Assembly (NCBI GenBank): GCA_964471435.1 | Contig: CAYYGA010000001.1 | Location: 108,944 to 172,943, forward strand | Length of the DNA stretch: 64,000 nt | Direction of reading: 5' to 3' | DNA from: an uncultured Facklamia sp. | GTDB taxonomy: Bacteria > Bacillota > Bacilli > Lactobacillales > Aerococcaceae | Shown: positions 1 to 64,000 of the stretch, piece after piece | Position numbering within the stretch: the stretch's first letter is position 1 | Layout of the letters: each line of letters begins with the position of its first letter | Notes under the pieces: model-generated | What the model was told of the DNA's origin: nothing | Databases searched by the model: none | What the model saw: only the letters and a program-made list of their open reading frames with translations | Translations under genes and position numbers: made by a program

Positions 1-128
1 TTGATAGTCGGCCGCTTGTCTATGCCGGAGGGATTACCCGTCTGGAAGATAATAACCCTGTCCACTATTCCTTTACTGCGGATATTTATACAGGTGAAAT
101 AATAGATACCTATATCGTAAATAAATAA
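1..128 (+). CDS. 3' end of an unidentified CDS truncated by the window edge
   Basis: The open frame (codons at 3, 6, ...) reads DSRPLVYAGGITRLEDNNPVHYSFTADIYTGEIIDTYIVNK, with TAA at 126-128 and a hairpin plus T-run after it. The product is not recognisable from 41 aa. Confidence 0.35.
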   Translation, partial: DSRPLVYAGGITRLEDNNPVHYSFTADIYTGEIIDTYIVNK

Positions 129-144
129 TTCAGCTTATTTTAAT

Positions 145-164
145 GGCCCCTCTGGGGCTTTTTT
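145..164 (+). terminator. Candidate rho-independent terminator
   Basis: GGCCCC (145-150), tct loop, GGGGCT (154-159), then a T-run at 159-164. The stem is short and the loop is tight. Confidence 0.4.
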
Positions 165-253
165 GTAGTCATTTATTTCAAGCAAATCGATGAGTATGAA
201 TTTAGACATTCATCTGATTAGTTAACTTTATCCTTCTTTATTCAATTAAAGTA

Positions 254-281
254 TTGACCAAAGCAGCTCTCATGGTAAAAT
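254..281 (+). promoter_or_regulatory. Candidate sigma-A promoter for the ccrZ-like/trmB genes
   Basis: TTGACC (254-259), 16-nt spacer, TGgTAAAAT extended -10 (273-281). It lies about 37 nt upstream of the start at 318. Confidence 0.4.
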
Positions 282-317
282 GTTATTTATTGACTATTTT
301 TTGAAAGGAGTAAGTGG

Positions 318-1097
318 ATGTACCATAACTCGCAAGAATGGGAGATGCGCCCATTAAAAGGTAATACTGGGCAGGCTTACATGGGCATCAGCCAGGATGA
401 GAAAGTATTCTTCAAACGCAACACTTCTCCCTTTATAGCTGCATTAGCAGCAGAGGGGTTTACACCCAAATTGAGATGGACACAAAGAACTTATACAGGA
501 GATGTTTTGACTGCTCAAGAATGGGCGGAAGGTAATACCCTGTCGGAAGAAGATATGACCAATCAAGAAGTTATTGATTTGATTAAGTCAATTCATGAAA
601 ATCATGACCTTGTCACAATGTTAAGACGTGTGGAAGGGAAAGAATTCGGCCCTCTGGAATTGATTGAACTCTACTACAGTGATTTAGCTATATCTTTACA
701 AAACCATGGACTTTTTAATCAAATTGCCCAAAATCTCACTCAATCAATTGATGAGGATTTTTTTCAAACTAACTATGTTGTCTGCCACGGTGACTTAAAC
801 CATCATAATTTTTTGATGACTTCTGATCAAAAACTTTATTTAGTTGATTGGGACAGTGTAAAGATCGCAGATCCTCTTTATGACATTACTTTTCTTTTAT
901 GCCGCTATTTCAGCCCGAGCGAATGGATGGATTGGTTTGACAAATATGAATTCGAACAAGATGAATCCTTTTTCAAACGGGTGAAATGGTACAGCCAACT
1001 CGCGTGTTTGAATTTAATTAAGCAGTACTTCAGTGAAGACCGCCATTATCAATTAAATGAAACTGTCATTTTATTACGTAACATTTATGAAAATTAA
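318..1097 (+). CDS. ccrZ: APH/choline-kinase-fold phosphotransferase, CcrZ/YtmP-like
   Basis: Brenner-type motif HGDLNHHNF and downstream DWD. It sits immediately upstream of trmB, as B. subtilis ytmP and pneumococcal ccrZ do. RBS is GGAG. Confidence 0.6.
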   Translation: MYHNSQEWEMRPLKGNTGQAYMGISQDEKVFFKRNTSPFIAALAAEGFTPKLRWTQRTYTGDVLTAQEWAEGNTLSEEDMTNQEVIDLIKSIHENHDLVTMLRRVEGKEFGPLELIELYYSDLAISLQNHGLFNQIAQNLTQSIDEDFFQTNYVVCHGDLNHHNFLMTSDQKLYLVDWDSVKIADPLYDITFLLCRYFSPSEWMDWFDKYEFEQDESFFKRVKWYSQLACLNLIKQYFSEDRHYQLNETVILLRNIYEN

Positions 1098-1117
1098 CAG
1101 TAAGGAGTCGGTCTAAA

Positions 1118-1768
1118 ATGCGTCTGCGCAATAAACCATGGGCTGAGGAAAAAATGAAAGATTACCCTCAATATGTTCCCCTGGAACCTGAAATCTATAA
1201 AGGAAATTGGCAGTCACGTTTTAAGAGCTGTCAACCGATTCATATAGAAATAGGATCCGGCAAAGGACAATTTATTATCGGAATGGCTAAAGCAAATCCC
1301 CACATTAATTTTATTGCTGTTGAAATACAAACAAGTGTGGCAATATCTATCCTGGAATTACAATTAGATGCCAAATTGGCTAATCTTCAAATCCTGAATG
1401 ATAATGGCAGAGATTTAGATAACTTTTTTGATAAAGGCGAGATTAGTCGGATCTATCTTAACTTTTCTGATCCTTGGCCTAAATCCCGTCATGAAAAAAG
1501 ACGCCTCACTTCTCAAAGCTTTCTAGATCTTTATCGAGAACTTTTAACAAGTGAAGGTGAAATTCATTTTAAAACAGATAACCAAGGTTTATTTGAGTAT
1601 TCTCTAGCTAGCTTGAGTCAAAACGGCTACAGACTGCGACAAGTTTGGTTAGATTTACACACTAGTGAGTTTAATGATAATATCCTAACAGAATATGAAG
1701 AACGTTTTTCATCTCAAGGCCATCCTATTTACCGCTTGGAAGCTTACCTTCCTCCTTTAACCCATTAA
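1118..1768 (+). CDS. trmB: tRNA (guanine46-N7)-methyltransferase
   Basis: 216 aa. SAM-binding IEIGSGKG and the conserved NFSDPWPK(S)RHxKRR motif. RBS is AAGGAG. Confidence 0.9.
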   Translation: MRLRNKPWAEEKMKDYPQYVPLEPEIYKGNWQSRFKSCQPIHIEIGSGKGQFIIGMAKANPHINFIAVEIQTSVAISILELQLDAKLANLQILNDNGRDLDNFFDKGEISRIYLNFSDPWPKSRHEKRRLTSQSFLDLYRELLTSEGEIHFKTDNQGLFEYSLASLSQNGYRLRQVWLDLHTSEFNDNILTEYEERFSSQGHPIYRLEAYLPPLTH

Positions 1769-1812
1769 AAAACTTCTGAAGTTGACCTGGCTGTCAATTT
1801 CAGAAGTTTTTT
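1768..1812. terminator. Bidirectional terminator between convergent trmB and the mal operon
   Basis: AAAAACTTCTGAA (1768-1780) pairs with TTCAGAAGTTTTT (1799-1811). An inner TTGAC/GTCAA pair is present, with A-run and T-run flanks. Confidence 0.75.
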
Positions 1813-1827
1813 CTTTCAGAAGAATAT

Positions 1828-2664
1828 TTACTTCATTGAGTTTCTCCTTGTATACTCATCATTAAGATGGGTGCGCCACATAGTCAACATAAACATTAAA
1901 AGAAAACCAATTCCTTGACCTGACATTACCCATATTGGATCTCCGGTGATGAATGCAATCACCATAACTAAGACTATAGGTAACCCCATCGTATTAAATG
2001 TAATATCCAATGCCTCCGAATAAGAATCTATATCAAAATTTTCGTAAAAGCCCATTAACCAGATAAAAAAGGAACCTGCCAAAATAATCCCCGATAAATT
2101 TAAACTCATCAATACATAGACATTGACTAGTAAATTTAAAACAATCGCAAGTCGGTTGAATTCAAACCAATAACGGGATAATTCAAACTGAAACTGACTG
2201 GGATTTGAAACTTGATTTAACTTTCCCTCCGATAAATAGGGTTGTCCTAGTGCCTCTGCACCCTTATCTCTTATGAAAAAATAAGAAGGAGTTAAAATTA
2301 AACCATTCTTATCTTTTAGCAGTAGTTCAGCCTCCTGTTTACTAGATGCAGCTGCCACTATAAAATCTTGATTTTCTTGATAGACGGTGGAGTCCAAATT
2401 TGTAAACCGGCCGTCTTCGAAATTAGACAAGGGTAACTGCTCAATCAGTGCAGGATTGAACTCTTCTACTATACCAGGGTAATAGTCTTCTAGATCTACA
2501 AATTCCCGATTGGCGATATGGACCGAAAGCGGAAAGATGACAAAAGACATCATCAGCAAAAACAACAGTCCCCGCTGCCACCAAGTCAAATATCCCCGGT
2601 TGGTAAAGCATCGAACCGGGGAAATTATTGTATATATATAATTAAAGGGAAAGTAATTTTTCAT
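1828..2664 (-). CDS. DUF1189 membrane protein, YvdJ-like (maltodextrin-operon associated)
   Basis: Multi-TM 278-aa protein directly downstream of the malG-type permease, the position yvdJ occupies in B. subtilis. The family call rests on context and general resemblance. Confidence 0.55.
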   Translation of the reverse strand: MKNYFPFNYIYTIISPVRCFTNRGYLTWWQRGLLFLLMMSFVIFPLSVHIANREFVDLEDYYPGIVEEFNPALIEQLPLSNFEDGRFTNLDSTVYQENQDFIVAAASSKQEAELLLKDKNGLILTPSYFFIRDKGAEALGQPYLSEGKLNQVSNPSQFQFELSRYWFEFNRLAIVLNLLVNVYVLMSLNLSGIILAGSFFIWLMGFYENFDIDSYSEALDITFNTMGLPIVLVMVIAFITGDPIWVMSGQGIGFLLMFMLTMWRTHLNDEYTRRNSMK

Positions 2665-2696
2665 ACATCCATATTACATCATTACATATGCAAAAT

Positions 2697-3545
2697 CTAT
2701 CCCTTTGTACCACCTGATGTTAATCCGGTGACAAAGTTTTTTTGTAAATAGAAGAAAAGTAAAGAGATAGGAACTGCTATTAAAATTGCACCAGCCGCAA
2801 ACATCCCCACTTCTCTTTGGTACATATTTGTAATAAATGTCTGTAATCCGGTAGCCAAGGTATATCTTTCTTGGCTGCGCAGTAAAAAACGTGGTAAAAG
2901 ATAATCACCAAATGGACCCATAAACGCCCACAAAGCTTGAACCGCAATCATCGGTCTTACCAAGGGCAGAATTACCTGCCAAAATATACGAAAATGTCCC
3001 GCTCCATCTAATTTAGCTGACTCATCCAGTCCGATGGGAACAGTATCGAAATAACCTTTCATCAGCCAGGTGTTCATAGGAATCCCTCCGCCTACATAAA
3101 TTAAAATAAGGAACCAGTATTGGTTGATGGCCCTAAATAAGGTAGCCAGAACAAAAAAAGCAGTCAAGGCTGACATTGTAGGCACCATTTGAATGATTAA
3201 AAAGAAAAGTAAAGAATTTTTACGCCCAGCAAATTTATAGCGGCTATAGGCGTAACCAGCTAAAGTTACTGCCGTTACTTGAACAATCATAGTAGTTACC
3301 GCCACTATCAAGGTATTAATATACCATTGGGGATAAAAGGTATCTGTAAATAGACGCTCAAAATTTCTTAATGACCACTCCGCATCGAAGTCTAAAGTAA
3401 ATGCGGTAATATTACCCACCTTAAAAGCAGATGACGCGGTGATTAGTAAAGGATAAATTATAATAGCTGTCATGAAAATCAGAAAAAGATAGGTAAAGAC
3501 TCTTCCTAAATTTTTGCCCAGACGCGCTTTTTTTGCCTGATTCAA
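2697..3545 (-). CDS. mdxG: Maltodextrin/sugar ABC transporter permease (MalG/MdxG type)
   Basis: 282 aa, 6 TM, EAA-loop [15 protein letters not shown]. Third gene of an SBP-permease-permease operon. Confidence 0.8.
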
Positions 3546-3547
3546 AT

Positions 3548-4861
3548 TTACCGCTCCCCTTCCAGCTTAAAGGCATTCGATCTTCTGAATACGATTAGAG
3601 ATACACTGATTACTATAAAAGAAACGATTAAAGTTAAAGCCGCTGCAATACTGTATTGAGGAGCCTGCCCGGTAGTTAATTGGAAGATCCATGAGATTAA
3701 AATATCAGTAGCTCCTGCTCCTGACCCAACTGAGCCCGGTCCTCCAGCATTGAATAAGTAGATAATTGAGAAATTATTAAAATTTCCTGTATATTGTGTT
3801 AAAAAGATTGGCGCAGCTACTGCAAATATCATTGGTAAAGTAATACTTGAAAAACGTTTTAAAGGGCCTGCTCCATCAATTTTTGCCGCTTCATATAAAT
3901 CGTCCGGAATGGACTGCAGTATACCTGTGACCATGACATAAATGTAGGGAAATCCTAACCAACCTTGAATCATAATCAAAGCTGTTTTAGTCCAAAATGG
4001 ATCTGTTTTCCACGCTATGCGAGGTATGTCAAAAAGGGGGATAAAGTTATTAATAAAGGGAATAACCTGGGTATTAATAGCTCCTACAGAATCATTGAAC
4101 ATATTTGAAAAAGACATAATGGTTATAAATGCGGGTACTGCCCATGGTAATAAAAGAATAACCCCAAACAACCGTCTAAATTTTATAAAGTCCTGATGCA
4201 TCACCACCGCAGTAAAAATACCTAAACTTATTTGTAAAGTAGTCGCTAGTAAAGTCCAAATAATGGTCCAAGAAAAAACTGAGCTAAAGGCACGTCTGTA
4301 AGAAGACAGGCTGAAGATCTGAATAAAATTTCCCAATCCAACCCAGTCCAGAATGTTAGCGGGCGGAATATTTTTGAAGTCATAATTTGTCAAGGCTATA
4401 AAGATAGTCACTAAAACAGGAAAAATAATAGCAACTGTCATAAAGAAATAAGCGGGTACTATTAATAAATAAGCAAAGCCATCTCTATAAATACTTTGTG
4501 CCATATCTTTTATTGTTTTGTTAACTTTGATTCCTTCCTGCCATTTTTTGGCAGTTTCTTTGGCATCTATGATATTGACTACGTAAAAAACTAAAAAGAA
4601 AACCATAATAATAATCTGAATGGTCCCTTCAATCAAAAGAAAAAGAGAGTGGTCTTCTCTTGGTGTCGTTCCTAAGGTAATGAAATTTTGAATCGCTCCA
4701 ATTCCAAAAATATAAAGTTCGATTAAAAAAAGAACAAATATCAAACTGAAAATAATTCCTTTAATGAGTTGTTCATTATAAATTTGACCTATTCCCGGAA
4801 TCAACGAAAGAGTTGCGGCAAGTTTTGGATTTTTATTTTTCACTTGTCCAATAACTGGCAT
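3548..4861 (-). CDS. mdxF: Maltodextrin/sugar ABC transporter permease (MalF/MdxF type)
   Basis: 437 aa with extra N-terminal TMs as in MalF. EAA-loop [15 protein letters not shown]. Confidence 0.8.
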
Positions 4862-4928
4862 GAAAACGCCTCCTTAAAAGAAATAAAGCAGGCACAGTCT
4901 CCCATGCCCACTTACTATGCAGGGTTTA

Positions 4929-6164
4929 TTAATAGTTTTGTTCGATACCTTCAGTTATTAAATTTACTGCCTGATCTGCGGATTCCTGAGGTGATAAATT
5001 CCCAGATCCAGCATCAAACATCATTGTTTCAGCTCCTGACCAAACTTCTGCCATTTCAGGTACATTCGGCATTGGTTGTGCATTAGCATAAGTTTCAATT
5101 ACTGCTTGAGTTAACTCATTATCTTCTGCTCCTACTGCCTCTCTTGCAAGTTGATTAGCAGGAATTTCTCCTAGTTGTTCGTACATTATTTGCTGCTGCT
5201 CTTCGGAAGTAACCCATCTAAGGAATTCATTGGCTAAGTCGGTGTTTTCAGAATAGCTTGATACTGCCCAGGCTTTGCCCCCTGCAAAAGCTTGATATTC
5301 TTCTCCATTGGTTAAAGTAGGAAGTTTGGCTACGCCATAGTTAATCCCGGCATCATTAAAAGAAGCTGCATCCCATGGGCCGCCTATAATCGCAGCAGTT
5401 TCCCCATTAATAAAAGATTCTCTTAAAAAGTCTGGAGCCGATTGTACATCCAGCATTCCTTGAGGCCAATATTCTTGGAAGTATTTCGTGGCATAAGTGA
5501 TTCCTTCGACTGCCCCTTCATTGTTTAAACCAATGTCTGCAACATCATTTCCGTCTCCGAAGATGTAACCGCCATGGCCGGCTATTAACCCGTAAGCATA
5601 ATAAAAATCAGTCCATTGTGTTAAAAAGCCAACATTTTTCCCTTCTTCACCCTCAAAAGCATAAGCTTCATCTTGTAAAAGCTGCTCGATGTCTTCAAAT
5701 GACTGAGGTGCTGACTCAATTAAATCCTTATTGTAGTATAAAACGATTGATTCAATAACAGTTGGTACACCATAAATGACATCATCGACAGTAACTTGTG
5801 CGGCATCTGTTTCGTCATAATTATTTGCTTCAGGCAATTCTACTTCAGAAATATGACCGGCTAAGGAAAGTGAAGATAAACGGTCGTATGGTGCAATATA
5901 AACATCTGCTCCTTGGCCGGAAGGCCCATCTAATGCTAAGCCGTCTAAAGCATCAAACATATCAAAATCTAATACTTCAACTTCCACCCCAAACTCTTCT
6001 TCGAAAGCAGCAATATTCGCTTCAACATAATCATAATGTCCTCCGGCTGCAATCGTTAAAGTTTCTTGTGCACTCACCGGAGTCACCGAAGCAAAAGTCT
6101 GCAGTCCAATTGTAAGTGCAGAAGTAGCAGCCAGTAAACCAGTAAACATTTTTTTAAGATTCAT
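4929..6164 (-). CDS. mdxE: Maltodextrin-binding protein (family-1 extracellular solute-binding protein)
   Basis: 411 aa, signal peptide ending VSA-QE with no lipobox Cys. MalE/MalX-like C-terminal half (FAGGKAWAVSSYS, PNVPEM). First gene of the operon. Confidence 0.7.
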   Translation of the reverse strand: MNLKKMFTGLLAATSALTIGLQTFASVTPVSAQETLTIAAGGHYDYVEANIAAFEEEFGVEVEVLDFDMFDALDGLALDGPSGQGADVYIAPYDRLSSLSLAGHISEVELPEANNYDETDAAQVTVDDVIYGVPTVIESIVLYYNKDLIESAPQSFEDIEQLLQDEAYAFEGEEGKNVGFLTQWTDFYYAYGLIAGHGGYIFGDGNDVADIGLNNEGAVEGITYATKYFQEYWPQGMLDVQSAPDFLRESFINGETAAIIGGPWDAASFNDAGINYGVAKLPTLTNGEEYQAFAGGKAWAVSSYSENTDLANEFLRWVTSEEQQQIMYEQLGEIPANQLAREAVGAEDNELTQAVIETYANAQPMPNVPEMAEVWSGAETMMFDAGSGNLSPQESADQAVNLITEGIEQNY

Positions 6165-6183
6165 CCCATAATTCCCCCTTTAA

Positions 6184-6197
6184 TGTAAACGCTTTAC
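6184..6197 (-). promoter_or_regulatory. Candidate LacI-family (MalR/CcpA-cre-like) operator in the mdxE 5' leader
   Basis: TGTAAACGCTTTAC is an imperfect palindrome (GTAAA-cgc-TTTAC) resembling TGTAAACG..TTTACA-type operators. It lies 20 nt upstream of the mdxE start. It does not fit the 14-mer cre consensus at the last two positions. Confidence 0.3.
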
Positions 6198-6217
6198 GTT
6201 GTATGTACATTATGCCT

Positions 6218-6246
6218 TATTAATAGATTAAAAACAAGCTTTTCAA
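6218..6246 (-). promoter_or_regulatory. Candidate promoter of the maltodextrin operon
   Basis: On the minus strand: TTGAAA (6246-6241), 17 nt, TTAATA (6223-6218). The region is AT-rich, so chance matches are possible. Confidence 0.3.
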
Positions 6247-6291
6247 ATTACTAATTGAGGTAAAATTTTTTATTTATTAAGAATTTTCTTC

Positions 6292-6330
6292 AATAAATAA
6301 AAAATCGCAGTCATTCCTGGCTGCGATTTT
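6292..6330 (-). terminator. Rho-independent terminator of pepF
   Basis: AAAATCGCAG (6301-6310) pairs with CTGCGATTTT (6321-6330). On the minus strand the stem is followed by TTTTTATTTATT. Confidence 0.75.
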
Positions 6331-6368
6331 AAATGAATCAATAAAATTTAAATCTTTTGAGCGATTTA

Positions 6369-8180
6369 TTATTTTTGACTATGAAGCAGTTCTTCAAATT
6401 GTTTTAATCTTTCTTCAAAGACATCCAGAGTAGCACGAATGTAATCTGACTTAGTCATGTCTAAACCTGCAGTCTTCATCGTATCAATAGGGTACTGAGA
6501 AGATCCTGACTTAAGGAACCCAAGATATTTTTCTAAAGCATCTTTATCTCCATTAATAATCTTATCAGAAAAATAAGTTGCCGCAGCAAAACCGGTAGAA
6601 TATTGGAAAACATAGTAATTATAATAGAAGTGTGGAATTCTCGACCACTCTAAAGCAATTTCAGAATCCGAGTTTACACTTGAACCATAATATTTTTTAT
6701 TCAGCTCCTGGTAATTATCAGACAAAAATTGTGCGGTCAACGGGATTCCGTCAGCATCAGCCTGGTGCATAAAATGCTCAAATTCAGCAAACTGAGTCTG
6801 ACGATAGACAGTTCCTTTCATTCCATCCAGGAAATGATTGATAACAAAAAGACGAACTTCTGGATCTTCATATTGATCCAGCAAATAGCTTGTTAATAAA
6901 TTTTCATTAGTAGTTGAGGCAATTTCAGCTAAAAAGATAGAATAATTTCCATATACATAAGGTTGATATTTATGTGTCAAGTACGAATGAGCACTGTGTC
7001 CTAATTCATGTACCAGAGTATATAAATGATTAATGCTGTCCTGCCAATTCATTAAAATATAAGGTTTAGAGTCATACGTTCCAGAAGAATATGCCCCAGA
7101 TCGTTTACCAATATTCTCGTATAAGTCTATCCAGCGATCAGAAAAAGCTTCTTCAATAATATCTAAATATTCTGAGCCTAAAGGAGCCAGAGCTTTTAGA
7201 GTCACTTCTTTCGCTTCTTCATAATCAAACTTGATGGGTGCTTCTCCCAGTAAAGGAGTGTACATATCATACATTTCTAATTGGTCTACATTTAATAATT
7301 CTTTACGTAAATCCACATAGCGGTGCAGTAAATCTAAACGCTCACCTACACCTTCTAATAAGGTATCATAGACTGATTCGGGAACATTATTTTGTGCTAA
7401 AGCAGCTGCTCGAGCCGATTCATAGTTACGAACCTTTGCTTCATAATTTTGTGTTTTTACTTGAGTTGAAAGCATAGCAGCCGAAGTATTTTTAAATTGA
7501 TCGTATACTTCATAATATTTTTCAAAAGTCTCTTTACGCACCCGACGATCGGTAGATTCCAGCATTTTCCCATAAACACTATGGGTTAAAACTATTTCAT
7601 TGCCTTCTTCATCTTTAATTGAGGGGAATTTTAAATCAGCATTATTGAATAAACTGAAGGTTTTTTCGGCACCTGCGAATACTTCACTGGCCTGAGCTAA
7701 TAATAACTCCTGCTCTTCGCTTAAGACGTGAGGGCGATTACGAGTAATATTATCAATAAATTGTTTATAGTACTTTAGAGTTTCATTTTCATTGATAAAA
7801 GAATTGAGTTGTTCTTCTGGTATAGCTAGGATTTCAGGTTGAAAAGAAGCGGTTACCTGCCCAAACTCACTATACAGTTGTCTCGCTCTAGCTTCTAATG
7901 TTTGATACTCAGCATTTCCTTGATCCTGATCGTTCTTTAGATGAGCATAAACATATAAGTTGCTTACTTGCCGGGCGGCTTCTAAATAAGCAGAAACGGC
8001 TTCTTCAAGCTGTTCTGCACTCTTACCCAAGGTTCCTATATACTTTTTAAGAGCTTCGACAGCGGACTTTCCTTTTCCAAAACTTTCTTCATAGCTCTTT
8101 TCGTCGGCAAACATAACAGATAAATCCCAAGTATACTCCTCTGGAATTTCATTTCTTTTTTTAAGTTGACTTTCTGACAT
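6369..8180 (-). CDS. pepF: Oligoendopeptidase F (M3B)
   Basis: 603 aa, zinc motif HELGHSAH. Conserved coiA-pepF adjacency. Confidence 0.9.
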   Translation of the reverse strand: MSESQLKKRNEIPEEYTWDLSVMFADEKSYEESFGKGKSAVEALKKYIGTLGKSAEQLEEAVSAYLEAARQVSNLYVYAHLKNDQDQGNAEYQTLEARARQLYSEFGQVTASFQPEILAIPEEQLNSFINENETLKYYKQFIDNITRNRPHVLSEEQELLLAQASEVFAGAEKTFSLFNNADLKFPSIKDEEGNEIVLTHSVYGKMLESTDRRVRKETFEKYYEVYDQFKNTSAAMLSTQVKTQNYEAKVRNYESARAAALAQNNVPESVYDTLLEGVGERLDLLHRYVDLRKELLNVDQLEMYDMYTPLLGEAPIKFDYEEAKEVTLKALAPLGSEYLDIIEEAFSDRWIDLYENIGKRSGAYSSGTYDSKPYILMNWQDSINHLYTLVHELGHSAHSYLTHKYQPYVYGNYSIFLAEIASTTNENLLTSYLLDQYEDPEVRLFVINHFLDGMKGTVYRQTQFAEFEHFMHQADADGIPLTAQFLSDNYQELNKKYYGSSVNSDSEIALEWSRIPHFYYNYYVFQYSTGFAAATYFSDKIINGDKDALEKYLGFLKSGSSQYPIDTMKTAGLDMTKSDYIRATLDVFEERLKQFEELLHSQK

Positions 8181-8245
8181 TCTATGACACTCCTTATTAA
8201 TCGATAATATTAGTTTAACACAGCTGACTGAATTATTAACACCAA

Positions 8246-9349
8246 CTAGACTTTATTTTGATAAATATGAAAGATCGCTTGAATACATTCTATTACCACT
8301 ACCATAATATCAAAATCTTGATCCATTAAAGGCATCGGCGTCCAAGTTAAATACCCTGCCTCTATTAAATATTTGAGCATGAATTCCATCTTTTTGTTGA
8401 AGTATGCAGGTTTACTCTGTGTCCAGGCAACATAGGACCAGGCTAAAATAATCCATCCATTTTGTCTGAAACATAAAAATTTCCACTGAGAAGCAAAAAT
8501 CCATTCAGGTAATTCATGAAAACTTACGCCCCATTTATATAATGCTTTCAACACTTTAAAATAGGACTTATTTTTTAAGATGGCTGTCTTACGGTCTAAT
8601 CCTCTGATCTTATAATTTTTATGAAAGTTTACTTCCTTTTGGGTTCCATATTGCAGGCAAAGACTTTTACTGAAAATGTTTTGATGCCAATCTTCTGAAA
8701 AAGTATATTCAATCGTTTGGATTGCATAGGATTCAAGTTGATATACGAGTGGCAGCTGATAAAGTAATACTAATTTTTTTTCACTTATATTTAACGCGTA
8801 GAGATGTAATAAACGTGTTTGATCAAATGAAAGCATCTGGCTGATCCATTTGCGATTGATGCCATTTTTTAAAAAAGAATCATCAACTAACCATCTAATT
8901 TCATTAGCTAGACGAAGGTATTCCTGGTGTCGCATACTCAAATCTTCTTGTGGAATGATAGATTTTTGATATTCAATTATTTGAAAACTGGAATGATTGG
9001 GAGTAACTGTTATTAAATCAGCTGTCTGATTTGAACCTGTCAGTTTGTATTCTTTATAAGTATCATATCCATAGGATTTAAAATTTTTTTCTAAAATTTC
9101 TTTAGCAGTTTTATGCTCAGTAGATTCCCCTTTACGTGGTGAGTATTGGAAATTTCCTTTCTGATGATATCGATTCTCAACCTGTCTCAGGCATTTTTTT
9201 CGATGTCTAAAGTAATAGCGGCTATTTTTTCGTTTGCATAATTTAACCGGCTCCAAGCATAATGGACAATAAAATTCTTGCTGCATATTTAAGCGGTCAA
9301 TAAAATTGGCATAACATAATTGGTGATGCTTATTTAAAGCTGCATACAT
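8246..9349 (-). CDS. coiA: Competence protein CoiA
   Basis: 367 aa. N-terminal Cys-rich CPLCxxxVxxCKRKxxxxYFRH segment typical of CoiA. Lies between mecA and pepF as in B. subtilis (yjbF). Confidence 0.75.
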   Translation of the reverse strand: MYAALNKHHQLCYANFIDRLNMQQEFYCPLCLEPVKLCKRKNSRYYFRHRKKCLRQVENRYHQKGNFQYSPRKGESTEHKTAKEILEKNFKSYGYDTYKEYKLTGSNQTADLITVTPNHSSFQIIEYQKSIIPQEDLSMRHQEYLRLANEIRWLVDDSFLKNGINRKWISQMLSFDQTRLLHLYALNISEKKLVLLYQLPLVYQLESYAIQTIEYTFSEDWHQNIFSKSLCLQYGTQKEVNFHKNYKIRGLDRKTAILKNKSYFKVLKALYKWGVSFHELPEWIFASQWKFLCFRQNGWIILAWSYVAWTQSKPAYFNKKMEFMLKYLIEAGYLTWTPMPLMDQDFDIMVVVIECIQAIFHIYQNKV

Positions 9350-9405
9350 AAAAAATCCTCCCTTTCTAATAAGTACACTAAAAAAGGAGGATTTATTTTA
9401 TTTAA

Positions 9406-10113
9406 TTAAAATTGATTACCGAAAAAGCTTAATGAATCGTTTGCTCTGATTAATTTACCGTGTTCTCCCAACAAAGAAGACGTTACCGGACTTGCTTCTC
9501 CGTATTCAAATAATGAAAGAAGCTTATCAGACTCCTGCTCGTTTTTAACTGTATGTTCTAAATTATATAATACTAAGTAATATTGATTATTTAAATGATA
9601 CAAATCGGATTGAATCGTTTCAAATGGAATTTGACGTGCTAAACGTAAAAAGTCATCGAGTTCATTAAAAACTATTACTTCTTCTGTAAATTCCGAATCA
9701 TCATCAACTAAATTATCTTTAGGTGCAAACTGTGGATCAAAAATATTTAAGACTGATTTGTCTGAGTGATCATCGTTGTCATTTTCATCGTGTGCGGGAT
9801 GTTTTCTAATATCTTTTCTTTCCTTTAAGCGTTTGGAAAGTTCATCCTCCCAAATTTCTTCCATTTCATCTAAATTGGCCCGACTTATATATAATTCAAG
9901 CCCTTCACTTGAAGGTATTACCTGGAAAGTTACTGCTTCAGAATCGTGGAAGTGTTGATCAACGTCTACTTCTTCTAGGATAGAATAGAAAAACTTTTCG
10001 ATGCTTGATTGATCACCGATTATATCAAGGAAATCAATGCCGCGGGCTTCAAGATCTTCAACCCCAATCATTACTTTGATTAAGTTTTCATTTATATGTT
10101 CCATTTCCATCAT
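9406..10113 (-). CDS. mecA: Adaptor protein MecA
   Basis: 235 aa. N-terminal MEHINENLIKV...DLEARGI matches the MecA N-domain, followed by an acidic linker. Two ATGs (10113 or 10110) are possible after GGAGGTG. Confidence 0.85.
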   Translation of the reverse strand: MMEMEHINENLIKVMIGVEDLEARGIDFLDIIGDQSSIEKFFYSILEEVDVDQHFHDSEAVTFQVIPSSEGLELYISRANLDEMEEIWEDELSKRLKERKDIRKHPAHDENDNDDHSDKSVLNIFDPQFAPKDNLVDDDSEFTEEVIVFNELDDFLRLARQIPFETIQSDLYHLNNQYYLVLYNLEHTVKNEQESDKLLSLFEYGEASPVTSSLLGEHGKLIRANDSLSFFGNQF

Positions 10114-10240
10114 CGGTCACCTCCAAATTTATACTACCTCTATTATACTATTAATAAGCCTACATACCAACCTTTTCGCAAATTGTTTAACAATTTATTT
10201 AAAATACATGTTTTTAAGTGTGATATAGCTTTTTTTAAAA

Positions 10241-10278
10241 AAATAAAAAGTCAGAAAAAGGACTCATTTAGAGTCCTT
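10241..10278 (-). terminator. Rho-independent terminator of spx
   Basis: AAGGACTC (10258-10265) pairs with GAGTCCTT (10271-10278). On the minus strand it is followed by TTTCTGACTTTTTATTTT. Confidence 0.7.
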
Positions 10279-10300
10279 CATAAGTGCTATATAATGTAAC

Positions 10301-10699
10301 TTAGTCGTTTACCATAGCTCGTGCAATTCTTAATTCACGTGCCCGTACTTCTCTAGGTAGAAAACGACGGATTTCATCTTCATTATAACCAATCTGCAAT
10401 CTTTTGTCATCAATCATAATTGGACGACGTAAGAGACCTGGCTGCTCTTGCACTAACTGATAAAAATCATTTAGAGGTAATTCACTCAACTCGATTTCCA
10501 ATTCAGAATAAGCTTTTGAACGAGTTGAAACAATATCCTCAGTGCCTTCCTCAGTCATTCTTAGAATTGCTTTGATTTCATTTAAACTTAGAGGTTCTGT
10601 AAATATATTACGCTCCTCATAAGGGATTTCATGCTCTTCTAGCCATGCGCGCGCTTTTCTACATGACGTACAACTCGGAGTTACATACAATGTTACCAT
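10301..10699 (-). CDS. spx: Transcriptional regulator Spx (ArsC family)
   Basis: [20 protein letters not shown] with the CxxC redox switch, 132 aa. The ORF-track start (10729) adds 10 atypical residues, so the internal ATG at 10699 is preferred. Confidence 0.9.
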
Positions 10700-10982
10700 T
10701 AAGAAATCTTCCTTTCTTTTCTTGAACATGTCTAGCTCACTGTTATGTATCGTACATGTTTAAGTTGTTACATTAAACATATAGCATAAAAACGATAATT
10801 GCTTTAAAAGGTACAACAGTATAACTTACAAATTCGTCTTTATAGTCTAAATTATATCATGAGAGTAAGATTACTTCAATGTGTTCTCATATATATTTAA
10901 TTTAATGATAATAGTTCATAAAATATTCGTTTACCTGCCACTCATAAATCAAGCTCTCACAAGTTTTAAGCATTACACCAAC

Positions 10983-11010
10983 TTGCAAATTATCTTAACT
11001 GTAATATAAT
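10983..11010 (+). promoter_or_regulatory. Candidate sigma-A promoter of trpS
   Basis: TTGCAA (10983-10988), 16 nt, TATAAT (11005-11010). It lies about 46 nt upstream of the trpS ATG. Confidence 0.45.
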
Positions 11011-11056
11011 TTAAGTAATAAAAAATTATTTTTTATCTAGAAAGAGGCTCATAATA

Positions 11057-12043
11057 ATGGATGCTATTTTCTCAGGAGTTCAACCTTCAGGAATCCCCAC
11101 TATCGGAAATTATATTGGAGCGATGAAGGGTTTTACAGATTTACAAAATAATTACAATGCTTTTTATTGTATTGTTAATCAACATGCAATTACTGTACCT
11201 CAAGAACCCGGCCGTTTAAAAGAAATGACCCGGCAATTGGCTGCTTTATATTTAGCCATCGGTATCGATCCAAATAAAGCAACCATATTCGTTCAATCAG
11301 ATGTGCCTGCTCATGCTCAAGCCGCCTGGTTAATTACATGCCAACTAGGCCTGGGTGAATTAGAGCGTATGACACAATATAAAGATAAAATGCAAAAACA
11401 AGAATCAATTAATGCCGGTTTACTCTGTTATCCAGCTTTGATGGTTTCGGATATAGTGCTGTACGATGCCAAATATGTACCCGTAGGTGATGATCAGAGA
11501 CAGCATATTGAATTAGCAAGAAATTTTGTTGACCGGTTCAACAGTCGCTATGGAAAAAATTTATTGATAAAACCAGAGGGTATCTTCCCTAAATCAGGCA
11601 GTCGCGTGATGAGTTTACAAGATCCAAGCAGTAAAATGAGTAAGTCTGATACGAATGAAAAATCATTTGTTTCGTTGCTGGACAGCCCCAAGAAAATTAC
11701 TAAAAAAATTAAATCCGCTGTTACTGACTCTATCGGGTTAGTGAACTATGATAAAGTCAACCAACCTGCCATTAGTAATCTTTTAGATATGTTCAGCAGT
11801 CTAAGCGGGGACTCAATAGACAGTTTAGTAGAATCTTATCATGACACAGGTTATGGTCGTTTTAAAACAGATTTAGCTGATTTAGTAGTTACTACGCTTG
11901 CTCCTATTCAAGAGCGTTACCAAGAGTTGATGAATGGTGATGAATTGGACGTTATTTTACAAGAAGGTGCTAAAAAAGCGAATGTCACAGCTTCAGCTAC
12001 TCTTGAACGAATGGAAAAGGCTATGGGAATAAATTATCGGTAA
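11057..12043 (+). CDS. trpS: Tryptophan--tRNA ligase
   Basis: 328 aa. Class-I motifs PTIGNYIGA (HIGH-type) and KMSKSD. Confidence 0.92.
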   Translation: MDAIFSGVQPSGIPTIGNYIGAMKGFTDLQNNYNAFYCIVNQHAITVPQEPGRLKEMTRQLAALYLAIGIDPNKATIFVQSDVPAHAQAAWLITCQLGLGELERMTQYKDKMQKQESINAGLLCYPALMVSDIVLYDAKYVPVGDDQRQHIELARNFVDRFNSRYGKNLLIKPEGIFPKSGSRVMSLQDPSSKMSKSDTNEKSFVSLLDSPKKITKKIKSAVTDSIGLVNYDKVNQPAISNLLDMFSSLSGDSIDSLVESYHDTGYGRFKTDLADLVVTTLAPIQERYQELMNGDELDVILQEGAKKANVTASATLERMEKAMGINYR

Positions 12044-12134
12044 AATTACGAAAGTTTATTAAGTTAACCCAATAACCAAAAAAGAGATATCATAGTCACT
12101 GAAATCATCTTTAAAATAATATAATTACTTTGAT

Positions 12135-12162
12135 ACCATGTAGATTTTACATGGTTTTTCCT
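12135..12162 (+). terminator. Rho-independent terminator of trpS
   Basis: ACCATGTA (12135-12142) pairs with TACATGGT (12148-12155), followed by TTTTTCCTTT. Confidence 0.6.
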
Positions 12163-12324
12163 TTATCTTTTTTATGAATTTCAACTTTTTTTAGAAAAGT
12201 CGCTGTTATTTATTATTGGTCTTCATAAAATATTCATTTAACTTTCATTCCCTGCAACTTGAATTTTCAACCTAATAGTTTATGATGTATATATTATTAC
12301 ATCAACAATTAGGAGTATGTATTT

Positions 12325-13422
12325 ATGAAAATAGGCGCGCGGGTCCTTAAAACCGGACTTGCAATTACATTATCTATTTATTTGGCCTGGTTTTTCTTAC
12401 CTGAAGGCTATGGTTCGCTGGCCGCAATTGGGGCAAGTCTTTCCACTCAGCCTTCCATCAAACAATCCTTTCAAACTCTAACCTCCAGAATTATATCTAA
12501 TATTGTCGGGGGGGTTATAGCAGTCTTCATGCTTTATACTTTTAATGCTTCTCCCATCACCATTGGTGTAACTTGTATCATAACGATAGCGGTTTTAAAT
12601 TCTTTCAATCTTTCGAATGTTATCGCTCTAGCAGTAGTTAATATAACGGTTATTATGTTAGGAACGGACAATGATTTTGTGACCTATGCTTTTATGCGTG
12701 TTATAGAAACAAGTATCGGCGTCCTTGTCTCGTTTTTAGTCAATTGGTTAGTACTACCACCTAAATATGATAAGCGCTTTTTCTCTGTATTAGAAAGCAC
12801 AACTCTTGAAGTATTAATGTTACTAAGAGCTGCTTTAAGAAAGAACACAGAATTCTCATCTTTAAACGCTGATTTAAATTGGGCAAAGCAGCGCTTGGCC
12901 CAGTTTAATAATTATTTTGATTTAATACGAGAAGATTTTTTAATTACACCAAAACAAAGAATGAATGCCGCCAGGAGATTAGTGGTTTACCGTGAAATGG
13001 CCAGAGCAACCAGCAGTGCTGTAGAACTGCTGGAAACCATTCATATCAATTCTCAAATATACAATGAATTTCCGCCTGAGATGCGTCTCAATTTTCGTGA
13101 ACGTATCGAAACCTTGATGTCAGCTCATGAACAAATAATCTTAAAGTTTTACGGTAAAGTGGGTATTAACGAAGTAAATTATATGGCAATGCGACTTGAG
13201 CATCGTGAGGAATATATGCAAATGTTTTTCGACCATGCCCGTAAAGAAAACTTGATTCGTGAAGATTTTATGCTAAAAGACAGTAACAGTATCATTGAAA
13301 TATTATCTGCCAGTGTACACTATGAAGAACAGTTAGAACGCTTAAATCATATCGTCCGTTTATATAAGCAACGTGCCGGCAGCGAAAAAATTGAGTTTCA
13401 ACATTTCGATCCCTCAATCTAG
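12325..13422 (+). CDS. Aromatic acid exporter/FUSC-like (UPF0421) membrane protein
   Basis: 365 aa. N-terminal MKIGARVLKTGLAITLSIYLA and 4-5 TMs, then a long soluble helical C-terminal domain, typical of this family. Confidence 0.6.
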   Translation: MKIGARVLKTGLAITLSIYLAWFFLPEGYGSLAAIGASLSTQPSIKQSFQTLTSRIISNIVGGVIAVFMLYTFNASPITIGVTCIITIAVLNSFNLSNVIALAVVNITVIMLGTDNDFVTYAFMRVIETSIGVLVSFLVNWLVLPPKYDKRFFSVLESTTLEVLMLLRAALRKNTEFSSLNADLNWAKQRLAQFNNYFDLIREDFLITPKQRMNAARRLVVYREMARATSSAVELLETIHINSQIYNEFPPEMRLNFRERIETLMSAHEQIILKFYGKVGINEVNYMAMRLEHREEYMQMFFDHARKENLIREDFMLKDSNSIIEILSASVHYEEQLERLNHIVRLYKQRAGSEKIEFQHFDPSI

Positions 13423-13450
13423 TATTTTATTTAAGAGTTATTTAGATGAT

Positions 13451-13497
13451 AAAAACCTTCTATCAACGATTAATCAATCGACGAATAGAAGGTTTTT
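13451..13497. terminator. Bidirectional terminator between convergent genes
   Basis: AAAAACCTTCTA (13451-13462) pairs with TAGAAGGTTTTT (13486-13497). Confidence 0.7.
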
Positions 13498-13608
13498 ATT
13501 TCATAGTTTAAAATATTTTGAATTAGATAACGGATTCTTTACTCCAAGTCGGAATAGGAGACCACTGATTAGGAAAAGTAATTCTTTCAAAGTGATCTTT
13601 CCTCCGGT

Positions 13609-15045
13609 TTAAAATACAATGACCGGCATTCCATTATAGACGATGTCAAAAACTTGAGGCATAACACCCGGGGGAGTGTTGATACAGCCTAATGATCCAT
13701 TGGTTAAATAAGCGTCTCCTCCAAAATATTGCTGCCAATCTGCATCATGGATTCCTTGAGCCTGATCATCAAAGGCAATCCAATAATCTACAGGTTGTTC
13801 ATAATCCGTCTCATAGATAGGATTATAGCCTCTTAATATAGAAGGTGATTCCATTTCCCAAACCTGGTATGCTCCCGGAATTGTATTAGTACCTACTTGT
13901 CCTGTCACCACCGGTGTTTGTAACACAATTTCATAACCCAAATAAATTGTCATCATTTGATTAGCAATATCTACCTCAACATAATCTGACCCAATCTCGT
14001 CTTCTCCTCCAAAACCAGAACCGCCAATAACCGGTTCCCGTGTTATTTGACGCCCTGCTAACACATCAGCTGCTATTTGTTCAGCTTCTAAAAAACGGTC
14101 AATATACCAACCAAAAGTACCAGGATCAACCGTAACGACACCTTGATAAGTGGAAGGAAACTCGCGATATTGAAACAATGAAGCATAGGGTCGATTCAGA
14201 TCTTCTAAAATATAAGTTTCTATCGCTTCCATATTTAACTCTGGATCTCCCTCTTCTGTCAGAAGGATCCATGAAGCTATCTCTTCTTGTGGAATAGTGA
14301 TTGAGTTGTCTGCAAATTCCAATGTAATTTGACTCGACTGCATAGTATCAATAGCTGCCATTTGCTCTACAATCTTATCGTCAGTTTCGATTAATGAGGG
14401 TTTAATATAAGCTTCTTCTAGATTAAATGAAACTTTTCTATCTTCAAGACTTTCTGCTAGGGCTGTTTCTAAACTGCTAGCATTAATTTGACTCCCATAA
14501 ACTGCTGGTTTAAGTTCATAGGCCCCTGTTTCGTTGATAATGATCTCAGCATTTGTAGTGGCTTCTCTTCCCTCATTACTAATTCCTAGTTCTTCTAATA
14601 ATCTTTCCATCCGATAGGGGTCAAAATCTAAATAATGGGAAAAATTTTCAAACACAGACTGCTTTTTGAATAAAGCCAGTGGCCAGGTATAAGAATTTTG
14701 ATCAGCTATCGTCTGCTTTAATTCATCACTTACCTCTTCCATTTCCACATTTAATTGGTTTAAATTCAGATAAGCCTTCTGTTCCCCCACTTCATTAAAA
14801 ATAATCTGCGTCTCATTGAGACCTTCTCTTAGACGAACTTCTGCCACTTCAGCCGACATATTACCCAGTCCTACAGGCCCTGCATAGGAGCCGGGAAGCA
14901 AATGATTTTGGAAATAAAAAGTACCTGTAAAGTAGACCAATAATATAAATACTACACTTATAGTGACAGCAATTATTTTTTTCGATAAAAAGAACCCGTT
15001 GTTTAAATTTGTATTATTTTTATTATCTGCAGAATTCTTATGCAT
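13609..15045 (-). CDS. L,D-transpeptidase (YkuD domain, Ldt-fm-like architecture)
   Basis: N-terminal TM anchor. The C-terminal YkuD catalytic motif is HDADW...GSLGCINTP (His...Cys). The start is set at ATG 15045 (RBS AGGTGA 5 nt upstream), because the longer ORF would overlap the upstream gene. Confidence 0.8.
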   Translation of the reverse strand: MHKNSADNKNNTNLNNGFFLSKKIIAVTISVVFILLVYFTGTFYFQNHLLPGSYAGPVGLGNMSAEVAEVRLREGLNETQIIFNEVGEQKAYLNLNQLNVEMEEVSDELKQTIADQNSYTWPLALFKKQSVFENFSHYLDFDPYRMERLLEELGISNEGREATTNAEIIINETGAYELKPAVYGSQINASSLETALAESLEDRKVSFNLEEAYIKPSLIETDDKIVEQMAAIDTMQSSQITLEFADNSITIPQEEIASWILLTEEGDPELNMEAIETYILEDLNRPYASLFQYREFPSTYQGVVTVDPGTFGWYIDRFLEAEQIAADVLAGRQITREPVIGGSGFGGEDEIGSDYVEVDIANQMMTIYLGYEIVLQTPVVTGQVGTNTIPGAYQVWEMESPSILRGYNPIYETDYEQPVDYWIAFDDQAQGIHDADWQQYFGGDAYLTNGSLGCINTPPGVMPQVFDIVYNGMPVIVF

Positions 15046-15061
15046 TGTATTCACCTGTTTA

Positions 15062-15718
15062 TTACTTTTTAGTCGCATTATTTTCTTCGTTCCAAATCTT
15101 CTCCAGTGCTTCAGCAAGAACATCTTGTGGTACTGCTCCAGGAACAGCAAACTTTTGATTAATTACCATAAATGGGACCCCTTTTACGCCGATATCGATG
15201 GCTAGTTGGACGTCATGTTGAACTTTAGCTAAGTTTTCTGCAGGATCAGCAATTATATCGATCACCTTATCCCTAGAAAGACCCAGTTCTTGAACCGTTT
15301 TCAAAAGAAATTTTTCATCATTAACAGCTTTACCGTTCACAAAGTGTCCTTGATACATTTTTTCAAAAAATTCATTTCCTTTAGACTGTTCTTTTACATA
15401 TTGAAAAACCCGGTGAGCAGTAAGGGTACCGGTATAAATAGCATTATCATAGTTGATAGTTAAATCTATTTCTTCAGCTTTTTGCTCGATCTCTTTTAAA
15501 GCACGCGTGGCCTGTTCTTCACTTAGTTGTTTGTTTCTTGCAAATGCTTGTGCATAGTTTAAGCCAGGAGCGCTCTCTGCTTGTGGGTCTAATATATAAG
15601 AAAAATATTCAATTGTTACTTCTTCTTTAAAAGGCAACCGATTCAAAGCTCTTTTTAAACTAGTTTCACCTATAAAACAGAAGGGGCACACAAAATCAGA
15701 CCAAATAGAAATTTTCAT
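15062..15718 (-). CDS. DsbA-family oxidoreductase (FrnE-like, no signal peptide)
   Basis: 218 aa. MKISIWSDFVCPFCFIG carries the CPFC active site at the extreme N-terminus, typical of cytoplasmic FrnE/DsbA-like proteins. Confidence 0.75.
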   Translation of the reverse strand: MKISIWSDFVCPFCFIGETSLKRALNRLPFKEEVTIEYFSYILDPQAESAPGLNYAQAFARNKQLSEEQATRALKEIEQKAEEIDLTINYDNAIYTGTLTAHRVFQYVKEQSKGNEFFEKMYQGHFVNGKAVNDEKFLLKTVQELGLSRDKVIDIIADPAENLAKVQHDVQLAIDIGVKGVPFMVINQKFAVPGAVPQDVLAEALEKIWNEENNATKK

Positions 15719-15825
15719 AAATATTCCTCCTAGTTTTAATTACTTCTATTATAAAGGAGTACATAACTGATTACCATGTATGTCAGTAATGATTATCTGG
15801 CTTTTCTTATAAATATTTTAAATCA

Positions 15826-15854
15826 TAAAAAAGAGGGCTGACGGATGTCAGCCC
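15826..15854 (-). terminator. Rho-independent terminator of the fhs-gcv operon
   Basis: GGGCTGAC (15835-15842) pairs with GTCAGCCC (15847-15854). On the minus strand it is followed by CTCTTTTTT. Confidence 0.8.
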
Positions 15855-15898
15855 TTTTCACAATATGAATTACTATTCAAATTGTTATAAGTTATAAA

Positions 15899-17395
15899 TT
15901 AAGCTTGTAAACCTTCGAAACTAGACTCATGTTCTGAGTAGTTATATTTTAGAACTGGTTTACGTGAAGCTGTAGCTTCGTCAAGACGTTTAACAGGTGT
16001 ATTATAAGGAGCACCTTGAACTAATTCAGGTGTTTCTTTTGCTTCTTGAGCAATCTTAATAAATACATCTATTACCATATCTAAATCGCGTTTAGATTCA
16101 GTTTCAGTAGGCTCAATCATTAGGCACTCGTCCACAATTAATGGGAAGTAAGTAGTCGGTGCATGGATTCCATAATCTAATAGACGTTTACCAACATCTT
16201 TAGCTGTTACACCATAATCTTTCTTATGACGAGTTAAACTTAATACGAAATCGTTCATATTAAATTTATCGAATGGAGCATCAAAGTGGTCTTTAACACT
16301 TACACGCATGTAGTTAGCATTAAGTACCGCATCTTCAGAAGCACGACGTAAACCTGCCGCACCCATAGCACGGATATAAGTATACGCACGTACGTTAACT
16401 CCGAAGTTACCGTAGTTACCTTTAATACGGCCGTATGATTTTTCTGGCATTTCAAATCCGTACTTATCACCATTTTTAACAACGTTTGGACCAGGTAAGA
16501 ATGGCGCTAATTTTTCTACTACACCAATTGGACCAGATCCAGGACCTCCACCACCGTGAGGGCCGGTAAATGTCTTATGTAAATTATAGTGACATGCATC
16601 GAAGCCCATTCTACCTGGAGAAGAGATACCCATGATAGCGTTCATGTTTGCACCATCATAGTAACATAATCCACCAGCTTCATGGACGATTTCAACGATT
16701 TCACGTGCATCAGTCTCAAATAATCCAGCTGTAGAAGGGTTAGTAATCATAATACCAGCTGTATCAGGACCCACTGCAGCACGAACAGCTTCTACGTCAA
16801 TAATTCCTTCTGGAGTGGATGGAATTTCAACTGTTTCATAGCCGGCTACCGCAGCAGTTGCAGGGTTAGTTCCATGAGCAGAGTCTGGAACAAGGATAAC
16901 TTTACGTTGCTCTCCTTCACCAATGGACTCAAAGTAAGCTTTAAATGCTAAAATAGCAGCTAATTCACCGTGAGCTCCAGCAGCAGGTTGTAAAGTAATT
17001 GCAGGTAATTCAGCAATCTCGCCTAAATATTCCTGTAATTCGTAAAGTAATTTTAAAGCTCCTTGAACTGTATCAGGATCTTGTTGAGGGTGAATGTTAG
17101 CAAATCCATCCATCGCAGCAACATTTTCGTTGATTTTTGGATTGTATTTCATTGTACAAGAACCTAATGGATATGGTCCTGACTCAACACCAAAGTTACG
17201 GTTAGATAATGCTGTGTAATGGCGTAAAATTTGTAATTCTGATACTTCAGGTAAACGAGCAGGTTCTTGACGTGCGTATTCGCCTAATTCACTTGTTAAA
17301 TCATATTCTTCAATTTCTGATTTAGGCATATCATAACCTGTATGGCCTTCAGAAGAAATTTCAAAAATTAACTTATCATAGTCTTGTAAAATCAT
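15899..17395 (-). CDS. gcvPB: Glycine dehydrogenase (decarboxylating) subunit 2
   Basis: 498 aa. The PLP-lysine region NLHKTF and overall P-protein beta pattern. The start overlaps the gcvPA stop (TAATG). Confidence 0.9.
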
Positions 17396-18762
17396 TATTT
17401 AGCCACCTCCGCTAAAGCTGCAACAAAATCGTCCATCTCTTGCTTAGTACGTTTTTCAGTTGCACATAGTAAGTAGACATTGTCTTCTCCATAAGCTTTA
17501 GAAGCATCATATCCACCTACGAAACCTTTTTCATGTAAATCTTTGTTTACTTGTTTAATGTCTTTATTTAACTTAATAGCAAACTCATTAAAGAATGGAG
17601 CATCATTTAATACTTCAAATCCATTTTCTTTTAATTGTTTTGCTAAGTAGTGAGCATTATTGATGTTTGCTTGGGCCAAGTCTTGAATACCTTGTTTTCC
17701 ATATGCAGTCATCGCGATTGATGAAGATAATGCGTATAAAGCTTGGTTAGATGAATAGTTAGATGTAGCTTTTTCACGACGGATATGTTGCTCACGGGTT
17801 GATAATGTCATTACAAAACCACGTTTGCCATCTTCATCTACTGTTTCACCAACAATACGGGAAGGGATTTTACGCATTAATTTATCAGTTACAGCAAAGT
17901 AACCACAGTGTGGTCCACCAAATGACATTGGAATACCGAATGGTTGAACGTCTCCCACTGTAATGTCTGCACCTAATGCTCCTGGTTTTTCTAATTTACC
18001 TAAAGCTAATGGGTTAGCTGATACAATTAATAATGTTTTTGTACCTTCTAATGCTGCTTTGATTTCTTTTAAATCTTCTACTGAACCAAAGAAGTTAGGA
18101 TATTGAACGATTACTGCTGCAACATCTTTACTTAATTTTGATTTCAAGTCTTCAATGTCTGTAACAGTTCCTTCTAATGCAACTTCTTCAACATCATAGT
18201 CTTTACCAAATCCGTAAGTTTTTACAGTTTCAATTGCTTGAGGGTTAACAGATTTAGAAATTAATACTTTTGAAGATTTTTTAACATGACCAACAGCCAT
18301 GTTTGCAGCTTCAGATACAGCATTATAACCGTCATATAATCCACAGTTAGCTAAATCCATACCTGTTAATTCAGCAATCATTGTTTGCCACTCAAATAAA
18401 GCTTGTAATTCTCCTTGAGAAACTTCTGGTTGGTATGGAACATATGCTGTCAGGAATTCTTGACGCATAATAATGTGGTTTACAATTGTCGGGATATGGT
18501 GATCATAAGTTCCTGCTCCAATAAAGAAAGGCATTTGAGTAGCAGTCGTATTTTCTGCTGCCATTGAACCTATCTCTTTAAGCAATTCGTATTCTGATAA
18601 TGGTTCTGGTAAATCCATCGCTTCTGTACGACGGCCTTCTTCAGGGATATCTTGGAAAATATCCATAATTTCTTTAACGCCAATTTTTTCCAGCATTTCT
18701 TGGCGGTCTTGATCAGTATTTGGTAAATATCTAAAATTTGCCATATTCTGCTCCTTGTTCAT
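17395..18762 (-). CDS. gcvPA: Glycine dehydrogenase (decarboxylating) subunit 1
   Basis: 455 aa. N-terminal [15 protein letters not shown] and [11 protein letters not shown] motifs typical of P-protein alpha. Confidence 0.9.
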
Positions 18763-18811
18763 TTAGTATTTTCTATTATCTTCGTGAAATCGCAAACAAT
18801 TTTACATTAAA

Positions 18812-18840
18812 TTTAGAGTGACTTTAAAAGCCACTCTAAA
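18812..18840 (-). terminator. Intra-operon hairpin between gcvH and gcvPA (possible partial terminator or processing site)
   Basis: TTTAGAGTG (18812-18820) pairs with CACTCTAAA (18832-18840) across an 11-nt loop. Both sides are A/T-rich. Confidence 0.3.
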
Positions 18841-18859
18841 TTTTTAAGCTATTTAAGGT

Positions 18860-19219
18860 TTACTCAGTTGGTGCTTCAGTTAAGTAGTCTGAAGTATCAA
18901 TATCTTCTTCAGCTTCTAATTCAATAAACCAACCTTTTCCAGCTGCATCTTCGTTAACTGTCTCAGGTGCATCTTCTAAGTCTTCGTTAACTGCTACTAC
19001 TTTACCAGCGAATGGAGCGTAAACTTCAGAAACAGATTTAACTGATTCTACTGTTGCGATTTCTTCTTCAGCGTCTAACTCATCGTCAACTTCTGGTAAT
19101 TCGATATGTACGATGTCGCCTAATTGGTCTGCAGCAAAGGCTGTAATTCCAATACGTGCTTTGTTAGGTGCTAAAATTTCAATCCACTCGTGATCTTCTG
19201 TGTAAAATACTTCTGCCAT
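18860..19219 (-). CDS. gcvH: Glycine cleavage system H protein
   Basis: 119 aa. Lipoyl-lysine motif VESVKSVSEVYAP. Confidence 0.9.
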   Translation of the reverse strand: MAEVFYTEDHEWIEILAPNKARIGITAFAADQLGDIVHIELPEVDDELDAEEEIATVESVKSVSEVYAPFAGKVVAVNEDLEDAPETVNEDAAGKGWFIELEAEEDIDTSDYLTEAPTE

Positions 19220-19299
19220 AATTAAAAACCCCTTTTCATTTTTTGTTATATTAATAGTTTATCAAACTTTTGTGAAATATGAAACATCTATTAACAAAA

Positions 19300-20433
19300 T
19301 TATTTATTTGCTAACCAATCTTTCTTAGTTAATTCTGCTTCAATATCTTTTCCACGAATATCGATAATAACTTTATCGCCTACTTTATAAGAGCTAGGTA
19401 CACTTACCATTCCGAAAGGATATCCTAATGTTGGGCCTTTTGTTCCGGATGTAACTGTTCCGATAACTTCACCGTCTAGGTTTTTAACATCCATACCGGT
19501 ACGGGCAATTTGTTTACCATCAATCTTGAATCCGCGTGAAACAATTTTCTTGTCGCCAGCACGGTAAGCATCAATTGCTTCTTTACCGATAAAGTCAACA
19601 TCTTTATCTTTTGGAACAGCAAAAGCAATACCTGCTGCTACCGGGTTAATATCTTCGCTGAATTCATTACCGTATAATGGCAAGCCTGCTTCTAGACGTA
19701 ATGTGTCACGTGCTCCTAAAGCACATTCAACAACACCGAGGTCTTGTCCTTCTTCAACTAGTTTTTTCCAGATGTCTACCATTGAGTCAGATGGTACGTA
19801 TAATTCAAATCCATCTTCACCTGTATAACCTGTACGAGAAATTTGAACATTATCAAATCCAGCAACTTTTTGATCAGCTAAATATGAGTAATATCCAATT
19901 TTAGTTAAATCAGTCTCAGTTAAACGACTTAATAACTCTTCAGCTTTAGGTCCTTGAACTGCGATTAATCCCCAGTCGTAAGTCTCATCAGTAATTTCTA
20001 CTGCATTGTCAGTGTTGTGTTTGTTCATCCACTCAACAATTTTTTCACGATTTGATCCGTTAGGAGTAACAATTAACTCATCAGCGTTTCTACGGTAATA
20101 AATTAAATCATCCAACATACCGCCGTCTTCTTTAGTAACAGCTGTATATTGAGCTTTACCGTCATCTTTGATTTTACGCGTGTCGTTTGTGATAAGAGTA
20201 TTCCACCAATCAAAAGCATTTTTTTCTTTTGATTTCACACGTACTTCACCCATATGAGAAGCATCGAATAAACCTACTGCTTCACGAACTGCTTTATGTT
20301 CTTCATTGATTTTAGATATTTGAATAGGTAAAGCCCATCCACCAAAATCAACAAGCTTAGCGCCTTTTTCAACATAGTAGTCATACATAGGGGTTTGTTT
20401 TAAACCATTAGCGTCTGTTTTAACTTCTGACAT
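19300..20433 (-). CDS. gcvT: Aminomethyltransferase (glycine cleavage T protein)
   Basis: The start is set at MSEVKTD (ATG 20433, RBS GAAGGAG). The 40-aa ORF-track extension would overlap the upstream gene. T-protein pattern: TPMYDYY..., GYTGEDGFE. Confidence 0.9.
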   Translation of the reverse strand: MSEVKTDANGLKQTPMYDYYVEKGAKLVDFGGWALPIQISKINEEHKAVREAVGLFDASHMGEVRVKSKEKNAFDWWNTLITNDTRKIKDDGKAQYTAVTKEDGGMLDDLIYYRRNADELIVTPNGSNREKIVEWMNKHNTDNAVEITDETYDWGLIAVQGPKAEELLSRLTETDLTKIGYYSYLADQKVAGFDNVQISRTGYTGEDGFELYVPSDSMVDIWKKLVEEGQDLGVVECALGARDTLRLEAGLPLYGNEFSEDINPVAAGIAFAVPKDKDVDFIGKEAIDAYRAGDKKIVSRGFKIDGKQIARTGMDVKNLDGEVIGTVTSGTKGPTLGYPFGMVSVPSSYKVGDKVIIDIRGKDIEAELTKKDWLANK

Positions 20434-20461
20434 ATTTATATTTCTCCTTCTTAAAATAAAA

Positions 20462-21097
20462 TTAGTTTGAGGGTACGAGAATTTCTTTAACTTGAGCGTA
20501 TAATTCATCAGTTTTAGCTGACAATTCTTCAACTTTATTATTCGCCATATCAAAATACTCTTCTTTAGTAGCCTGATCTTTCAATTGACCTCCATTGATG
20601 TATAAGTTTAAAGAGCTTGCATGAACTGCTGAACGCAGCATTTGCAAACCAACACCAACATCTGAGATAATCATTTTTTTGATCAGGGGAATAATTTTTT
20701 CAAATCCGTCCAATATGCTTTCAACTTCGTTTAGTAAATCTATAGGGGGTTTACTAGCAATTTTTAAACCTTCTTCTATCGCTGCAAGACGAGCTTCTTT
20801 TTCCTCGTCTGTATCACGCGACATGCCATAGGCTTTGGATAAAGGACCAAAATCTATGGCATCACGGTCAATGATGTCAATAAAAATATCTTTACTTTTT
20901 TCAAAGTCTTCAATTTTATTTTCTAAAAACTGCTTTTCATCTTCTGATATTTTTTTAGAAGAAGTAGAGAAATACATTGCCATTAAGATTGCACCGATTC
21001 CTAGACCAGCGGTGACACCTGCTGCTGCACCGCCGCCTGGAGTTGGCTCATCAGAGGCAAGTTTATTAATAAATTCAGTGACTTTTAATTCTTTCAT
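20462..21097 (-). CDS. fchA: Cyclodeaminase/cyclohydrolase family protein (FTCD C-terminal domain; methenyl-THF cyclohydrolase FchA-like)
   Basis: 211 aa. N-terminal LASDEPTPGGGAAAGVTAGLG signature of the FTCD_C/FchA family. Embedded between folD and gcvT. Confidence 0.75.
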   Translation of the reverse strand: MKELKVTEFINKLASDEPTPGGGAAAGVTAGLGIGAILMAMYFSTSSKKISEDEKQFLENKIEDFEKSKDIFIDIIDRDAIDFGPLSKAYGMSRDTDEEKEARLAAIEEGLKIASKPPIDLLNEVESILDGFEKIIPLIKKMIISDVGVGLQMLRSAVHASSLNLYINGGQLKDQATKEEYFDMANNKVEELSAKTDELYAQVKEILVPSN

Positions 21098-21108
21098 GAA
21101 TTTCCACT

Positions 21109-21963
21109 CTATTCTACGTTATTTAAAAGTTTAGCACCTTTAACAACTTGAGATGCTAATACACCAGTTGTAACAGATCCTACTCCACCTGGAACAGGTG
21201 TAATTGCGCCTGCTTTTGGTTCAACTTCATCAAAGCGTACATCTCCTGTTGCTTTGCCGTCTTTATAACCAAAACCAACATCGATTACAGTTGCACCTTC
21301 TTTAATGTAGTCTGGTCCAACTAATCCTAAAGCACCAGTAGCTGAAATAACGATATCTGCCAAAGTAGTATGGATTGTATTATCTTTACTGTAGACGTGT
21401 GTATTAGATACAGTTGCATTACGATTAGAAAGCATCACAGCTAATGGTTTCCCAACTACTGGAGAAGATCCTACAACCGCAACTTCTGCACCTTCTAATT
21501 CATAATCATAGTAATCTAGAATTTCGATACAAGCTTGTGCTGTACTTGGTGCCATAGCTGAAGGGTCATTATTTAATAATTTACCTAAGTTAACTGGATT
21601 TAAAGCATCAACGTCTTTAAATGGGTGTAAACGTTCAGCAATTTCAGCACGCTCGATTCCTTCTGGGAATGGCTGCATAATAATAACACCTGATACAGAT
21701 TCATCTTCGTTTAATTCATCGATGATTTTTATTACATCTTCAGTAGTAGTAGCATCAAGTTCTGTACGAGCTTCTGCATCGATACCACATTTTTCCATAA
21801 CCTTCATTGCACTTTTTTCATAAGCCATTGAAGAAGGATTTTCATCTACACGTAAAACTACTAATTTAGGAACTATTCCTTGTTCGCGTAACTTTTCAGC
21901 TTCTTGCTTTGTACGCTCGCGAATCGCTTTCCCAACTTCTTTACCATCTAAAATTTTTGACAT
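21109..21963 (-). CDS. folD: Bifunctional methylene-THF dehydrogenase/methenyl-THF cyclohydrolase
   Basis: 284 aa. ILDGK...YxxxK active-site region (MAYEKSAMK), GSSPVVGKP NADP-binding loop, and PVPGGVG. Confidence 0.9.
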   Translation of the reverse strand: MSKILDGKEVGKAIRERTKQEAEKLREQGIVPKLVVLRVDENPSSMAYEKSAMKVMEKCGIDAEARTELDATTTEDVIKIIDELNEDESVSGVIIMQPFPEGIERAEIAERLHPFKDVDALNPVNLGKLLNNDPSAMAPSTAQACIEILDYYDYELEGAEVAVVGSSPVVGKPLAVMLSNRNATVSNTHVYSKDNTIHTTLADIVISATGALGLVGPDYIKEGATVIDVGFGYKDGKATGDVRFDEVEPKAGAITPVPGGVGSVTTGVLASQVVKGAKLLNNVE

Positions 21964-22072
21964 AATTTCCTCCGCTTCCTGTTATTTAATATTTCTATAA
22001 GCAAGCAAAACGAACGAGCAGCCATACCCGCCCGTTTCACTTTTGTAAAAAATAATAAACTATTGTTAAGGA

Positions 22073-23743
22073 TTAGAATAATCCAGAGATGTTTCCTTTT
22101 TCGTCAACATCAATACGGTTTGAAGCTGGCTCTTTTGGTAATCCAGGCATCTTCATGATATCACCTGTAAGAGCAACGATGAAGCCTGCACCTGCTGAAA
22201 CTGTTAAATCACGAATAGTAATTTTGAATCCTTCAGGAGCACCTAATAATTTAGCATCATCTGAGAATGAATATTGTGTTTTAGCCATACAGATTGGCAA
22301 GTCGCCATGACCTTGATCTGTAAATTGCTTAATTTTCTTTTTAGCAGCTGGAGTAAATTCAACACCGCTACCACGGTATAATTTTGTAACTAAAGCTTCT
22401 ATTTTTTCTTCGATTGAAGCATCAGTTTCGTAAGCAAACTTAAAGTTATTTTCTTTTTCTGCTTCTTCTACTACTACTTTAGCTAATTCAGTTGTTCCTT
22501 CTCCACCATTTGAGAAGTGAGTTGCTAATACAACTTTAACGCCAACTTTTTCACACTCTTCTTGTAGAGCTTTAACTTCTGCGTCTGTATCAGTTGGGAA
22601 TTGGTTGATTGCTACAACTGGGTTTAGACCAAAGACATTTTGTAAGTTGTCAATGTGACGTAATAAGTTAGGCATACCGTTACGTAAAGCATCTACATCT
22701 TCATCTTTCAAGTCATCTTTAGCTAATCCACCATGCATTTTCAATGCGCGGATTGTTGCTACTACTACCACAGCATCAGGAGTGATTCCAGCTTGACGAG
22801 CTTTGATGTCTAAGAACTTCTCAGCACCTAAGTCAGCACCGAAACCTGCTTCTGTAACTGTATACTCAGCATAATTCATTGCTAATTTTGTAGCGATGAT
22901 TGAGTTACATCCGTGAGCAATATTTGCAAATGGTCCACCGTGAATAAACGCTGGAGTTCCTTCTAATGTTTGTACGATGTTTGGTTTGATTGCATCTTTT
23001 AGTAAAGCAGTGGCTGCACCAGCACCATTAATGTCATCTACAGTAACTGGCTTGTTATCTTTACGAGTATAAGCAACGATCATGTCGCCTAATTTTTGCT
23101 TTAATTCAGCTAATGAATTAGATAAACAGAATGCGGCCATTACTTCTGAAGCTACAACAATATCGTAACCGTCTTCACGTGGAACACCGTCTACTCTACG
23201 TCCTAAACCATTGACGATATTACGTAATTGACGGTCGTTCATGTCAACTACACGTCTCCAAACTACACGGTTAACATCAATATCTAAAGCATTTCCATGA
23301 TGGATATGGTTATCTAATAATGCTGCGATTAAGTTAGTTGCTGCACCAATCGCATGGAAGTCTCCCGTGAAGTGCAGGTTGATATCTTCCATTGGTACTA
23401 CTTGAGCGTAACCTCCACCAGCAGCTCCACCTTTAACTCCGAAAACTGGTCCTAATGACGGCTCACGTAAAGCAACCGCTGCTTTTTTACCAATTTTACT
23501 TAATCCATCTGCTAAACCGATAGATGTTGTAGTTTTACCTTCACCAGCAGGTGTTGGTGTGATGGCAGTAACTAGAATTAATTTTCCTAGGTCCTTGTCA
23601 TCCATATCTAATTGTGTGAAATCAATTTTCGCTTTCGTTTTACCATAAGGCTCTAAAACTTCGTTTGAGATACCTAATTTTGCTGCAACTTCTTCAATCG
23701 GCTGCAATTTGGCTTCTTGTGCGATTTGAATATCTGTCTTCAT
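22073..23743 (-). CDS. fhs: Formate--tetrahydrofolate ligase
   Basis: [11 protein letters not shown] start (ATG 23743). P-loop [16 protein letters not shown]. About 556 aa. Confidence 0.92.
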
Positions 23744-23795
23744 TAAAAAAAATTCCCCCTTTAGATAAATCACATAGATTTACTATGCTCTATTC

Positions 23796-23804
23796 ATTAT
23801 AACA
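23796..23804 (-). promoter_or_regulatory. Extended -10 element of the fhs-gcv operon promoter
   Basis: The minus strand reads TGTTATAAT (TGnTATAAT) about 50 nt upstream of the fhs ATG. The -35 is weak (TACAAG). Confidence 0.45.
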
Positions 23805-24088
23805 CAAAATAAAATAATCTCTTGTATTTTACCCTTTAGTATCGCTTCCAACTCCTATAATGAAACGCATTAAATTAATATTTTGTTTTTTTAATCGCTC
23901 CAAAGCCTGCCATCAAGCTATATACACACATTATTTTTTCACCTATTAATCAACTAAGTTGTATAAGACATAATTATAATGACGTAAGCTTTTCCATGTT
24001 TTTTTAGGAGATGAAACTATAAAATTTTAAAATATTCTGAAATAAAGTTTGTGAAAAAAGTACGTAGGTAAAATAATAATTACAAAAA

Positions 24089-25207
24089 TTATACTGCTAT
24101 TACTTTATACATTCTAGAGTTTTCATAACCTAAAACAATTTTATAATATCCACTGACCGCTTCGTCTATTTCGCGGTTTCCAGTATACACCAATAATGGC
24201 TGACCGTTTAAAGTATTCATTTTATTAGGCGTTGCTATAATAGAAATATCCTTTTTGTCTAATTTCGCTAAAACTTTATCGGAGATTTGGTGATTACCCC
24301 GGCCAAATAAATATCCTTGACCTCCCATAGGTGTCACAATTAACTTGGTAGGCTCATCTTTAATGATATCAAGTATCTCTTGTTCATAGACATCTGCTTT
24401 TACAAGTTCTTTATTTTTTATTATATCTACTCCTAAAATTGTCGGCTCTAAGCCAAGTTCCGTCATTATAGGTGCAACTGTGGAGCCTGACCCAATAATA
24501 TAGTAAACATCTTCTTCCATTTTATCGATAACATCCAAAGCAGCTGAAATTTGAGCATCATGATCTGATTGAGGCGTTGGTGATTTTAAGTTTTGAAGAT
24601 GAGTCTCATCATAAGGTACAGATAAGTAGCCGTAGACTTTAGTTATAATTTCATCTCGGCGGAAAGCTTCCTCTTCTATATCAATAACTTCTTCATCCCT
24701 TAATGGAATATCACTATGAGTTAAATATTCAGCGGCTAACTCTCCTGCGTGTTCCGGCGTGGTTGCATAGACCGGTGAATGAATTTTTACTCCTGCAGGA
24801 ATCCCGATTGTTGGAACTTCTAACTTAACAACACTTGCAATATCACGAGCTGTTCCATCTCCGCCCGCAAATAAAATTAAATCTACATCATTCTCCATTA
24901 ATTTCTCAGCTAATTTATAAGTGTCTTCCGGTTGGCTTGCACCTTCCACTTGATGGACTACCTCATAATCTAAGCCGGCTTCTTTAGCTACCGTCTCACC
25001 CATATCACCAGAAGCTACTAAAAGAGTTATCTTATCTTTAATATCTTCTAATTTTTTTAAAGCTTTCAATGCTTTTTCAGGTGCTTCGGGTTTTGCTCCT
25101 CTTTTACGAGCTTCTTCTAAAACATCTTGTCCATCTGTACCTTTTAATCCTACGCGTCCCCCCATACCTGCAATGGGGTTAATGACAATTCCTAATTTCT
25201 TTGACAT
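24089..25207 (-). CDS. ATP-NAD kinase family protein (COG3199/AcoX-like)
   Basis: MSKKLGIVINPIAGMGG start (ATG 25207). Diacylglycerol/NAD-kinase GGDGT motif in LILFAGGDGTARD. About 372 aa. Confidence 0.7.
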   Translation of the reverse strand: MSKKLGIVINPIAGMGGRVGLKGTDGQDVLEEARKRGAKPEAPEKALKALKKLEDIKDKITLLVASGDMGETVAKEAGLDYEVVHQVEGASQPEDTYKLAEKLMENDVDLILFAGGDGTARDIASVVKLEVPTIGIPAGVKIHSPVYATTPEHAGELAAEYLTHSDIPLRDEEVIDIEEEAFRRDEIITKVYGYLSVPYDETHLQNLKSPTPQSDHDAQISAALDVIDKMEEDVYYIIGSGSTVAPIMTELGLEPTILGVDIIKNKELVKADVYEQEILDIIKDEPTKLIVTPMGGQGYLFGRGNHQISDKVLAKLDKKDISIIATPNKMNTLNGQPLLVYTGNREIDEAVSGYYKIVLGYENSRMYKVIAV

Positions 25208-25388
25208 ATTGGTATCCTTCTTTCTATAATTCAATTCGACTTTTATTCTCTATTATAGGAGTTTTATAAATAATTGTCAGTTATTATACTAACAATTCTA
25301 ATTATTGTTTGTGAAATAAGGTGTGGATAGAAGGGAGAAATTTCTTTTTCCCTTTAGATTTAACCTTAACATTTTATTATTTATTAGT

Positions 25389-25433
25389 AAAAAAAATAAG
25401 ACTCTCCCATATATAAAATAAGGAGAAGTCTTA
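25389..25433 (-). terminator. Rho-independent terminator of the 148-aa orphan gene
   Basis: TAAGACTCTCC (25397-25407) pairs with GGAGAAGTCTTA (25422-25433) with one bulge. On the minus strand it is followed by TTTTTTTT. Confidence 0.65.
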
Positions 25434-25490
25434 CAGATTTATAATATAAATATAAGTTTTGACTATAAGTGAATTAAACAAGTATTAAGA

Positions 25491-25937
25491 TTAGGAGATA
25501 TCAAATCGATCATCCACTGTATTTTCTTTATCCACTACAATATATAAGTGCCCATTAGATCCTATTTTAGAAGTCATATGAATGTTATCTGTTCCGCCTT
25601 CTTTAGTCGGTTCAAAAGGAAGTGACACATTCATTTCCTTTCCATTATCATATTTTAAATGAATATATTGGATGTCATCGTTACGTACAATCGTCTCAAA
25701 CATCCCCGTCTCAAGCGTGCCTTGATTAATATTGGTTGACTCAAAGGTATCCGCATCAGGGAAAACTTCGATTTTTAAGGCATGTGCGGGATAAATTTCT
25801 TCAATTTCACCGCCGTGAATACGCCCTATACTTCTTGAAACACGGGTAAGCCAAAAATCACCAATATGCTTAGGATCAACTATCCAATGAGCGCCAGTGT
25901 GAAAATTGAAAGTCAAGGAAATAACTTTCCGACCCAT
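25491..25937 (-). CDS. Hypothetical protein (no recognisable family)
   Basis: 148 aa, no TM or signal peptide. It has its own RBS (GAGGTGG) and its own terminator, and is flanked by roughly 170-250 bp AT-rich spacers. Confidence 0.55.
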   Translation of the reverse strand: MGRKVISLTFNFHTGAHWIVDPKHIGDFWLTRVSRSIGRIHGGEIEEIYPAHALKIEVFPDADTFESTNINQGTLETGMFETIVRNDDIQYIHLKYDNGKEMNVSLPFEPTKEGGTDNIHMTSKIGSNGHLYIVVDKENTVDDRFDIS

Positions 25938-26110
25938 ATTACCACCTCTTCTTTATTTATTAATCATTCTAACCTTATTCTAACACTATCTAAATTTAAT
26001 TGAAACGCTTAATTTTACTATTATCCTGGTCCCTACTATAATAAAACTAAGCTTTCATAATTTACAGGATATTTATTACTATTATTTATAACAAATTAGG
26101 AGGATCTTCA

Positions 26111-26674
26111 TTGAAAAAAGATAAAGGATTTTACTGGAAATTATTCTATTCTACCTTCTTATTAAGTGCTTTTACTTTCGGTGGCGGTTATGTCATCGTG
26201 TCCCTAATGAAAAAACAATTTGTGGATGATTATAAATGGATTGATGATGAAGAAATGCTGGATCTGGTAGCAATAGCTCAATCGTCCCCCGGAGCAATTG
26301 CTGTTAATGGGGCGATAGTCATTGGATACAAATTAGCGGGGTGGTTCGGTATTATGGTTACCACTCTGGCTACTGTTCTCCCCCCTTTTATAATTATTTC
26401 AATTATTTCTTTGTTTTATGCTGCTTTCAGTGAAAATCTCTGGGTAAGTTTGATGCTGGATGGAATGCAGGCAGGGGTGGCCGCGGTGATTGCGGCTGTT
26501 GTACTAGAAATGGGGGCAGGTGTTCTAAAAAGGAAAAGCTTGGTATTAACCAGTGTGATGGTACTCGCCTTTATTGCCAATTACTTTTTTTCCGTCAATG
26601 TGATGCTAATCGTTTTAGCTTGTATCGGTATTGGTTTAATTTATACTTTTATGAATCGAGGTGAAACAGCATGA
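26111..26674 (+). CDS. Chromate transporter family protein, N-terminal-type half (CHR short chain)
   Basis: 187 aa. TTG start after AGGAGG. FTFGGGY motif. Overlaps its partner gene by 4 nt (ATGA). Confidence 0.8.
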   Translation: MKKDKGFYWKLFYSTFLLSAFTFGGGYVIVSLMKKQFVDDYKWIDDEEMLDLVAIAQSSPGAIAVNGAIVIGYKLAGWFGIMVTTLATVLPPFIIISIISLFYAAFSENLWVSLMLDGMQAGVAAVIAAVVLEMGAGVLKRKSLVLTSVMVLAFIANYFFSVNVMLIVLACIGIGLIYTFMNRGETA

Positions 26675-27240
26675 TTTATTGGAATTTATTTTTAGTATTC
26701 TTACAAATCGGCGCTTTTTCTTTTGGAGGAGGGTATGCCGCTCTCCCTTTGATCGAAAATTTAGTTGTCCAAGAGCATGGATGGTTGACTATGGCAGAAT
26801 TTACTGATTTAATTACCATTTCCCAAATGACTCCTGGTCCTATTGCCATTAACAGTGCTACTTTTATTGGCACTCAATTAGGAGGAGTCCCAGGAGCTTT
26901 AGCAGCTACGCTAGGAAGTGTTTTACCTTCTATGTTAATTGTTTCCTTTCTAGCTTACCTTTATAACCGTTACCGTAATATTTCTGTTATGCAAAATGTT
27001 TTAGTTGCTTTGCGTCCAGGAGTCGTAGCTCTGATCGCCGCATCCGGCGTTTCTATTTTAATTACCGCTCTTTGGGGACCTTTAACGTTAACTTTAGCTA
27101 ATATTAATTGGGTTATGGTTATTTTATTTTTAGCTTCTTTATATGCCATTATGAAATTAAGATACAATGCAATTGTAGTGATGCTGTTGGCAGGCGTGGC
27201 GAATACTTTATGGTACATTATAACGACATTCCTAGACTAA
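26671..27240 (+). CDS. Chromate transporter family protein, C-terminal-type half (CHR short chain)
   Basis: 189 aa. FSFGGGYAALPLI and MTPGPIAIN motifs. Paired-gene arrangement like B. subtilis ywrA/ywrB. Confidence 0.8.
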   Translation: MIYWNLFLVFLQIGAFSFGGGYAALPLIENLVVQEHGWLTMAEFTDLITISQMTPGPIAINSATFIGTQLGGVPGALAATLGSVLPSMLIVSFLAYLYNRYRNISVMQNVLVALRPGVVALIAASGVSILITALWGPLTLTLANINWVMVILFLASLYAIMKLRYNAIVVMLLAGVANTLWYIITTFLD

Positions 27241-27286
27241 TAGTTATCAAGTGTATGAAAAATTGACAGTAAGAGCTTGTAAATAC

Positions 27287-28189
27287 TTATTCTGGGGAAG
27301 GAAATATACTGTCTAAAATCGTTTCTTGTGTAGTCTGCACCCACTCTTCTGCCTTTATTAAAGCTGCTGCTTCAGCCCTGGCTTTTTTTTCTGCTTCAAT
27401 TTCCTGTTGCTCCCGCTCTTTAGCAAGTGCAAGGTATTCTTCCAGGGTGAGGCCATGATAATGTATATAAGCTGCGTGTTCGGGCCCTACATACCGGTAA
27501 TGCCAAGGTTCATAGTTATAACCAGTGATATGAGTTTTCCCTTCAGGATATCGCAGGATGAATCCATAGTCAGGCGCATTTTGCTGCAACCAGATGGCAG
27601 ACCCGTAAAATCCATAGTCTCCGGATAAACCCCCGCCAACAGCAGTCCAATCATTCCCTAATAAATCTAAAGCTAAACCCGTCATATGTTCCGATGAATC
27701 GATCGGGGCATAGTATAAATCAGTCCAGTATAAAGCTTCATCGTAAGATAAGCCTTCATTTAAATAAGAATTTACACGAGCTTCTCGATTATAAGCTTGT
27801 TGGGCCATCGAGCGGTAACCTGAAACTAATTGAAAGGAATAACCTGATAAACCCGCAGCATACATCATCTGGTTAAATGGATCTATAATCGCAGCTGCGA
27901 AGGGCTGTCCATTCGGACCATAAGTAACATCTACCCACATTTCACTTTCACGTGGATTCTGGGCATTGACTAAAATTAGAAAAGGGTCTTCAGCATCAAT
28001 CCAAGTTGATAAGTTTTCCAGTAATTCCTCCAACTCAGCTCCTGAAATAGTAGCATTTATTTCTTCTACAGCTGGCAAATTCCAGTGAAAAGAACTTTCT
28101 GCCTTCACAAGAGGAAGATTCCCATTGAAGCTGATGAGTAGGATTAGTATCGTACTAATCAAAACCCACCAATATTTTTTAAAATGCAT
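27287..28189 (-). CDS. D-alanyl-D-alanine carboxypeptidase, VanY/M15B family, secreted
   Basis: Signal peptide (..VKA-ES). Zn-ligand motifs SEHMTGLALD and EPWHYRYVG. Charged coiled-coil-like C-terminal tail. Confidence 0.8.
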   Translation of the reverse strand: MHFKKYWWVLISTILILLISFNGNLPLVKAESSFHWNLPAVEEINATISGAELEELLENLSTWIDAEDPFLILVNAQNPRESEMWVDVTYGPNGQPFAAAIIDPFNQMMYAAGLSGYSFQLVSGYRSMAQQAYNREARVNSYLNEGLSYDEALYWTDLYYAPIDSSEHMTGLALDLLGNDWTAVGGGLSGDYGFYGSAIWLQQNAPDYGFILRYPEGKTHITGYNYEPWHYRYVGPEHAAYIHYHGLTLEEYLALAKEREQQEIEAEKKARAEAAALIKAEEWVQTTQETILDSIFPSPE

Positions 28190-28337
28190 CTTTTTCTCCT
28201 TCTTTACTTAAATATATCGCTTACAGTCATTTTATTCAAAGGTAAGTCGCTAATCAATCCATCAAGCGATTAATTTTGCGCTTAAAGCGAATTACATTTA
28301 CAATATAAAGGATAAGTTTCAAGAAAGGAAGAGATAA

Positions 28338-29306
28338 ATGGGTTTATTAGTCGAAGGTAAATGGCAGGATCAGTGGTATGATACTGAAGAAACAGGAGGT
28401 CGTTTCGTACGTAAAGATTCAGCTTTTCGTAATTGGATTACTAAAGATGGGAGCCCTGGGCCTACAGGTGAAGGCGGATTTAAAGCAGAATCAGATCGAT
28501 ATCATTTATATGTATCCTTGGCTTGTCCATGGGCCAGCCGTACACTAATTTATCGTAAATTAAAAGGGTTAGAAGATATGATTTCAATTTCATCGGTCAA
28601 TCCTTATATGAAAGAAAATGGCTGGACTTTCAAGGATTATCCCGGAGTTATAAAAGATCCGATTATGGATGCAGACTTTATGCACCAAATTTACACGAAA
28701 GCCATGCCTGATTATACCGGACGAGTAACCGTTCCTGTTTTATGGGATAAAAAAACAGCTACCATTGTCAATAATGAATCTTCTGATATTATCCGAATGT
28801 TTAATCAAGCTTTTGATGAAATCGGAGCAAAAGAAGGCGACTACTCTCCTGACCATCTGCTGGAAGATATTGACGCTTGGAATGAAAAAATTTATCCTAA
28901 TATAAATAATGGAGTATACAAAGCAGGTTTTGCTACTGAGCAGAGTGTTTATGAAGAAGAAGTAAACAACATTTTTAAAGCCTTAAATGAGATTGAAGTT
29001 CATTTAGAAAGTAATGAATATTTGTTAGGGGATCAGGTCACTGAAGCCGATTGGCGTTTATTTACCACCTTGGTCCGGTTTGACCCTGTTTACTTTGGAC
29101 ATTTCAAATGCAACCTGCGGCCACTAACTTCTTATAAAAACATTTGGCTTTATACACGCAAGTTGTATAACTGGCCGGGAGTTGCTGAAACAGTTAACTT
29201 TGATCACATTCAAACGCATTATTATGGAAGTCATGACACAATTAATCCAAATGGCATCATACCCGCAGGTCCAGACTTGGATTGGTCCATTGGTGAAGAT
29301 GAGTAA
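28338..29306 (+). CDS. yqjG: Glutathionyl-hydroquinone reductase (Xi-class GST, YqjG/ECM4-like)
   Basis: 322 aa. Diagnostic YHLYVSLACPWASRTL (CPWA) motif and a C-terminal GST domain. Confidence 0.8.
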   Translation: MGLLVEGKWQDQWYDTEETGGRFVRKDSAFRNWITKDGSPGPTGEGGFKAESDRYHLYVSLACPWASRTLIYRKLKGLEDMISISSVNPYMKENGWTFKDYPGVIKDPIMDADFMHQIYTKAMPDYTGRVTVPVLWDKKTATIVNNESSDIIRMFNQAFDEIGAKEGDYSPDHLLEDIDAWNEKIYPNINNGVYKAGFATEQSVYEEEVNNIFKALNEIEVHLESNEYLLGDQVTEADWRLFTTLVRFDPVYFGHFKCNLRPLTSYKNIWLYTRKLYNWPGVAETVNFDHIQTHYYGSHDTINPNGIIPAGPDLDWSIGEDE

Positions 29307-29340
29307 CTTCAAATAGAAATTTTTTACAACTTTTAATAAT

Positions 29341-29411
29341 AAAAACGAATGATACCTAATGTTGGAGGCTGAAGATAGTTTCCAGCTACATTAGGTGAAT
29401 CATTCGTTTTT
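29341..29411. terminator. Bidirectional terminator between convergent genes
   Basis: AAAAACGAATGATACCTAATGT (29341-29362) pairs imperfectly with ACATTAGGTGAATCATTCGTTTTT (29388-29411). Confidence 0.75.
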
Positions 29412-29416
29412 TACTT

Positions 29417-30739
29417 TTATAAGCGCCAATACATGTAATCTTGATTTTCAAAGTAGTAATGATCCAGTATACTTTTGATATCGATGATAACCCGCTCCGG
29501 GTTACTCAATTCTGTCTTAAAAAGTGCTTCAATTGCTTCATTAGATAACTGACGGAAGTCCTCATGTGCCACAGCCAGTATAACAGCATCTAAATCCGAA
29601 ACATCCTCTAATGCAGTTATTTCTACATTGTATTCTGCACGAGCTTCTTCTGCATCTGCCCAAGGATCTACAATAATAGGTTCAATACCCAAGTCACGTA
29701 AATAATACACTATGTCGGCGACTTTTGAATTTCTCGTATCCGGAGTATGTTCCTTGAAGGTGACTCCCAGAATAGCTACTTTGGCATCAATCACTTTTTT
29801 ACCGGCACGTACCAATTGTTTTATGATTTTATCACCGATAAATTCTCCCATTTTATCATTCACCTGCCGGCCCGCTAAAATTACCTGACTATGGTAGCCT
29901 AAATTTTCAGCTTCATAGACAAAATAATAAGGATCCACTCCAATACAATGACCTCCTACTAAGCCGGGTGTAAACCCTAAAGCATTCCATTTAGTATTCA
30001 TTGCATCGATAACGTCTTGAGAATCAATTCCCATGCGGTCAAACACAAGTGCCAATTCATTCATAAAAGCAATATTAATGTCGCGTTGACTATTTTCGAC
30101 TACTTTAGCAGCTTCGGCTACTTTAATATTAGGAGCCCGGTGCACGCCTGCTTCGATAATTATTTCATAAATTTTGGCAACCTCTTCTAAAGCTTCCGGT
30201 GTGGTAGCCGACACAATTTTGGTAATCTTAGTTAGAGTATTGACCTTATCTCCTGGGTTGATTCGCTCTGGAGAGTATCCCACCCAAAAATCTACTCCAT
30301 GAGTTAAACCAGATGTTTGTTCTAACACAGAAATACAGACATCCTCTGTTACACCCGGATAAACGGTCGACTCATAAATCACTAGACTGCCTTTAGCTAA
30401 ATTTCGACCGATTGTTTCAGTCGCTGATATAACAGGGTCTAAGTTTGGTGTTTTATCTACTTTTATCGGGGTAGGAACTGCTACTACAATAACCCGGGCT
30501 TCCTTTATTTTATCAGGGTCTGCTGTAAATTCCAGGGTTGTATTCTTTACCGCTTCATCTCCAACTTCCAAGGTAGGGTCGCAGCCTTGTAGATATTGGT
30601 TTATTTTTTCCTCGTTATTATCATACCCAATGGTTTTAATATGTTTAGCAAACTCAATCGCAATCGGCATACCTACATACCCTAAACCGATCACTGCTAA
30701 TTTTGTTTCCTGATTTATTAATGGTTGAATTATATTCAT
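29417..30739 (-). CDS. Nucleotide-sugar dehydrogenase (UDP-N-acetylhexosamine 6-dehydrogenase, TviB/WbpO-like)
   Basis: 440 aa. N-terminal Rossmann VIGLGYVGMP and catalytic-Cys region GLVGGHCIGVDPYY. Confidence 0.75.
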   Translation of the reverse strand: MNIIQPLINQETKLAVIGLGYVGMPIAIEFAKHIKTIGYDNNEEKINQYLQGCDPTLEVGDEAVKNTTLEFTADPDKIKEARVIVVAVPTPIKVDKTPNLDPVISATETIGRNLAKGSLVIYESTVYPGVTEDVCISVLEQTSGLTHGVDFWVGYSPERINPGDKVNTLTKITKIVSATTPEALEEVAKIYEIIIEAGVHRAPNIKVAEAAKVVENSQRDINIAFMNELALVFDRMGIDSQDVIDAMNTKWNALGFTPGLVGGHCIGVDPYYFVYEAENLGYHSQVILAGRQVNDKMGEFIGDKIIKQLVRAGKKVIDAKVAILGVTFKEHTPDTRNSKVADIVYYLRDLGIEPIIVDPWADAEEARAEYNVEITALEDVSDLDAVILAVAHEDFRQLSNEAIEALFKTELSNPERVIIDIKSILDHYYFENQDYMYWRL

Positions 30740-30879
30740 ATTTTGAACTCCTATATTCTTGTTTAATTACTCACAATATTATATCAGAAATTAATGAAAC
30801 GTAATAGTCGCTTTCCTTATCTTTACTCATCTCCCTTTTATAAGCCGGGCTGTCTATGCTGTATTAATGTAAATTCTTA

Positions 30880-30916
30880 TAAAAAAATAAACAGCTCTAA
30901 TTTTTAGAGCTGTTTA
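30880..30916 (-). terminator. Rho-independent terminator of the phn transporter operon
   Basis: AAACAGCTCTA (30889-30899) pairs with TAGAGCTGTTT (30905-30915). On the minus strand it is followed by ATTTTTTT. Confidence 0.75.
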
Positions 30917-30990
30917 ATATTCAGTAATTGATTGTTCAAGTGATTCGATTATAAAGACTAAAAAGTTGTGCTTATCCTAAAATGGCTGAC

Positions 30991-32619
30991 TTATCTAATA
31001 CCTTGTTCTACTTTAATATAAGACTTAAATCCATCTGTAATGGTGTCTGCCATAAAAACTATAATCAAATAGCAAATCATATAAAGTGTAATTTCTGAAT
31101 ATTTAAAGAAGCTCATAGCCAACCGCATAGCTACACCCAGGCCACCGGCACCAACTAATCCAACAACGATTGTTGAACGTATAATGACTTCCCAGCGGTA
31201 TAATACATAGTTGAGTAGTTTAATCATAATTTCCGGCATAATCCCATACAACAACAGCTGAGAACGGCTGGCTCCAGTAGTGGCAATGTTTCTTACTGAT
31301 CTTTCATCAAATTCTTCAATTACTTCACTACATAACTTTCCCAATACTCCTATATTATGGACACCTAGAGCTAATGCTCCTGGAAAAATACCCGGTTTGA
31401 AAATAAAAACAAATATTAAAGCCCATAATAATTCTGGTAAAGCTCTGGTTACTAAAAGAATAAAACGCGATACGTAGAAGAGTATACTTGACACTAGTGG
31501 ATTAGTTTTTAATAAGCGACCATCCTTAAAATTTCTAGCAGCTGGAAGCATAAATGGCAGACTGCCAATTACTGCAATTCCAATCGCTATAATACTCATA
31601 ATAACTGTATCTACTGTCAACTTCAGCGCATTAGTCCATAAGTCTCCATTTAAATATGCAGGAGTGGTATCATTTACACCCAATAAACCTGCAATAAATC
31701 TCGACAAGTAGTCGGCATTTCGACTGGAAAAAATAGAGGAAACTTCAGCCCCATCCACGGCAAAAATAAATACCCAGGCAGCAATTGATAAGGCAGTCAG
31801 CAATACAATCGAAAATTTAGTTTGATTAGTATTATCTTTATTGAGGTGTGCTCTGAATCTATTGCCCCAAATATCGACTAGTAAAACCAATCCAATTAAA
31901 AAATAGATGTAAATCCACATCAAAGAAAAATTCATGTCGTTCATAGCCAGCTGTATTTGAAAACCTAAACCGCCCAAGCCCACAAATGATAATACTGAAC
32001 TACTTCTAATCGCACACTCTAATCGGTAGAGGGTATAACTGACCATCTCATTAAGTGCTTCAGGTAAATAGACGTATATTAACAACTGCCATCTATTCGC
32101 GCCGGTGGTTTCAACTGTCTCAATGATGGGTTGCGAGACTTCCATGAGTAAATCCGCATATACTTTACCCAATGCCCCCGCGTAAGGTATGGCTACAGCA
32201 AAAACAGCCCCTAAGGGATTTAATCCAATCGCTGCAACAAACAGCCAAGCCCATACTAATTCATGGATAGCTCTTAAAAACCCTAGAATTCCTCTTGCAG
32301 CTCTCATTAGAAGTCGGTTGGGATAGATAATTCCTGATGCAATGATAGCAAATACAAAACCAACAACCACACTAATTGAAACAGAAATCAAAGCATAAAC
32401 AAAGGTCTGCCAACTAGCTTTAAGTCCAGTTTCCAGTATGGAAAGTGAAAAGTCAGGGTTAACTAAGGCCTCGCTCATTTGTTTAATAATGGCAAAACCA
32501 CCGCCATGAATAACACCTTCCTGCCAATCTATCGCTAATAAAGACAGTAAAAACACAACTAATAAAAAAATACTAAGTGCCGCTCGGTTATCTAATCTTT
32601 TAGCTGTCACTTTGATCAC
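30991..32619 (-). CDS. phnE: Phosphonate ABC transporter permease, fused double PhnE
   Basis: 542 aa containing two PhnE-like modules. Each has an EAA-type loop (ETTGANRWQLLIYVYLPE and ATTGASRSQLLLYGIMPE). Confidence 0.8.
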   Translation of the reverse strand: MIKVTAKRLDNRAALSIFLLVVFLLSLLAIDWQEGVIHGGGFAIIKQMSEALVNPDFSLSILETGLKASWQTFVYALISVSISVVVGFVFAIIASGIIYPNRLLMRAARGILGFLRAIHELVWAWLFVAAIGLNPLGAVFAVAIPYAGALGKVYADLLMEVSQPIIETVETTGANRWQLLIYVYLPEALNEMVSYTLYRLECAIRSSSVLSFVGLGGLGFQIQLAMNDMNFSLMWIYIYFLIGLVLLVDIWGNRFRAHLNKDNTNQTKFSIVLLTALSIAAWVFIFAVDGAEVSSIFSSRNADYLSRFIAGLLGVNDTTPAYLNGDLWTNALKLTVDTVIMSIIAIGIAVIGSLPFMLPAARNFKDGRLLKTNPLVSSILFYVSRFILLVTRALPELLWALIFVFIFKPGIFPGALALGVHNIGVLGKLCSEVIEEFDERSVRNIATTGASRSQLLLYGIMPEIMIKLLNYVLYRWEVIIRSTIVVGLVGAGGLGVAMRLAMSFFKYSEITLYMICYLIIVFMADTITDGFKSYIKVEQGIR

Positions 32620-33355
32620 CGCTTAAGTCATATAATGCTTCATATTGTTCATTGGTAATTTCATTTGTCCTTTGATTGATGACCACTCTGCCATCGCGGA
32701 TTCCAATTACACGCGTAAAGTATTCCTTGACCAAATCCACTGAATGGACACTGGCTATTAAAGTGTGATGATGTGTTTTCGATAAATCAATCAGTAAACG
32801 GATTACTTCATGAGCCCGTGATGGATCCAAAGAAGATACAGGTTCATCAGCCAGAATAATTTGAGGATTTTGAACTAACACCCTAGCAATAGCAACTCTT
32901 TGCTGCTCTCCTCCTGACAAGGTACCTGCTTTTTGACCCGCTTTATGTTCAATTCCCACCGAAGCTAAAGTTTCTAATGCTCTCTTCTTATCCACTGGAG
33001 CTATTAAGCTCTTGAGTGACTGCCAAAAGCCCCACTCATTTAAACGGCCCATCAAGGTATTATTTAATACAGATAGTGAGTTGACCAAGTGATAATTTTG
33101 AGGAATTAAACCAACATAATGAGCATAGTCTTTATTAGACTTGAATTCATTTAGTCTTTTATTATCAACAAACACTTCCCCTGTATCCAGAGGAAGTGTT
33201 TGAGCAATAATATTCATAATTGTTGATTTACCTGAGCCACTTGGACCTATTATTGCCACCTGTTCATTTTTAAAAACATCGAACGAGATATCCTGAAGTA
33301 CCGGAGATGAAGAAAAAGACTTCGATACCTGGTTTAAACGTAAAATAGGTTCCAT
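32600..33355 (-). CDS. phnC: Phosphonate ABC transporter ATP-binding protein
   Basis: Walker A GPSGSGKST, signature LSGGEQQR, Walker B ILADEP. The ATG at 33355 has AAGGA 9 nt upstream. The ORF-track TTG start (33364) abuts the RBS. Confidence 0.85.
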   Translation of the reverse strand: MEPILRLNQVSKSFSSSPVLQDISFDVFKNEQVAIIGPSGSGKSTIMNIIAQTLPLDTGEVFVDNKRLNEFKSNKDYAHYVGLIPQNYHLVNSLSVLNNTLMGRLNEWGFWQSLKSLIAPVDKKRALETLASVGIEHKAGQKAGTLSGGEQQRVAIARVLVQNPQIILADEPVSSLDPSRAHEVIRLLIDLSKTHHHTLIASVHSVDLVKEYFTRVIGIRDGRVVINQRTNEITNEQYEALYDLSGDQSDS

Positions 33356-33367
33356 AAGTTTCAATCC

Positions 33368-34249
33368 TTAATTTATAATACCGACTTCAGTTGCAACTTG
33401 ACGAATAATTTCATAATTTTCGTTTTCAGTTTCAATGAATTCTTCAGCAGATAACAACTCCATCATAATAGTATCTTCAGGAGTAGTGTTCAATAAAATT
33501 TCTTGAATTTTTTCGATAGTACCTTCTCCAAATACTTCATCGACATTCGCATTGGCTGTCCAGTTATAGTCATAGAACTCCGGGCTGCGGTAAAATTCTA
33601 CTACTAAATCTGTATCTACCGTTCCTTCTTCTACAGCACGATCCCAATATTGATAGTTTAAAGCTCCTGCTTCAAACGCACCGGACTGTACTAAATTATA
33701 AGTTTGATCATGCGAACCAGAATAATTAGCTGCACCATCAAAGTCTTCATCAGGATTAATCCCTGCTTCTTGTAAGAAGTAACGCGGCATCACATGGCCA
33801 GATGTTGAACTTTCAGAACCGAAAGTAAAGGTATAATCGGCTAAATCTTCCAACTCTTCAATTTCATCTAAATCAGCCTGTTTAATAAATACTGTTTGAA
33901 ACTCAGCATCTGCTGGCCGTTGAGCTAAAGCCTGTGCTTCAGGAACTTGAGAACTTGCCTGAACAAAGGTTAGTCCGCCAAACCATGCGAGATGTATTTC
34001 ACCTCTGGAGAAAGCTGTAACTAAAGCTGCATAGTCGACTGAAGGCACAAATTCTACTTCAATCCCTAATTCACCACCTAAATATTCGGCAAAGTCTCCA
34101 AAAGCTTCTTCCATTTGTGACTGATCATAGTCAGGAATCGCTCCAATTTTTAATACTTCACCTTCTTGTGCAGTAGCGGTATTCGGTGTAACTACTAAGA
34201 ATGACAACAACATCATCATCGACATAAAAATAGTAACTAATTTTTTCAA
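33368..34249 (-). CDS. phnD: Phosphate/phosphite/phosphonate ABC transporter substrate-binding protein
   Basis: 293 aa. Signal peptide ending ATA-QE with no lipobox Cys. PhnD-like pattern and operon position upstream of phnC-phnE. Confidence 0.7.
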   Translation of the reverse strand: MKKLVTIFMSMMMLLSFLVVTPNTATAQEGEVLKIGAIPDYDQSQMEEAFGDFAEYLGGELGIEVEFVPSVDYAALVTAFSRGEIHLAWFGGLTFVQASSQVPEAQALAQRPADAEFQTVFIKQADLDEIEELEDLADYTFTFGSESSTSGHVMPRYFLQEAGINPDEDFDGAANYSGSHDQTYNLVQSGAFEAGALNYQYWDRAVEEGTVDTDLVVEFYRSPEFYDYNWTANANVDEVFGEGTIEKIQEILLNTTPEDTIMMELLSAEEFIETENENYEIIRQVATEVGIIN

Positions 34250-34371
34250 AATACTATCACCCTTTCTTTAGTTATAAAAATAGCATAAAGAAATAGGGAG
34301 TACTATTAAGAACTCTTTTTTACTAATGAGGATTTTAAATAAATTTCAGACTTATATAAAAGATTATTATA

Positions 34372-35142
34372 TTACAGTCTTCTTTTAACTGCTTGAAACA
34401 CATAATGACTGAAAAAATAAATACTTTTAATAAGAGGTAACTTTTCTAAATGGCGGTAAGTATGCCATGTACGCTTTAATGCTCCAACACGGTCACTCGA
34501 AATTGAGCCTTCTACCTGACGGTAATAATTGAGAACTTTATCCAGCCCATGAGCCGAGAGTCCTTCATTTTCCCGTAAGAGCTTCAACCAAGTAGCCGTA
34601 TCCTGCCCCTTTCTTACCAGTGGCATTCGGAAATCCCCCACAGTTTCCCGGTCAATCATTACGGTGGAGCAGGCGATAGCTGTATTTTTTAAGAGGGCAT
34701 AATAATCCAACTCCAAAGGTAGATTAATATTCTCTTTAATAATATCTCCTTCTTCATCAATTGAAGCAAAGTTAGTATAAGTAAATTCGTAATGATTTTT
34801 TATCATAAACTCTAACTGTTCTGCCAACTTATACTTATCCCAATAATCATCACTATCGACAAAAGCTATATAACGTCCTCTTGCTGCTTCTAGTCCTTTA
34901 TTGCGGGCTACTGCCGCCCCGCTGTTTTCTTTTAGAGAAATTAGTTTTATGCGTGAATCCTGGGTTTGAACTGCTTGAATAATCGCTGTACTTTCATCTT
35001 GACTGGCATCATCCACTAACAACCATTCCCAATGAGGGTAGCTTTGACTTCTTACCGCTTCAATCGTCTGTGTTAGAAATGGAGCAGCATTATAAACAGG
35101 TGTTACAATGGATATTAACTTATCTTCATAATTTTTTTTCAA
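34372..35142 (-). CDS. Glycosyltransferase family 2
   Basis: 256 aa. ISIVTPVYNAAPFL and DDASQDES, plus DSDD (the DxD motif). Confidence 0.8.
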   Translation of the reverse strand: MKKNYEDKLISIVTPVYNAAPFLTQTIEAVRSQSYPHWEWLLVDDASQDESTAIIQAVQTQDSRIKLISLKENSGAAVARNKGLEAARGRYIAFVDSDDYWDKYKLAEQLEFMIKNHYEFTYTNFASIDEEGDIIKENINLPLELDYYALLKNTAIACSTVMIDRETVGDFRMPLVRKGQDTATWLKLLRENEGLSAHGLDKVLNYYRQVEGSISSDRVGALKRTWHTYRHLEKLPLIKSIYFFSHYVFQAVKRRL

Positions 35143-35199
35143 AACTATCCGAGTACCTCCTTTCTTAATAAAACAGTTTAACTACTTTTAAAGTCACTA

Positions 35200-36273
35200 T
35201 TAAATCACATGCAAAATTTTTATCCGTGCTGGATAAAGTTTAGCTAACTCATACTGTTCCCGGTACCAGGACTTTAAGGTTTGATTGGAATCAATAACGA
35301 TGACTATTTCTTCTGGCTGATCTACTGCCCCTTGATAATCCGCTAGTTGAGCAGTTGTAATATCCAACAATTCTTTTTCATCCTTATTGATAAATTCTAC
35401 TTCATCTGAACTTACTCCCTGTCTGACAATTAGACGGCGAATGTTGGCAGGTGTGTGAATTAGCTGTTCTATATTATTTTTATGAGTCTCATCCGTACGT
35501 TTAACCAATAAGTGGTGATCATTAAAATCCCAGCTGTAGTCAAAGGCATAATGAATTGTTTTTCTTGCCAAATGAAATAAAAAGCTCAAACCGGCTGTTA
35601 ATAAAACACCCAAAATTATTCCCAATATCCCATAGAGAATAGTTCCACGAGTATTCAAGGTATCATAAGGAGTAAGCGTTTCTTCCGTTGGTATTTCATC
35701 CACCAGATCCGGAACTACCAGCTCTCCTTGAACAGGTTCTTGAATAATCGTTACTGTATTTGTTCCTAAAAATGGAATCGATTCTTCTTGAAGTCTTTCA
35801 GCATAAACCTGTGCTAAAAGTAAATTATCTTCAGCTGATTCTGCCAATAAAAATCTCAGCGTAATAATATTAGACGTGCTGTCTCGAACAGCAGCTAAAC
35901 CACCCCGAAACTGAGGTGTCCGGTACATTTCAAGTTCTTCTTCAGCAAGAAGAGTTTTCGAAAATTCAATCTCAGTTTGGTTTTCAACCTCTTCTACTAC
36001 TGCGGGTGTTGCAAAATATTCATCAAATAAATTGGCCGTTGAAAAGATACTGCCGTCCTCCATGGTTACCACCATTTGGAAAGAGGCGGGTTCTTGTTGA
36101 TAAACATGAGTTAAATGGTCATAAGCTTCTAAATTATCACTGTATAAAAATCTGTGAATAAAAAAGCGGCCCGTCATTGCTAAAAGAGAAACTATAATCG
36201 CCCCAAATAACAAGCGCCATTTATAATCTTTTATAAAACGCCAAGCTTCACTTATTAAAGTTACTATACTCAT
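35200..36273 (-). CDS. Wzz/PCP-like two-TM membrane protein with a Walker-less C-terminal cytoplasmic domain
   Basis: 357 aa. TM1 at about aa 20-40, a roughly 175-aa external loop, TM2 at about aa 213-235, then a roughly 120-aa soluble tail with no GxxGxGK(S/T). It sits between wzy and GT2. The family call is topological and contextual. Confidence 0.4.
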   Translation of the reverse strand: MSIVTLISEAWRFIKDYKWRLLFGAIIVSLLAMTGRFFIHRFLYSDNLEAYDHLTHVYQQEPASFQMVVTMEDGSIFSTANLFDEYFATPAVVEEVENQTEIEFSKTLLAEEELEMYRTPQFRGGLAAVRDSTSNIITLRFLLAESAEDNLLLAQVYAERLQEESIPFLGTNTVTIIQEPVQGELVVPDLVDEIPTEETLTPYDTLNTRGTILYGILGIILGVLLTAGLSFLFHLARKTIHYAFDYSWDFNDHHLLVKRTDETHKNNIEQLIHTPANIRRLIVRQGVSSDEVEFINKDEKELLDITTAQLADYQGAVDQPEEIVIVIDSNQTLKSWYREQYELAKLYPARIKILHVI

Positions 36274-36277
36274 CGGC

Positions 36278-37624
36278 TCACCCCACTTTATATTTTAAAG
36301 CATAGTTCTGTTCAATATCCGCTTCATTTTTATTTAAAAAGAATTCAGCCTGTTTTTGGCTGTTTAAATCAGCCACCTTAATAAAGGCGACTATCATTGC
36401 AAAAAATACCCAATGCCATTCAATTAACATATTGTTCGCACTGGTTATACTAGCCGGAATAAAAATTAACATGAAGGCAAACAATATTTTAGCGGTATGA
36501 CTTGTAATCGTTACAGGGCTCCACTTATATAGTTGATATAAACGGCGCATCATCCCCGCATAACCCCATACATATAATAAAAAGGGAATTATTCCATTGC
36601 TTACTAAGATTTCCAGCCACCAATTATGCATATTTGTAATTTCGTTTGTAGGCCAAAAGCCAAATTCTGCCGCCCAATATTCAATATTACCTGACCCTAC
36701 TCCAAAACCAAAGGTTCGTCCTAAAAACAAGAGGCCGTTTCGCCAGATATTCATTCTTTTAGTATCACCGGATAATTCTGCCCTCACTCCGCCGAAATAA
36801 AAAATGGATTCCAGTACATTACGGAAGGATGGTAGAAAAACCAATGCTAAAAGAAAGGTACTGACTCCGGTCAGAAATATAATTCCCCACTGATGACTTG
36901 AAAAATCCCACTTCACTTTTTGAAGCATTAGAAACACAAGTAATAGTATTAAACACAATAGAGCCATACGCGATCCACTTTGATAAATTAAGAAAGCACC
37001 GGCTGTAAAAGAAAGCAGCATCATCAGCTTCAACCAGTTTTTTCGATTCACTCTATATAAAATCAAGCAGACGGCCAAATAAGCTAACAACATGGAAGCA
37101 TAGTCATTTTGATTGGTAAAAGTTGTGATCGGTATCCGCGTCCATGGCTGTCTGGAAAAGGTGTTATATTTGTCAAGCTTCGCTATATCCGCAAAAAAAT
37201 AAGTGTTAGTAATTATCTCAAAATAACCCCAAATGACTAAGCCTGTCATCATCACCCACATCCCTTTTAATAGGCATAGCCATCGGGTACTTGAATCAAC
37301 CCATAAGTATAAGGCCAGGATACAAAGGATGCCAACAGTCATTAAAAAACTCACTTGGAACCACGAATTAAAGTCTACAGCCCATAAGCCCGTGATTAAT
37401 CCGATTGCCCACCAACTTAAGAAAACCAGCAGCATGCGGGTACTCCAACTATTAATGATTAACTTTAATTGGGAATTCTTCAAGTAGAGTTGAATCGCCA
37501 AAATCGGCATTACCCCTAAAGCTAATAAACGGTAAAGTGTTATCTGTGCAAGCGGTGTAGGAATAGCTAAAATTTCAGTCCCTAGAAAAACACTCATAAT
37601 TAGTATCAGCAGATAGATAAACAT
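36278..37624 (-). CDS. O-antigen ligase/polymerase family membrane protein (Wzy-like)
   Basis: 448 aa, at least 10 TMs, with a large loop before the HNWWLEILVSNGIIPF motif typical of Wzy_C proteins. Confidence 0.6.
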   Translation of the reverse strand: MFIYLLILIMSVFLGTEILAIPTPLAQITLYRLLALGVMPILAIQLYLKNSQLKLIINSWSTRMLLVFLSWWAIGLITGLWAVDFNSWFQVSFLMTVGILCILALYLWVDSSTRWLCLLKGMWVMMTGLVIWGYFEIITNTYFFADIAKLDKYNTFSRQPWTRIPITTFTNQNDYASMLLAYLAVCLILYRVNRKNWLKLMMLLSFTAGAFLIYQSGSRMALLCLILLLVFLMLQKVKWDFSSHQWGIIFLTGVSTFLLALVFLPSFRNVLESIFYFGGVRAELSGDTKRMNIWRNGLLFLGRTFGFGVGSGNIEYWAAEFGFWPTNEITNMHNWWLEILVSNGIIPFLLYVWGYAGMMRRLYQLYKWSPVTITSHTAKILFAFMLIFIPASITSANNMLIEWHWVFFAMIVAFIKVADLNSQKQAEFFLNKNEADIEQNYALKYKVG

Positions 37625-37679
37625 GCCCCGGGCTCCTTTCTGAGTGAGTACTTTTTATAGTAAAATGACTTGACTGTTT

Positions 37680-39092
37680 TTAATTAAAATTCCACTTTTC
37701 AGGTTGCTGCCAGACTGATAAAGCATCAAGCAGGGTGGGTATTTGAATAATGAAACAGATCAGTCCTAAAGCTGATGTTAACAGCAGACGGTTATTAATT
37801 GGGAATGCATTGAGAGCCGCTGTAAGTATCATGAGTGCGACCGATATTAACTGTTTTTTCTGGCTGAACGAAAAGCCTGTTCGGTGAGAAAAATAAGTCC
37901 GCGCTAAATAGAATACTACATAGGCCCCACAAGATGCTGCAGCTGCTCCTACTGCTCCATATAGAGGGGTTAACAACACATTCAATAATATACTGGGTAA
38001 TAAAGCTAAAGCAGAAACAAAAATATTAAAATAAGTTTTTCTGGAAAACACAATCCCCAATGTAGTAGTCTCAGATAAGGTGTACATAATATGGGGGAAA
38101 CTCAATAAACCTAAAATATACTGAGCCGACTCATATTCTTCGCCTAAAATCATTATAATCACCGGCCTGAAAACTAAAATCATAAAGAACATTGCACTTA
38201 AAATAAATAAAACAGCATCTGAAATAAATTTAAAATGTTTAATGGATTTATCTTCATCATGCCACCGGTAAGCAGTGGGAGTCCAGAAGGTTGCAAAAGC
38301 TGTACGAATAATACCGATAATATTCACGATATTTAAACCGGCCCCGTAAATCCCTAATTGCGTGGCCGTGGAAAATTGCCTCAGCATGATATTATCGATT
38401 GTATTTAACAAGGAAGTTAAACTCATAGCGAGCATTAAAGGCAGGCCAAATTGTAAGAGGAGCTTAATTAAAGCTGGATCTAATTGGAATCCGCTCCAAT
38501 TAATTAACTGACGATAACGTAGGAACAAGAGAGTGTCACCTATCAAATGTCCTAGAATCAAACCAAAAACAATAACTCTGAAATCCCGCATTCCCAGAAA
38601 CACCAAAGCCAAGGATGTAATAAAAATACTCAATTTTAAGAAAATAGTGAAAATGGAATATTCCTTTGCTTTTTCTTCCATTCGAATGGAGAGCATGATA
38701 AAACGCTCTAAAATCAATGCCAGAAGTAAAAAACCACTGAAGAAAATAATGTAACCATATTCGGCTGAACCAAAAACAAACCGTGAAAGAGATGACCTAA
38801 AAGTCATCATCACTATAAACATTACACCACCGGCTATCAAAGGCAGCACAGTTGCCTGCTGGAAAAGATATTTTTTATTTTTTATAAAATAATATTCCCT
38901 TGAAAAAGCTTGATCCATACCTATATAAAGAAAGGTGGGCAGATTCAGCATCAAGTTACGGTACAGGTTAGAAAATCCATATTGATCGGGCGCGATTAAG
39001 CGCGTTAAAATAGGAACTTGTATGATGGATATTAAAGCTCCAATGATGGAACCGATACTAAATCCTGTGAGTCTTTTTAGAAAATGCTTCAT
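37680..39092 (-). CDS. Oligosaccharide flippase (Wzx, MOP superfamily)
   Basis: 470 aa, 12-14 TMs. N-terminal GSIIGALISIIQVPILTRLIAPDQYG is typical of polysaccharide biosynthesis (PST) flippases. Confidence 0.7.
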   Translation of the reverse strand: MKHFLKRLTGFSIGSIIGALISIIQVPILTRLIAPDQYGFSNLYRNLMLNLPTFLYIGMDQAFSREYYFIKNKKYLFQQATVLPLIAGGVMFIVMMTFRSSLSRFVFGSAEYGYIIFFSGFLLLALILERFIMLSIRMEEKAKEYSIFTIFLKLSIFITSLALVFLGMRDFRVIVFGLILGHLIGDTLLFLRYRQLINWSGFQLDPALIKLLLQFGLPLMLAMSLTSLLNTIDNIMLRQFSTATQLGIYGAGLNIVNIIGIIRTAFATFWTPTAYRWHDEDKSIKHFKFISDAVLFILSAMFFMILVFRPVIIMILGEEYESAQYILGLLSFPHIMYTLSETTTLGIVFSRKTYFNIFVSALALLPSILLNVLLTPLYGAVGAAAASCGAYVVFYLARTYFSHRTGFSFSQKKQLISVALMILTAALNAFPINNRLLLTSALGLICFIIQIPTLLDALSVWQQPEKWNFN

Positions 39093-39104
39093 TAAAATAC
39101 GTCC

Positions 39105-40283
39105 TTAATCTAATTGAAAATGTTTAATTTCTTGATCTAACAGCTTTCGAAAAAGCTGGGCGGCTGCTTGATTAGTAAACTTTTTATCCTGGATTCTTTT
39201 TACACGGGTTTCACTGGATGGAAAAGAATTTTTTCTTTTTTCTTCTATTAAAGTCATTATTTCACTGCACCAATGTTCATGAGGCGCTTCTAGTGAAATA
39301 CGCTTTACCAGTCCCAGCTTTAAATCCACTTCATGACTTACCGCGTCACTGGCAATGGTTGGTAAACCGGCTGCTTGAGCTTCAATTGCTATTGTCCCTA
39401 AACCTTCAGAAAAGGAGGGCAGGATAACCGCATCAACTGCCGGAAATAAATCAGCTAAAGGATGTATACGGCCTAAAAACTTAATTTGAGAATCTAAGCC
39501 AGCTTCTTTTACTTGTCTCTTTAATTGTTCTTCCAACTTCCCTTCCCCTGCAACTATCAGATAAAGAGTTTGCTTCAAGGAGCGACACTGTTTAATAAGT
39601 TGAAAAGTAAAAGCGTGGTTTTTTACAGCTTCTAAACGGCCCACCTGTGCAATTACTAAATCCTCTTCAGACAATCCCCAGCTGTCACGCCAGCTCTTTC
39701 TTAAACTTTTCTTGACCGCAGAACTTTTCACCCAATCAGAGGGGTCTATGCTATTTGGAATAACGATAAAGTTTTCCCCTGCTTTTAAACTAAAGAGTGC
39801 ACTGATTGCCTGATGTGAACAGCCTACTTTTTCTTTAGACAGGGAGGTATTTATTCTTTGATCCCACCTGCGCTTAATTTCGATATGCAGAGGAACAGCC
39901 TCATTACTATATTTATAATGGGCATGAATATAAAAATTTTGAGCTAGCTGCGGTGAGTGTTTTTTAATTAAGCGGTAATAGACCAGCGCTCGATAACCGG
40001 CTATATGACAGTAAACTGCACTATAAGAATGAGTAAGCAGAATATTGTTAAAGCTTTGTTGAAAAGCAGACCAGCCTTTTTCTTTCGGATTTTGTAAATA
40101 AAAAACCTGCCCCTTACTGGATTCAATCTTTTGTAAAAAAGGGTCCGGGACTTGATGATAAGTTGCCACATCAAACATCATCTTATACGAAGGGGCTTCA
40201 ACCGCCAAATTTTGGATAAAAGTTGAGATGCCTCCTCCAAAAGAGGACATGATATGTAAAACTCGTTTTTGATCCTCAGCCAT
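39105..40283 (-). CDS. Glycosyltransferase family 4 (GT-B, GT1 clan)
   Basis: 392 aa. C-terminal EGLGTIAIEAQAAGLP (the E-x7-E region). Confidence 0.8.
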   Translation of the reverse strand: MAEDQKRVLHIMSSFGGGISTFIQNLAVEAPSYKMMFDVATYHQVPDPFLQKIESSKGQVFYLQNPKEKGWSAFQQSFNNILLTHSYSAVYCHIAGYRALVYYRLIKKHSPQLAQNFYIHAHYKYSNEAVPLHIEIKRRWDQRINTSLSKEKVGCSHQAISALFSLKAGENFIVIPNSIDPSDWVKSSAVKKSLRKSWRDSWGLSEEDLVIAQVGRLEAVKNHAFTFQLIKQCRSLKQTLYLIVAGEGKLEEQLKRQVKEAGLDSQIKFLGRIHPLADLFPAVDAVILPSFSEGLGTIAIEAQAAGLPTIASDAVSHEVDLKLGLVKRISLEAPHEHWCSEIMTLIEEKRKNSFPSSETRVKRIQDKKFTNQAAAQLFRKLLDQEIKHFQLD

Positions 40284-40335
40284 TTTCCTCCACCTCCTTA
40301 TTAATAATAGTAATCATTCAAAGTAAATTTTGAAT

Positions 40336-41331
40336 TTACTCTTCTATTTGCTCTTGATAAAACTGAGTGATTCTATTTTGAATTGCTGCTAGTGTCTCTT
40401 CACTCACCCGCTCGACTAATTTATCTTCTTCCATTATAGGCGGATTGGAAACGGTAAATATTTCAGCATCTGAAAGTGCAGTGGGGACATTTCTTAAGGA
40501 CATTTCCACCATTTGATTAAAACTGATATTAGTTACCAAAGCATTCTGCAGACTTATAAAATACTCATCCCATCGTCTGACCTCTGTCCATCGACTTAAT
40601 TTATCAATACTTGATAAGAAAAAGTCTTGCTGCAACGCTGTCGTCTGTTCTATATCCAAGCCATGCGGTTGAATCGACTGCCAAAGAGCCAGACTGCTAT
40701 CAACCTTTAGAGCACCTGTCTGGCTTTCTAATGGGTGAATTAAATTTACAAACTCATGAAGTTCACCAACATCAACTTCAATGATAAAATCAGCTTTCTG
40801 TCTGGATGCACTTTCTAAGACTTTCAGCACACTGGTCGATCCCCCCGTTGAGAACAGATCCGCCAAGGTTTGATTGGAATGAAATACTTGCTGCGGTGCC
40901 AGGTCCGATACTAAAAGCCGAGGTGAGTAATCGAAACGTAAAGCAGTTTGACTGCTGGGAATTAAGCTATACCAGGAAATAAGTGTCGCTTCTTGTTTAC
41001 CAATCCGGCCTGCTAAAGGGTAATCATAGCCTACCACTATAATTTCTACAGCCGGATCTGCCAGACGGGAGAGTCTTTGAGAGTGACTTTCTTTTAACAT
41101 TAAATCTTCAGAAAGAATGTCGGTCCGACCTATTAAAACACCATCTAAAGGCTGGTAGGCTTCTTCAAAATGATTTTTCTGGGTTAAGCATACAAAAAAT
41201 CCGACTACACCAATAAGCATCAAGATAAATAGCGAAAAGATTCTTTTACTCACAAAAAAACTTCCACTTCCTTGAGGTTGCGGCCGATGTTCCTCTGTTT
41301 GAGATAAGTGCCTGTAGTTACGCTTAGACAT
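40336..41331 (-). CDS. Divergent LytR-CpsA-Psr (LCP)-like membrane-anchored protein
   Basis: 331 aa. Basic N-terminus and a single TM, in the first-gene (cpsA) position of the polysaccharide locus. The by-eye match to the LCP core is weak (IIVVGYDY...; FSTGGSTSVLKVLESASRQKADFIIEVDVGELHEFVNLI). Confidence 0.4.
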   Translation of the reverse strand: MSKRNYRHLSQTEEHRPQPQGSGSFFVSKRIFSLFILMLIGVVGFFVCLTQKNHFEEAYQPLDGVLIGRTDILSEDLMLKESHSQRLSRLADPAVEIIVVGYDYPLAGRIGKQEATLISWYSLIPSSQTALRFDYSPRLLVSDLAPQQVFHSNQTLADLFSTGGSTSVLKVLESASRQKADFIIEVDVGELHEFVNLIHPLESQTGALKVDSSLALWQSIQPHGLDIEQTTALQQDFFLSSIDKLSRWTEVRRWDEYFISLQNALVTNISFNQMVEMSLRNVPTALSDAEIFTVSNPPIMEEDKLVERVSEETLAAIQNRITQFYQEQIEE

Positions 41332-41631
41332 CCTATCATTCCTTTATTATATTTTTATTTTATAAGCTTGATTAGTCATAGGAAATCAGCTTACGCTCAC
41401 ACAAAGCAAACTTAAAGTTTCTTCAAAAGCCTGCTTGGGAGTGAAGCCAATACTGAAAATCATTATAGCATATTTTCATATTGATAGATTTATCTTAGCT
41501 GTTTTTCCTATATTTTTTCTTCCTATAATTTCCATACCACTATGCTGTTAATTTTGATATACTTAACAACAGATAAAAACAGTAGTTTGTCACTGTTTTC
41601 ACTGATTAATTTTGAGTGAGGAGGGGAAAAA

Positions 41632-42084
41632 TTGGCAGAAGCCTTAATTGTTTTTGCAAGCTTGACTGGAAATACAGAAGAGATGGCTGATATTATCGCT
41701 GAAAGATTTGAAGATGAACATGGGATTACCACGGAGATTTTAGAGGTAATGCAGGCAGACGCAGCAGATTTTTTAGATTATGATGCAGTATTAGTTGGCT
41801 CTTATACATATGGAACTGATGGAATTCTTCCAGATGAGATGCTGGACTTTTATGAAGACTTAGGAGAACTGGACTTATCTGAAAAAGTCTTTGGAGTTTT
41901 TGGTTCCGGTGATACTTATTACGAAATTTTTTGCGGAGCCGTTGATGCATTTGAAAAACAGTTTACTCAAGTCGGTGCTGTAAAGGGTGGCGAAAGTGTC
42001 AAAATTAATTTAAATGCTGAAGGTGAAGATATCGAACGTTTGCAAACCCTGGCAGATGGCATCGCCGCTCAATTAATGCAATAA
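41632..42084 (+). CDS. Flavodoxin (short-chain)
   Basis: 150 aa. TTG start after GAGGAGGGG. FMN-phosphate loop ASLTGNTEEMA. Confidence 0.85.
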   Translation: MAEALIVFASLTGNTEEMADIIAERFEDEHGITTEILEVMQADAADFLDYDAVLVGSYTYGTDGILPDEMLDFYEDLGELDLSEKVFGVFGSGDTYYEIFCGAVDAFEKQFTQVGAVKGGESVKINLNAEGEDIERLQTLADGIAAQLMQ

Positions 42085-42136
42085 ATGTTAACTTTGGTTA
42101 ATTTTTTATTTACTTTGGAATTAGAAAGAGGATTTT

Positions 42137-43378
42137 ATGACTTTAGAAAATTTTGATCAACTATTACAAAAATATGCTGATTTAATTGTCCATAAAGGGA
42201 TAGCTGTAACTAATGGAGATTTTGTTTCCATTAATACCGATATTGAACAAGCACCCTTAGTGCGATTAATTGTAGACTCAGCCTACCTGGCTGGGGCAGC
42301 ACACGTAAATGTAGACTGGTCTGATGACGCATTAAGCCGCATGCATTACCAATACCGTAGTGAAGAAACACTTAAAGAAGTACCTCAACATCGTATTGAT
42401 GAAGGCCACTATAATATCGAGAAAAGAACAAAGCGTATTTCTTTACGTTCAAGCAACCCAAATGCTTTAAAAGGGATTAATCCCGTTAAAATAAATACTG
42501 CTCAAAAAGCTACTTCTAAAGCTCTTGAACATGTACGCCTGGCGACTCAAGCGAATGTGGTATCATGGATAGTTGCAGCCGGTGCCGGTAAAGAATGGGC
42601 TGCTTTGGTCTTTCCCGAACTAGAAAATAGTGAAGCACAAGTCGATGCTTTATGGGATCAAATCTTCAAAACAACACGCGTCTATGAAGAGGATCCAATC
42701 AAAGCATGGGATGATCACGAAGCACGTCTCAATGAAAAAGCATCTTTCTTAAACCAACAGCAATTTAATGCCCTTCATTACACTGGTCCAGGAACTGACT
42801 TAACCTTAGGTTTACCCAAAAACCATGTTTGGGAATCTGCTGGTTCTTATAATGAAAAAGGTGAAAAATTCATTGCTAATATGCCGACTGAAGAAGTTTT
42901 TACAGCCCCTGATTCACGCAGAGCAGATGGTGTCATTGCAGCTTCAAAACCTTTATCCTACGGCGGAACTGTTATCGATGGAATGGTTTTCCATTTCCAA
43001 GAAGGTAAAGTTACCGAAGTCTCAGCAGAAGAAGGAGAAGAAACACTGCGCCAATTGGTAGAAGATAACGAAGGTTCACGATCCTTAGGTGAAGTGGCTT
43101 TAGTTCCTCACCAATCTCCTATCTCACAATCAGGAATTATTTTCTTCAATACTCTTTTTGATGAAAATGCATCCAACCACCTTGCTTTAGGCCAGGCATA
43201 TGCTTCTTCAGTTGAAGGCGGCACTAAAATGTCTCAAGAAGAATTAAATGATGCTGGATTAAACCGCTCAAATGTTCATGTAGACTTCATGGTAGGTAAC
43301 GCAGAGATGAATATTGACGGGATTAAAGAAGATGGTACACGGGTAGCTATTTTCCGTAAAGGTGAATGGGCCTTTTAA
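42137..43378 (+). CDS. pepS: Aminopeptidase, M29 family (PepS/AmpS-like)
   Basis: 413 aa. The C-terminal half carries M29-like ENASNHLALG and NVHVDFM metal-ligand regions. Confidence 0.8.
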   Translation: MTLENFDQLLQKYADLIVHKGIAVTNGDFVSINTDIEQAPLVRLIVDSAYLAGAAHVNVDWSDDALSRMHYQYRSEETLKEVPQHRIDEGHYNIEKRTKRISLRSSNPNALKGINPVKINTAQKATSKALEHVRLATQANVVSWIVAAGAGKEWAALVFPELENSEAQVDALWDQIFKTTRVYEEDPIKAWDDHEARLNEKASFLNQQQFNALHYTGPGTDLTLGLPKNHVWESAGSYNEKGEKFIANMPTEEVFTAPDSRRADGVIAASKPLSYGGTVIDGMVFHFQEGKVTEVSAEEGEETLRQLVEDNEGSRSLGEVALVPHQSPISQSGIIFFNTLFDENASNHLALGQAYASSVEGGTKMSQEELNDAGLNRSNVHVDFMVGNAEMNIDGIKEDGTRVAIFRKGEWAF

Positions 43379-43553
43379 AAAATTTATTAATTTGAAAGTT
43401 TAATCATAAAACACTCCTTGATCTCAGTAAAATTAAGCCTTTTTCTTACCAACTTATTTAAGTAAGTATTAGGAGTATCCCTACTGAGATCTGGGTATCA
43501 GGTCGGTATCCAGTTTATCGATATGGACCAAAAATAAACTAGGAGGCAGCATA

Positions 43554-43823
43554 GTGGGAACTTCAAATGACTTTAGTAATATGATAGAAGAAGAAATTTC
43601 CAAGCAATTAAAAGAATTTGACAAGCGAGTCGATCGGACAGGCTGGCCTTTGCTTATTGTAGGCGTCATCGCCTTATTCTTGCTAGTTTATTTATTTTCG
43701 ACAGTATTCAGCTTTCCTACCAACGAAGAGTACACTGACAGCCAGCAGGCTTTGACTCAGCGTATAGCAGATTTAGAAGAACGTGTAGAGTATTTAGAAC
43801 TTCAAACAGAAAGCTCTGAATAA
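43554..43823 (+). CDS. Small single-pass membrane protein with a C-terminal coiled-coil segment
   Basis: 89 aa. GTG start 7 nt after AGGAGG. One TM (LLIVGVIALFLLVYLFSTVF). The C-terminus is LTQRIADLEERVEYLELQ. Confidence 0.5.
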   Translation: MGTSNDFSNMIEEEISKQLKEFDKRVDRTGWPLLIVGVIALFLLVYLFSTVFSFPTNEEYTDSQQALTQRIADLEERVEYLELQTESSE

Positions 43824-43924
43824 ATTATCCATGCCAGGCGTGGCGACTAAACTTACTGGAAGCTGTCATCTTGATATCAATTATCAAAATCAACTGACTA
43901 AAATTTTAAAAAAGGAGCTGACTT

Positions 43925-45040
43925 ATGAGACTGTTACATATAAATTCATACTTTTCAACTTCAGGTTTATTCCAGCAACTTTATGATCGCCAAGTCGCCC
44001 AAGGTCATGAATTAAATGTGTATGTGCCTATTTCCCGTCAATATTCCGAAGACAAACTGGCAGCTGTCGGCGACTACACTTCTGTCAGCCGCAATCATAA
44101 CCAATGGGATCGACTGTTTTTTCATTTAAAACATAAAAAAATATTAGAAGATTTACAAAGCTATTATTCATTCTCAAAATTTGATATTATTCACGCTCAC
44201 TCCACTTTTTCCAATGGATGGCTGGCACGTCAAATAGCACTGGAATATGATATTCCCTATGTCGTAGCAGTGCGTAATGCAGACCTGCGGACTTTTTTTG
44301 AAAAAATGCCTTGGCTTCGAAATCTAGGCCTGGATATTTTAAGAGATGCAGCACAAATTATTTTTATTTCAAAGAATACCTGCGAGCAAGTATTCGCTAA
44401 ATATATCCCTTTAACCGAACATGACAGCTTTAAAGCTAAGACGCGTATCATCGCAAATGGGATTGATGATTTTTGGCACGAAAACCGCTATGACAATAAG
44501 CCTTTAAAATTAAATCCTCCTTTAAAAATTGTTTCAGCAGGGAAATTAACTCCGGGTAAAAGATTCATTCAGCTGGCAGATATGATTGAGTCTTACAATC
44601 AAATCTATGATAATGCCCAACTGCATGTTATTGGGCCTAATTGGAATAATAAAGTTTTAAAGCAAATCGAACAGCATGAAGCAATCATCTATCATGGTGA
44701 AATGAATAAAGAAGAACTCAAAAATTTCTATCGAGAAATGGATATTTTCGCCTTGCTCTCCTACCCTGAAACCTTTGGACTCGTTTATCCAGAAGCTATG
44801 AGTCAAGGCTTGCCGGTTATTTACAGCAGAGGTGAAGGTTTTGATGGTTTCTTTGAAAATCACCAAGTAGGAGTCAGTGTGGCTTTAAACGACCAGATTG
44901 CATTTAATGAAGCCTTACAATTTATTATTCGATATTATAAAGATTTGTCTAAAAATGCCCGTGTTGGGATAGAATATTTTAAGTGGGATCATATCGCCGA
45001 CCAGTATAATGAACTATACTCCGATATTTTGAATAATTAA
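43925..45040 (+). CDS. Glycosyltransferase family 4 (GT-B)
   Basis: 371 aa. ETFGLVYPEAMSQGLPVIYSRGEG (the E-x7-E region). RBS is AAGGAG. Confidence 0.8.
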   Translation: MRLLHINSYFSTSGLFQQLYDRQVAQGHELNVYVPISRQYSEDKLAAVGDYTSVSRNHNQWDRLFFHLKHKKILEDLQSYYSFSKFDIIHAHSTFSNGWLARQIALEYDIPYVVAVRNADLRTFFEKMPWLRNLGLDILRDAAQIIFISKNTCEQVFAKYIPLTEHDSFKAKTRIIANGIDDFWHENRYDNKPLKLNPPLKIVSAGKLTPGKRFIQLADMIESYNQIYDNAQLHVIGPNWNNKVLKQIEQHEAIIYHGEMNKEELKNFYREMDIFALLSYPETFGLVYPEAMSQGLPVIYSRGEGFDGFFENHQVGVSVALNDQIAFNEALQFIIRYYKDLSKNARVGIEYFKWDHIADQYNELYSDILNN

Positions 45041-45055
45041 AACAAAAACTCATTT

Positions 45056-45098
45056 AAAAAGCGACTCGACTGTTTTTCAACAGTCGAGTCGCTTTTTT
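45056..45098. terminator. Strong bidirectional terminator between GT4 and map
   Basis: A perfect 19-bp stem: AAAAAGCGACTCGACTGTT (45056-45074) pairs with AACAGTCGAGTCGCTTTTT (45079-45097). Confidence 0.9.
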
Positions 45099-45161
45099 GA
45101 TTCTATAACGATTTAATACTCTTTCATTCAATGAAAGTTCTAGCCTAAGAGCATTACTTTT

Positions 45162-45929
45162 TTATTGTAAAATTGAAGATTCAGACTGTTCAGTCATTAA
45201 AAGAGGGCCGTCTTGAGTAATTGCAATCGAATGTTCATACTGTGCACAATAACCACCATCACGCGTGCGCGCAGTCCAACCATTATCATCCATTTTCATT
45301 CTCCAAGTACCAGTAGTAACCATTGGTTCGATGGTAATTGTCATTCCTTCTTTGAGACGTAAGCCTTTACCTGCCATACCATAGTGAGGTACCGCCGGCT
45401 CTTCATGTATAGAAGGTCCAATTCCGTGTCCGATAAAATCCCGGACTACCCCAAATCCTTTGCCTTCAACATAGCTTTGGATGGCATGACCAATATCGCC
45501 GATACGATTTCCGATCTGAGCTTGTTCAATGCCTAAATATAAAGCTTTTTTGGTCACTTCCATTAAACGTTGATGTTCCGGAGTAATTTCACCTACGGCA
45601 TAACACCAGCAAGAATCAGAGATTGCACCATTTAAGTCGACACAAAAATCTACTTTCACAATATCACCTGATTTTAAGCGGTAGTTTGAAGGAAACCCAT
45701 GACAAATTTCATCATTTACAGAAGTACACGTCGCAAATTGATAATCTTGGTAGCCTATTTGTGCTGCTACAGCACCTGCTTCTTCAATTTTTTGATGTAC
45801 AAATTGATCGATTTCTTTAGTGGTCACACCTTCTTTGATGAAGTCACGTAAGGCGACATGAATACCAGCCAATAATTCACCGGATTCCTGCATTGCTTTG
45901 ATTTCTCTTTCCGATTTTAGTGTAATCAT
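45162..45929 (-). CDS. map: Type I methionine aminopeptidase
   Basis: MITLKSEREIKAMQESG start (ATG 45929, RBS AGGAG). Metal-ligand pattern D..D..H..E..E (VDFCVDLNG, GHGIG, TIEP, QYEHS). Confidence 0.9.
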   Translation of the reverse strand: MITLKSEREIKAMQESGELLAGIHVALRDFIKEGVTTKEIDQFVHQKIEEAGAVAAQIGYQDYQFATCTSVNDEICHGFPSNYRLKSGDIVKVDFCVDLNGAISDSCWCYAVGEITPEHQRLMEVTKKALYLGIEQAQIGNRIGDIGHAIQSYVEGKGFGVVRDFIGHGIGPSIHEEPAVPHYGMAGKGLRLKEGMTITIEPMVTTGTWRMKMDDNGWTARTRDGGYCAQYEHSIAITQDGPLLMTEQSESSILQ

Positions 45930-46163
45930 TTCTCTCCTCTTTTCTAAATACATATCTTAATTAGTTTAGCAGATTGCCTACCGACTTTAAAGACCAAGAG
46001 CCATGCATAGCGCATCTAAATCCCCTTATGTGTATTTCAAACCTTCCAAATCTATACAAACTTTAATGAATGTGAATAATCTCTCAATTTAATCTTGCAC
46101 CTCAACTTTTATTATGTTAGCATGAGATAAATTAAAAGTAAATGAGAGTCCGGAGGGGATTAG

Positions 46164-46964
46164 ATGCTGAATATTAATAATTACAAAGATAAATTAGTTC
46201 ATTGGGATGGAAATCTAAATCAAGAAGGGTTCAATCTCTTATTAGAAGATGGAAAATTTGTGGTCGTTCCTACTAAAGTGGGATACATTATCGGAACCAG
46301 TGATAAAGCGGGTCTTGAACGGAAGTTTTCGGCCAAAAATCGAAAACGTAATAAACCCGGTGTGGTACTCGTAGGATCAATGGAACAATTGAAAACTATC
46401 GCTGACATGACGCCAAATATTGAAAAACTTTATCAACAATGTTTTGACCGTGATATTTTATTAGGATGTATCCTTCCTTGGAAAAAATCAGGAAAAAAAT
46501 ATATTCCGGATGATGGCTCTGAAGAATTAATGACGGATGTACGTGGAACTTCCTGTTTTGTCATTAACTTTGGGATTCCCGGTTCTCAACTTGCGAGCGC
46601 TCTATGGGAGAAGGACAATAAATTAATGTTTGCTTCCTCAGCTAATCCTTCAGGAAAAGGAAACCGCGGCTTAGTAGAAGGTATCGGAGAACAAATTGCT
46701 GATGAAGCAGATTTAATCATCGAAGGAAATGATTATGTAGCTTCCATTCAACCGGAAGAGTCAGTGGAGACTCGTTATGAACAAGGAGTAATGATTTCAA
46801 TGGTTGACCACGAAGGCAACTTACTGCCTGACCAAAGACTTGATGAACGTTCATCAGAACAAAGACCGGTTTATATAAGAAAAGGATTATATAATGAACA
46901 AATTATGGAGTTACTGTCTAATGATTGGAACTCCTGGGATTACCGTCATGGAGAATATTATTAA
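46164..46964 (+). CDS. Sua5/YciO/YrdC-fold family protein (divergent paralogue)
   Basis: 266 aa. VVVPTKVGYIIG (compare PTDTVYGL), KNRKRNKPGVVLV, and ASSANPSGKG (compare TSAN.SG). No Sua5 C-terminal domain is recognisable. Confidence 0.55.
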   Translation: MLNINNYKDKLVHWDGNLNQEGFNLLLEDGKFVVVPTKVGYIIGTSDKAGLERKFSAKNRKRNKPGVVLVGSMEQLKTIADMTPNIEKLYQQCFDRDILLGCILPWKKSGKKYIPDDGSEELMTDVRGTSCFVINFGIPGSQLASALWEKDNKLMFASSANPSGKGNRGLVEGIGEQIADEADLIIEGNDYVASIQPEESVETRYEQGVMISMVDHEGNLLPDQRLDERSSEQRPVYIRKGLYNEQIMELLSNDWNSWDYRHGEYY

Positions 46965-46989
46965 AAAGATAAGAAAGGTGGCTGTTACA

Positions 46990-47049
46990 ATGAACTTCAA
47001 TCTGACAATTAAATACTCACAGCCGATAGCTGCCTTATTATTACTTTAG
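46990..47049 (+). CDS. leuL: leu operon leader peptide (19 aa: MNFNLTIKYSQPIAALLLL)
   Basis: Not in the ORF track. The ATG at 46990 lies 8 nt after AAAGGTGG. The last four sense codons are TTA TTA TTA CTT (47035-47046), with TAG at 47047-47049. Two hairpins follow, the second with a T-run, 57 nt before leuA. Confidence 0.7.
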   Translation: MNFNLTIKYSQPIAALLLL

Positions 47050-47082
47050 GGCTTAGACGTTTTTCTTTTTACGTTTAAGCCC
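47049..47082 (+). promoter_or_regulatory. Leader hairpin A, abutting the leader-peptide stop codon
   Basis: GGGCTTAGACG (47049-47059) pairs with CGTTTAAGCCC (47072-47082) with one mismatch and a T-rich loop. Confidence 0.5.
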
Positions 47083-47086
47083 TTAA

Positions 47087-47137
47087 AAGCATGTACATTT
47101 CGCATGGTCGCCCCATCAATGTAGATGCTTTTTTATT
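47087..47137 (+). terminator. Attenuator terminator upstream of leuA
   Basis: AAGCATGTACA (47087-47097) pairs with TGTAGATGCTT (47120-47130) with one mismatch and a 22-nt loop, followed by TTTTTTATTT. Confidence 0.6.
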
Positions 47138-47193
47138 TACTTTTCTATATCAACCACCCATTTATTTTCAACACATAAAAAGGAGCATGCATC

Positions 47194-48699
47194 ATGACAC
47201 GTATAATTCAATTTTTTGACACTACCCTTCGCGATGGTGAACAGACCCCTGGTGTGAATTTTAATACCCAAGAAAAAATTCAACTTGCGCTGCAATTAGA
47301 GTCCTGGGGTGTCGATGTAATAGAAGCAGGTTTTCCAATTACTTCACAAGGAGACTTCGAAGCAGTTCAAGCTATTGCTGATGTTTTAACTACTACTACA
47401 GTAGCCGCTTTAGCAAGGTGTAATAAAAAAGATATTGACCGGGCTGCAGAAGCTTTGGCTCAATCCGATAATAAACAATTACATATTTTTCTTGCCACCA
47501 GCCCTGTCCACCGTGAAAGTAAATTAAATAAAACAAAAGAAGAAATTTTAGAAATAATAGAAGAACATGTAACTTATGCCGCACAGTATTTTGAAAAGCT
47601 GCAGTTTTCACCCGAAGATGCTACTCGGACAGAGTGGGACTTTTTAGCTGAAGCAATTGAAACTGCCATCCAAGCAGGTGCTAGCATTATTAATATACCC
47701 GATACGGTCGGCTATACCAATCCTGAAGAATATGGGGCCCTGTTCCGCTATTTAAAAGACCATGTTCCTTCTTTCAATCAAGCTGTTTTCTCTTCCCACT
47801 GTCATGATGATTTAGGAATGGCTGTCGCTAACTCTTTAGCTGCTATTGAAAATGGAGCTGACCGAGTGGAAGGTACCATCAATGGGATTGGAGAACGAGC
47901 AGGAAATGCTTCATTAGAAGAAATTGCGGTCGCTTTACATATTAGAAAAGATCACTACCAGGTTACTTGTAATATACAATTAGAAAAAACCAAAGAAACC
48001 AGTGATTTAGTTTCACGTTTATCCGGTATGCCGGTACCCCGTAATAAAGCAATAACAGGAGCAAATGCTTATGCCCACGAATCGGGTATTCATCAAGATG
48101 GTGTTTTGAAAAATCCTGAAACCTATGAAATAATCACTCCTCAGCTGGTAGGTGTGCCTTCTAATGATTTACCGTTAGGAAAGTTATCCGGTCGTCACGC
48201 TTTTACAGAGCGGATGATTAACTTGGGATATGATATGTCAGATCAAGAGGTAGTGAATACCGCTTTTGCTAAGTTTAAAGATTTAGCCGACAAGAAAAAA
48301 TTAGTTACTACTACAGATTTACGTGCCTTAATGACCGGAAAAGAAATTGAATCTTACAGTCGCTATCAGCTTGCACGGTTGAATGTTCAAAATATTGAAG
48401 AAGGTATTCATGCTGCAACGGTGGCAGTTTATGATGCCACCCAAGACAATACTATCATCCAAGAAACCTCTACAGGCCCAGGTTCAGTCGAAGCCATTTT
48501 TCGTGCAATTAACAAAATAGTCGACTATGACTATCCGTTACGGGAATATTATGTGGATGCTATCTCAAAAGGAGCTGACTCTCAAGCTCAAGTACATGTC
48601 ACCATCGAAAACGCTGAAGGAGACCTTTTAAATGGCACTGGGATTGACTTCGATGTGCTGACTGCTTCTGCCAAAGCTTATTTACAAGCTCTAAGATAA
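47194..48699 (+). CDS. leuA: 2-isopropylmalate synthase
   Basis: 501 aa. [13 protein letters not shown] and [12 protein letters not shown] motifs. Confidence 0.92.
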
Positions 48700-48748
48700 A
48701 AAACTTCTCACTTACATTCAAAAACATATTTAAGAAAGGAAGAAGCCT

Positions 48749-49786
48749 ATGTATAAAATAATCTCTTTAGCTGGAGACGGAATCGGCCGAGAAATAATGG
48801 ATTCCGCCTTAGAAATTTTAGCTGCCGCCAGTGAAAGCAGCTCCTTTAACTATCAAATTGAAGCCCATGACTTTGGTGGGGCCGGTATCGATCAACATGG
48901 CCAGCCTCTGCCTGAAGAAACTTTAACTGCCTGCAAATCATCGGATGCGATTCTACTGGGAGCGATCGGAGGCCCTCAATGGGTGGACAGCCCTGAAACA
49001 CCTGAAGACGGATTATTGGCCCTGCGAAAAGCCCTTAATTTATATGCCAATGTGCGTCCCATAAAATTGAATCAAAAACTAATCGAACGCTCTCCTTTAA
49101 AAGCTGACATTGTCAATGGTACCGACTTTATCATTCTAAGAGAATTAATCGGAGGCCTTTACTTCGGTAAACCGAAATACCATACTAATGAAGAAGCTTT
49201 TGATACCATGTATTACAACCGGGCATCGATTGAAAAAATCATTAAACAGGCTTTTGAATTAGCACGGAGTCGACGTAATAAACTGACTTCAGTTGATAAA
49301 GCCAATGTGCTAGCCAACAGTAAACTCTGGCGCAAAATTGTAGAAGAAAAATCAGCTGATTATCCTGATGTAGAAGTCGAGCATCTATATGTGGATGCTG
49401 CTTCTATGAAAATAATCTCACAGCCTGCTGATTTTGATGTAATTGTTACAGAGAATTTATTTGGTGATATTTTAAGTGATGAAGCAACGGTTATTATGGG
49501 ATCTTTAGGAATGGCGCCTTCTGCCAGCCTTAGTACGGACGGTCCTTCCCTGTTCGAACCGATTCATGGCTCAGCACCCGATATCGCCGGACGAAATATC
49601 GCAAATCCTATGTCGATGATTCTTTCGCTTACTATGATGCTTCGCATGTCTTTTAAAGAAGATGTTCTAGCTAAAAAAATAGAGCATGCCTGTCAAATTA
49701 CCATGGACAAAGGAATCTTAACTGCTGATATGGGAGGCCAGGCAAGTACTATAGAGTTTACACAAGCTGTGATTAATGCTTTATAG
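48749..49786 (+). CDS. leuB: 3-isopropylmalate dehydrogenase
   Basis: 345 aa. NLFGDILSDEA and EPIHGSAPDIAG motifs. Confidence 0.92.
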   Translation: MYKIISLAGDGIGREIMDSALEILAAASESSSFNYQIEAHDFGGAGIDQHGQPLPEETLTACKSSDAILLGAIGGPQWVDSPETPEDGLLALRKALNLYANVRPIKLNQKLIERSPLKADIVNGTDFIILRELIGGLYFGKPKYHTNEEAFDTMYYNRASIEKIIKQAFELARSRRNKLTSVDKANVLANSKLWRKIVEEKSADYPDVEVEHLYVDAASMKIISQPADFDVIVTENLFGDILSDEATVIMGSLGMAPSASLSTDGPSLFEPIHGSAPDIAGRNIANPMSMILSLTMMLRMSFKEDVLAKKIEHACQITMDKGILTADMGGQASTIEFTQAVINAL

Positions 49787-49849
49787 CCTAAAAATAGTCA
49801 GTAACCTTGTAAAAATCGAAAAAAATATTTCTAAAAGGGAGGTCTTTAA

Positions 49850-50476
49850 ATGGAAAAATTTAAGATTGAAGAAGGGTCTTTAATTGTTATTAATCATCCA
49901 AAACAAGAATTGAAAAAAGTTTTCCCCGCTGCTTTTATCAAACAAACAGAAATAGGAAATTTTCAAGAGTATCTATTTTATCATCAACGCTTTTTCCCAG
50001 GCCTGCCTCGAAAAAAAAGACCGGATTTTATTTTAAATCAACTTGATAGTCAAGAAATAACGGCGCACTTTCTCCTAGTAAGTTCTGCTTTTGGTTTAGA
50101 TGATGACGAGGATGCTGGTCTGGCCGTGATTACCGCTTTGAAATCCATCGGTCTTCGTGCGCTAATCGGCCGTAAGTTTGGGGAGCAGTTCAAAATGAAT
50201 GCCTTAAAAAAAGGATTATTGATAATTGAGCTCACCCATGATGATTGGCAGCATTTAATAGACTGGCAGGCGGATCAAGCTCAAATAAATCCATTAATTA
50301 AAATAGATTTAATTAATGAGAAAATTATTTTTAATCATTCAGAAATGAATTTTACCCTAAATAAAAGTATAAAAAACCATTTTTTAAAAGGAGAAGATCA
50401 AATCAGTTATTCATTACAATTTCTTAATGCAATTAAAGCATACGAGGAAAATCTAACTTATAATAAATATAAATAA
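49850..50476 (+). CDS. LeuD-like (aconitase swivel domain) paralogue with degenerate substrate-loop motifs
   Basis: 208 aa, RBS AGGGAGG. It is collinear by eye with the real LeuD at 51965-52573 (EYLF/EFLF, PDFILN/PSFPLN, GLRALIG/GFRVVIAG, FKMNALKKGLL/FYMNSLKNGLL, IDL/VDL, AIKAYE/ALKSYE). NVNTDQILP is replaced by PKQELKKVFP, and GGSSREHA by GLDDDEDA. Confidence 0.6.
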   Translation: MEKFKIEEGSLIVINHPKQELKKVFPAAFIKQTEIGNFQEYLFYHQRFFPGLPRKKRPDFILNQLDSQEITAHFLLVSSAFGLDDDEDAGLAVITALKSIGLRALIGRKFGEQFKMNALKKGLLIIELTHDDWQHLIDWQADQAQINPLIKIDLINEKIIFNHSEMNFTLNKSIKNHFLKGEDQISYSLQFLNAIKAYEENLTYNKYK

Positions 50477-50515
50477 AATTTTCTATTCCTCACTATCATT
50501 TGAAAGGAGTTTAAT

Positions 50516-51910
50516 ATGAAGCAAACGTTATTTGATAAGGTGTGGGATGCCCATGTGCTTACCGGAGAAACAGGCGACTCCCAACTTTTGTATATCGACT
50601 TGCATCTGATTCATGAAGTGACTTCCCCTCAAGGATTTGAAAGTTTACGAATTGAAGGACGCCCGCTGCGCGCACCTGAAAAAACCTTCGCAACTATTGA
50701 TCATAATAACCCTACAAAAGATATTTTTAATATTAAAAATCCGATTGCCCGTAAACAGATTGAAACTTTACAAAAAAACTGCCGCGACTTTGGAGTTGAG
50801 TTACTTGATCACGGTTCAGCTAAACAAGGCATTGTTCATATGGTAGGCCCCGAACTTGGTTTAAGTCAACCCGGAAAAACCATTGTTTGTGGTGACTCTC
50901 ATACGGCAACACACGGTGCTTTTGGAGCTATTGCTTTTGGGATAGGTTCTTCTGAAGTAGAACACGTTTTCGCTACCCAGGCTCTATGGCAGAAGAAACC
51001 AAAAAATTTGCGTGTAAATATTACCGGCCGGCTTCAAGAGGGTGTGTATGCCAAAGATATTATTTTATATTTAATTTCTCATTATGGAACCGATTATGGA
51101 ACTGGTTATGCGATAGAGTTTGCGGGCGAGGCGATTGAAAATCTTTCAATGGAAGGACGAATGACCATCTGCAATATGGCGGTTGAATTTGGGGCAAAAT
51201 ACGGCATCATTCAACCTGATCAAAAAACTTATAATTATGTGAAGGGTCGTGAAAAAGCTCCCCGAGACTTCAATGCGGCTGTTGAATACTGGCAAACACT
51301 CTATACCGATGGCAATGCCGTTTTTGATCACGAAATAAGTATAGATATATCTAATTTAGCTCCTGTTGTAACTTGGGGAACCACACCTGCTATGGGCCTT
51401 CCAATTGATCAAGCCTTTCCTACTGCCACCGATCATAATGATGAGCGAGCTTATGAGTATATGAACCTAGAACCGGGCATGAAGGCTGAACAAATACCCA
51501 TAGAGTATGTCTTTATTGGATCATGCACCAATGCACGTTTAGAAGATTTGATAGAAGGAGCCAAATATTTGAAAGGGCGTAAAGTAGCTGAACATATACA
51601 AGCTATTGTTGTGCCCGGCAGCCGAGTGGTCAAAACACAAGCTGAAGAAATAGGGTTAGCGCAACAATATATGGATGCCGGTTTTGAGTGGCGTGCCCCC
51701 GGCTGCTCCGCTTGTATCTCAATGAACGGCGACTTTATTCCTGCGCGTAAGCATGCAGCGTCCACTACCAACCGTAACTTTGAAGGACGTCAAGGACCAG
51801 ATTCCAGAACACATCTTTGCTCACCTGCAATGGCAGTTCTTGCTGCGGTTAAAGGTCATTTTTATGATACACGTTTAGATGATCAAGAGATTGCAGCAAC
51901 TGAAATTTAA
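50516..51910 (+). CDS. leuC: 3-isopropylmalate dehydratase large subunit
   Basis: 464 aa. [17 protein letters not shown] and PGCSACI Fe-S ligand motifs. Confidence 0.92.
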
Positions 51911-51964
51911 CTTAATCAAAAGTTAAATGACCGGCAATAATGTTAATAAAAAGGAGGAAGTTTA

Positions 51965-52573
51965 ATGCAAGCATTTACCGTTCATCGTGGGACAACTGTT
52001 ACTCTGTGGGAAGACAATGTGAATACCGACCAAATTCTTCCCAGCCGTTATTTAAGTCGTATAGAAAAAACAGGCTACGATGAATTTTTATTCGCTAACT
52101 GGCGTTACTTAATTACCGAAGCAGAACCTGAATCAAGAAAACTTAACCCCAGCTTTCCATTGAATCTACCAGACCGTCAAGGAGCGAGTATTTTAATTAC
52201 AGGTGATAATTTCGCAGGAGGCTCTTCAAGAGAACATGCCGTTTGGGCCTTGGATAATTATGGTTTTCGCGTGGTGATAGCAGGTTCCTATTCAGATATT
52301 TTTTATATGAACTCTTTAAAGAATGGTTTATTGGCCCTTACACTGCCTTTAGAAGATCGCGAGCTGCTAGCTCAATTAGCGGGCGATGAAGAAATTGAAG
52401 TAGATTTAGTAAAGCAGGAAGTTAGGACAGCTGATACTACTTTTTCTTTTAAAATTGATGAAGAATGGCGTTATAAATTACTTCACGGTATTGATGATAT
52501 TACTCAAACTTTGGAACATGAGACAGCTTTAAAAAGCTATGAAGCCAAGTGGGATCCTTTCTATCAAAAGTAA
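51965..52573 (+). CDS. leuD: 3-isopropylmalate dehydratase small subunit
   Basis: 202 aa. NVNTDQILP and NFAGGSSREHAVWAL motifs. Confidence 0.92.
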   Translation: MQAFTVHRGTTVTLWEDNVNTDQILPSRYLSRIEKTGYDEFLFANWRYLITEAEPESRKLNPSFPLNLPDRQGASILITGDNFAGGSSREHAVWALDNYGFRVVIAGSYSDIFYMNSLKNGLLALTLPLEDRELLAQLAGDEEIEVDLVKQEVRTADTTFSFKIDEEWRYKLLHGIDDITQTLEHETALKSYEAKWDPFYQK

Positions 52574-52611
52574 GAATCTAATAAATGGTCAAGTATGAGA
52601 TAAAACCAAAC

Positions 52612-52675
52612 AGAACCCTCCTAAATGCTGTGTTTTAACTGTTTTAACAGTCAGCATTGAGGAGGGTTCTTTTTG
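52612..52675 (+). terminator. Terminator of the leu operon
   Basis: AGAACCCTCC (52612-52621) pairs with GGAGGGTTCT (52661-52670). An inner AATGCTG/CAGCATT pair is present, followed by TTTTT. Confidence 0.8.
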
Positions 52676-52736
52676 GTATATGTGTTGTATCAAAAGAAAA
52701 AGATTAGTAAATCCAATTTATCATAATCTAGAAAAT

Positions 52737-53486
52737 CTATAATGCCTCAACATGTAATAAGTCCATTATTTGTTTTCGATAAGCTAAGAACTGATCATCA
52801 GTTCTGCCTCTAGGATGATCTAGTTCGATCGGAATAATTTCCATTACACGACCAGGTCGCGGCGACATCACAATTACTTTCTCACTCAGATATATTGCCT
52901 CATCAACATCGTGAGTCACCATAATCATTGTAATATTATTTTTTTCCCAAATACTTAACAGCTCTGTTTGTAGTCGAAGTCGGGTAAATGCATCGAGGGC
53001 ACCTAAAGGCTCATCTAATAAAAGAATTTCAGGATTATTATAAATAGCTCTTGCTAAAGAAACTCTTTGAGCCATCCCTCCAGATAATTGATGAGGGTAT
53101 GCTTGCTCAAACCCACTTAAGCCAATTGTATCGATCATCTCCTGCACAGGCATTTGCTTATTTTTTAATTTCCCAAGTATCTTTGGACCAAATTTTATAT
53201 TGTCTTCTACCGTCAACCAAGGAAATAAGGTTGGACTTTGGAAAGCCATCCCAATCTTGCTGTCAGGACCAGTCACCTCTTTTGTATCAAGCACAATTCT
53301 ACCTGTAGTAGGAGGTGTTAACCCGGCAATAATACGAAGAAGTGTTGATTTACCAGACCCACTTGCTCCTACAATACTGATGAATTCTCCTTCTTGAATT
53401 TCAAGATTAATTGAATCCAAGGCTTTGGTCACCGTGGCATCTGTATTAGCGAATATTTTTGAAACATCATCGATAAATAAATCCAC
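52737..53486 (-). CDS. ABC transporter ATP-binding protein, NitT/TauT (SsuB/TauB-like) family
   Basis: 249 aa. GTG start. Walker A GASGSGKST, signature LSGGMAQR, Walker B LLLDEP. Confidence 0.85.
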   Translation of the reverse strand: MDLFIDDVSKIFANTDATVTKALDSINLEIQEGEFISIVGASGSGKSTLLRIIAGLTPPTTGRIVLDTKEVTGPDSKIGMAFQSPTLFPWLTVEDNIKFGPKILGKLKNKQMPVQEMIDTIGLSGFEQAYPHQLSGGMAQRVSLARAIYNNPEILLLDEPLGALDAFTRLRLQTELLSIWEKNNITMIMVTHDVDEAIYLSEKVIVMSPRPGRVMEIIPIELDHPRGRTDDQFLAYRKQIMDLLHVEAL

Positions 53487-53489
53487 CGC

Positions 53490-54497
53490 TTAAACACTCC
53501 CCTCTTGCCACTTAAGGACGTACCGTTTAATTTTATCTAATAAAAATTTAACCGTAACAAAAATCAAGCAGATAATCACAATAGCCGCGTACATTTTGTC
53601 GTATTGAGCCCAGTTACGCTGCCATGTGACGTACCAACCTAAACCTGACTCCACCCCAACCATCTCTGCGAAGATTAATGCTGTACACGCAGTACTCATG
53701 GCTTGAGTAAGCCCTTGAAAGATATTTGGCATTGCTCCTGGTATAGTTACTCTGCGAATGAGCTGCTGGTCATTGGCTCCCAAAACTTGGGCTGCTTCAT
53801 AGTAAGATTGACTAATGTTATGTATTCCAGCTATCGTTGATAAAGATACCGAGAACCAGACACCTAAGGCAATAATGAATACCGCACCGGTAAATAGTGA
53901 GGTGACTAAAACCATTACGATTGGAATCCATGTAATGGTTGGAATCGCTCCGATTAAACTCATAAAAGGCGCTAACCAATAATTGACTCGTTTACTGTAG
54001 CCACAAATAATACCAGTAATTAATCCTAAAGCAACGCCCCAGCCGTAACCCGTAAATAAGAGCTTGAGAGAATTTAATATTGAATCTAAAAGATATGCCC
54101 GGTCATCAATCATGGCATTTATAATTGCATCCACCCAAGGGAAATAAGGTAAAGTTAAGCGTCCTGTTTTAAGTGTCATTACATCATATATAATCAGCAG
54201 AACATATACCAATGTATGAAATGGTGCTTTATATCGCAGCCGCGCAAATGCTTTCTTAGAAAAAAGCGAGGCGATAAAATAAATGGTTGAACCTGCTATA
54301 AAAATTAATAGAAAATAGACATAATTCATAGTTTGCTGCTGCGAGCCTTCATTTTCTATAAACCAATATTCCAAGATGGCTAAAACACCTGCTACGATTG
54401 GCAGAAAACAAATCACCCGATCAATGAATATTTCTTGTTTTGTTTTTGGTTTACTTTCAAGCTCTAGAAGCTCTTCTTTCGTAATTGTTTCTGACAT
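53490..54497 (-). CDS. ABC transporter permease, NitT/TauT family, with an N-terminal extension
   Basis: 335 aa. EAA-type loop YEAAQVLGANDQQLIRRVTIPGAMP. There are about 3 extra TMs N-terminal to the usual 6-TM core. Confidence 0.8.
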   Translation of the reverse strand: MSETITKEELLELESKPKTKQEIFIDRVICFLPIVAGVLAILEYWFIENEGSQQQTMNYVYFLLIFIAGSTIYFIASLFSKKAFARLRYKAPFHTLVYVLLIIYDVMTLKTGRLTLPYFPWVDAIINAMIDDRAYLLDSILNSLKLLFTGYGWGVALGLITGIICGYSKRVNYWLAPFMSLIGAIPTITWIPIVMVLVTSLFTGAVFIIALGVWFSVSLSTIAGIHNISQSYYEAAQVLGANDQQLIRRVTIPGAMPNIFQGLTQAMSTACTALIFAEMVGVESGLGWYVTWQRNWAQYDKMYAAIVIICLIFVTVKFLLDKIKRYVLKWQEGSV

Positions 54498-54568
54498 ATC
54501 ACACCTCCATCATTAATAAAATTTTGGGCTATTTCGCAATAGCCCAAAGTTGAGGATACTCTTATTAT

Positions 54569-55603
54569 TTAGTTCTGTGGGGACCAAATCATCTCCATTA
54601 ATTCTTCGACAGTTTTATCAGCATCCATAAAACCAAATGTTTGGTAATCAGCAATAATTGCTTTAAGTGTTGCTTCAGTAGTGGCATCTGACACTTTATA
54701 ATCTAATGATTTAATATAATCAACAGTCGTATCGCGATCACCTGTAGTCCAGTCGTTTGCATACAATGCATCAACAAAGTCTTCTGGGTTCTCCGCAGCC
54801 CACTCACGAGTTCTTTGAATCGCACGTGCTACTTTCTTGGCGGCAACCGGATTATTTGTAACAAAGTCATTATTTGCATAAAATGCACAACAAGCTTCTT
54901 GACTAAAATCTTCATCAAACGATAATGAACGAACGCGTTTTAATGTCCCGTTCTCAACGAAATCCCATGCAAATTTGTCGGTTAATATAACGCCTTGAAT
55001 TTCCCCGCTTTCGACTGCCTGCACAGCTGCACCACTGTCTACTTGACGATAATTGATATCTAATGGATCAATTCCGTCATTATTAAAGAAGCGGAAAGCA
55101 ATATTTTGGTCTGATGATCCAGTTCCTTCAGGTACCGCTACGATTTGTCCTACTAAGTCAGCAGTATCATTAATTTCATCGTTGTTTAAAACATAAAGTG
55201 ATTTACAACCTACATGCAGTCCAGTTAACGTAGTATATCCTACATCATTAGCAATCGGAATAACGTTAGTAGAAATATGTCCTGCTGTTACGTCCGCTTG
55301 CCCTGTCCCTAGTGCATCAGAGTTACTTGCAGCTTGATAGATTTCAATTTGTAAGCCTTCTTCTTCATAAAAGCCTTCAGTTAAAGCCACTCCTATAATG
55401 CCTGTACAATCTCCACCACTATAAGCTACCTTGATAGCTTCATTAGCTTTAGGTTCACTCTTAAATGCTTCTTCCTCTTCAGCTGTGATTTCAACAGTAA
55501 CAACGTCATTGTCCTGAGCATTGACAGTAGTCATTGCCGCTTGTGCGAATGGTAAAGTTGCCAGTGATAAAGCTATAATTTTTTTTACGAATGATTTTTT
55601 CAT
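54569..55603 (-). CDS. ABC substrate-binding protein, NMT1/SsuA/TauA-like (paralogue 2)
   Basis: The start is set at MKKSFVKK (ATG 55603, RBS GGAGGA). Signal peptide ends VNA-QD with no lipobox. Four Cys (GGDCTG, VGCKS, EACCAFY) are shared with the neighbouring paralogue. Confidence 0.75.
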   Translation of the reverse strand: MKKSFVKKIIALSLATLPFAQAAMTTVNAQDNDVVTVEITAEEEEAFKSEPKANEAIKVAYSGGDCTGIIGVALTEGFYEEEGLQIEIYQAASNSDALGTGQADVTAGHISTNVIPIANDVGYTTLTGLHVGCKSLYVLNNDEINDTADLVGQIVAVPEGTGSSDQNIAFRFFNNDGIDPLDINYRQVDSGAAVQAVESGEIQGVILTDKFAWDFVENGTLKRVRSLSFDEDFSQEACCAFYANNDFVTNNPVAAKKVARAIQRTREWAAENPEDFVDALYANDWTTGDRDTTVDYIKSLDYKVSDATTEATLKAIIADYQTFGFMDADKTVEELMEMIWSPQN

Positions 55604-55635
55604 ATTTTCCTCCAATGTTAAGTCGCTTAAATTTA

Positions 55636-56664
55636 TTAGTGTTGTGGTCTCCATACCATTTCTAATAATTCTTCATCGGTCATACTATCATCAATAAAGC
55701 CAAACTCTTTATAGTCTGAGATAACCATCTTTAATGATTCTTCGGTATCACTATCCGTCACACCGTAATCTAACTCTGCAATATAATCATTTATAATATC
55801 AATGTCACCAGTAGCCCAATTATTCTCTATCATGACATTCACATACTCTTCAGGATTTTCAACAATCCACTCACGTGTTTTTTGAATTGCACGTGTCAAT
55901 TTTTTAGTCGCAATAGGATTTTCTGCCTGAAAATCATTATTAATATAAATTCCACAACATGGCTGCCAACTGAAATCTTCATCATAAGACAAAGCACGCA
56001 CATATCTTAATTGACCACTATCAACGAACTCTCTTGCAAATTGATCATTAAGTACGACCCCTTGAACCTCACCATTTTCAATCGCTTGTACTGCTGCTCC
56101 AGAGTCTACTTGACGGTAATTAATTGATAATGGGTCAATACCATCCGCTTTGAAGAATCGGAAAGCAATATTTTGGTCTGAAGCTCCCATTCCATCAGGA
56201 ACAGCTAATATTTGACCTACCAAATCCGCAGTAGTTTCTATATCGCTGTCAGTAGCGACATAAATTGATTTACAACCTGTATGAGCTCCCGTCACCATGG
56301 AGAAGTTTACACCATTAGCCATTGGTACCATTGCTGTAGCAATATGATCCCCAGAGATATCTGCCTGCCCGGTACCTAATGAATCATTAGCGCTGCTCAT
56401 ACTGATTATCTCAGTGTTTAAGCCTTCCTCTTCATAAAACCCAAGTGCTTGCGCTACTCCAAGGACTCCTAAACAAGTTCCACCATTATAGCCCACTTGA
56501 ATAAGTTCATTCGCAGCGTCCTCTTCTTGAAAAGCTGTTTCTTCTTCTTGACTTATTTCAACAGTGACCACTTCTTCTGCACTTACGGTCGGAATAAAAG
56601 CACTACCAGCTCCTACAAGTAAAGTTGATGCCACAACCATTGCTTTAACTAACGTTTTTTTCAT
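55636..56664 (-). CDS. ABC substrate-binding protein, NMT1/SsuA/TauA-like (paralogue 1)
   Basis: 342 aa. Signal peptide ends VSA-EE with no lipobox. Collinear with 54569-55603 along its whole length (GGTCLG, TGCKS, QPCCGIY). Confidence 0.75.
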   Translation of the reverse strand: MKKTLVKAMVVASTLLVGAGSAFIPTVSAEEVVTVEISQEEETAFQEEDAANELIQVGYNGGTCLGVLGVAQALGFYEEEGLNTEIISMSSANDSLGTGQADISGDHIATAMVPMANGVNFSMVTGAHTGCKSIYVATDSDIETTADLVGQILAVPDGMGASDQNIAFRFFKADGIDPLSINYRQVDSGAAVQAIENGEVQGVVLNDQFAREFVDSGQLRYVRALSYDEDFSWQPCCGIYINNDFQAENPIATKKLTRAIQKTREWIVENPEEYVNVMIENNWATGDIDIINDYIAELDYGVTDSDTEESLKMVISDYKEFGFIDDSMTDEELLEMVWRPQH

Positions 56665-57068
56665 AACTATTGTCTCCCTTATGTTTGATAAAAAATAGCT
56701 TGAACTTTACAACATGCTCATTGTATCGCATGACTTTAAAAGCTACAATGGGGCCTTAAATCATTAATAATTATTTTAAATAAACCTTTAAAAATAATTT
56801 TAAACGTTTTTTTATTTTTTGAATCCCTTTTCATTTTTTAATAACAACCTTAATCTAAATTAATGAGTAAAATCTTAAGGTATTATAACCTATGCCACAG
56901 TAAAACATCGGGTTATTTTAATAAACTAGGATACTTCCAAGAGATATATAAAATTTATATCTTAAAAATTTTATACTTATTAATAAATATAATTAGTTAA
57001 AAGTAATTATTTTCCTTATTATATTCATAACATGAGAAATAGTGAGCAAGGAAGAAAGGAAGTATATA

Positions 57069-58229
57069 ATGGAAATCAAGACAAATTTACCAGAAATATT
57101 TGAAGAATTTAATGATGCAAGGCGTGAAGGCTTTCTTACCGTTAAAGAATTTAAAGAACAGGGCCAGCCTGTTATAGGTGCTTATTGTACTTATATCCCT
57201 GAGGAATTGGTTATTGCGGTGGGAGCAACAATGATTGGCTTATGCTCGACTACTGAAGAATCGATTGATGATGCAGAGGAAGATTTACCCCGTAATTTAT
57301 GCCCTTTAATAAAGTCGAGTTATGGTATGGCAAAAATGGATAAATGCCCTTATTTTCACTTTGCTGATTTAGTGGTAGGAGAGACCACTTGCGACGGTAA
57401 AACAAAAATGTATGAATATATGACGGAATTTAAACATTTATACTTAATGGAAGTTCCCCGCTCACGAAAACTAGAACAAAGTCAGAATATGTGGTACGAA
57501 GAAGTAGTTCGGTTTAAAGAGTATTTAGAAGAGTATTTCCAAACCGAAATTTCTGGAGAAAAGTTAAATGAAGCAATTGACTTAATGAATCGCTACCGCA
57601 CAGCTAAAAGAAATTTCTACCGAACAGGAGCCTTATCACCTTCAGTATTAACTGGAAAAGAAATTTTTGGTGTGTGTTTTGGGACAGGCTTTACTTTTGA
57701 TAAAGAGGAAACAATTAAAAATTTAAATCTATTAACCGAAGAAGCATATGCACGCTATGAAGCGGGGAATACCTTAGTAGATAAACCGCGAATTTTGATT
57801 ACCGGCTGCCCAATGGGCGGGGTCACAGAAAAAATTATTGATGCCATAGAAGCTAATGGCGGCCGAGTGGTCGCATATGAAAACTGTACTGTTTCAAAAT
57901 CAGTAGAAGAGTTGGTAAACATAGAAGAGCCTGATCAAATTAAAGCGTTGGCGGATAAATATTTAAATGTAGGCTGTGCTTGTGCTTCTAGTAATGATAC
58001 CCGTGTCCAATTAATTGATGAAATGGTAGATGATTTCCAAGTTGATGGTGTTATTGACATGGTTTTACAAAACTGTGTACCTTTTATGGTTGAATCCTTG
58101 AGAATTAAACGTTTCTGCCAAGAAGAAAAAAATGTACCTTATATGTATTTAGAAACTGATTATACTGAATCAGATATTGGACAATTAAATACCAGAGTTG
58201 CTGCTTTTATTGAAATGTTGGAGGGATAA
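57069..58229 (+). CDS. HgdB/BcrC/BadD-family (2-hydroxyacyl-CoA dehydratase-type, HGD-D) Fe-S protein, single subunit (YjiM/double-cubane-cluster-protein-like)
   Basis: 386 aa from ATG 57069 (RBS AAAGGAAG 6 nt upstream; the track GTG at 57042 has no RBS). Cys-rich with family-typical GAYCTYIPEEL, GETTCDGKTKMYE and ITGCPMGG. It is immediately followed by an activase gene. Confidence 0.7.
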   Translation: MEIKTNLPEIFEEFNDARREGFLTVKEFKEQGQPVIGAYCTYIPEELVIAVGATMIGLCSTTEESIDDAEEDLPRNLCPLIKSSYGMAKMDKCPYFHFADLVVGETTCDGKTKMYEYMTEFKHLYLMEVPRSRKLEQSQNMWYEEVVRFKEYLEEYFQTEISGEKLNEAIDLMNRYRTAKRNFYRTGALSPSVLTGKEIFGVCFGTGFTFDKEETIKNLNLLTEEAYARYEAGNTLVDKPRILITGCPMGGVTEKIIDAIEANGGRVVAYENCTVSKSVEELVNIEEPDQIKALADKYLNVGCACASSNDTRVQLIDEMVDDFQVDGVIDMVLQNCVPFMVESLRIKRFCQEEKNVPYMYLETDYTESDIGQLNTRVAAFIEMLEG

Positions 58230-58231
58230 GA

Positions 58232-59035
58232 ATGTTTTACATTGGTATGGATTCAGGTTCAACAACCACTAAGGCTGTTATCTTTTCTGAAGGAGAACTA
58301 ATAGACAAGTATCTAATACCAACCGGTGGACGACCCCGAGAAGCGATGGCAGAGATAATGGATTACTTCAAGCACCGCCATCAATATAGTCCAAACCAAG
58401 TTAAAGTAGTTAGTACTGGATATGGCCGTGATTTATGGGAAAGCGATTGGGTTGTCACAGAAATAACGTGTCATGGTAAAGGTGCCGAATATCTACACCC
58501 GGGGATAGAAAACGTGATTGACATCGGTGGACAAGATTGTAAGACAATGAAACTCAATGGCAAAGGACTAGTCATGGATTTTAATATGAATGACCGCTGT
58601 GCAGCTGGTACCGGTCGGTTTGTTGAAGTGATGATGCGCACTTTAGGTGAAGAAGTTGATGTTCTCGACGGATTTGTTGAAGGAGCCGTACCAGCAAAAA
58701 TCAATGCTACTTGTACAGTATTTGCTGAATCAGAAGTGATTTCTTTACTCGCTAAAGGAGAAAAACAAGGTGATATCGCTCTAGGTGCCCTTCATTCGAT
58801 TACTCAGCGCATCAACGGACAATACGCCAAACTACGTCCTGATAAAAATGCACCTGCCCTTTTTACAGGAGGATTATCTAAAAGTCAAACTTTTGCTAAT
58901 ATACTAGCTGAACGTTTTGATACTTCTGTCGTAACACATACCCTCGGCCAATATGCTGGCGCAATCGGCGCAGCATTAATTGCCGAACAAAGGTTTAATA
59001 AACAAAATAAGCAAAAAGTTAGCCTGATACAATGA
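58232..59035 (+). CDS. BcrA/BadF/HgdC-type ATPase (acyl-CoA dehydratase activase / archerase)
   Basis: 267 aa. ASKHA-fold motifs GMDSGSTTTK and IDIGGQDCK. Bridging-cluster Cys lie in NDRCAAGTGRF and NATCTVFAESE. RBS is GGAGGG. Confidence 0.85.
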   Translation: MFYIGMDSGSTTTKAVIFSEGELIDKYLIPTGGRPREAMAEIMDYFKHRHQYSPNQVKVVSTGYGRDLWESDWVVTEITCHGKGAEYLHPGIENVIDIGGQDCKTMKLNGKGLVMDFNMNDRCAAGTGRFVEVMMRTLGEEVDVLDGFVEGAVPAKINATCTVFAESEVISLLAKGEKQGDIALGALHSITQRINGQYAKLRPDKNAPALFTGGLSKSQTFANILAERFDTSVVTHTLGQYAGAIGAALIAEQRFNKQNKQKVSLIQ

Positions 59036-59078
59036 GTTTAATGAATTAATCTTATAGTTGAAAAAAAGGAGAAACAAG

Positions 59079-60131
59079 ATGAAAAGAAAATTATTACAGT
59101 TAATGACTTTAGCGACTTTATTGGCTCCAATGAGTTTACCCACAGTAAGTATTTTTGCCCAAGACAATACAGATGCTGCAGTAAGTGATTTTGACACAAC
59201 TCCCTCAGGTTCAGATGACTGGGTTCAAATTTATGAAACAGGGAATCATAATTTTGCTAAATTTGGCGAATTAAATCCAGAAGTGGCTCAGGCTTTTGGA
59301 GCATTAGGAGGAGTAGCTCTAGCAGACGGTGAAGTATCTGCTCTAGACAAAGAACTGATCGCAGTAGCCTTAAGTGTAGAAGCACAATGTACTAAGTGTA
59401 TTTCTTCTCATGTTATAAATGCTTTAAAATTAGGAGCGACACGTAATCAAATCGCTGAAGTTGTAGGAGTTAATATATTGATGGGAGGCGGACCTACATC
59501 GGTTTACGCTGGCAAAGCCATTGATGCCTTTGACGTTTTATCAGTTGACTATGCTGAAGAAATTGAAGCGGCTCAAGCGGAAATTTCCGATGCTGAAGAT
59601 TCAATTACTGAGACTGAATCTGAAATAGAAGCTACAGAATATGATACTGAGGCTTCTGGATCTGATGATTGGGTAGAAATATATGAAACAGGAAATCATA
59701 ATTTTGCTAAGTTCGCTGAATTGAATCCAGAGGTGGCTGAAGCTTTTGGAGCTTTCGGAGCAGCTGCCTTAGCAGATGGTGAAGTGAGTGCATTAACAAA
59801 AGAAATGATTGCAGTAGCATTATCGGTTTCTAGCCAATGTACAAAATGCATTTCTTCTCATGTAATTAATTTTATTAATTTAGGCGGTACTCGTGAACAA
59901 TTGGCTGAAATTGTAGGAGTAAATATCTTAATGGGCGGTGGACCGACTTCCGTTTATGCCGGAAAAGCCATTGATGCCTTTGATGTTTTATTACCAGCAT
60001 ATGGAACACAAGTTGGAGATCAAGATAATGAAGAATCAGTTGAAGATGAGTCAACTGAGGAAGATATAGTAGAAGAAGAAACCTCTGTAGAAGTAACTGA
60101 TGAAGAGGAAACTACTGAAGAAAATAATTAA
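59079..60131 (+). CDS. Exported protein with two tandem AhpD/carboxymuconolactone-decarboxylase (CMD)-like domains and an acidic tail
   Basis: ATG 59079 lies 7 nt after AGGAG (the track TTG at 59058 is less likely). Signal peptide MKRKLLQLMTLATLLAPMSLPTVSIFA-QD. Each repeat carries CTKCISSHV (CxxCxxxH). An acidic linker and a D/E-rich C-terminus are present. No LPXTG and no lipobox. Confidence 0.7.
   Translation: MKRKLLQLMTLATLLAPMSLPTVSIFAQDNTDAAVSDFDTTPSGSDDWVQIYETGNHNFAKFGELNPEVAQAFGALGGVALADGEVSALDKELIAVALSVEAQCTKCISSHVINALKLGATRNQIAEVVGVNILMGGGPTSVYAGKAIDAFDVLSVDYAEEIEAAQAEISDAEDSITETESEIEATEYDTEASGSDDWVEIYETGNHNFAKFAELNPEVAEAFGAFGAAALADGEVSALTKEMIAVALSVSSQCTKCISSHVINFINLGGTREQLAEIVGVNILMGGGPTSVYAGKAIDAFDVLLPAYGTQVGDQDNEESVEDESTEEDIVEEETSVEVTDEEETTEENN
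59208..59541 (+). repeat. Intragenic tandem duplication, copy 1 (CMD-like domain)
   Basis: 334 nt, aligning without gaps to 59658-59991 (offset 450 nt). Roughly four-fifths of positions are identical by eye. Confidence 0.85.
59658..59991 (+). repeat. Intragenic tandem duplication, copy 2 (CMD-like domain)
   Basis: See copy 1. Long shared runs include TATGAAACAGG, AATCATAATTTTGCTAA, CATTTCTTCTCATGT and AAAGCCATTGATGCCTTTGA. Confidence 0.85.
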
Positions 60132-60204
60132 GCCGTAGAATAGACAAATACTCCTCTTGCTCTAAATTAAAACTACAGAATGGTTTAATTTAGTTATCAA
60201 AGAA

Positions 60205-60245
60205 AGAAGACCGTCACACTAAAAATGGTGACGGTCTTTTTATTT
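60205..60245. terminator. Bidirectional terminator between the CMD-like gene and oppF
   Basis: AAGACCGTCAC (60207-60217) pairs with GTGACGGTCTT (60228-60238), followed by TTTTATTTT. Confidence 0.8.
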
Positions 60246-60289
60246 TAATGATTTTTGAAATTAATAAAGAGCTCTAATTATTGAGAACT

Positions 60290-61159
60290 TTAATTAATCA
60301 GTACAGCATGTTTTTCATTTATATCCACCCATTGACCAGTAATATAAAATTGATCTTTTTCTACTTTCTTACGCGCAGCAATTTGCTCACGCGCTTTCAC
60401 TGGATCAGCTATAGGAATAGCAGCGAGTAAGTTTTTAGTATAAGGATGAATAGGATTATTAAATATTTCTTCTGTTTCTCCCATCTCAACTACTGTTCCA
60501 CGGTATAGCACGACAATTCGATGTGCAATACTTCTTACGATCGATAAATCATGAGATATAAAAAGATAAGTCAGCTTTTCGCTATCTTGCAATTCTTGGA
60601 GCAAATTGATTATTTGTGCTTGGATGGAAACATCCAAAGCAGATACAGGCTCATCACACACAACAAAACGAGGTTTTAACACTAAAGCTCGTGCGATGCC
60701 TACTCTTTGCCGTTGCCCTCCACTAAAACTACGGGGAAGCCGGTGATGAAACCTTTGGTTAATCCCTACCAATTCTAATATTTCGGAAGCAGTTTTGTGG
60801 GCTTCCCCTTTAGAATAGTAATGATTTAAAGGTTCCATGACAGACTCCAAAATTGACTTCCATGGATTGAGAGCAGAAAGTGAATTTTGAAAAATAATTT
60901 GCATTTGATTCGCCTTTTCTTCTCCTTCAAAAATTTCGGAGTTGAAACTTATTTTCCCTGCGGATGCATCTTCCAAACCTAAGATGATTTTCCCTAAAGT
61001 CGTTTTCCCACTGCCCGATTCTCCTACAAGTCCCAGGGTTTCACCATTTTTAATATTAAAGGAAACTTGATTGCAAGCAGTAACTGTTGACTGTATATTA
61101 CCAAAAAAGTCTTTACGTTCATAAAATTTTGAAACACTTTTCACTTCTATTAGATTCAT
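60290..61159 (-). CDS. oppF: Oligopeptide ABC transporter ATP-binding protein OppF
   Basis: 289 aa. Walker A GESGSGKTT, signature FSGGQRQR, and a C-terminal oligopeptide/dipeptide ABC extension (HPYTKNLL). Confidence 0.85.
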   Translation of the reverse strand: MNLIEVKSVSKFYERKDFFGNIQSTVTACNQVSFNIKNGETLGLVGESGSGKTTLGKIILGLEDASAGKISFNSEIFEGEEKANQMQIIFQNSLSALNPWKSILESVMEPLNHYYSKGEAHKTASEILELVGINQRFHHRLPRSFSGGQRQRVGIARALVLKPRFVVCDEPVSALDVSIQAQIINLLQELQDSEKLTYLFISHDLSIVRSIAHRIVVLYRGTVVEMGETEEIFNNPIHPYTKNLLAAIPIADPVKAREQIAARKKVEKDQFYITGQWVDINEKHAVLIN

Positions 61160-61161
61160 TT

Positions 61162-62052
61162 TTACTGCTCCTTTACGATAAAATGGTTATTTCCTACTTC
61201 TTCCATCATATGAGATTGTTTAAGAGTGTCCGGGAGCGTATATTTTTGCATTACATGTAATTTTTCTCTACGAGTACTGTTAGGTATGGACTTTAATAAT
61301 TCTTGAGTGTATTGATGTTGTGGCTGATAAAAAATATTTTCTACCGGCCCCGCTTCTACCACAATTCCGTCATACATGACATAAATATAATCACACATTT
61401 CTGCTATGACACCAAAATCATGTGTGACGAGTATGACACTTAAATCTTCTTCTGCTTTCAGTTTTCGAATTAAGGAAAGTACTTGGGCTTGTACTGTTAC
61501 ATCTAACGCTGTGGTAGGTTCATCTGCAATTAATAACTCCGGCTTTTTGAGTAAGGCCATAGCTATCATTACCCGCTGAATCATCCCTCCCGAGAGTTCA
61601 TGCGGGTATAAATTTAATACATGTTCCGCATTAGGTATCTCTACATCCCGCAGTCTATCAGCAGCAGTTTTTTTAGCAGCTGCGCCCTTTTTTTTATGAT
61701 ACCTTTTAATTACTTCTAATAGATGATATCCGATTGTTTGAACCGGGTTTAGAGAAGATAGAGGATCTTGAAAAATCATGGAAATAGGTAAGGTAGTCAA
61801 TTTTTTCCTTTGGTGAATATTCAGCTCTCTACCATTGAAATGGTATTTGCTGCAGGAAGATATTAAATTATCAGGTAGGATACCTAATAACGACTTCATC
61901 GACAGACTTTTACCACTGCCTGATTCGCCTATGACACCGGTTATTTTTCCTCTGGGTATATCAAAGGAGACTTGATGAACCAATGTTTCATTCGAACTAT
62001 GTCTTTTAGCTAGTATAATGTTTAAGTCTTTTATCTCTAAAATATTACTCAT
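61162..62052 (-). CDS. oppD: Oligopeptide ABC transporter ATP-binding protein OppD
   Basis: Walker A GESGSGKS, signature LSGGMIQR. The preferred start is MSNILEIKDL (ATG 62052), which overlaps the oppC stop in ATGAGTAA. Upstream in-frame ATGs exist, up to 62085. Confidence 0.85.
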   Translation of the reverse strand: MSNILEIKDLNIILAKRHSSNETLVHQVSFDIPRGKITGVIGESGSGKSLSMKSLLGILPDNLISSCSKYHFNGRELNIHQRKKLTTLPISMIFQDPLSSLNPVQTIGYHLLEVIKRYHKKKGAAAKKTAADRLRDVEIPNAEHVLNLYPHELSGGMIQRVMIAMALLKKPELLIADEPTTALDVTVQAQVLSLIRKLKAEEDLSVILVTHDFGVIAEMCDYIYVMYDGIVVEAGPVENIFYQPQHQYTQELLKSIPNSTRREKLHVMQKYTLPDTLKQSHMMEEVGNNHFIVKEQ

Positions 62053-62875
62053 TGTATTCATCCTCATTGTAAATTTGTTTAACAAAGTTTCCCATACTAT
62101 TGAAAGAATAAACAGTCAACATAATAAAGATCCCGGGAATTATTGCCATATGAGGAGCTGTTTGCAAATTACTCTGTGCCGTTTGTAATAAACTTCCCCA
62201 TGATGCCGAAGGAGGCTGAACACCTAATCCTAAGAAACTTAAAGTAGACTCTGTCATAATTGCACCCGCAATACTGGCAGTCGCTGAAACAATAATGGTT
62301 GGGACCACCCCTGGTAAGATATGATTAATAATGATAGCTATATTGTTTCGTTTGATAAATTTAGAATAAACCACGTAGTCTCTTTCTTTTAAAGACATTG
62401 TCTCTGCCCGTACTAACCTTGCAATTCCCATCCATGAAAAACCTCCAATTACAATTACAATAGAGGTTAGACCCGGACTTAAAAAAACACTGATTACAAT
62501 CACTAATACAAGCCAGGGAATAGATGAAAGTATATCAACTAACCGCATAAAAAAGCTGTCCACCCAGCCGCCAAAGTAACCCGATACCAGCCCCACTACT
62601 ACCCCAATAATGGTAGAAGTAAGCATCGCTAAAAACCCTACTAATAAGGAAACACGCCCTCCATACAATACTCGAATGAAATAGTCCCTCCCCAATTCAT
62701 CTGTCCCAAACAAATGCTCGATTGAAGGAGACTGATCAATTTTGGATACATCAATGAAATTAGGATTAATCGGCAAGTAAGGGGCTATCAAACTTAAGCT
62801 TATTAAAATAATTAAAATAACTACGGCAATTAAATAGTGCGGATAGTTACGTAATCCAACGATAATTTTTTTCAA
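62045..62875 (-). CDS. oppC: Oligopeptide ABC transporter permease OppC
   Basis: 276 aa. N-terminal OppC-type segment (HLFGTDELGRDYF) and an EAA-type loop. Confidence 0.85.
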   Translation of the reverse strand: MKKIIVGLRNYPHYLIAVVILIILISLSLIAPYLPINPNFIDVSKIDQSPSIEHLFGTDELGRDYFIRVLYGGRVSLLVGFLAMLTSTIIGVVVGLVSGYFGGWVDSFFMRLVDILSSIPWLVLVIVISVFLSPGLTSIVIVIGGFSWMGIARLVRAETMSLKERDYVVYSKFIKRNNIAIIINHILPGVVPTIIVSATASIAGAIMTESTLSFLGLGVQPPSASWGSLLQTAQSNLQTAPHMAIIPGIFIMLTVYSFNSMGNFVKQIYNEDEYNE

Positions 62876-62879
62876 GAAG

Positions 62880-63833
62880 TTAGCCTCCTTTTCTGATCCG
62901 GGGATCTACTACAGTATATAAAATGTCAGCCAGAAGATTGCCTACGATGACTAAACTTGCTGATAACAATAAAATTGCCATAATCACAGGATAATCTAAG
63001 CGTCTGGTCGCATCGATGAAGTAAGGGCCTATTCCGGGCCAGGCAAAAATGGTCTCTGTAACAATTGAACCGGTTACCAACATTGGAAGATCCATCGCAA
63101 TTCGTGTTACTAGAGGCAGCAAAGTATTCTTACTTATATGATTAAAAAATATTTCTCTCTTAGTCGCTCCCAGAGAAAGTTGAACTTGAATATACTCTTG
63201 GTCTAACTGATTAACAGCCGCTGAGCGGACATAGCGGGCAGTGCCTGGGAAGAGAGCAATCACTAACGTTAAACAGGGCATAAATAAATGTTGTAAATAG
63301 TCTATTAAAGTTTCTTCCTGCCCAATAGTATGCATCCCTAAAATAGGAAACCATCTTAACTCTAAGCCGAAAAAATAAATAATAATCATACCCATCCAAA
63401 AAGTTGGGGTTGAAATTCCTAGTGAAAAAATAGTGTCCAGCAAACGGTCAATCCAGCCTCCTCGGTGACTGGCTGCATATAAACCTGAGATTACTGCAAT
63501 AACTAAAGCAATCAGATAAGCTGGGAGGATTAAACGGATACTATTGGGAATACGATTCAATAATTCAGCTGAAATGCTGTACTGAGTCACCATGGAGTTA
63601 CCTAAATCTCCTTGCAGCACGTTGCGCACCCATACAAAATACTGGGTTAGAAAAGGTTGATCTAAACCATAGCGTTGGCGCAAAAGCTCCACTGCTTGAG
63701 GCGACATATCAGGACGAGTAATCGTATCGATCGCATCAAAGGGAGCAATATATATTAACGTAAAAGCAATAAAAGATATTACAAGCAGTAAAGGAATGAC
63801 TTGTAATATCCTTTTAAAAATATATTTATTCAT
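62880..63833 (-). CDS. oppB: Oligopeptide ABC transporter permease OppB
   Basis: 317 aa. MNKYIFKRILQVIPLLLVISF N-terminus and a ...DPRIR C-terminus, typical of OppB/DppB. Confidence 0.85.
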   Translation of the reverse strand: MNKYIFKRILQVIPLLLVISFIAFTLIYIAPFDAIDTITRPDMSPQAVELLRQRYGLDQPFLTQYFVWVRNVLQGDLGNSMVTQYSISAELLNRIPNSIRLILPAYLIALVIAVISGLYAASHRGGWIDRLLDTIFSLGISTPTFWMGMIIIYFFGLELRWFPILGMHTIGQEETLIDYLQHLFMPCLTLVIALFPGTARYVRSAAVNQLDQEYIQVQLSLGATKREIFFNHISKNTLLPLVTRIAMDLPMLVTGSIVTETIFAWPGIGPYFIDATRRLDYPVIMAILLLSASLVIVGNLLADILYTVVDPRIRKGG

Positions 63834-63854
63834 CTTACCTACTCCTATAAAGTT

Positions 63855-63889
63855 AAAAAAGCAATTGCTAATTTCACAATTGCTTTTTT
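63855..63889 (-). terminator. Hairpin between oppA and oppB (partial terminator/stabiliser typical of opp operons)
   Basis: AAAAAAGCAATTG (63855-63867) pairs with CAATTGCTTTTTT (63877-63889). Confidence 0.55.
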
Positions 63890-63904
63890 ATAACATAAAG
63901 TATT

Positions 63905-64000
63905 TTATTCAATCGTTAATTTAGACCAGTCTTCCATATTATAGATTGGAACAAATTTAGCTTCTTCGTAGCCGCCAATACGTGGATTGGATACGATAAT
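63905..64000 (-). CDS. oppA: 3' end of a family-5 peptide-binding protein (OppA), truncated by the window edge
   Basis: The minus-strand frame reads ...IIVSNPRIGGYEEAKFVPIYNMEDWSKLTIE then stop (63907-63905). It sits upstream of oppBCDF. Confidence 0.6.
   Translation of the reverse strand: MIVSNPRIGGYEEAKFVPIYNMEDWSKLTIE

Follow-up and report, generated by a model that had tools for sequence, protein, structure and literature searches.

A cysteine-rich ABC importer divergently paired with a double-cubane cluster protein in Facklamia: a candidate module for the import and reduction of selenium

Two divergent, head-to-head operons with seven genes from an uncultured Facklamia sp. were analysed within a stretch of 64,000 nucleotides, here called the window. 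The best reading of the sequence is that the locus would act as one functional module, in which a high-affinity importer is coupled to an ATP-driven reductase of very low potential, comprising a double-cubane cluster protein (DCCP) and its reductase (DCCP-R). From genome context we tentatively propose that the module may be a thiol-lined import-and-reduce system for a thiophilic chalcogen or metalloid, with selenium as the most likely cargo. If this is true, the pair may be a bacterial selenium uptake-and-reduction system that has so far been missing.

Results

A sequence-only reading of this DNA had assigned positions and families to all seven genes. The positions match the ORF list of the window apart from small start-codon corrections, which were derived from ribosome-binding sites and from the starts chosen by public gene callers for these genes, and the families were confirmed by Pfam profile search. 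The locus is flanked by leuD (51965-52573) on the left and opp-like genes (from 60290) on the right. Between these flanks, in agreement with that reading, genes for a second HGD-D subunit, a CoA-transferase, a ligase and a regulator are all missing. In the closest relatives the same divergon lies beside glycine reductase selenoprotein genes and yedE.

The leftward operon (minus strand) encodes an ATPase of NitT/TauT type (52737-53486, 249 aa; Pfam ABC_tran 126 bits), a permease (53490-54497, 335 aa) and the substrate-binding proteins SBP-A (54569-55603) and SBP-B (55636-56664, 342 aa), both of NMT1/SsuA type. The ATPase translation carries Walker A (GASGSGKST), signature (LSGGMAQR) and Walker B (LLLDEP) motifs, and in almost every related locus an ATPase with 50-58% identity is encoded next to the permease. 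Additional N-terminal membrane segments had been noted for the permease, and two to three hydrophobic segments (23-41, 60-78, 91-109) indeed lie in a conserved extension of about 100 residues outside BPD_transp_1 (residues 158-326). The binding proteins are tandem paralogues, as described before, with 57% identity and matches to NMT1 (SBP-A, 59 bits) or to NMT1 and NMT1_2 (SBP-B). SBP-A, which has a Sec signal peptide, starts at ATG 55603 behind a GGAGG ribosome-binding site, while the mechanical ORF extends to 55654; with this start the apparent overlap with SBP-B disappears. Against NCBIfam the importer stays below the cutoffs of all curated families for sulfonate, taurine, nitrate or thiamine, SsuA_fam being the second-best match (SBP-A 64 bits, cutoff 163.5). 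The importer family is rare: of 185,579 species genomes, about 179 contain it.

This importer carries conserved cysteines, which the sequence-only reading had not mentioned. SBP-B contains Cys64, Cys131 and the pair Cys236-Cys237; the last three are kept in all 205 homologous copies and Cys64 in 196 of 204, and in alignment the CC motif falls on the CCCFC region of THI5. The conserved cysteines of SBP-A are Cys83, 150, 255 and 256 (ORF numbering). In the permease Cys271 is kept in 138 of 139 homologues, Cys165 and Cys310 in about 90%. Each binding protein thus has four near-invariant cysteines and the permease has one, and we propose that these thiols line the substrate path.

The first gene of the rightward operon (plus strand, 57069-58229) had been regarded as an unclassified single-subunit HGD-D protein. 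It is clearly a DCCP: besides Pfam HGD-D (371 bits) it passes the double_cubane equivalog NF040772 (489.8 bits, cutoff 350), the PDB entries closest to it are those of C. hydrogenoformans DCCP (7yyl_C and 6eno_A, E 2.5e-72), the cluster cysteines align with these structures, and the DCCP cysteine set is complete. Cys49, 68, 87, 102, 117, 282, 312 and 345 are kept in importer-linked DCCPs. The start is most likely ATG 57069, which has an AAGGAAG ribosome-binding site in front of it and agrees with the 386 aa of public gene calls, and not GTG 57042 of the mechanical ORF. With this start the protein has 386 aa and the divergent promoter region 404 bp (56665-57068). Of the earlier description of a 377-bp AT-rich spacer (56665-57041), the AT-richness was retained (GC 0.276, measured at 56500-56999) but not the length. 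This region contains low-complexity AT repeats and weak palindromes and nothing else; no Rfam family matched even at E<=1, and promoter-like matches were not enriched compared to shuffled sequence. Following the DCCP gene by 2 nt and equipped with a GGAGGG ribosome-binding site, the activase gene (58232-59035, plus strand, 267 aa) matches BcrAD_BadFG (176 bits) and TIGR00241 CoA_E_activ (228.5 bits, cutoff 125.4). Judged by its sequence, the activase is DCCP-R, the ASKHA-fold 'archerase' that belongs to DCCP.

Importer and DCCP pair adjoin each other in at least 13 lineages, with no fewer than 9 different gene orders. Direct adjacency was found in 8 of 80 species-representative genomes, and also in three metagenome loci, in the L083-86 lineage, in the near relative L095 and in the window. 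Several of these loci are single same-strand operons (L079, L042, L071, L057, L083), for example DCCP>PERM>ATP>SBP>ACTV in L079, and in the SBP tree the DCCP-linked loci turn up at 7 or more scattered positions. Even if each 2.5-Mb genome is generously assumed to hold two DCCP genes at random positions, the chance of the observed adjacency is estimated at P = 4.5e-5. The linkage is patchy: a nearby DCCP is lacking from about 85-90% of importer loci, and many DCCP pairs stand alone (L091, L093, L097). The expectation that both operons are conserved together in relatives held for L095, which retains the same divergon, but not for Vagococcus, where the nearest genome matches have the importer alone, nor for Facklamia sp. 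DSM 111018, which possesses the DCCP pair and lacks this importer. About a quarter of importer loci are accompanied by an FtsX/MacB-type module with invariant cysteines and a DUF4418 protein.

Several contexts point to selenium. In L083/L085 the genes PERM-ATP-SBP-DCCP-activase-SelD-YedF-DUF3343 follow each other on one strand (SelD TIGR00476, 384 bits; YedF TIGR03527, 205 bits). LysR regulators flanking the importer pass the cutoff of NF040786, 'selenium metabolism-associated', in Finegoldia L038 (with near-identical copies in L039-41), L070 and L075. GrdA, GrdB or GrdE selenoprotein-operon genes adjoin in L028, L070, L105, L122 and L095, and the closest DCCP homologues (L090, L095, L099; 79-82% identity) are located among yedE, DUF3343 and grdX-E-B. 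Counting against selenium, SelD, YedF and DUF3343 stand beside the importer in one lineage only; SelD, YedE and YedF are absent within 10 kb from all other of the ~159 importer loci, and inspection by eye recognised no selD or selenoprotein gene in the 64-kb window.

Discussion

The idea of an import-and-reduce module survives in that importer and Fe-S protein appear to work together, while the proposed substrates and the place of the exported CxxC protein need revision. Instead of sulfonates, nitro/azo compounds or heteroaromatics, a thiophilic chalcogen is the better guess because of the near-invariant cysteines of the transporter and the selenium-gene contexts. What is observed are the components and the linkage of their genes; we infer each chemical step of the following scheme. 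The two exported binding proteins would capture oxidised or elemental selenium via S-Se bonds in the predicted four-cysteine site; selenite and thiols are known to form selenotrisulfides in the Painter reaction (discussed in PMC8981825). Selenium would then pass to the permease dimer, with a pair of invariant Cys271 on the translocation path. In the cytoplasm DCCP-R, receiving electrons from ferredoxin or flavodoxin, could drive them by ATP hydrolysis into the [8Fe-9S] cluster of DCCP, which dithionite and other typical low-potential reductants fail to reduce (PMC9351452). DCCP may finally reduce this selenium to selenide, on which the selenophosphate synthetase SelD acts. The in vitro substrates known for DCCP are acetylene, azide and hydrazine, selenium compounds not being among them (PMC9351452).

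The claim that the system is undescribed holds only in part. An association of DCCPs with selenium and with SAO, a Cys/Sec-rich ABC importer, has been described before (Haft and Gwadz, 10.1101/2022.07.06.499078; J Bacteriol 2023): 955 of 970 strong DCCPs fall in SelD-positive genomes, while SelD is present in 38% of genomes (10.1101/2022.07.06.499078). A selenium locus of Slackia also contains HGD-D-like and activase genes (PMC5322559). In the literature searched we found no mention of the present importer family or of its operon fusion with DCCP and SelD. The SAO/DCCP association of Haft and Gwadz is the closest precedent, but the locus of the window falls outside SAO.

Cysteine-rich sites are just as suitable for As(III), Sb, Hg, Te, Cu(I) or persulfide sulfur. 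The importer could resemble SAO in function and take up an As-, Hg-, Sb- or Te-containing (organo)compound, which DCCP reduces for energy or detoxification. The association of DCCP with selenium would then reflect a Se-containing cluster or Se-dependent neighbouring steps, and the cargo would be other than selenium. SaoA, SaoP and SaoX are the best curated NCBIfam matches of all three transporter parts, but every SAO HMM cutoff is widely missed (ATPase 261 bits against 360, permease 120 against 295, binding proteins 61-71 against 300, with SBP-A at 61). CC motifs and DCCP proximity are SAO hallmarks according to Haft and Gwadz, who also name a Se-bridged DCCP cluster as a formal possibility (10.1101/2022.07.06.499078), yet SaoL (MerB-like), SaoB, SaoE, SaoC, SaoT and SaoD are absent from the window. 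The families against which the AhpD-like protein scores highest are arsenosugar-associated or of ArsM/AhpD type. In L100 the importer operon has insertions encoding a channel of the TehA/SLAC1 family and a C_GCAxxG_C_C redox protein, and the FtsX/DUF4418 module could serve efflux or recycling. However, ars or mer genes were not seen in the related loci examined, and the SelD-YedF-DUF3343 fusion together with the selenium-type LysR regulators indicates selenium itself. We consider such a cargo unlikely.

It is quite unlikely that the two operons are fortuitous neighbours, i.e. that an importer for a sulfonate, a nitrate/bicarbonate-like anion or the thiamine pyrimidine faces an unrelated DCCP operon across the spacer. 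The patchy linkage, the solitary importer of Vagococcus and the spacer devoid of a shared regulator or RNA element would fit this, but the recurrent adjacency, same-strand operons included, argues against chance, as do the subthreshold scores against all those transporter families. Moreover, the invariant cysteines are foreign to these families, and Haft and Gwadz report that a CC motif is absent from the 38 SBPs of E. coli K-12 and from the 27 further SBPs annotated in C. difficile 630 (10.1101/2022.07.06.499078).

Import of persulfide, polysulfide, thiosulfate-type or elemental sulfur, reduced by DCCP to sulfide for assimilation, appears very unlikely. Persulfide transfer typically uses cysteine relays. 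Sulfur nutrition is the classical role of NitT/TauT importers, in line with the SsuA_fam match, and the selenium genes might be present only through carriers common to both elements, as the YedE/YeeE, TusA/YedF and DUF3343 ('Se_S_carrier') families handle sulfur too, YeeE/YedE being a thiosulfate transporter family (PMC13188914). Nevertheless, SelD and the NF040786 LysR regulators are selenium-specific markers, the published DCCP correlation concerns SelD, cys, ssu or tau genes adjoin none of the loci examined, and sulfur reduction would not need an ATP-energised electron below the potential of dithionite.

An assignment of the HGD-D protein as beta subunit to a heterodimeric 2-hydroxyacyl-CoA dehydratase or benzoyl-CoA reductase, with partner and CoA-transferase elsewhere in the genome, is effectively refuted and retains hardly any probability: such enzymes share Pfam HGD-D and BcrAD_BadFG and many databases still name homologues '2-hydroxyacyl-CoA dehydratase', but HadC (114 bits, cutoff 700) and BzdN (76, cutoff 454) score far below double_cubane, cysteine set and closest solved structure are those of DCCP, a DCCP homodimer requires no alpha subunit (PMC9351452), and the partner gene is absent from all importer-linked loci inspected.

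Returning to the selenium module, the third gene of the rightward operon (59079-60131, plus strand, 350 aa) starts at ATG 59079 and not at TTG 59058 of the mechanical ORF. Behind a K/R-rich N-terminus and a hydrophobic signal segment it contains two CMD stretches (114.5 bits), each with QCTKCISSH (CxxCxxxH), and acidic linkers. It matches ahpD_dom (72 bits, cutoff 27.8), and its best full-length NCBIfam match is TIGR04169, arsenosugar-associated peroxidase-like (85 bits, below the cutoff of 120). This exported AhpD-like protein with its tandem domains does not belong to the core of the system and is an accessory specific to the lineage: only 3 of ~160 importer loci include such a protein, and the tandem form was found only in this same species. 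It might keep extracytoplasmic thiols reduced or aid substrate mobilisation, a place that the Cys-bearing FtsX/MacB-type module and DUF4418 protein may occupy in other lineages.

A terminator-like scan detected a hairpin (54523-54548, minus strand) that has the SBP genes on one side and the permease gene on the other. Its 11-bp stem leads into a T-rich tail, and it may favour SBP transcripts by attenuation or by stabilising the mRNA. At 60204-60246 a strong, bidirectional intrinsic terminator closes both the rightward operon and the convergent opp-like operon. It has a perfect 9-bp core stem (GACCGTCAC/GTGACGGTC) flanked by an A-run and a T-run, and a folding energy of -22.3 kcal/mol (z = -6.3), equalled by 0 of 200 shuffles.

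Organization of the divergent locus

All seven open reading frames named by the sequence-only reading were found in the window, and Pfam placed them in the families it had named. Leftward transcription (minus strand) starts with two NMT1-type binding proteins, SBP-B (55636-56664) and SBP-A (mechanical ORF 54569-55654), followed by a BPD_transp_1 permease (53490-54497) and, as last gene, an ABC ATPase (52737-53486). The rightward operon (plus strand) comprises the HGD-D protein (mechanical ORF 57042-58229), a BcrAD_BadFG activase beginning 2 nt after it (58232-59035) and a protein with two CMD domains (mechanical ORF 59058-60131). Based on ribosome-binding sites and public gene calls, three starts were corrected, namely those of the HGD-D protein (ATG 57069, 386 aa), the CMD protein (ATG 59079) and SBP-A (ATG 55603). 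The divergent spacer is AT-rich as claimed (GC 0.276), but after the shift of the HGD-D start it measures 404 bp (56665-57068) instead of 377 bp. The seven genes fill the interval from leuD to opp, with leuA-B-C-D upstream and a convergent opp-like operon downstream, and in agreement with the earlier description no partner HGD-D subunit, CoA-transferase, ligase or regulator is present in the locus. A 208-aa ORF without a Pfam match is located between leuB and leuC of the leucine operon (49850-50476, plus strand).

The permease gene is set off from the binding-protein genes by a hairpin with an 11-bp stem and a T-rich tail (54523-54548, minus strand), which probably serves as attenuator or stabiliser to provide surplus binding-protein mRNA. 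The rightward operon is closed by a strong bidirectional terminator (60204-60246; -22.3 kcal/mol, z -6.3). The spacer sequence is common to near-identical strains only; its repeats were AT-rich low-complexity matches, no operator was definable, and a promoter scan was uninformative (21 promoter-like sites vs. 26.8 expected). Rfam searches of the whole window at gathering thresholds and of the spacer at E<=1 returned no match, and hence no riboswitch or known leader.

Assignment of the HGD-D protein and its activase

By family score and cysteine pattern, the HGD-D protein is assigned to the double-cubane cluster proteins (DCCP). It reached 489.8 bits on the NF040772 equivalog (cutoff 350), while the NCBIfam scores for HadC (114 vs. 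cutoff 700), BzdN (76 vs. 454) and BcrC (42 vs. 421) were all too low. With the DCCP cutoff passed and the dehydratase cutoffs missed, the protein does not fall into a clade of characterised heterodimeric dehydratases, a placement which the sequence-only reading had named as speaking against its proposal. The nearest solved structures are those of the Carboxydothermus-type reference, C. hydrogenoformans DCCP (7YYL and 6ENO, E 2.5e-72), to which every cluster cysteine of the window protein aligned (C49-X18-C68-X18-C87-X29-C117-X164-C282-X29-C312-X32-C345). This seven-cysteine motif, whose residues ligate or flank the [8Fe-9S] cluster in the family, is kept across the importer-linked DCCPs, and the linkers of the window protein are 1-3 residues off the published consensus. 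The activase scored 228.5 bits on TIGR00241 (cutoff 125.4) and is encoded adjacent to the DCCP, as expected of the cognate reductase (DCCP-R). DCCP and DCCP-R of the window belong to a family that is known and has been characterised structurally.

Like DCCP/DCCP-R of C. hydrogenoformans (Jeoung and Dobbek 2018, 2022), the window pair combines a seven-Cys protein of the HGD-D family with an ASKHA 'archerase' ATPase, and the alignment spans residues 36-393 with all cluster cysteines conserved. However, about 27 N-terminal residues that form the channel-closing helices of the reference are missing from the window protein, which thus corresponds to the shorter YjiM-like 'class II' form (PMC7317905). 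It has an additional cysteine, C256 (ORF numbering; ITGCPMGG), at a position occupied by Thr in the reference structure and conserved as Cys in 27 of 29 aligned importer-linked DCCPs. Moreover, the window protein has an importer context, whereas none has been described for the reference enzyme. The catalytic scaffold of the 2-hydroxyacyl-CoA dehydratases and class I benzoyl-CoA reductases is homologous, and their activase is likewise of the ATP-dependent, electron-injecting type, but these enzymes are heteromers with [4Fe-4S] clusters that act on CoA thioesters, in contrast to the single subunit, the double-cubane cysteine set and the lack of CoA-handling genes in the window.

A specialised subfamily of importer-linked DCCPs was rejected, since the identity of the window DCCP is 59-82% with Lactobacillales DCCPs that stand alone or have another placement, but only 40-48% with other importer-linked DCCPs. 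Haft and Gwadz likewise found no separating DCCP signature (10.1101/2022.07.06.499078). Despite solved structures and nitrogenase-like chemistry, what DCCPs do physiologically is not established (PMC9351452, PMC7317905), and typical low-potential reductants such as dithionite fail to reduce the cluster (PMC9351452). Flavodoxin is known to donate electrons physiologically to HgdC-type activases (PMC7317905), and a gene for a short-chain flavodoxin, recognized by eye from its SLTGNTE motif and its length of 150 aa, is located 15 kb upstream (41632-42084, plus strand).

An importer family with near-invariant cysteines

The transporter shares with NitT/TauT importers (SsuABC, TauABC, NrtABC, ThiY-type) the three-component architecture, the NMT1/SsuA fold, the BPD_transp_1 domain and the ATPase sequence, and the binding-protein profile matches solved structures of SsuA, TauA, NrtA and the THI5 fold. 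The sequence-only reading had allowed for a confirmed thiamine-precursor or sulfonate importer, which was not borne out: the sulfonate, taurine, nitrate and thiamine NCBIfam models all stayed below cutoff, and the transporter belongs to no subfamily of known ligand. Instead, the best curated matches of ATPase, permease and both binding proteins were SaoA (261 vs. cutoff 360), SaoP (120 vs. 295) and SaoX (61 and 71 vs. 300) of NCBIfam. The family is rare, with 76 clusters among 5.8 billion proteins in a word-indexed search and 179 relatives among 185,579 species genomes.

The window family differs from the known NitT/TauT importers by four near-invariant cysteines in the binding protein and an invariant one in the permease. 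In the binding protein C131, C236 and C237 are Cys in 205 of 205 copies and C64 in 196 of 204; in the permease this applies to C271 in 138 of 139 copies and to C165 and C310 in about 90%. All these positions are encoded as cysteine in the window, and no selenocysteine (UGA) codon occurs in its transporter genes. In the alignment, the CC pair of the binding protein falls on the Cys-rich CCCFC stretch of THI5, a motif that lies near the active site of THI5 and has been linked to iron. Further differences from NitT/TauT importers are the conserved N-terminal membrane extension of the permease (about 100 residues, kept family-wide), the duplicated or fused binding proteins and the absence of sulfonate, taurine, nitrate and thiamine genes near the loci of the window family.

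The binding proteins often occur as tandem duplicates or are fused into one 756-aa protein. SBP-A and SBP-B of the window are 57% identical, and tandem gene pairs were found in about a dozen other loci. A 756-aa fusion of two four-Cys binding proteins is encoded at 2257-4527 of locus L073 (L numbers denote related loci fetched from genomes, metagenomes or by exact-protein look-up) and in four other loci (cluster c48). The correspondence of fusion and tandem pairs suggests that two binding proteins work together. The binding proteins of the window (55636-56664 and 54569-55603) and of the near relative L095 (6277-7323) have cleavable-looking Sec signal peptides and no lipobox cysteine, while most homologous binding proteins of other Gram-positive hosts are lipoproteins.

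Linkage of importer and DCCP across genomes

The seven window proteins, together with recurrent neighbours, were located in 80 loci of species-representative genomes, 79 from metagenomes and several retrieved by exact-protein look-up. The core of permease, ATPase and binding protein (PERM-ATP-SBP) is constant across these loci. A DCCP gene lies directly beside the importer in eight of the genome loci (L027, L042, L057, L069, L070, L071, L075, L079), with a DCCP fragment in L078, and in three of the metagenome loci (L108, L129, L171), as well as in L083-86, which represent one lineage, in L095 and in the window. The arrangement varies: the order is DCCP>PERM>ATP>SBP>ACTV in L079 (ACTV, activase), SBP>SBP>PERM>ATP>DCCP>ACTV in L042, PERM>ATP>SBP>DUF4418>FtsX>ATP>DCCP>ACTV in L071 and DCCP>PERM>ATP>SBP in L057, while L069, L075, the window and L095 are divergent. 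When 163 binding proteins were arranged by neighbour joining, loci with a linked DCCP came out at seven or more separate places in the tree.

The sequence-only reading had made co-conservation of the two operons a test of its proposal, and the outcome is divided. L095 retains the head-to-head divergon of the window, with identities of 79% for the DCCP, 76% for the activase, 66% for the permease, 68% for the ATPase and 48% for the binding protein, and adjacency is recurrent elsewhere. L095 differs from the window by a DUF4418-FtsX-ATPase insertion ahead of the DCCP gene, a single binding protein and the lack of a CMD gene. On the other hand, the nearest genome matches, Vagococcus L003 and L015, possess the importer without a DCCP, about 85-90% of importer loci show no DCCP within 10 kb, and many DCCP pairs of Lactobacillales stand alone (L091, L093, L097). 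The link between importer and DCCP is real but facultative. We consider it probable that both work as a single module which imports and reduces a thiophilic substrate.

Selenium genes in related loci

In L083 and L085 (64% GC) permease, ATPase, binding protein, DCCP and activase are followed on the same strand by SelD (TIGR00476, 384 bits; NF002098, 355 bits vs. cutoff 299), YedF (TIGR03527, 205 bits vs. cutoff 110) and the 'Se_S_carrier' protein DUF3343. This adjacency of SelD and importer is confined to one lineage. LysR regulators flanking the importer passed the 'selenium metabolism-associated' model NF040786 (cutoff 250) in L038 from Finegoldia (305 bits; near-identical copies in L039-41), L070 (296 bits) and L075 (291 bits), and six other LysR regulators next to importers were below this cutoff. 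Genes for the glycine-reductase selenoproteins GrdA, GrdB or GrdE adjoin the importer in L028, L105, L070, L122 and L095, the GrdA-like ORFs beside L028 and L070 being detected by ORF clustering.

The closest homologues of the window DCCP are those of L090 (Facklamia sp. DSM 111018, 82% identity) and L095. Together with the DCCP of L099, a metagenome contig which has the same gene order as L090, they are located in selenium islands, among yedE and grdX-grdE-grdB, with DUF3343 also present in L090 and L099. In L095 and L099 grdB was called in two pieces (346 + 77 aa), the pattern expected at a putative in-frame Sec codon. L090 further shows, at 7573-21161, the order DUF4418-FtsX-ATPase-DCCP-activase followed by a cluster for a URO-D protein, a corrinoid protein and a RACo activase with its own SBP_bac_1-type ABC importer, and yedE, DUF3343 and grdX-E-B lie upstream. 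This corrinoid cluster looks like a 'type I mlp' cluster, for which methyl-selenide recycling was proposed (PMC10418091). Glycine-cleavage genes (gcvT, gcvPA, gcvPB) are also clustered in the window at 15899-23773 (minus strand) together with folD-like, cyclohydrolase-like and formate-tetrahydrofolate ligase genes, all recognized by eye; the host has thus a one-carbon/glycine theme, and its relatives have glycine reductase beside the DCCP module.

The selenium-gene neighbourhood was met in related loci only (L083-86, L038-41, L070, L075, L090, L095, L099); in the 64 kb of the window no gene for SelD, YedE/YedF, DUF3343, LysR_Se or a selenoprotein was found. By tblastn, the 80 genome loci yielded no SelD, YedE, YedF, DUF3343 or Grd, and the 79 metagenome loci no SelD, YedE or YedF and Grd in L105 and L122 only. 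Apart from the latter two and the GrdA-like ORFs beside L028 and L070, selenium genes occurred only in loci fetched by exact-protein look-up (L083-86, L090). Previous surveys associated DCCPs with selenium more broadly: 955 of 970 strong DCCPs come from genomes positive for SelD, and a DCCP lies within 5 kb of 40% of SAO loci (SAO, selenocysteine-assisted organometallic) (Haft and Gwadz, 10.1101/2022.07.06.499078). In Slackia, HGD-D-like and activase genes are the top STRING partners of YedE, YedF, LysR_Se and DUF3343 (PMC5322559).

YedE and YedF, with DUF3343, are earlier candidates for selenium transport and trafficking and, like the importer-DCCP system, are implicated solely because they co-occur with SelD. 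In L083 one operon joins YedF and DUF3343 to importer and DCCP, and in L090, L095 and L099 the DCCP module has yedE and DUF3343 next to it, but the importer-DCCP system differs from these candidates in protein families and energy coupling. Deletion of yedE in Methanococcus caused no clear selenium-transport phenotype (PMC11097638).

Proposed cargo and mechanism, and alternative explanations

Established in our reading are the identity of the parts, the conserved cysteines and the linkage that recurs across loci. For the cargo of the module, selenium, to which independent gene contexts point, is a good candidate, although we stop just short of calling it probable, because SelD is linked in one lineage, the window holds no selenium gene, other soft cargoes would fit and the nearest families of the AhpD-like protein are arsenic-related. 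If selenium is imported, the four-Cys site of the binding protein would capture it covalently. In the Painter reaction selenite and thiols form selenotrisulfides (PMC8981825). The permease Cys271 pair might then relay selenium over the membrane, and the exported CxxC protein could service extracytoplasmic thiols. In the cytoplasm the DCCP, ATP-charged by DCCP-R, would convert the imported species to selenide for SelD. Converting elemental selenium to selenide requires a very low potential, and this would account for the ATP requirement.

According to recent papers, prokaryotes have no known transporter specific for selenium with high affinity (PMC13188914, 2026), and a selenium-dedicated one is not known in any organism (PMC11097638, 2024). 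In the literature searched we found no account of importers with the four-Cys signature, of the FtsX/DUF4418 module that accompanies them or of an importer-DCCP-SelD operon, and searches on DUF4418, on YjiM/YjiL function and on selenium with ABC binding proteins led to nothing beyond the paper of Haft and Gwadz. The locus may tentatively represent the first dedicated prokaryotic selenium uptake, operating by S-Se adducts on a cysteine relay coupled to DCCP/DCCP-R that makes selenide for SelD, but this full version is rather doubtful.

The closest described system is the SAO locus of Clostridioides difficile and other anaerobes, a bioinformatic prediction itself (Haft and Gwadz, bioRxiv 10.1101/2022.07.06.499078; J Bacteriol 2023). 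Both have a NitT/TauT-type importer with CC motifs in the NMT1-type binding protein and Cys or Sec in the permease, both often have DCCP and activase adjacent, and both are tied to selenium-using anaerobes. The reference sites are C50/C224/C225 of SaoX and Sec210 of SaoP, to which the CC motif and the invariant permease Cys of the window may correspond; the second binding-protein cysteine is C131 in the window and C192 in SaoX, compared by spacing only. As judged from the sequences, the window transporter resembles the SAO importer in its working but is not a member, because every SAO cutoff was missed by far, six other genes of the nine-gene cassette (SaoL, MerB-like; SaoB, SaoE, SaoC, SaoT, SaoD) are missing from the window and selenocysteine codons are absent. 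The accessories of the window family also differ, being FtsX/DUF4418 or an exported AhpD-like protein. We see the locus as a minimal variation on the SAO/DCCP theme that uses cysteine only.

This relationship raises the alternative of an SAO-like import of organometal(loid)s, with selenium needed merely for cofactor or neighbouring steps. The resemblance to SaoA/P/X, the arsenic-flavoured AhpD matches and the Cys-rich sites, which suit As, Sb, Hg, Te or Cu(I) as well, are in line with such a cargo, but neither SAO-specific nor ars/mer genes were present at any locus examined, and we regard it as unlikely. That importer and DCCP are neighbours by chance is improbable, as the recurrent operon fusions contradict it; adjacency in 8 of 80 genome loci has P = 4.5e-5 under a null that puts two DCCP genes at random into each 2.5-Mb genome, a deliberately generous assumption of ours. 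Trafficking of reduced sulfur would agree with the action of YedE, YedF and DUF3343 on sulfur too and with Cys-rich sites suited to persulfide, but is very improbable in view of SelD and LysR_Se, which are selenium-specific. A classical heteromeric dehydratase or benzoyl-CoA reductase is practically ruled out by family scores, cysteine motif and single subunit.

With selenium import and reduction as the favoured reading, two open questions would become testable, namely the physiological role of DCCPs and the identity of a prokaryotic selenium transporter; DCCPs would gain their long-missing function if selenium uptake is true. The locus and its relatives offer a compact seven-gene, cysteine-only version of import and reduction, which is found in aerotolerant hosts of the Lactobacillales type; Finegoldia, Parvimonas, Treponema, Synergistetes and gut Clostridia harbour relatives, one being operon-fused to SelD-YedF-DUF3343, so that concrete targets for purification and knockout are available. 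If the cargo is another soft metalloid, the locus would be a simpler, selenium-free cousin of SAO and informative on metal(loid) handling by host-associated anaerobes.

Accessory proteins

The N-terminus of the CMD protein is rich in K/R and leads into a hydrophobic segment. Its two CMD stretches gave 114.5 bits, and the generic ahpD_dom was the sole model passed (72 bits vs. cutoff 27.8). With the AhpD/CMD family, including TIGR04169 and the AhpD-domain selenoproteins, it shares the CMD fold signature and the CxxCxxxH motif, which is present twice as QCTKCISSH, but the window protein is exported and tandem, with acidic low-complexity linkers joining the domains and no AhpC partner. The best specific matches, all below cutoff, were an arsenosugar-associated peroxidase-like family, ArsM/AhpD and the GSU3128 (seleno)protein family. 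A cytoplasmic part in an AhpC peroxidase system and a decarboxylase function in the protocatechuate pathway were rejected because of the signal peptide, the lack of ahpC or pca genes nearby and the sub-cutoff scores (ahpD 24 vs. 192, PcaC 23 vs. 156).

AhpD/CMD proteins accompany the importer in three loci only, as a tandem protein in the window, as a single-domain protein with signal peptide immediately after the SBP genes in Pyramidobacter L014, and likewise as a single-domain protein, located between two SBP genes, in L100. Only four homologues of the tandem form were detected, three from the same species and one with 54% identity. The claim that the CMD protein is part of the system holds with respect to an exported protein with two CxxCxxxH domains but not to a core component; with homologues beyond its own species limited to one, it is a lineage-specific accessory rather than a defining part. 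The importer operon of L100 (344-6421) has the order SBP, CMD (124 aa, cytoplasmic-looking), SBP, C_GCAxxG_C_C redox protein, SLAC1/TehA-family channel, permease, ATPase and thus includes a channel of the tellurite-resistance family.

The commonest accessory, found in roughly a quarter of loci, combines a MacB/FtsX-type permease and the ATPase belonging to it with a membrane protein of DUF4418. On its extracytoplasmic side the FtsX-type permease carries a CC motif that is invariant (38 of 38), and DUF4418 has four cysteines, which are Cys in all 14 clustered copies, the sole departure being a TGA in L106. There, the DUF4418 gene (5684-6064) carries an in-frame TGA at an invariant Cys (…APT*GPMENG…), compared with …APTCGPMENG… in its sister L107 (5682-6062). 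No convincing SECIS hairpin was found after the TGA. The reading frame of the L106 gene is intact and its differences from L107 are mostly synonymous; a selenocysteine variant of DUF4418 is possible.

Follow-up and report, generated by a model that had tools for sequence, protein, structure and literature searches.

A probable double-cubane cluster protein of class II, paired with an ATP-dependent reductase and encoded beside an SAO-like importer in an Aerococcaceae bacterium

Results

A closely spaced gene pair with an AhpD-like gene downstream

The 64-kb window (the whole stretch of DNA that was analysed) carries on its forward strand a gene for an HGD-D protein (57069..58229; ATG start at 57069, stop at 58229, 386 aa) and, immediately behind it on the same strand, a gene for an activase of 267 aa (58232..59035). 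These ORF coordinates bear out the positions and the 386-aa length given in an earlier note on this DNA; the gap between the two genes, reported there as 3 nt, is 2 nt (TAA-GA-ATG). An in-frame GTG at 57042, upstream of the HGD-D start codon, would extend the protein to 395 aa, and the ATG at 57069 was preferred because an AAGGAAG ribosome-binding site lies 8 nt on its 5′ side and because the alignment with homologues of 386 aa begins at residue 1. The 2-nt gap suggests translational coupling of the HGD-D protein and the activase, for which a GGAGGG sequence is found upstream, inside the end of the HGD-D reading frame. The same reductase locus was recovered in six independent metagenome contigs, and of 89 related loci, 56 have an activase gene next to the reductase gene and in the same orientation.

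Downstream of the pair, 43 nt past the activase stop codon and preceded by an AAAGGAG ribosome-binding site, lies a gene for a secreted tandem AhpD/CMD-like protein (59079..60131, forward strand; 350 aa from the ATG at 59079, with an upstream TTG at 59058). The protein comprises a signal peptide, two PF02627 CMD domains and an acidic tail, and its halves are ~80% identical, each with a CTKCxxxH motif. No terminator-like site was found on the forward strand between the activase and AhpD-like genes, and the latter is probably co-transcribed with the reductase pair. Five metagenome contigs of the same species share this arrangement of pair and AhpD-like gene (a sixth, L095, ends inside the AhpD-like gene), and, apart from one weak single-domain match, none of the 89 related loci has the gene. 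Since it is found only in contigs of this species, the AhpD-like gene was rejected as a conserved partner of the reductase.

Upstream, the pair is separated from a divergent ABC importer operon (52737-56664, reverse strand), which encodes two binding proteins, a permease and an ATPase, by an AT-rich intergenic region of 404 nt (56665..57068). Regulatory signals were sought throughout this region: no riboswitch or leader RNA matched Rfam at gathering thresholds across the whole window or at E ≤ 1 in positions 56600-57120; promoter and terminator scans returned weak promoter-like sites only, no better than those in shuffled sequences; only low-complexity AT repeats appeared where a shared operator was looked for; and palindromes resembling Rex or FNR sites occurred at chance frequency, with none in the 404-nt region.

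The HGD-D protein belongs to the double-cubane cluster reductase family

Evaluated against curated protein-family models, the HGD-D protein passes NF040772, the NCBI equivalog for double-cubane-cluster reductases, which form cluster IV of IPR010327, with 490 bits (cutoff 350) across model positions 1-372 of 372, and the Pfam HGD-D domain (PF06050) spans its residues 40-384 (E 1e-110). It falls far below the cutoffs of the related models: 113.9 bits against the HadC model NF052456 (cutoff 700), 76 against BzdN (cutoff 454), 42 against BcrC (cutoff 421) and 21 against BcrB (cutoff 487). Sequence matches in the PDB follow the same order, led by the double-cubane cluster protein (DCCP) entries 7YYL/6ENO (E 2e-72) and followed by HadC (9e-22). 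An AF2 model (pLDDT 79, pTM 0.83) folds like DCCP, into two Rossmann-like domains on either side of the cluster position, and its top Foldseek matches are 7YZM_A, 7YYL and 6ENO (TM 0.82-0.84), ahead of BzdN (0.78) and HadC (0.76).

The protein contains 12 cysteines (40, 59, 78, 93, 108, 203, 247, 273, 303, 305, 336 and 350), against about 10 counted previously, and eight of these (40, 59, 78, 93, 108, 273, 303 and 336) are invariant in a 13-member alignment. By alignment and invariance, with numbering taken from a 2020 review (PMC7317905) and the 2022 paper on the complex, we assigned the seven-cysteine motif of six cluster ligands and one adjacent cysteine to C40, C59, C78, C108, C273, C303 and C336, all of which align to cysteines of the DCCP from Carboxydothermus hydrogenoformans (DCCP_Ch). 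The spacings C78-X29-C108 and C303-X32-C336 match the published motif and the remaining spacings are off by 1-3 residues; the published spacing does not separate C303 from C305, and C303 was preferred as the ligand because it is invariant. Among the three motifs that had been singled out from the sequence, GAYCTY (C40) and GETTCDGK (C108) proved family-invariant, whereas the cysteine of TGCPMGG (C247) is variable, being replaced by Ser in several Enterococcus homologues and by Thr in the Carboxydothermus enzyme. In addition, Asn76 aligns with the DCCP asparagine that contacts the cluster of its reductase (PMC9351452).

The partner protein is, as expected for such a pair, an ASKHA "archerase" with two bridging cysteines, encoded alongside the HGD-D gene. 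It matches the Pfam family BcrAD_BadFG (E 1e-51) and TIGR00241 (228.5 bits, cutoff 125.4), and its PDB matches are HgdC 1HUX (1e-44), HadI 4EHT (1.5e-44) and the DCCP reductase (DCCP-R) 7YYL_E (1e-41), so that the activase resembles HgdC and HadI as strongly as it does DCCP-R. The claim that it carries both bridging-cluster cysteines was borne out: C123 (in NDRCAAGTGRF) and C161 (in ATCTVFAESE) lie in conserved motifs, matched in the alignment by their counterparts in HgdC and HadI, and together they form a predicted site for a bridging [4Fe-4S] cluster.

A YjiM/YjiL-type pair rather than a dehydratase short of a subunit

Classes of double-cubane cluster proteins are described by Jeoung, Martins and Dobbek (2020), with Escherichia coli YjiM/YjiL serving as "class II DCCP" (PMC7317905). 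The alignment of the window protein to DCCP_Ch begins at query residue 27, which corresponds to DCCP_Ch residue 63, and the N-terminal helices of DCCP_Ch are therefore absent from a protein that keeps the seven-cysteine motif, which places it in class II. It agrees with the YjiM type in its length (386 aa, against ~380-390), in lacking the N-terminal channel-closing helices and in having its reductase encoded as a separate ORF. E. coli K-12 YjiM/YjiL (b4335/b4334) are 54% and 45% identical over their full lengths to the window HGD-D protein and activase, respectively; YjiM (383 aa) shares the cysteine motif, gene order and tight spacing, likewise has no channel-closing helices, and passes NF040772 with 531 bits.

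The best solved relative, DCCP/DCCP-R of C. hydrogenoformans (CHY_0487/0488; PDB 6ENO, 7YYL, 7YZM and 7YZQ), resembles the window pair in fold, seven-cysteine motif, interface asparagine and two-component ATP-driven design (PMC9351452), although identity is only 36-38% and the window protein is ~36 residues shorter at its N-terminus, as expected of a class II as opposed to a class I protein. In family membership, cysteine motif, fold and gene pairing, the two window genes thus agree with the two-gene architecture of YjiM/YjiL or DCCP/DCCP-R, as had been proposed from the sequence. We consider it highly probable (about 0.9) that one gene specifies a YjiM-type double-cubane cluster protein of class II and the other the YjiL-type ATP-dependent reductase dedicated to it. 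By analogy with the characterised homologue, the HGD-D protein would be the catalytic component with an [8Fe-9S] cluster, and ATP coupling and the electron path would be those of the Carboxydothermus system; a function in common with YjiM/YjiL is likewise predicted from sequence relationship.

A Pfam HGD-D domain beside an activase is also what dehydratase operons contain, and the protein could accordingly be pictured as an orphan beta-type (HgdB/HadC-like) subunit whose alpha subunit and CoA-transferase are encoded elsewhere in the genome; HadC is its second-best match in both NCBIfam and the PDB, and many database entries for homologues are still titled "2-hydroxyacyl-CoA dehydratase". The 2-hydroxyacyl-CoA dehydratases (HgdAB/HadBC with HgdC/HadI) do share the superfamily fold and the activase type with the window pair, but they are heterodimers with one [4Fe-4S] cluster per subunit, 3-Cys motifs (PMC7317905), CoA-ester substrates and a CoA-transferase, none of which is present in the window. 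With the HadC equivalog missed and NF040772 passed, seven motif cysteines conserved, and identity to HadC at 22-23% as against 54% to YjiM, an orphan dehydratase subunit appears very improbable. Gene content argues in the same direction: Pfam or NCBIfam was run on every window ORF of at least 100 aa, and no second HGD-D gene, CoA-transferase or acyl-CoA ligase was found among these ORFs across the 64 kb, which upholds the earlier statement that a dehydratase alpha subunit and a CoA-activating enzyme are missing here. Nor is a second subunit hidden in or fused to the ORF, since its 386 aa are collinear with YjiM and DCCP and contain no extra domain, and a second HGD-D paralogue accompanies only 3 of the 89 related loci.

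A double cubane is also found in the class I benzoyl-CoA reductases BzdNO-PQ/MbdONPQ, in which BzdN also binds an [8Fe-9S] cluster fed by an ASKHA ATPase (PMC11971306), and both BzdN and MbdN are detectable relatives of the window protein. That the latter serves a class I aryl-CoA reductase as a BzdN-like subunit for electron storage is nonetheless scarcely credible. The BzdN double cubane is an electron store for another subunit, which is the catalytic one, whereas the 64-kb window contains no BzdO-like catalytic subunit, second ATPase subunit or aromatic-degradation genes, the model scores fall far below their cutoffs, and the host is a fermentative Aerococcaceae bacterium.

Close relatives in Facklamia, Enterococcus, Vagococcus and Listeria

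A lactic-acid-bacterium-like genome had been described as an unusual host for such an enzyme. The host was placed in the Aerococcaceae by means of its TrpRS homologues. This description does not hold, as homologues 60-82% identical occur in Facklamia, Enterococcus (many of them), Vagococcus, Agrilactobacillus and Listeria, and several are already named "double-cubane-cluster-containing anaerobic reductase" by NCBI. A species-level scan gave at least 598 confirmed loci, and the window's own genome and its closest relatives were not among the matches listed. The family to which the pair belongs, one of oxygen-sensitive, ATP-driven iron-sulfur reductases, already has a name, and the pair is a typical representative of it. 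The question raised beforehand, of whether the protein would fall in a functionally assigned family, thus has a divided answer: this family has a name and a structural definition, but as yet no assigned physiological role (PMC9351452, PMC11971306).

Recurrent neighbours of related reductases, confirmed by HMM, include the selenium protein YedF (8 loci), EF2568/SclA-like desulfurases (10), MtaA-family methyltransferases (10), corrinoid proteins (6) and O-acetylhomoserine sulfhydrylase (7). Glycine reductase genes lie beside the reductase pair in loci L001 and L005, and no sel or grd gene was found in the 64-kb window. For 955 of the 970 NF040772 proteins that score above 400 bits, SelD is encoded in the same genome (Haft & Gwadz, bioRxiv 10.1101/2022.07.06.499078).

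The adjacent importer is a relative of the SAO transporter

The first substrate-binding protein of the divergent operon (55636..56664, reverse strand) belongs to the NMT1/SsuA superfamily (PF09084, PF13379) and has four invariant cysteines, including a CC dipeptide; the second (54569..55654, reverse strand) is a paralogue, 57% identical to the first, with the same four cysteines. They are followed by a permease with an N-terminal extension of ~90 aa (53490..54497, reverse strand) and an ATPase (52737..53486, reverse strand), whose closest named families are SaoP and SaoA. These families, together with SaoX, belong to the selenocysteine-assisted organometallic (SAO) locus saoTECXLBPAD. Scores against the respective models are 71 and 61 bits for the two binding proteins (SaoX, cutoff 300; for the first, SaoX is the best NCBIfam match), 119.8 bits for the permease (SaoP, cutoff 295) and 261 bits for the ATPase (SaoA, cutoff 360, ranking above taurine and nitrate ATPases). 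The CC dipeptide, at a position homologous to that in SaoX, where it belongs to the binding cleft, and an Asn five residues further on are invariant in both window binding proteins, the orthologues from loci L005 and L039, true SaoX and a second binding protein of locus L078.

We rejected the possibility that this importer is a true SAO transporter. All of its components lie below the model cutoffs, while the true sao genes of L078 pass with 444 and 450 bits (SaoP scoring 286 on an ORF ended at its Sec codon). There is no in-frame TGA, and the permease lacks the Sec, or rarely Cys, of the SAO gating position: opposite the selenocysteine of SaoP, the window permease has Phe and its orthologues from L005 and L039 have Val. 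Six members of the nine-gene locus (the MerB-like SaoL, SaoB, SaoE, SaoC, SaoT and SaoD) have no gene in the 64-kb window. The importer further differs from SAO in having two paralogous binding proteins and the extended permease.

An NF040772 reductase and its activase adjoin the window importer and SAO loci alike. DCCP genes adjoin sao loci in 21 of 52 genomes (Haft & Gwadz, bioRxiv 10.1101/2022.07.06.499078), and in L078 the true sao locus is followed by DCCP and then by a second, SAO-like importer. Orthologous importers adjoin NF040772 proteins in six loci (L005, L039, L098, L104, L106 and L107), the gene order being divergent, co-directional or convergent. Adjacency of importer relatives to an NF040772 reductase was seen in at least five contexts other than the window, with reductases only 42-79% identical, and this recurrence suggests an imported substrate bearing sulfur, selenium or a metal. 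The recurrent neighbours named above, from YedF to O-acetylhomoserine sulfhydrylase, also speak for the importer link.

There is also evidence for a reductase pair that works as a module of its own, its substrate being endogenous or diffusible, with the importer and AhpD-like genes unrelated to it and their adjacency a product of gene shuffling. Gene neighbourhoods differ greatly among the closest relatives, and other neighbours flank the reductase in the five closest relatives that are named or on long contigs (Facklamia L001, Enterococcus L002, Vagococcus L003, L007 and L009); E. coli yjiML lies among yjiN, mdtM and yjiK, without a CC-motif importer or AhpD-like gene; the AhpD-like gene is confined to this species; and in 6 of 10 loci anchored on the importer, no DCCP occurs in the flank available. 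Set against this are the five or more further contexts with different gene orders and diverged reductases, the occurrence of NF040772 genes in only ~5% of genomes (Haft & Gwadz, bioRxiv 10.1101/2022.07.06.499078) and the like adjacency of the related SAO importer in L078 and in that study. We give the self-contained module slightly less than an even chance, and regard the link between importer and reductase as associative only.

The flavodoxin gene is not linked to the reductase

A flavodoxin gene in the window had been put forward as a possible electron donor. The gene is real (41632..42084, forward strand; short-chain flavodoxin, NF005587 with 181 bits against a cutoff of 138), but it lies 15 kb from the reductase pair, with unrelated peptidase, glycosyltransferase and leu genes between, and only 1 of 89 related loci has a flavodoxin close to the reductase. 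On distance and this frequency, it was rejected as a genomically linked donor. Archerases are reduced by ferredoxin or flavodoxin (PMC7317905), and the flavodoxin is a possible donor to the activase by chemistry only.

Discussion

By analogy with the Carboxydothermus system, a low-potential donor, either flavodoxin or ferredoxin, would reduce the [4Fe-4S] cluster that the two subunits of the activase homodimer hold between them, each by its Cys123 and Cys161. ATP binding and hydrolysis would change the helix-cluster-helix geometry, driving an electron uphill onto the [8Fe-9S] cluster in the HGD-D homodimer. By alignment, this double cubane would be held by C40, C78, C108, C273, C303 and C336 with C59 beside it. 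The super-reduced cluster could then reduce a substrate beyond the reach of ordinary cellular reductants, and neither a second subunit nor CoA activation would be needed.

The sole known activities of DCCP_Ch, towards acetylene, hydrazine and azide, are all non-physiological, and since the 2018 structure no double-cubane cluster protein has been matched to a physiological substrate, according to reviews up to 2025. The ~36 N-terminal residues that close the channel of the Carboxydothermus enzyme are missing from the window protein, whose substrate channel should be more open, and its site is thus expected to admit something larger than acetylene. The odds are roughly even that the adjacent CC-motif importer brings in either the substrate or a solute from which it derives, in which case the substrate would be a thiol-reactive small molecule with sulfur, selenium or a metal(loid).

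A more specific and rather unlikely proposal treats the two divergent operons as one system, a Sec-free, cut-down relative of SAO in Lactobacillales and gut Clostridia. The importer, through its binding proteins with four cysteines (the CC pair included), would capture a thiol-reactive selenium, sulfur or metal(loid) compound, and the YjiM/YjiL-type reductase would release or detoxify the element by an ATP-driven reductive step; in this species, the secreted CxxC-containing AhpD-like protein may help.

The gene pair itself adds nothing to enzyme taxonomy, given close homologues already named by NCBI and an orthologous pair in E. coli K-12. Its value is as context for the question of what double-cubane cluster proteins reduce. 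The SAO transporter, a relative of the importer, was already tied to these reductases by comparative genomics; the new element here is the SAO-like importer beside the reductase, a pairing independent of selenocysteine-containing transporter subunits, and it may point to the substrate. Because binding proteins are soluble and easily expressed, and their ligands directly identifiable, the linkage offers a practical experimental route to that substrate. If the two operons do form one system, what the importer binds would give a first lead to the physiological substrate of class II enzymes, E. coli YjiM included.

Identity of the reductase-activase pair

The HGD-D gene (57069-58229, + strand) starts with ATG and encodes a 386-aa protein matched over its full length by the Pfam HGD-D family (E 1e-110); it is followed on the same strand by a 267-aa activase of the acyl-CoA dehydratase type (58232-59035; BcrAD_BadFG / TIGR00241). 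An alternative in-frame GTG at 57042 would add nine residues to the HGD-D protein, and the ATG at 57069 is favored by an AAGGAAG ribosome-binding site 8 nt 5′ of it and by the alignment of 386-aa homologues from residue 1. The observation of an earlier note on this pair was confirmed with minor corrections: the intergenic gap, put there at 3 nt, is two bases (TAA-GA-ATG), and the HGD-D protein contains 12 Cys rather than about 10. Both bridging-cluster Cys claimed for the activase are present (C123 and C161), within motifs common to HgdC and HadI. Family searches (Pfam or NCBIfam) of all window ORFs of at least 100 aa agreed that the HGD-D gene stands alone, and returned neither a second HGD-D gene nor any gene for a CoA-transferase, a ligase or selenium utilisation. 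GC content of the locus equals that of the remaining window.

The proposal of a two-gene system of the YjiM/YjiL and double-cubane cluster protein (DCCP) type was borne out at the levels of family, sequence and fold. The HGD-D protein passes the NCBIfam equivalog model NF040772, “double-cubane-cluster-containing anaerobic reductase” (490 bits vs a cutoff of 350), whereas models of dehydratase and benzoyl-CoA reductase subunits score far under their cutoffs (HadC, 114 vs 700; BzdN, 76 vs 454; BcrC, 42 vs 421). Its top sequence matches among solved structures are those of the Carboxydothermus hydrogenoformans enzyme, DCCP_Ch (7YYL and 6ENO, E 2e-72), followed by HadC (9e-22) and BzdN (5e-18), and an AlphaFold model (pLDDT 79, pTM 0.83) is likewise nearest to DCCP_Ch entries (TM 0.82–0.84), with HadC and BzdN after them (0.76–0.78). 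Eight Cys are invariant in a 13-member alignment (C40, C59, C78, C93, C108, C273, C303 and C336); seven constitute the 7-Cys motif of the family, and C59 is the counterpart, by alignment to DCCP_Ch, of a Cys that lies next to the cluster without ligating it (PMC7317905). The TGCPMGG Cys, singled out previously, is unconserved. In two metagenomic homologues, P0063 (439 aa) and P0082 (430 aa), either the LPKNLCPLIKSSYGF...TCDGKKKM segment or the N-terminal Cys region is duplicated internally, which may reflect assembly artefacts or a real doubling of cluster-binding loops.

Among known systems, E. coli K-12 YjiM is collinear with the window HGD-D protein and 54% identical to it, and YjiL is 45% identical to the activase. 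DCCP_Ch differs in having ~36 additional N-terminal residues, judged missing from the window protein because the alignment starts at DCCP_Ch residue 63; these residues have been assigned to channel-closing helices, and the term “class II” denotes proteins that lack them, such as YjiM (PMC7317905). According to papers up to 2025, no physiological substrate has been established for any family member (PMC9351452, PMC11971306). A transcriptome table in the literature (PMC9068703) shows E. coli K-12 yjiM and yjiL (4563668-4565850) shifting together with the anaerobic genes hyc, hyp, pflB and dmsA in a ygfI mutant, a pattern consistent with anaerobic expression of the two genes.

Host and distribution

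The lactic-acid-bacterium-like host proposed for the pair was upheld: the window TrpRS shares 72–75% identity with its counterparts in Globicatella, Facklamia, Ruoffia and other Aerococcaceae, which places the genome in the Lactobacillales. That such a host is unusual did not hold, however, as homologues of 60–82% identity, several already bearing double-cubane reductase names, are present in Facklamia, many Enterococcus, Vagococcus, Agrilactobacillus and Listeria. When species were scanned with one genome each, at least 598 reductase loci were confirmed, those listed including Enterobacteriaceae, Aeromonas, Clostridium, Lachnospiraceae and Peptoniphilaceae, and the locus architecture recurs in six independent metagenome contigs of the host species. 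The pair is of an already known kind, covered by a curated model and common in its host group.

Putative mechanism and electron donor

Sequence, fold and gene pairing support an overall mechanism drawn by homology with the characterised DCCP system (PMC7317905, PMC9351452). A low-potential donor would reduce the [4Fe-4S] cluster of the activase homodimer, whose ATP binding and hydrolysis would push an electron onto the partner homodimer's [8Fe-9S] double cubane; the partner would then reduce a hard-to-reduce substrate. For the window pair, cluster type and ATP coupling are both inferred by homology. The short-chain flavodoxin (41632-42084) suggested as donor is genuine, and the role is chemically reasonable since archerases, ATP-driven reductases of the activase type, take electrons from flavodoxin or ferredoxin (PMC7317905). 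Its genomic link to the pair was not sustained, however: the gene lies 15 kb off, with genes for an M29 peptidase, a glycosyltransferase and a methionine aminopeptidase and the leu operon in between, and a flavodoxin is found near the reductase in one of 89 related loci.

Genomic neighborhoods

Across these 89 reductase-anchored loci, a same-strand activase adjoins the reductase in 56, and none was seen in 27 within flanks of up to 10 kb per side, several of these contigs being shorter. YjiM-type genes with no activase in these flanks (including L025, L030, L040, L050, L054, L056 and L060) come especially from Dorea, Sellimonas, Ezakiella and other Clostridia, and several sit within MtaA-like/corrinoid (mlp) gene clusters. 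Recurring neighbors confirmed by HMM were MtaA-family methyltransferases (10 loci), EF2568/SclA-like cysteine desulfurases (10), the selenium protein YedF (8), O-acetylhomoserine sulfhydrylase (7) and corrinoid proteins (6), in agreement with comparative genomics that provisionally ties NF040772-type reductases to selenium/sulfur metabolism (PMC10418091; PMC5322559; bioRxiv 10.1101/2022.07.06.499078).

In the window, a secreted two-domain CMD/AhpD protein is encoded 43 nt 3′ of the activase (59079-60131, + strand), and its gene is probably co-transcribed with the pair; among the loci examined, it stands beside the pair only in contigs of the host species. Its halves are ~80% identical, each with CTKCxxxH, which suggests a recent internal duplication; it also has an acidic linker, a C-terminal tail with 42% Asp/Glu, and weak matches to arsenosugar- and selenoprotein-associated AhpD families (TIGR04169, 85 bits vs a cutoff of 120).

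Elsewhere in the window, the leu operon runs leuA-leuB-X-leuC-leuD, where X is a divergent 208-aa LeuD-like protein (49850-50476, + strand; NF002458, 106 bits vs a cutoff of 167; no Pfam match) present besides the ordinary LeuD 3′ of leuC (51965-52573, + strand). A contiguous one-carbon/glycine block (15899-23773, − strand) holds formate-THF ligase, FolD, an FTCD_C cyclodeaminase-like protein and glycine cleavage T, H, P-alpha and P-beta, and two half-size ChrA-type chromate-transporter genes overlap by 4 nt (26111-27240, + strand). Polysaccharide biosynthesis genes (29417-45040: UDP-glucose dehydrogenase, GT2, two GT1/GT4, Wzy-like polymerase, Wzx-like flippase) are split by a phosphonate-type ABC importer (30991-34249) with a fused double-domain permease of 542 aa; ORFs 35200-36273 and 40336-41331 in this region have no Pfam or NCBIfam family match.

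A CC-motif importer recurs beside the reductase

Divergently upstream of the pair lies an ABC importer (52737-56664, − strand) whose components are a permease, an ATPase and two binding proteins, which are tandem paralogues (57% identical). The nearest named NCBIfam families are SaoX, SaoP and SaoA from the selenocysteine-assisted organometallic (SAO) locus, and a CC dipeptide among the four invariant Cys of the binding proteins aligns exactly with that of a genuine SaoX from a Clostridiaceae MAG (L078). SAO membership was rejected: every score is under cutoff, the SaoP selenocysteine gate position is Phe in the window permease, and the window contains no further sao gene. On these grounds the importer is an SAO relative, not a member. 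Its permease has an N-terminal extension of ~90 aa and, five residues before the gate, Cys in place of a usually conserved Trp.

Importer orthologues adjoin an NF040772 reductase in two of the 89 reductase-anchored loci: an Aerococcaceae-like contig (L005), ~3 kb from the reductase, and an Oscillospiraceae MAG (L039), where the genes for permease, ATPase, binding protein and reductase follow one another in that order on a single strand. A metagenome scan anchored on the binding protein returned 14 close relatives, 10 of whose loci carry transporter genes and some flanking sequence; the reductase is adjacent in four of these (L098, L104, L106 and L107), in co-directional and divergent orders, and that of L106 passes NF040772 (450 bits). 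In L078 (3732-14134), a complete SAO locus (SaoE, SaoC, SaoX, SaoL, SaoB, SaoP with an in-frame TGA at 8626-8628, SaoA) comes directly before an NF040772 reductase (555 bits), after which stands a second SAO-like importer under cutoffs. The adjacency therefore recurs across distant lineages and in differing arrangements. It is not universal, the importer being absent beside the pair in the nearest named relatives and in E. coli, and we consider the chances of functional coupling about even. The residual interest of the pair lies in its repeated association with an SAO-like importer that has the CC motif and no Sec; the ligand of the importer's binding proteins offers an experimental route to the substrate of class II double-cubane reductases.
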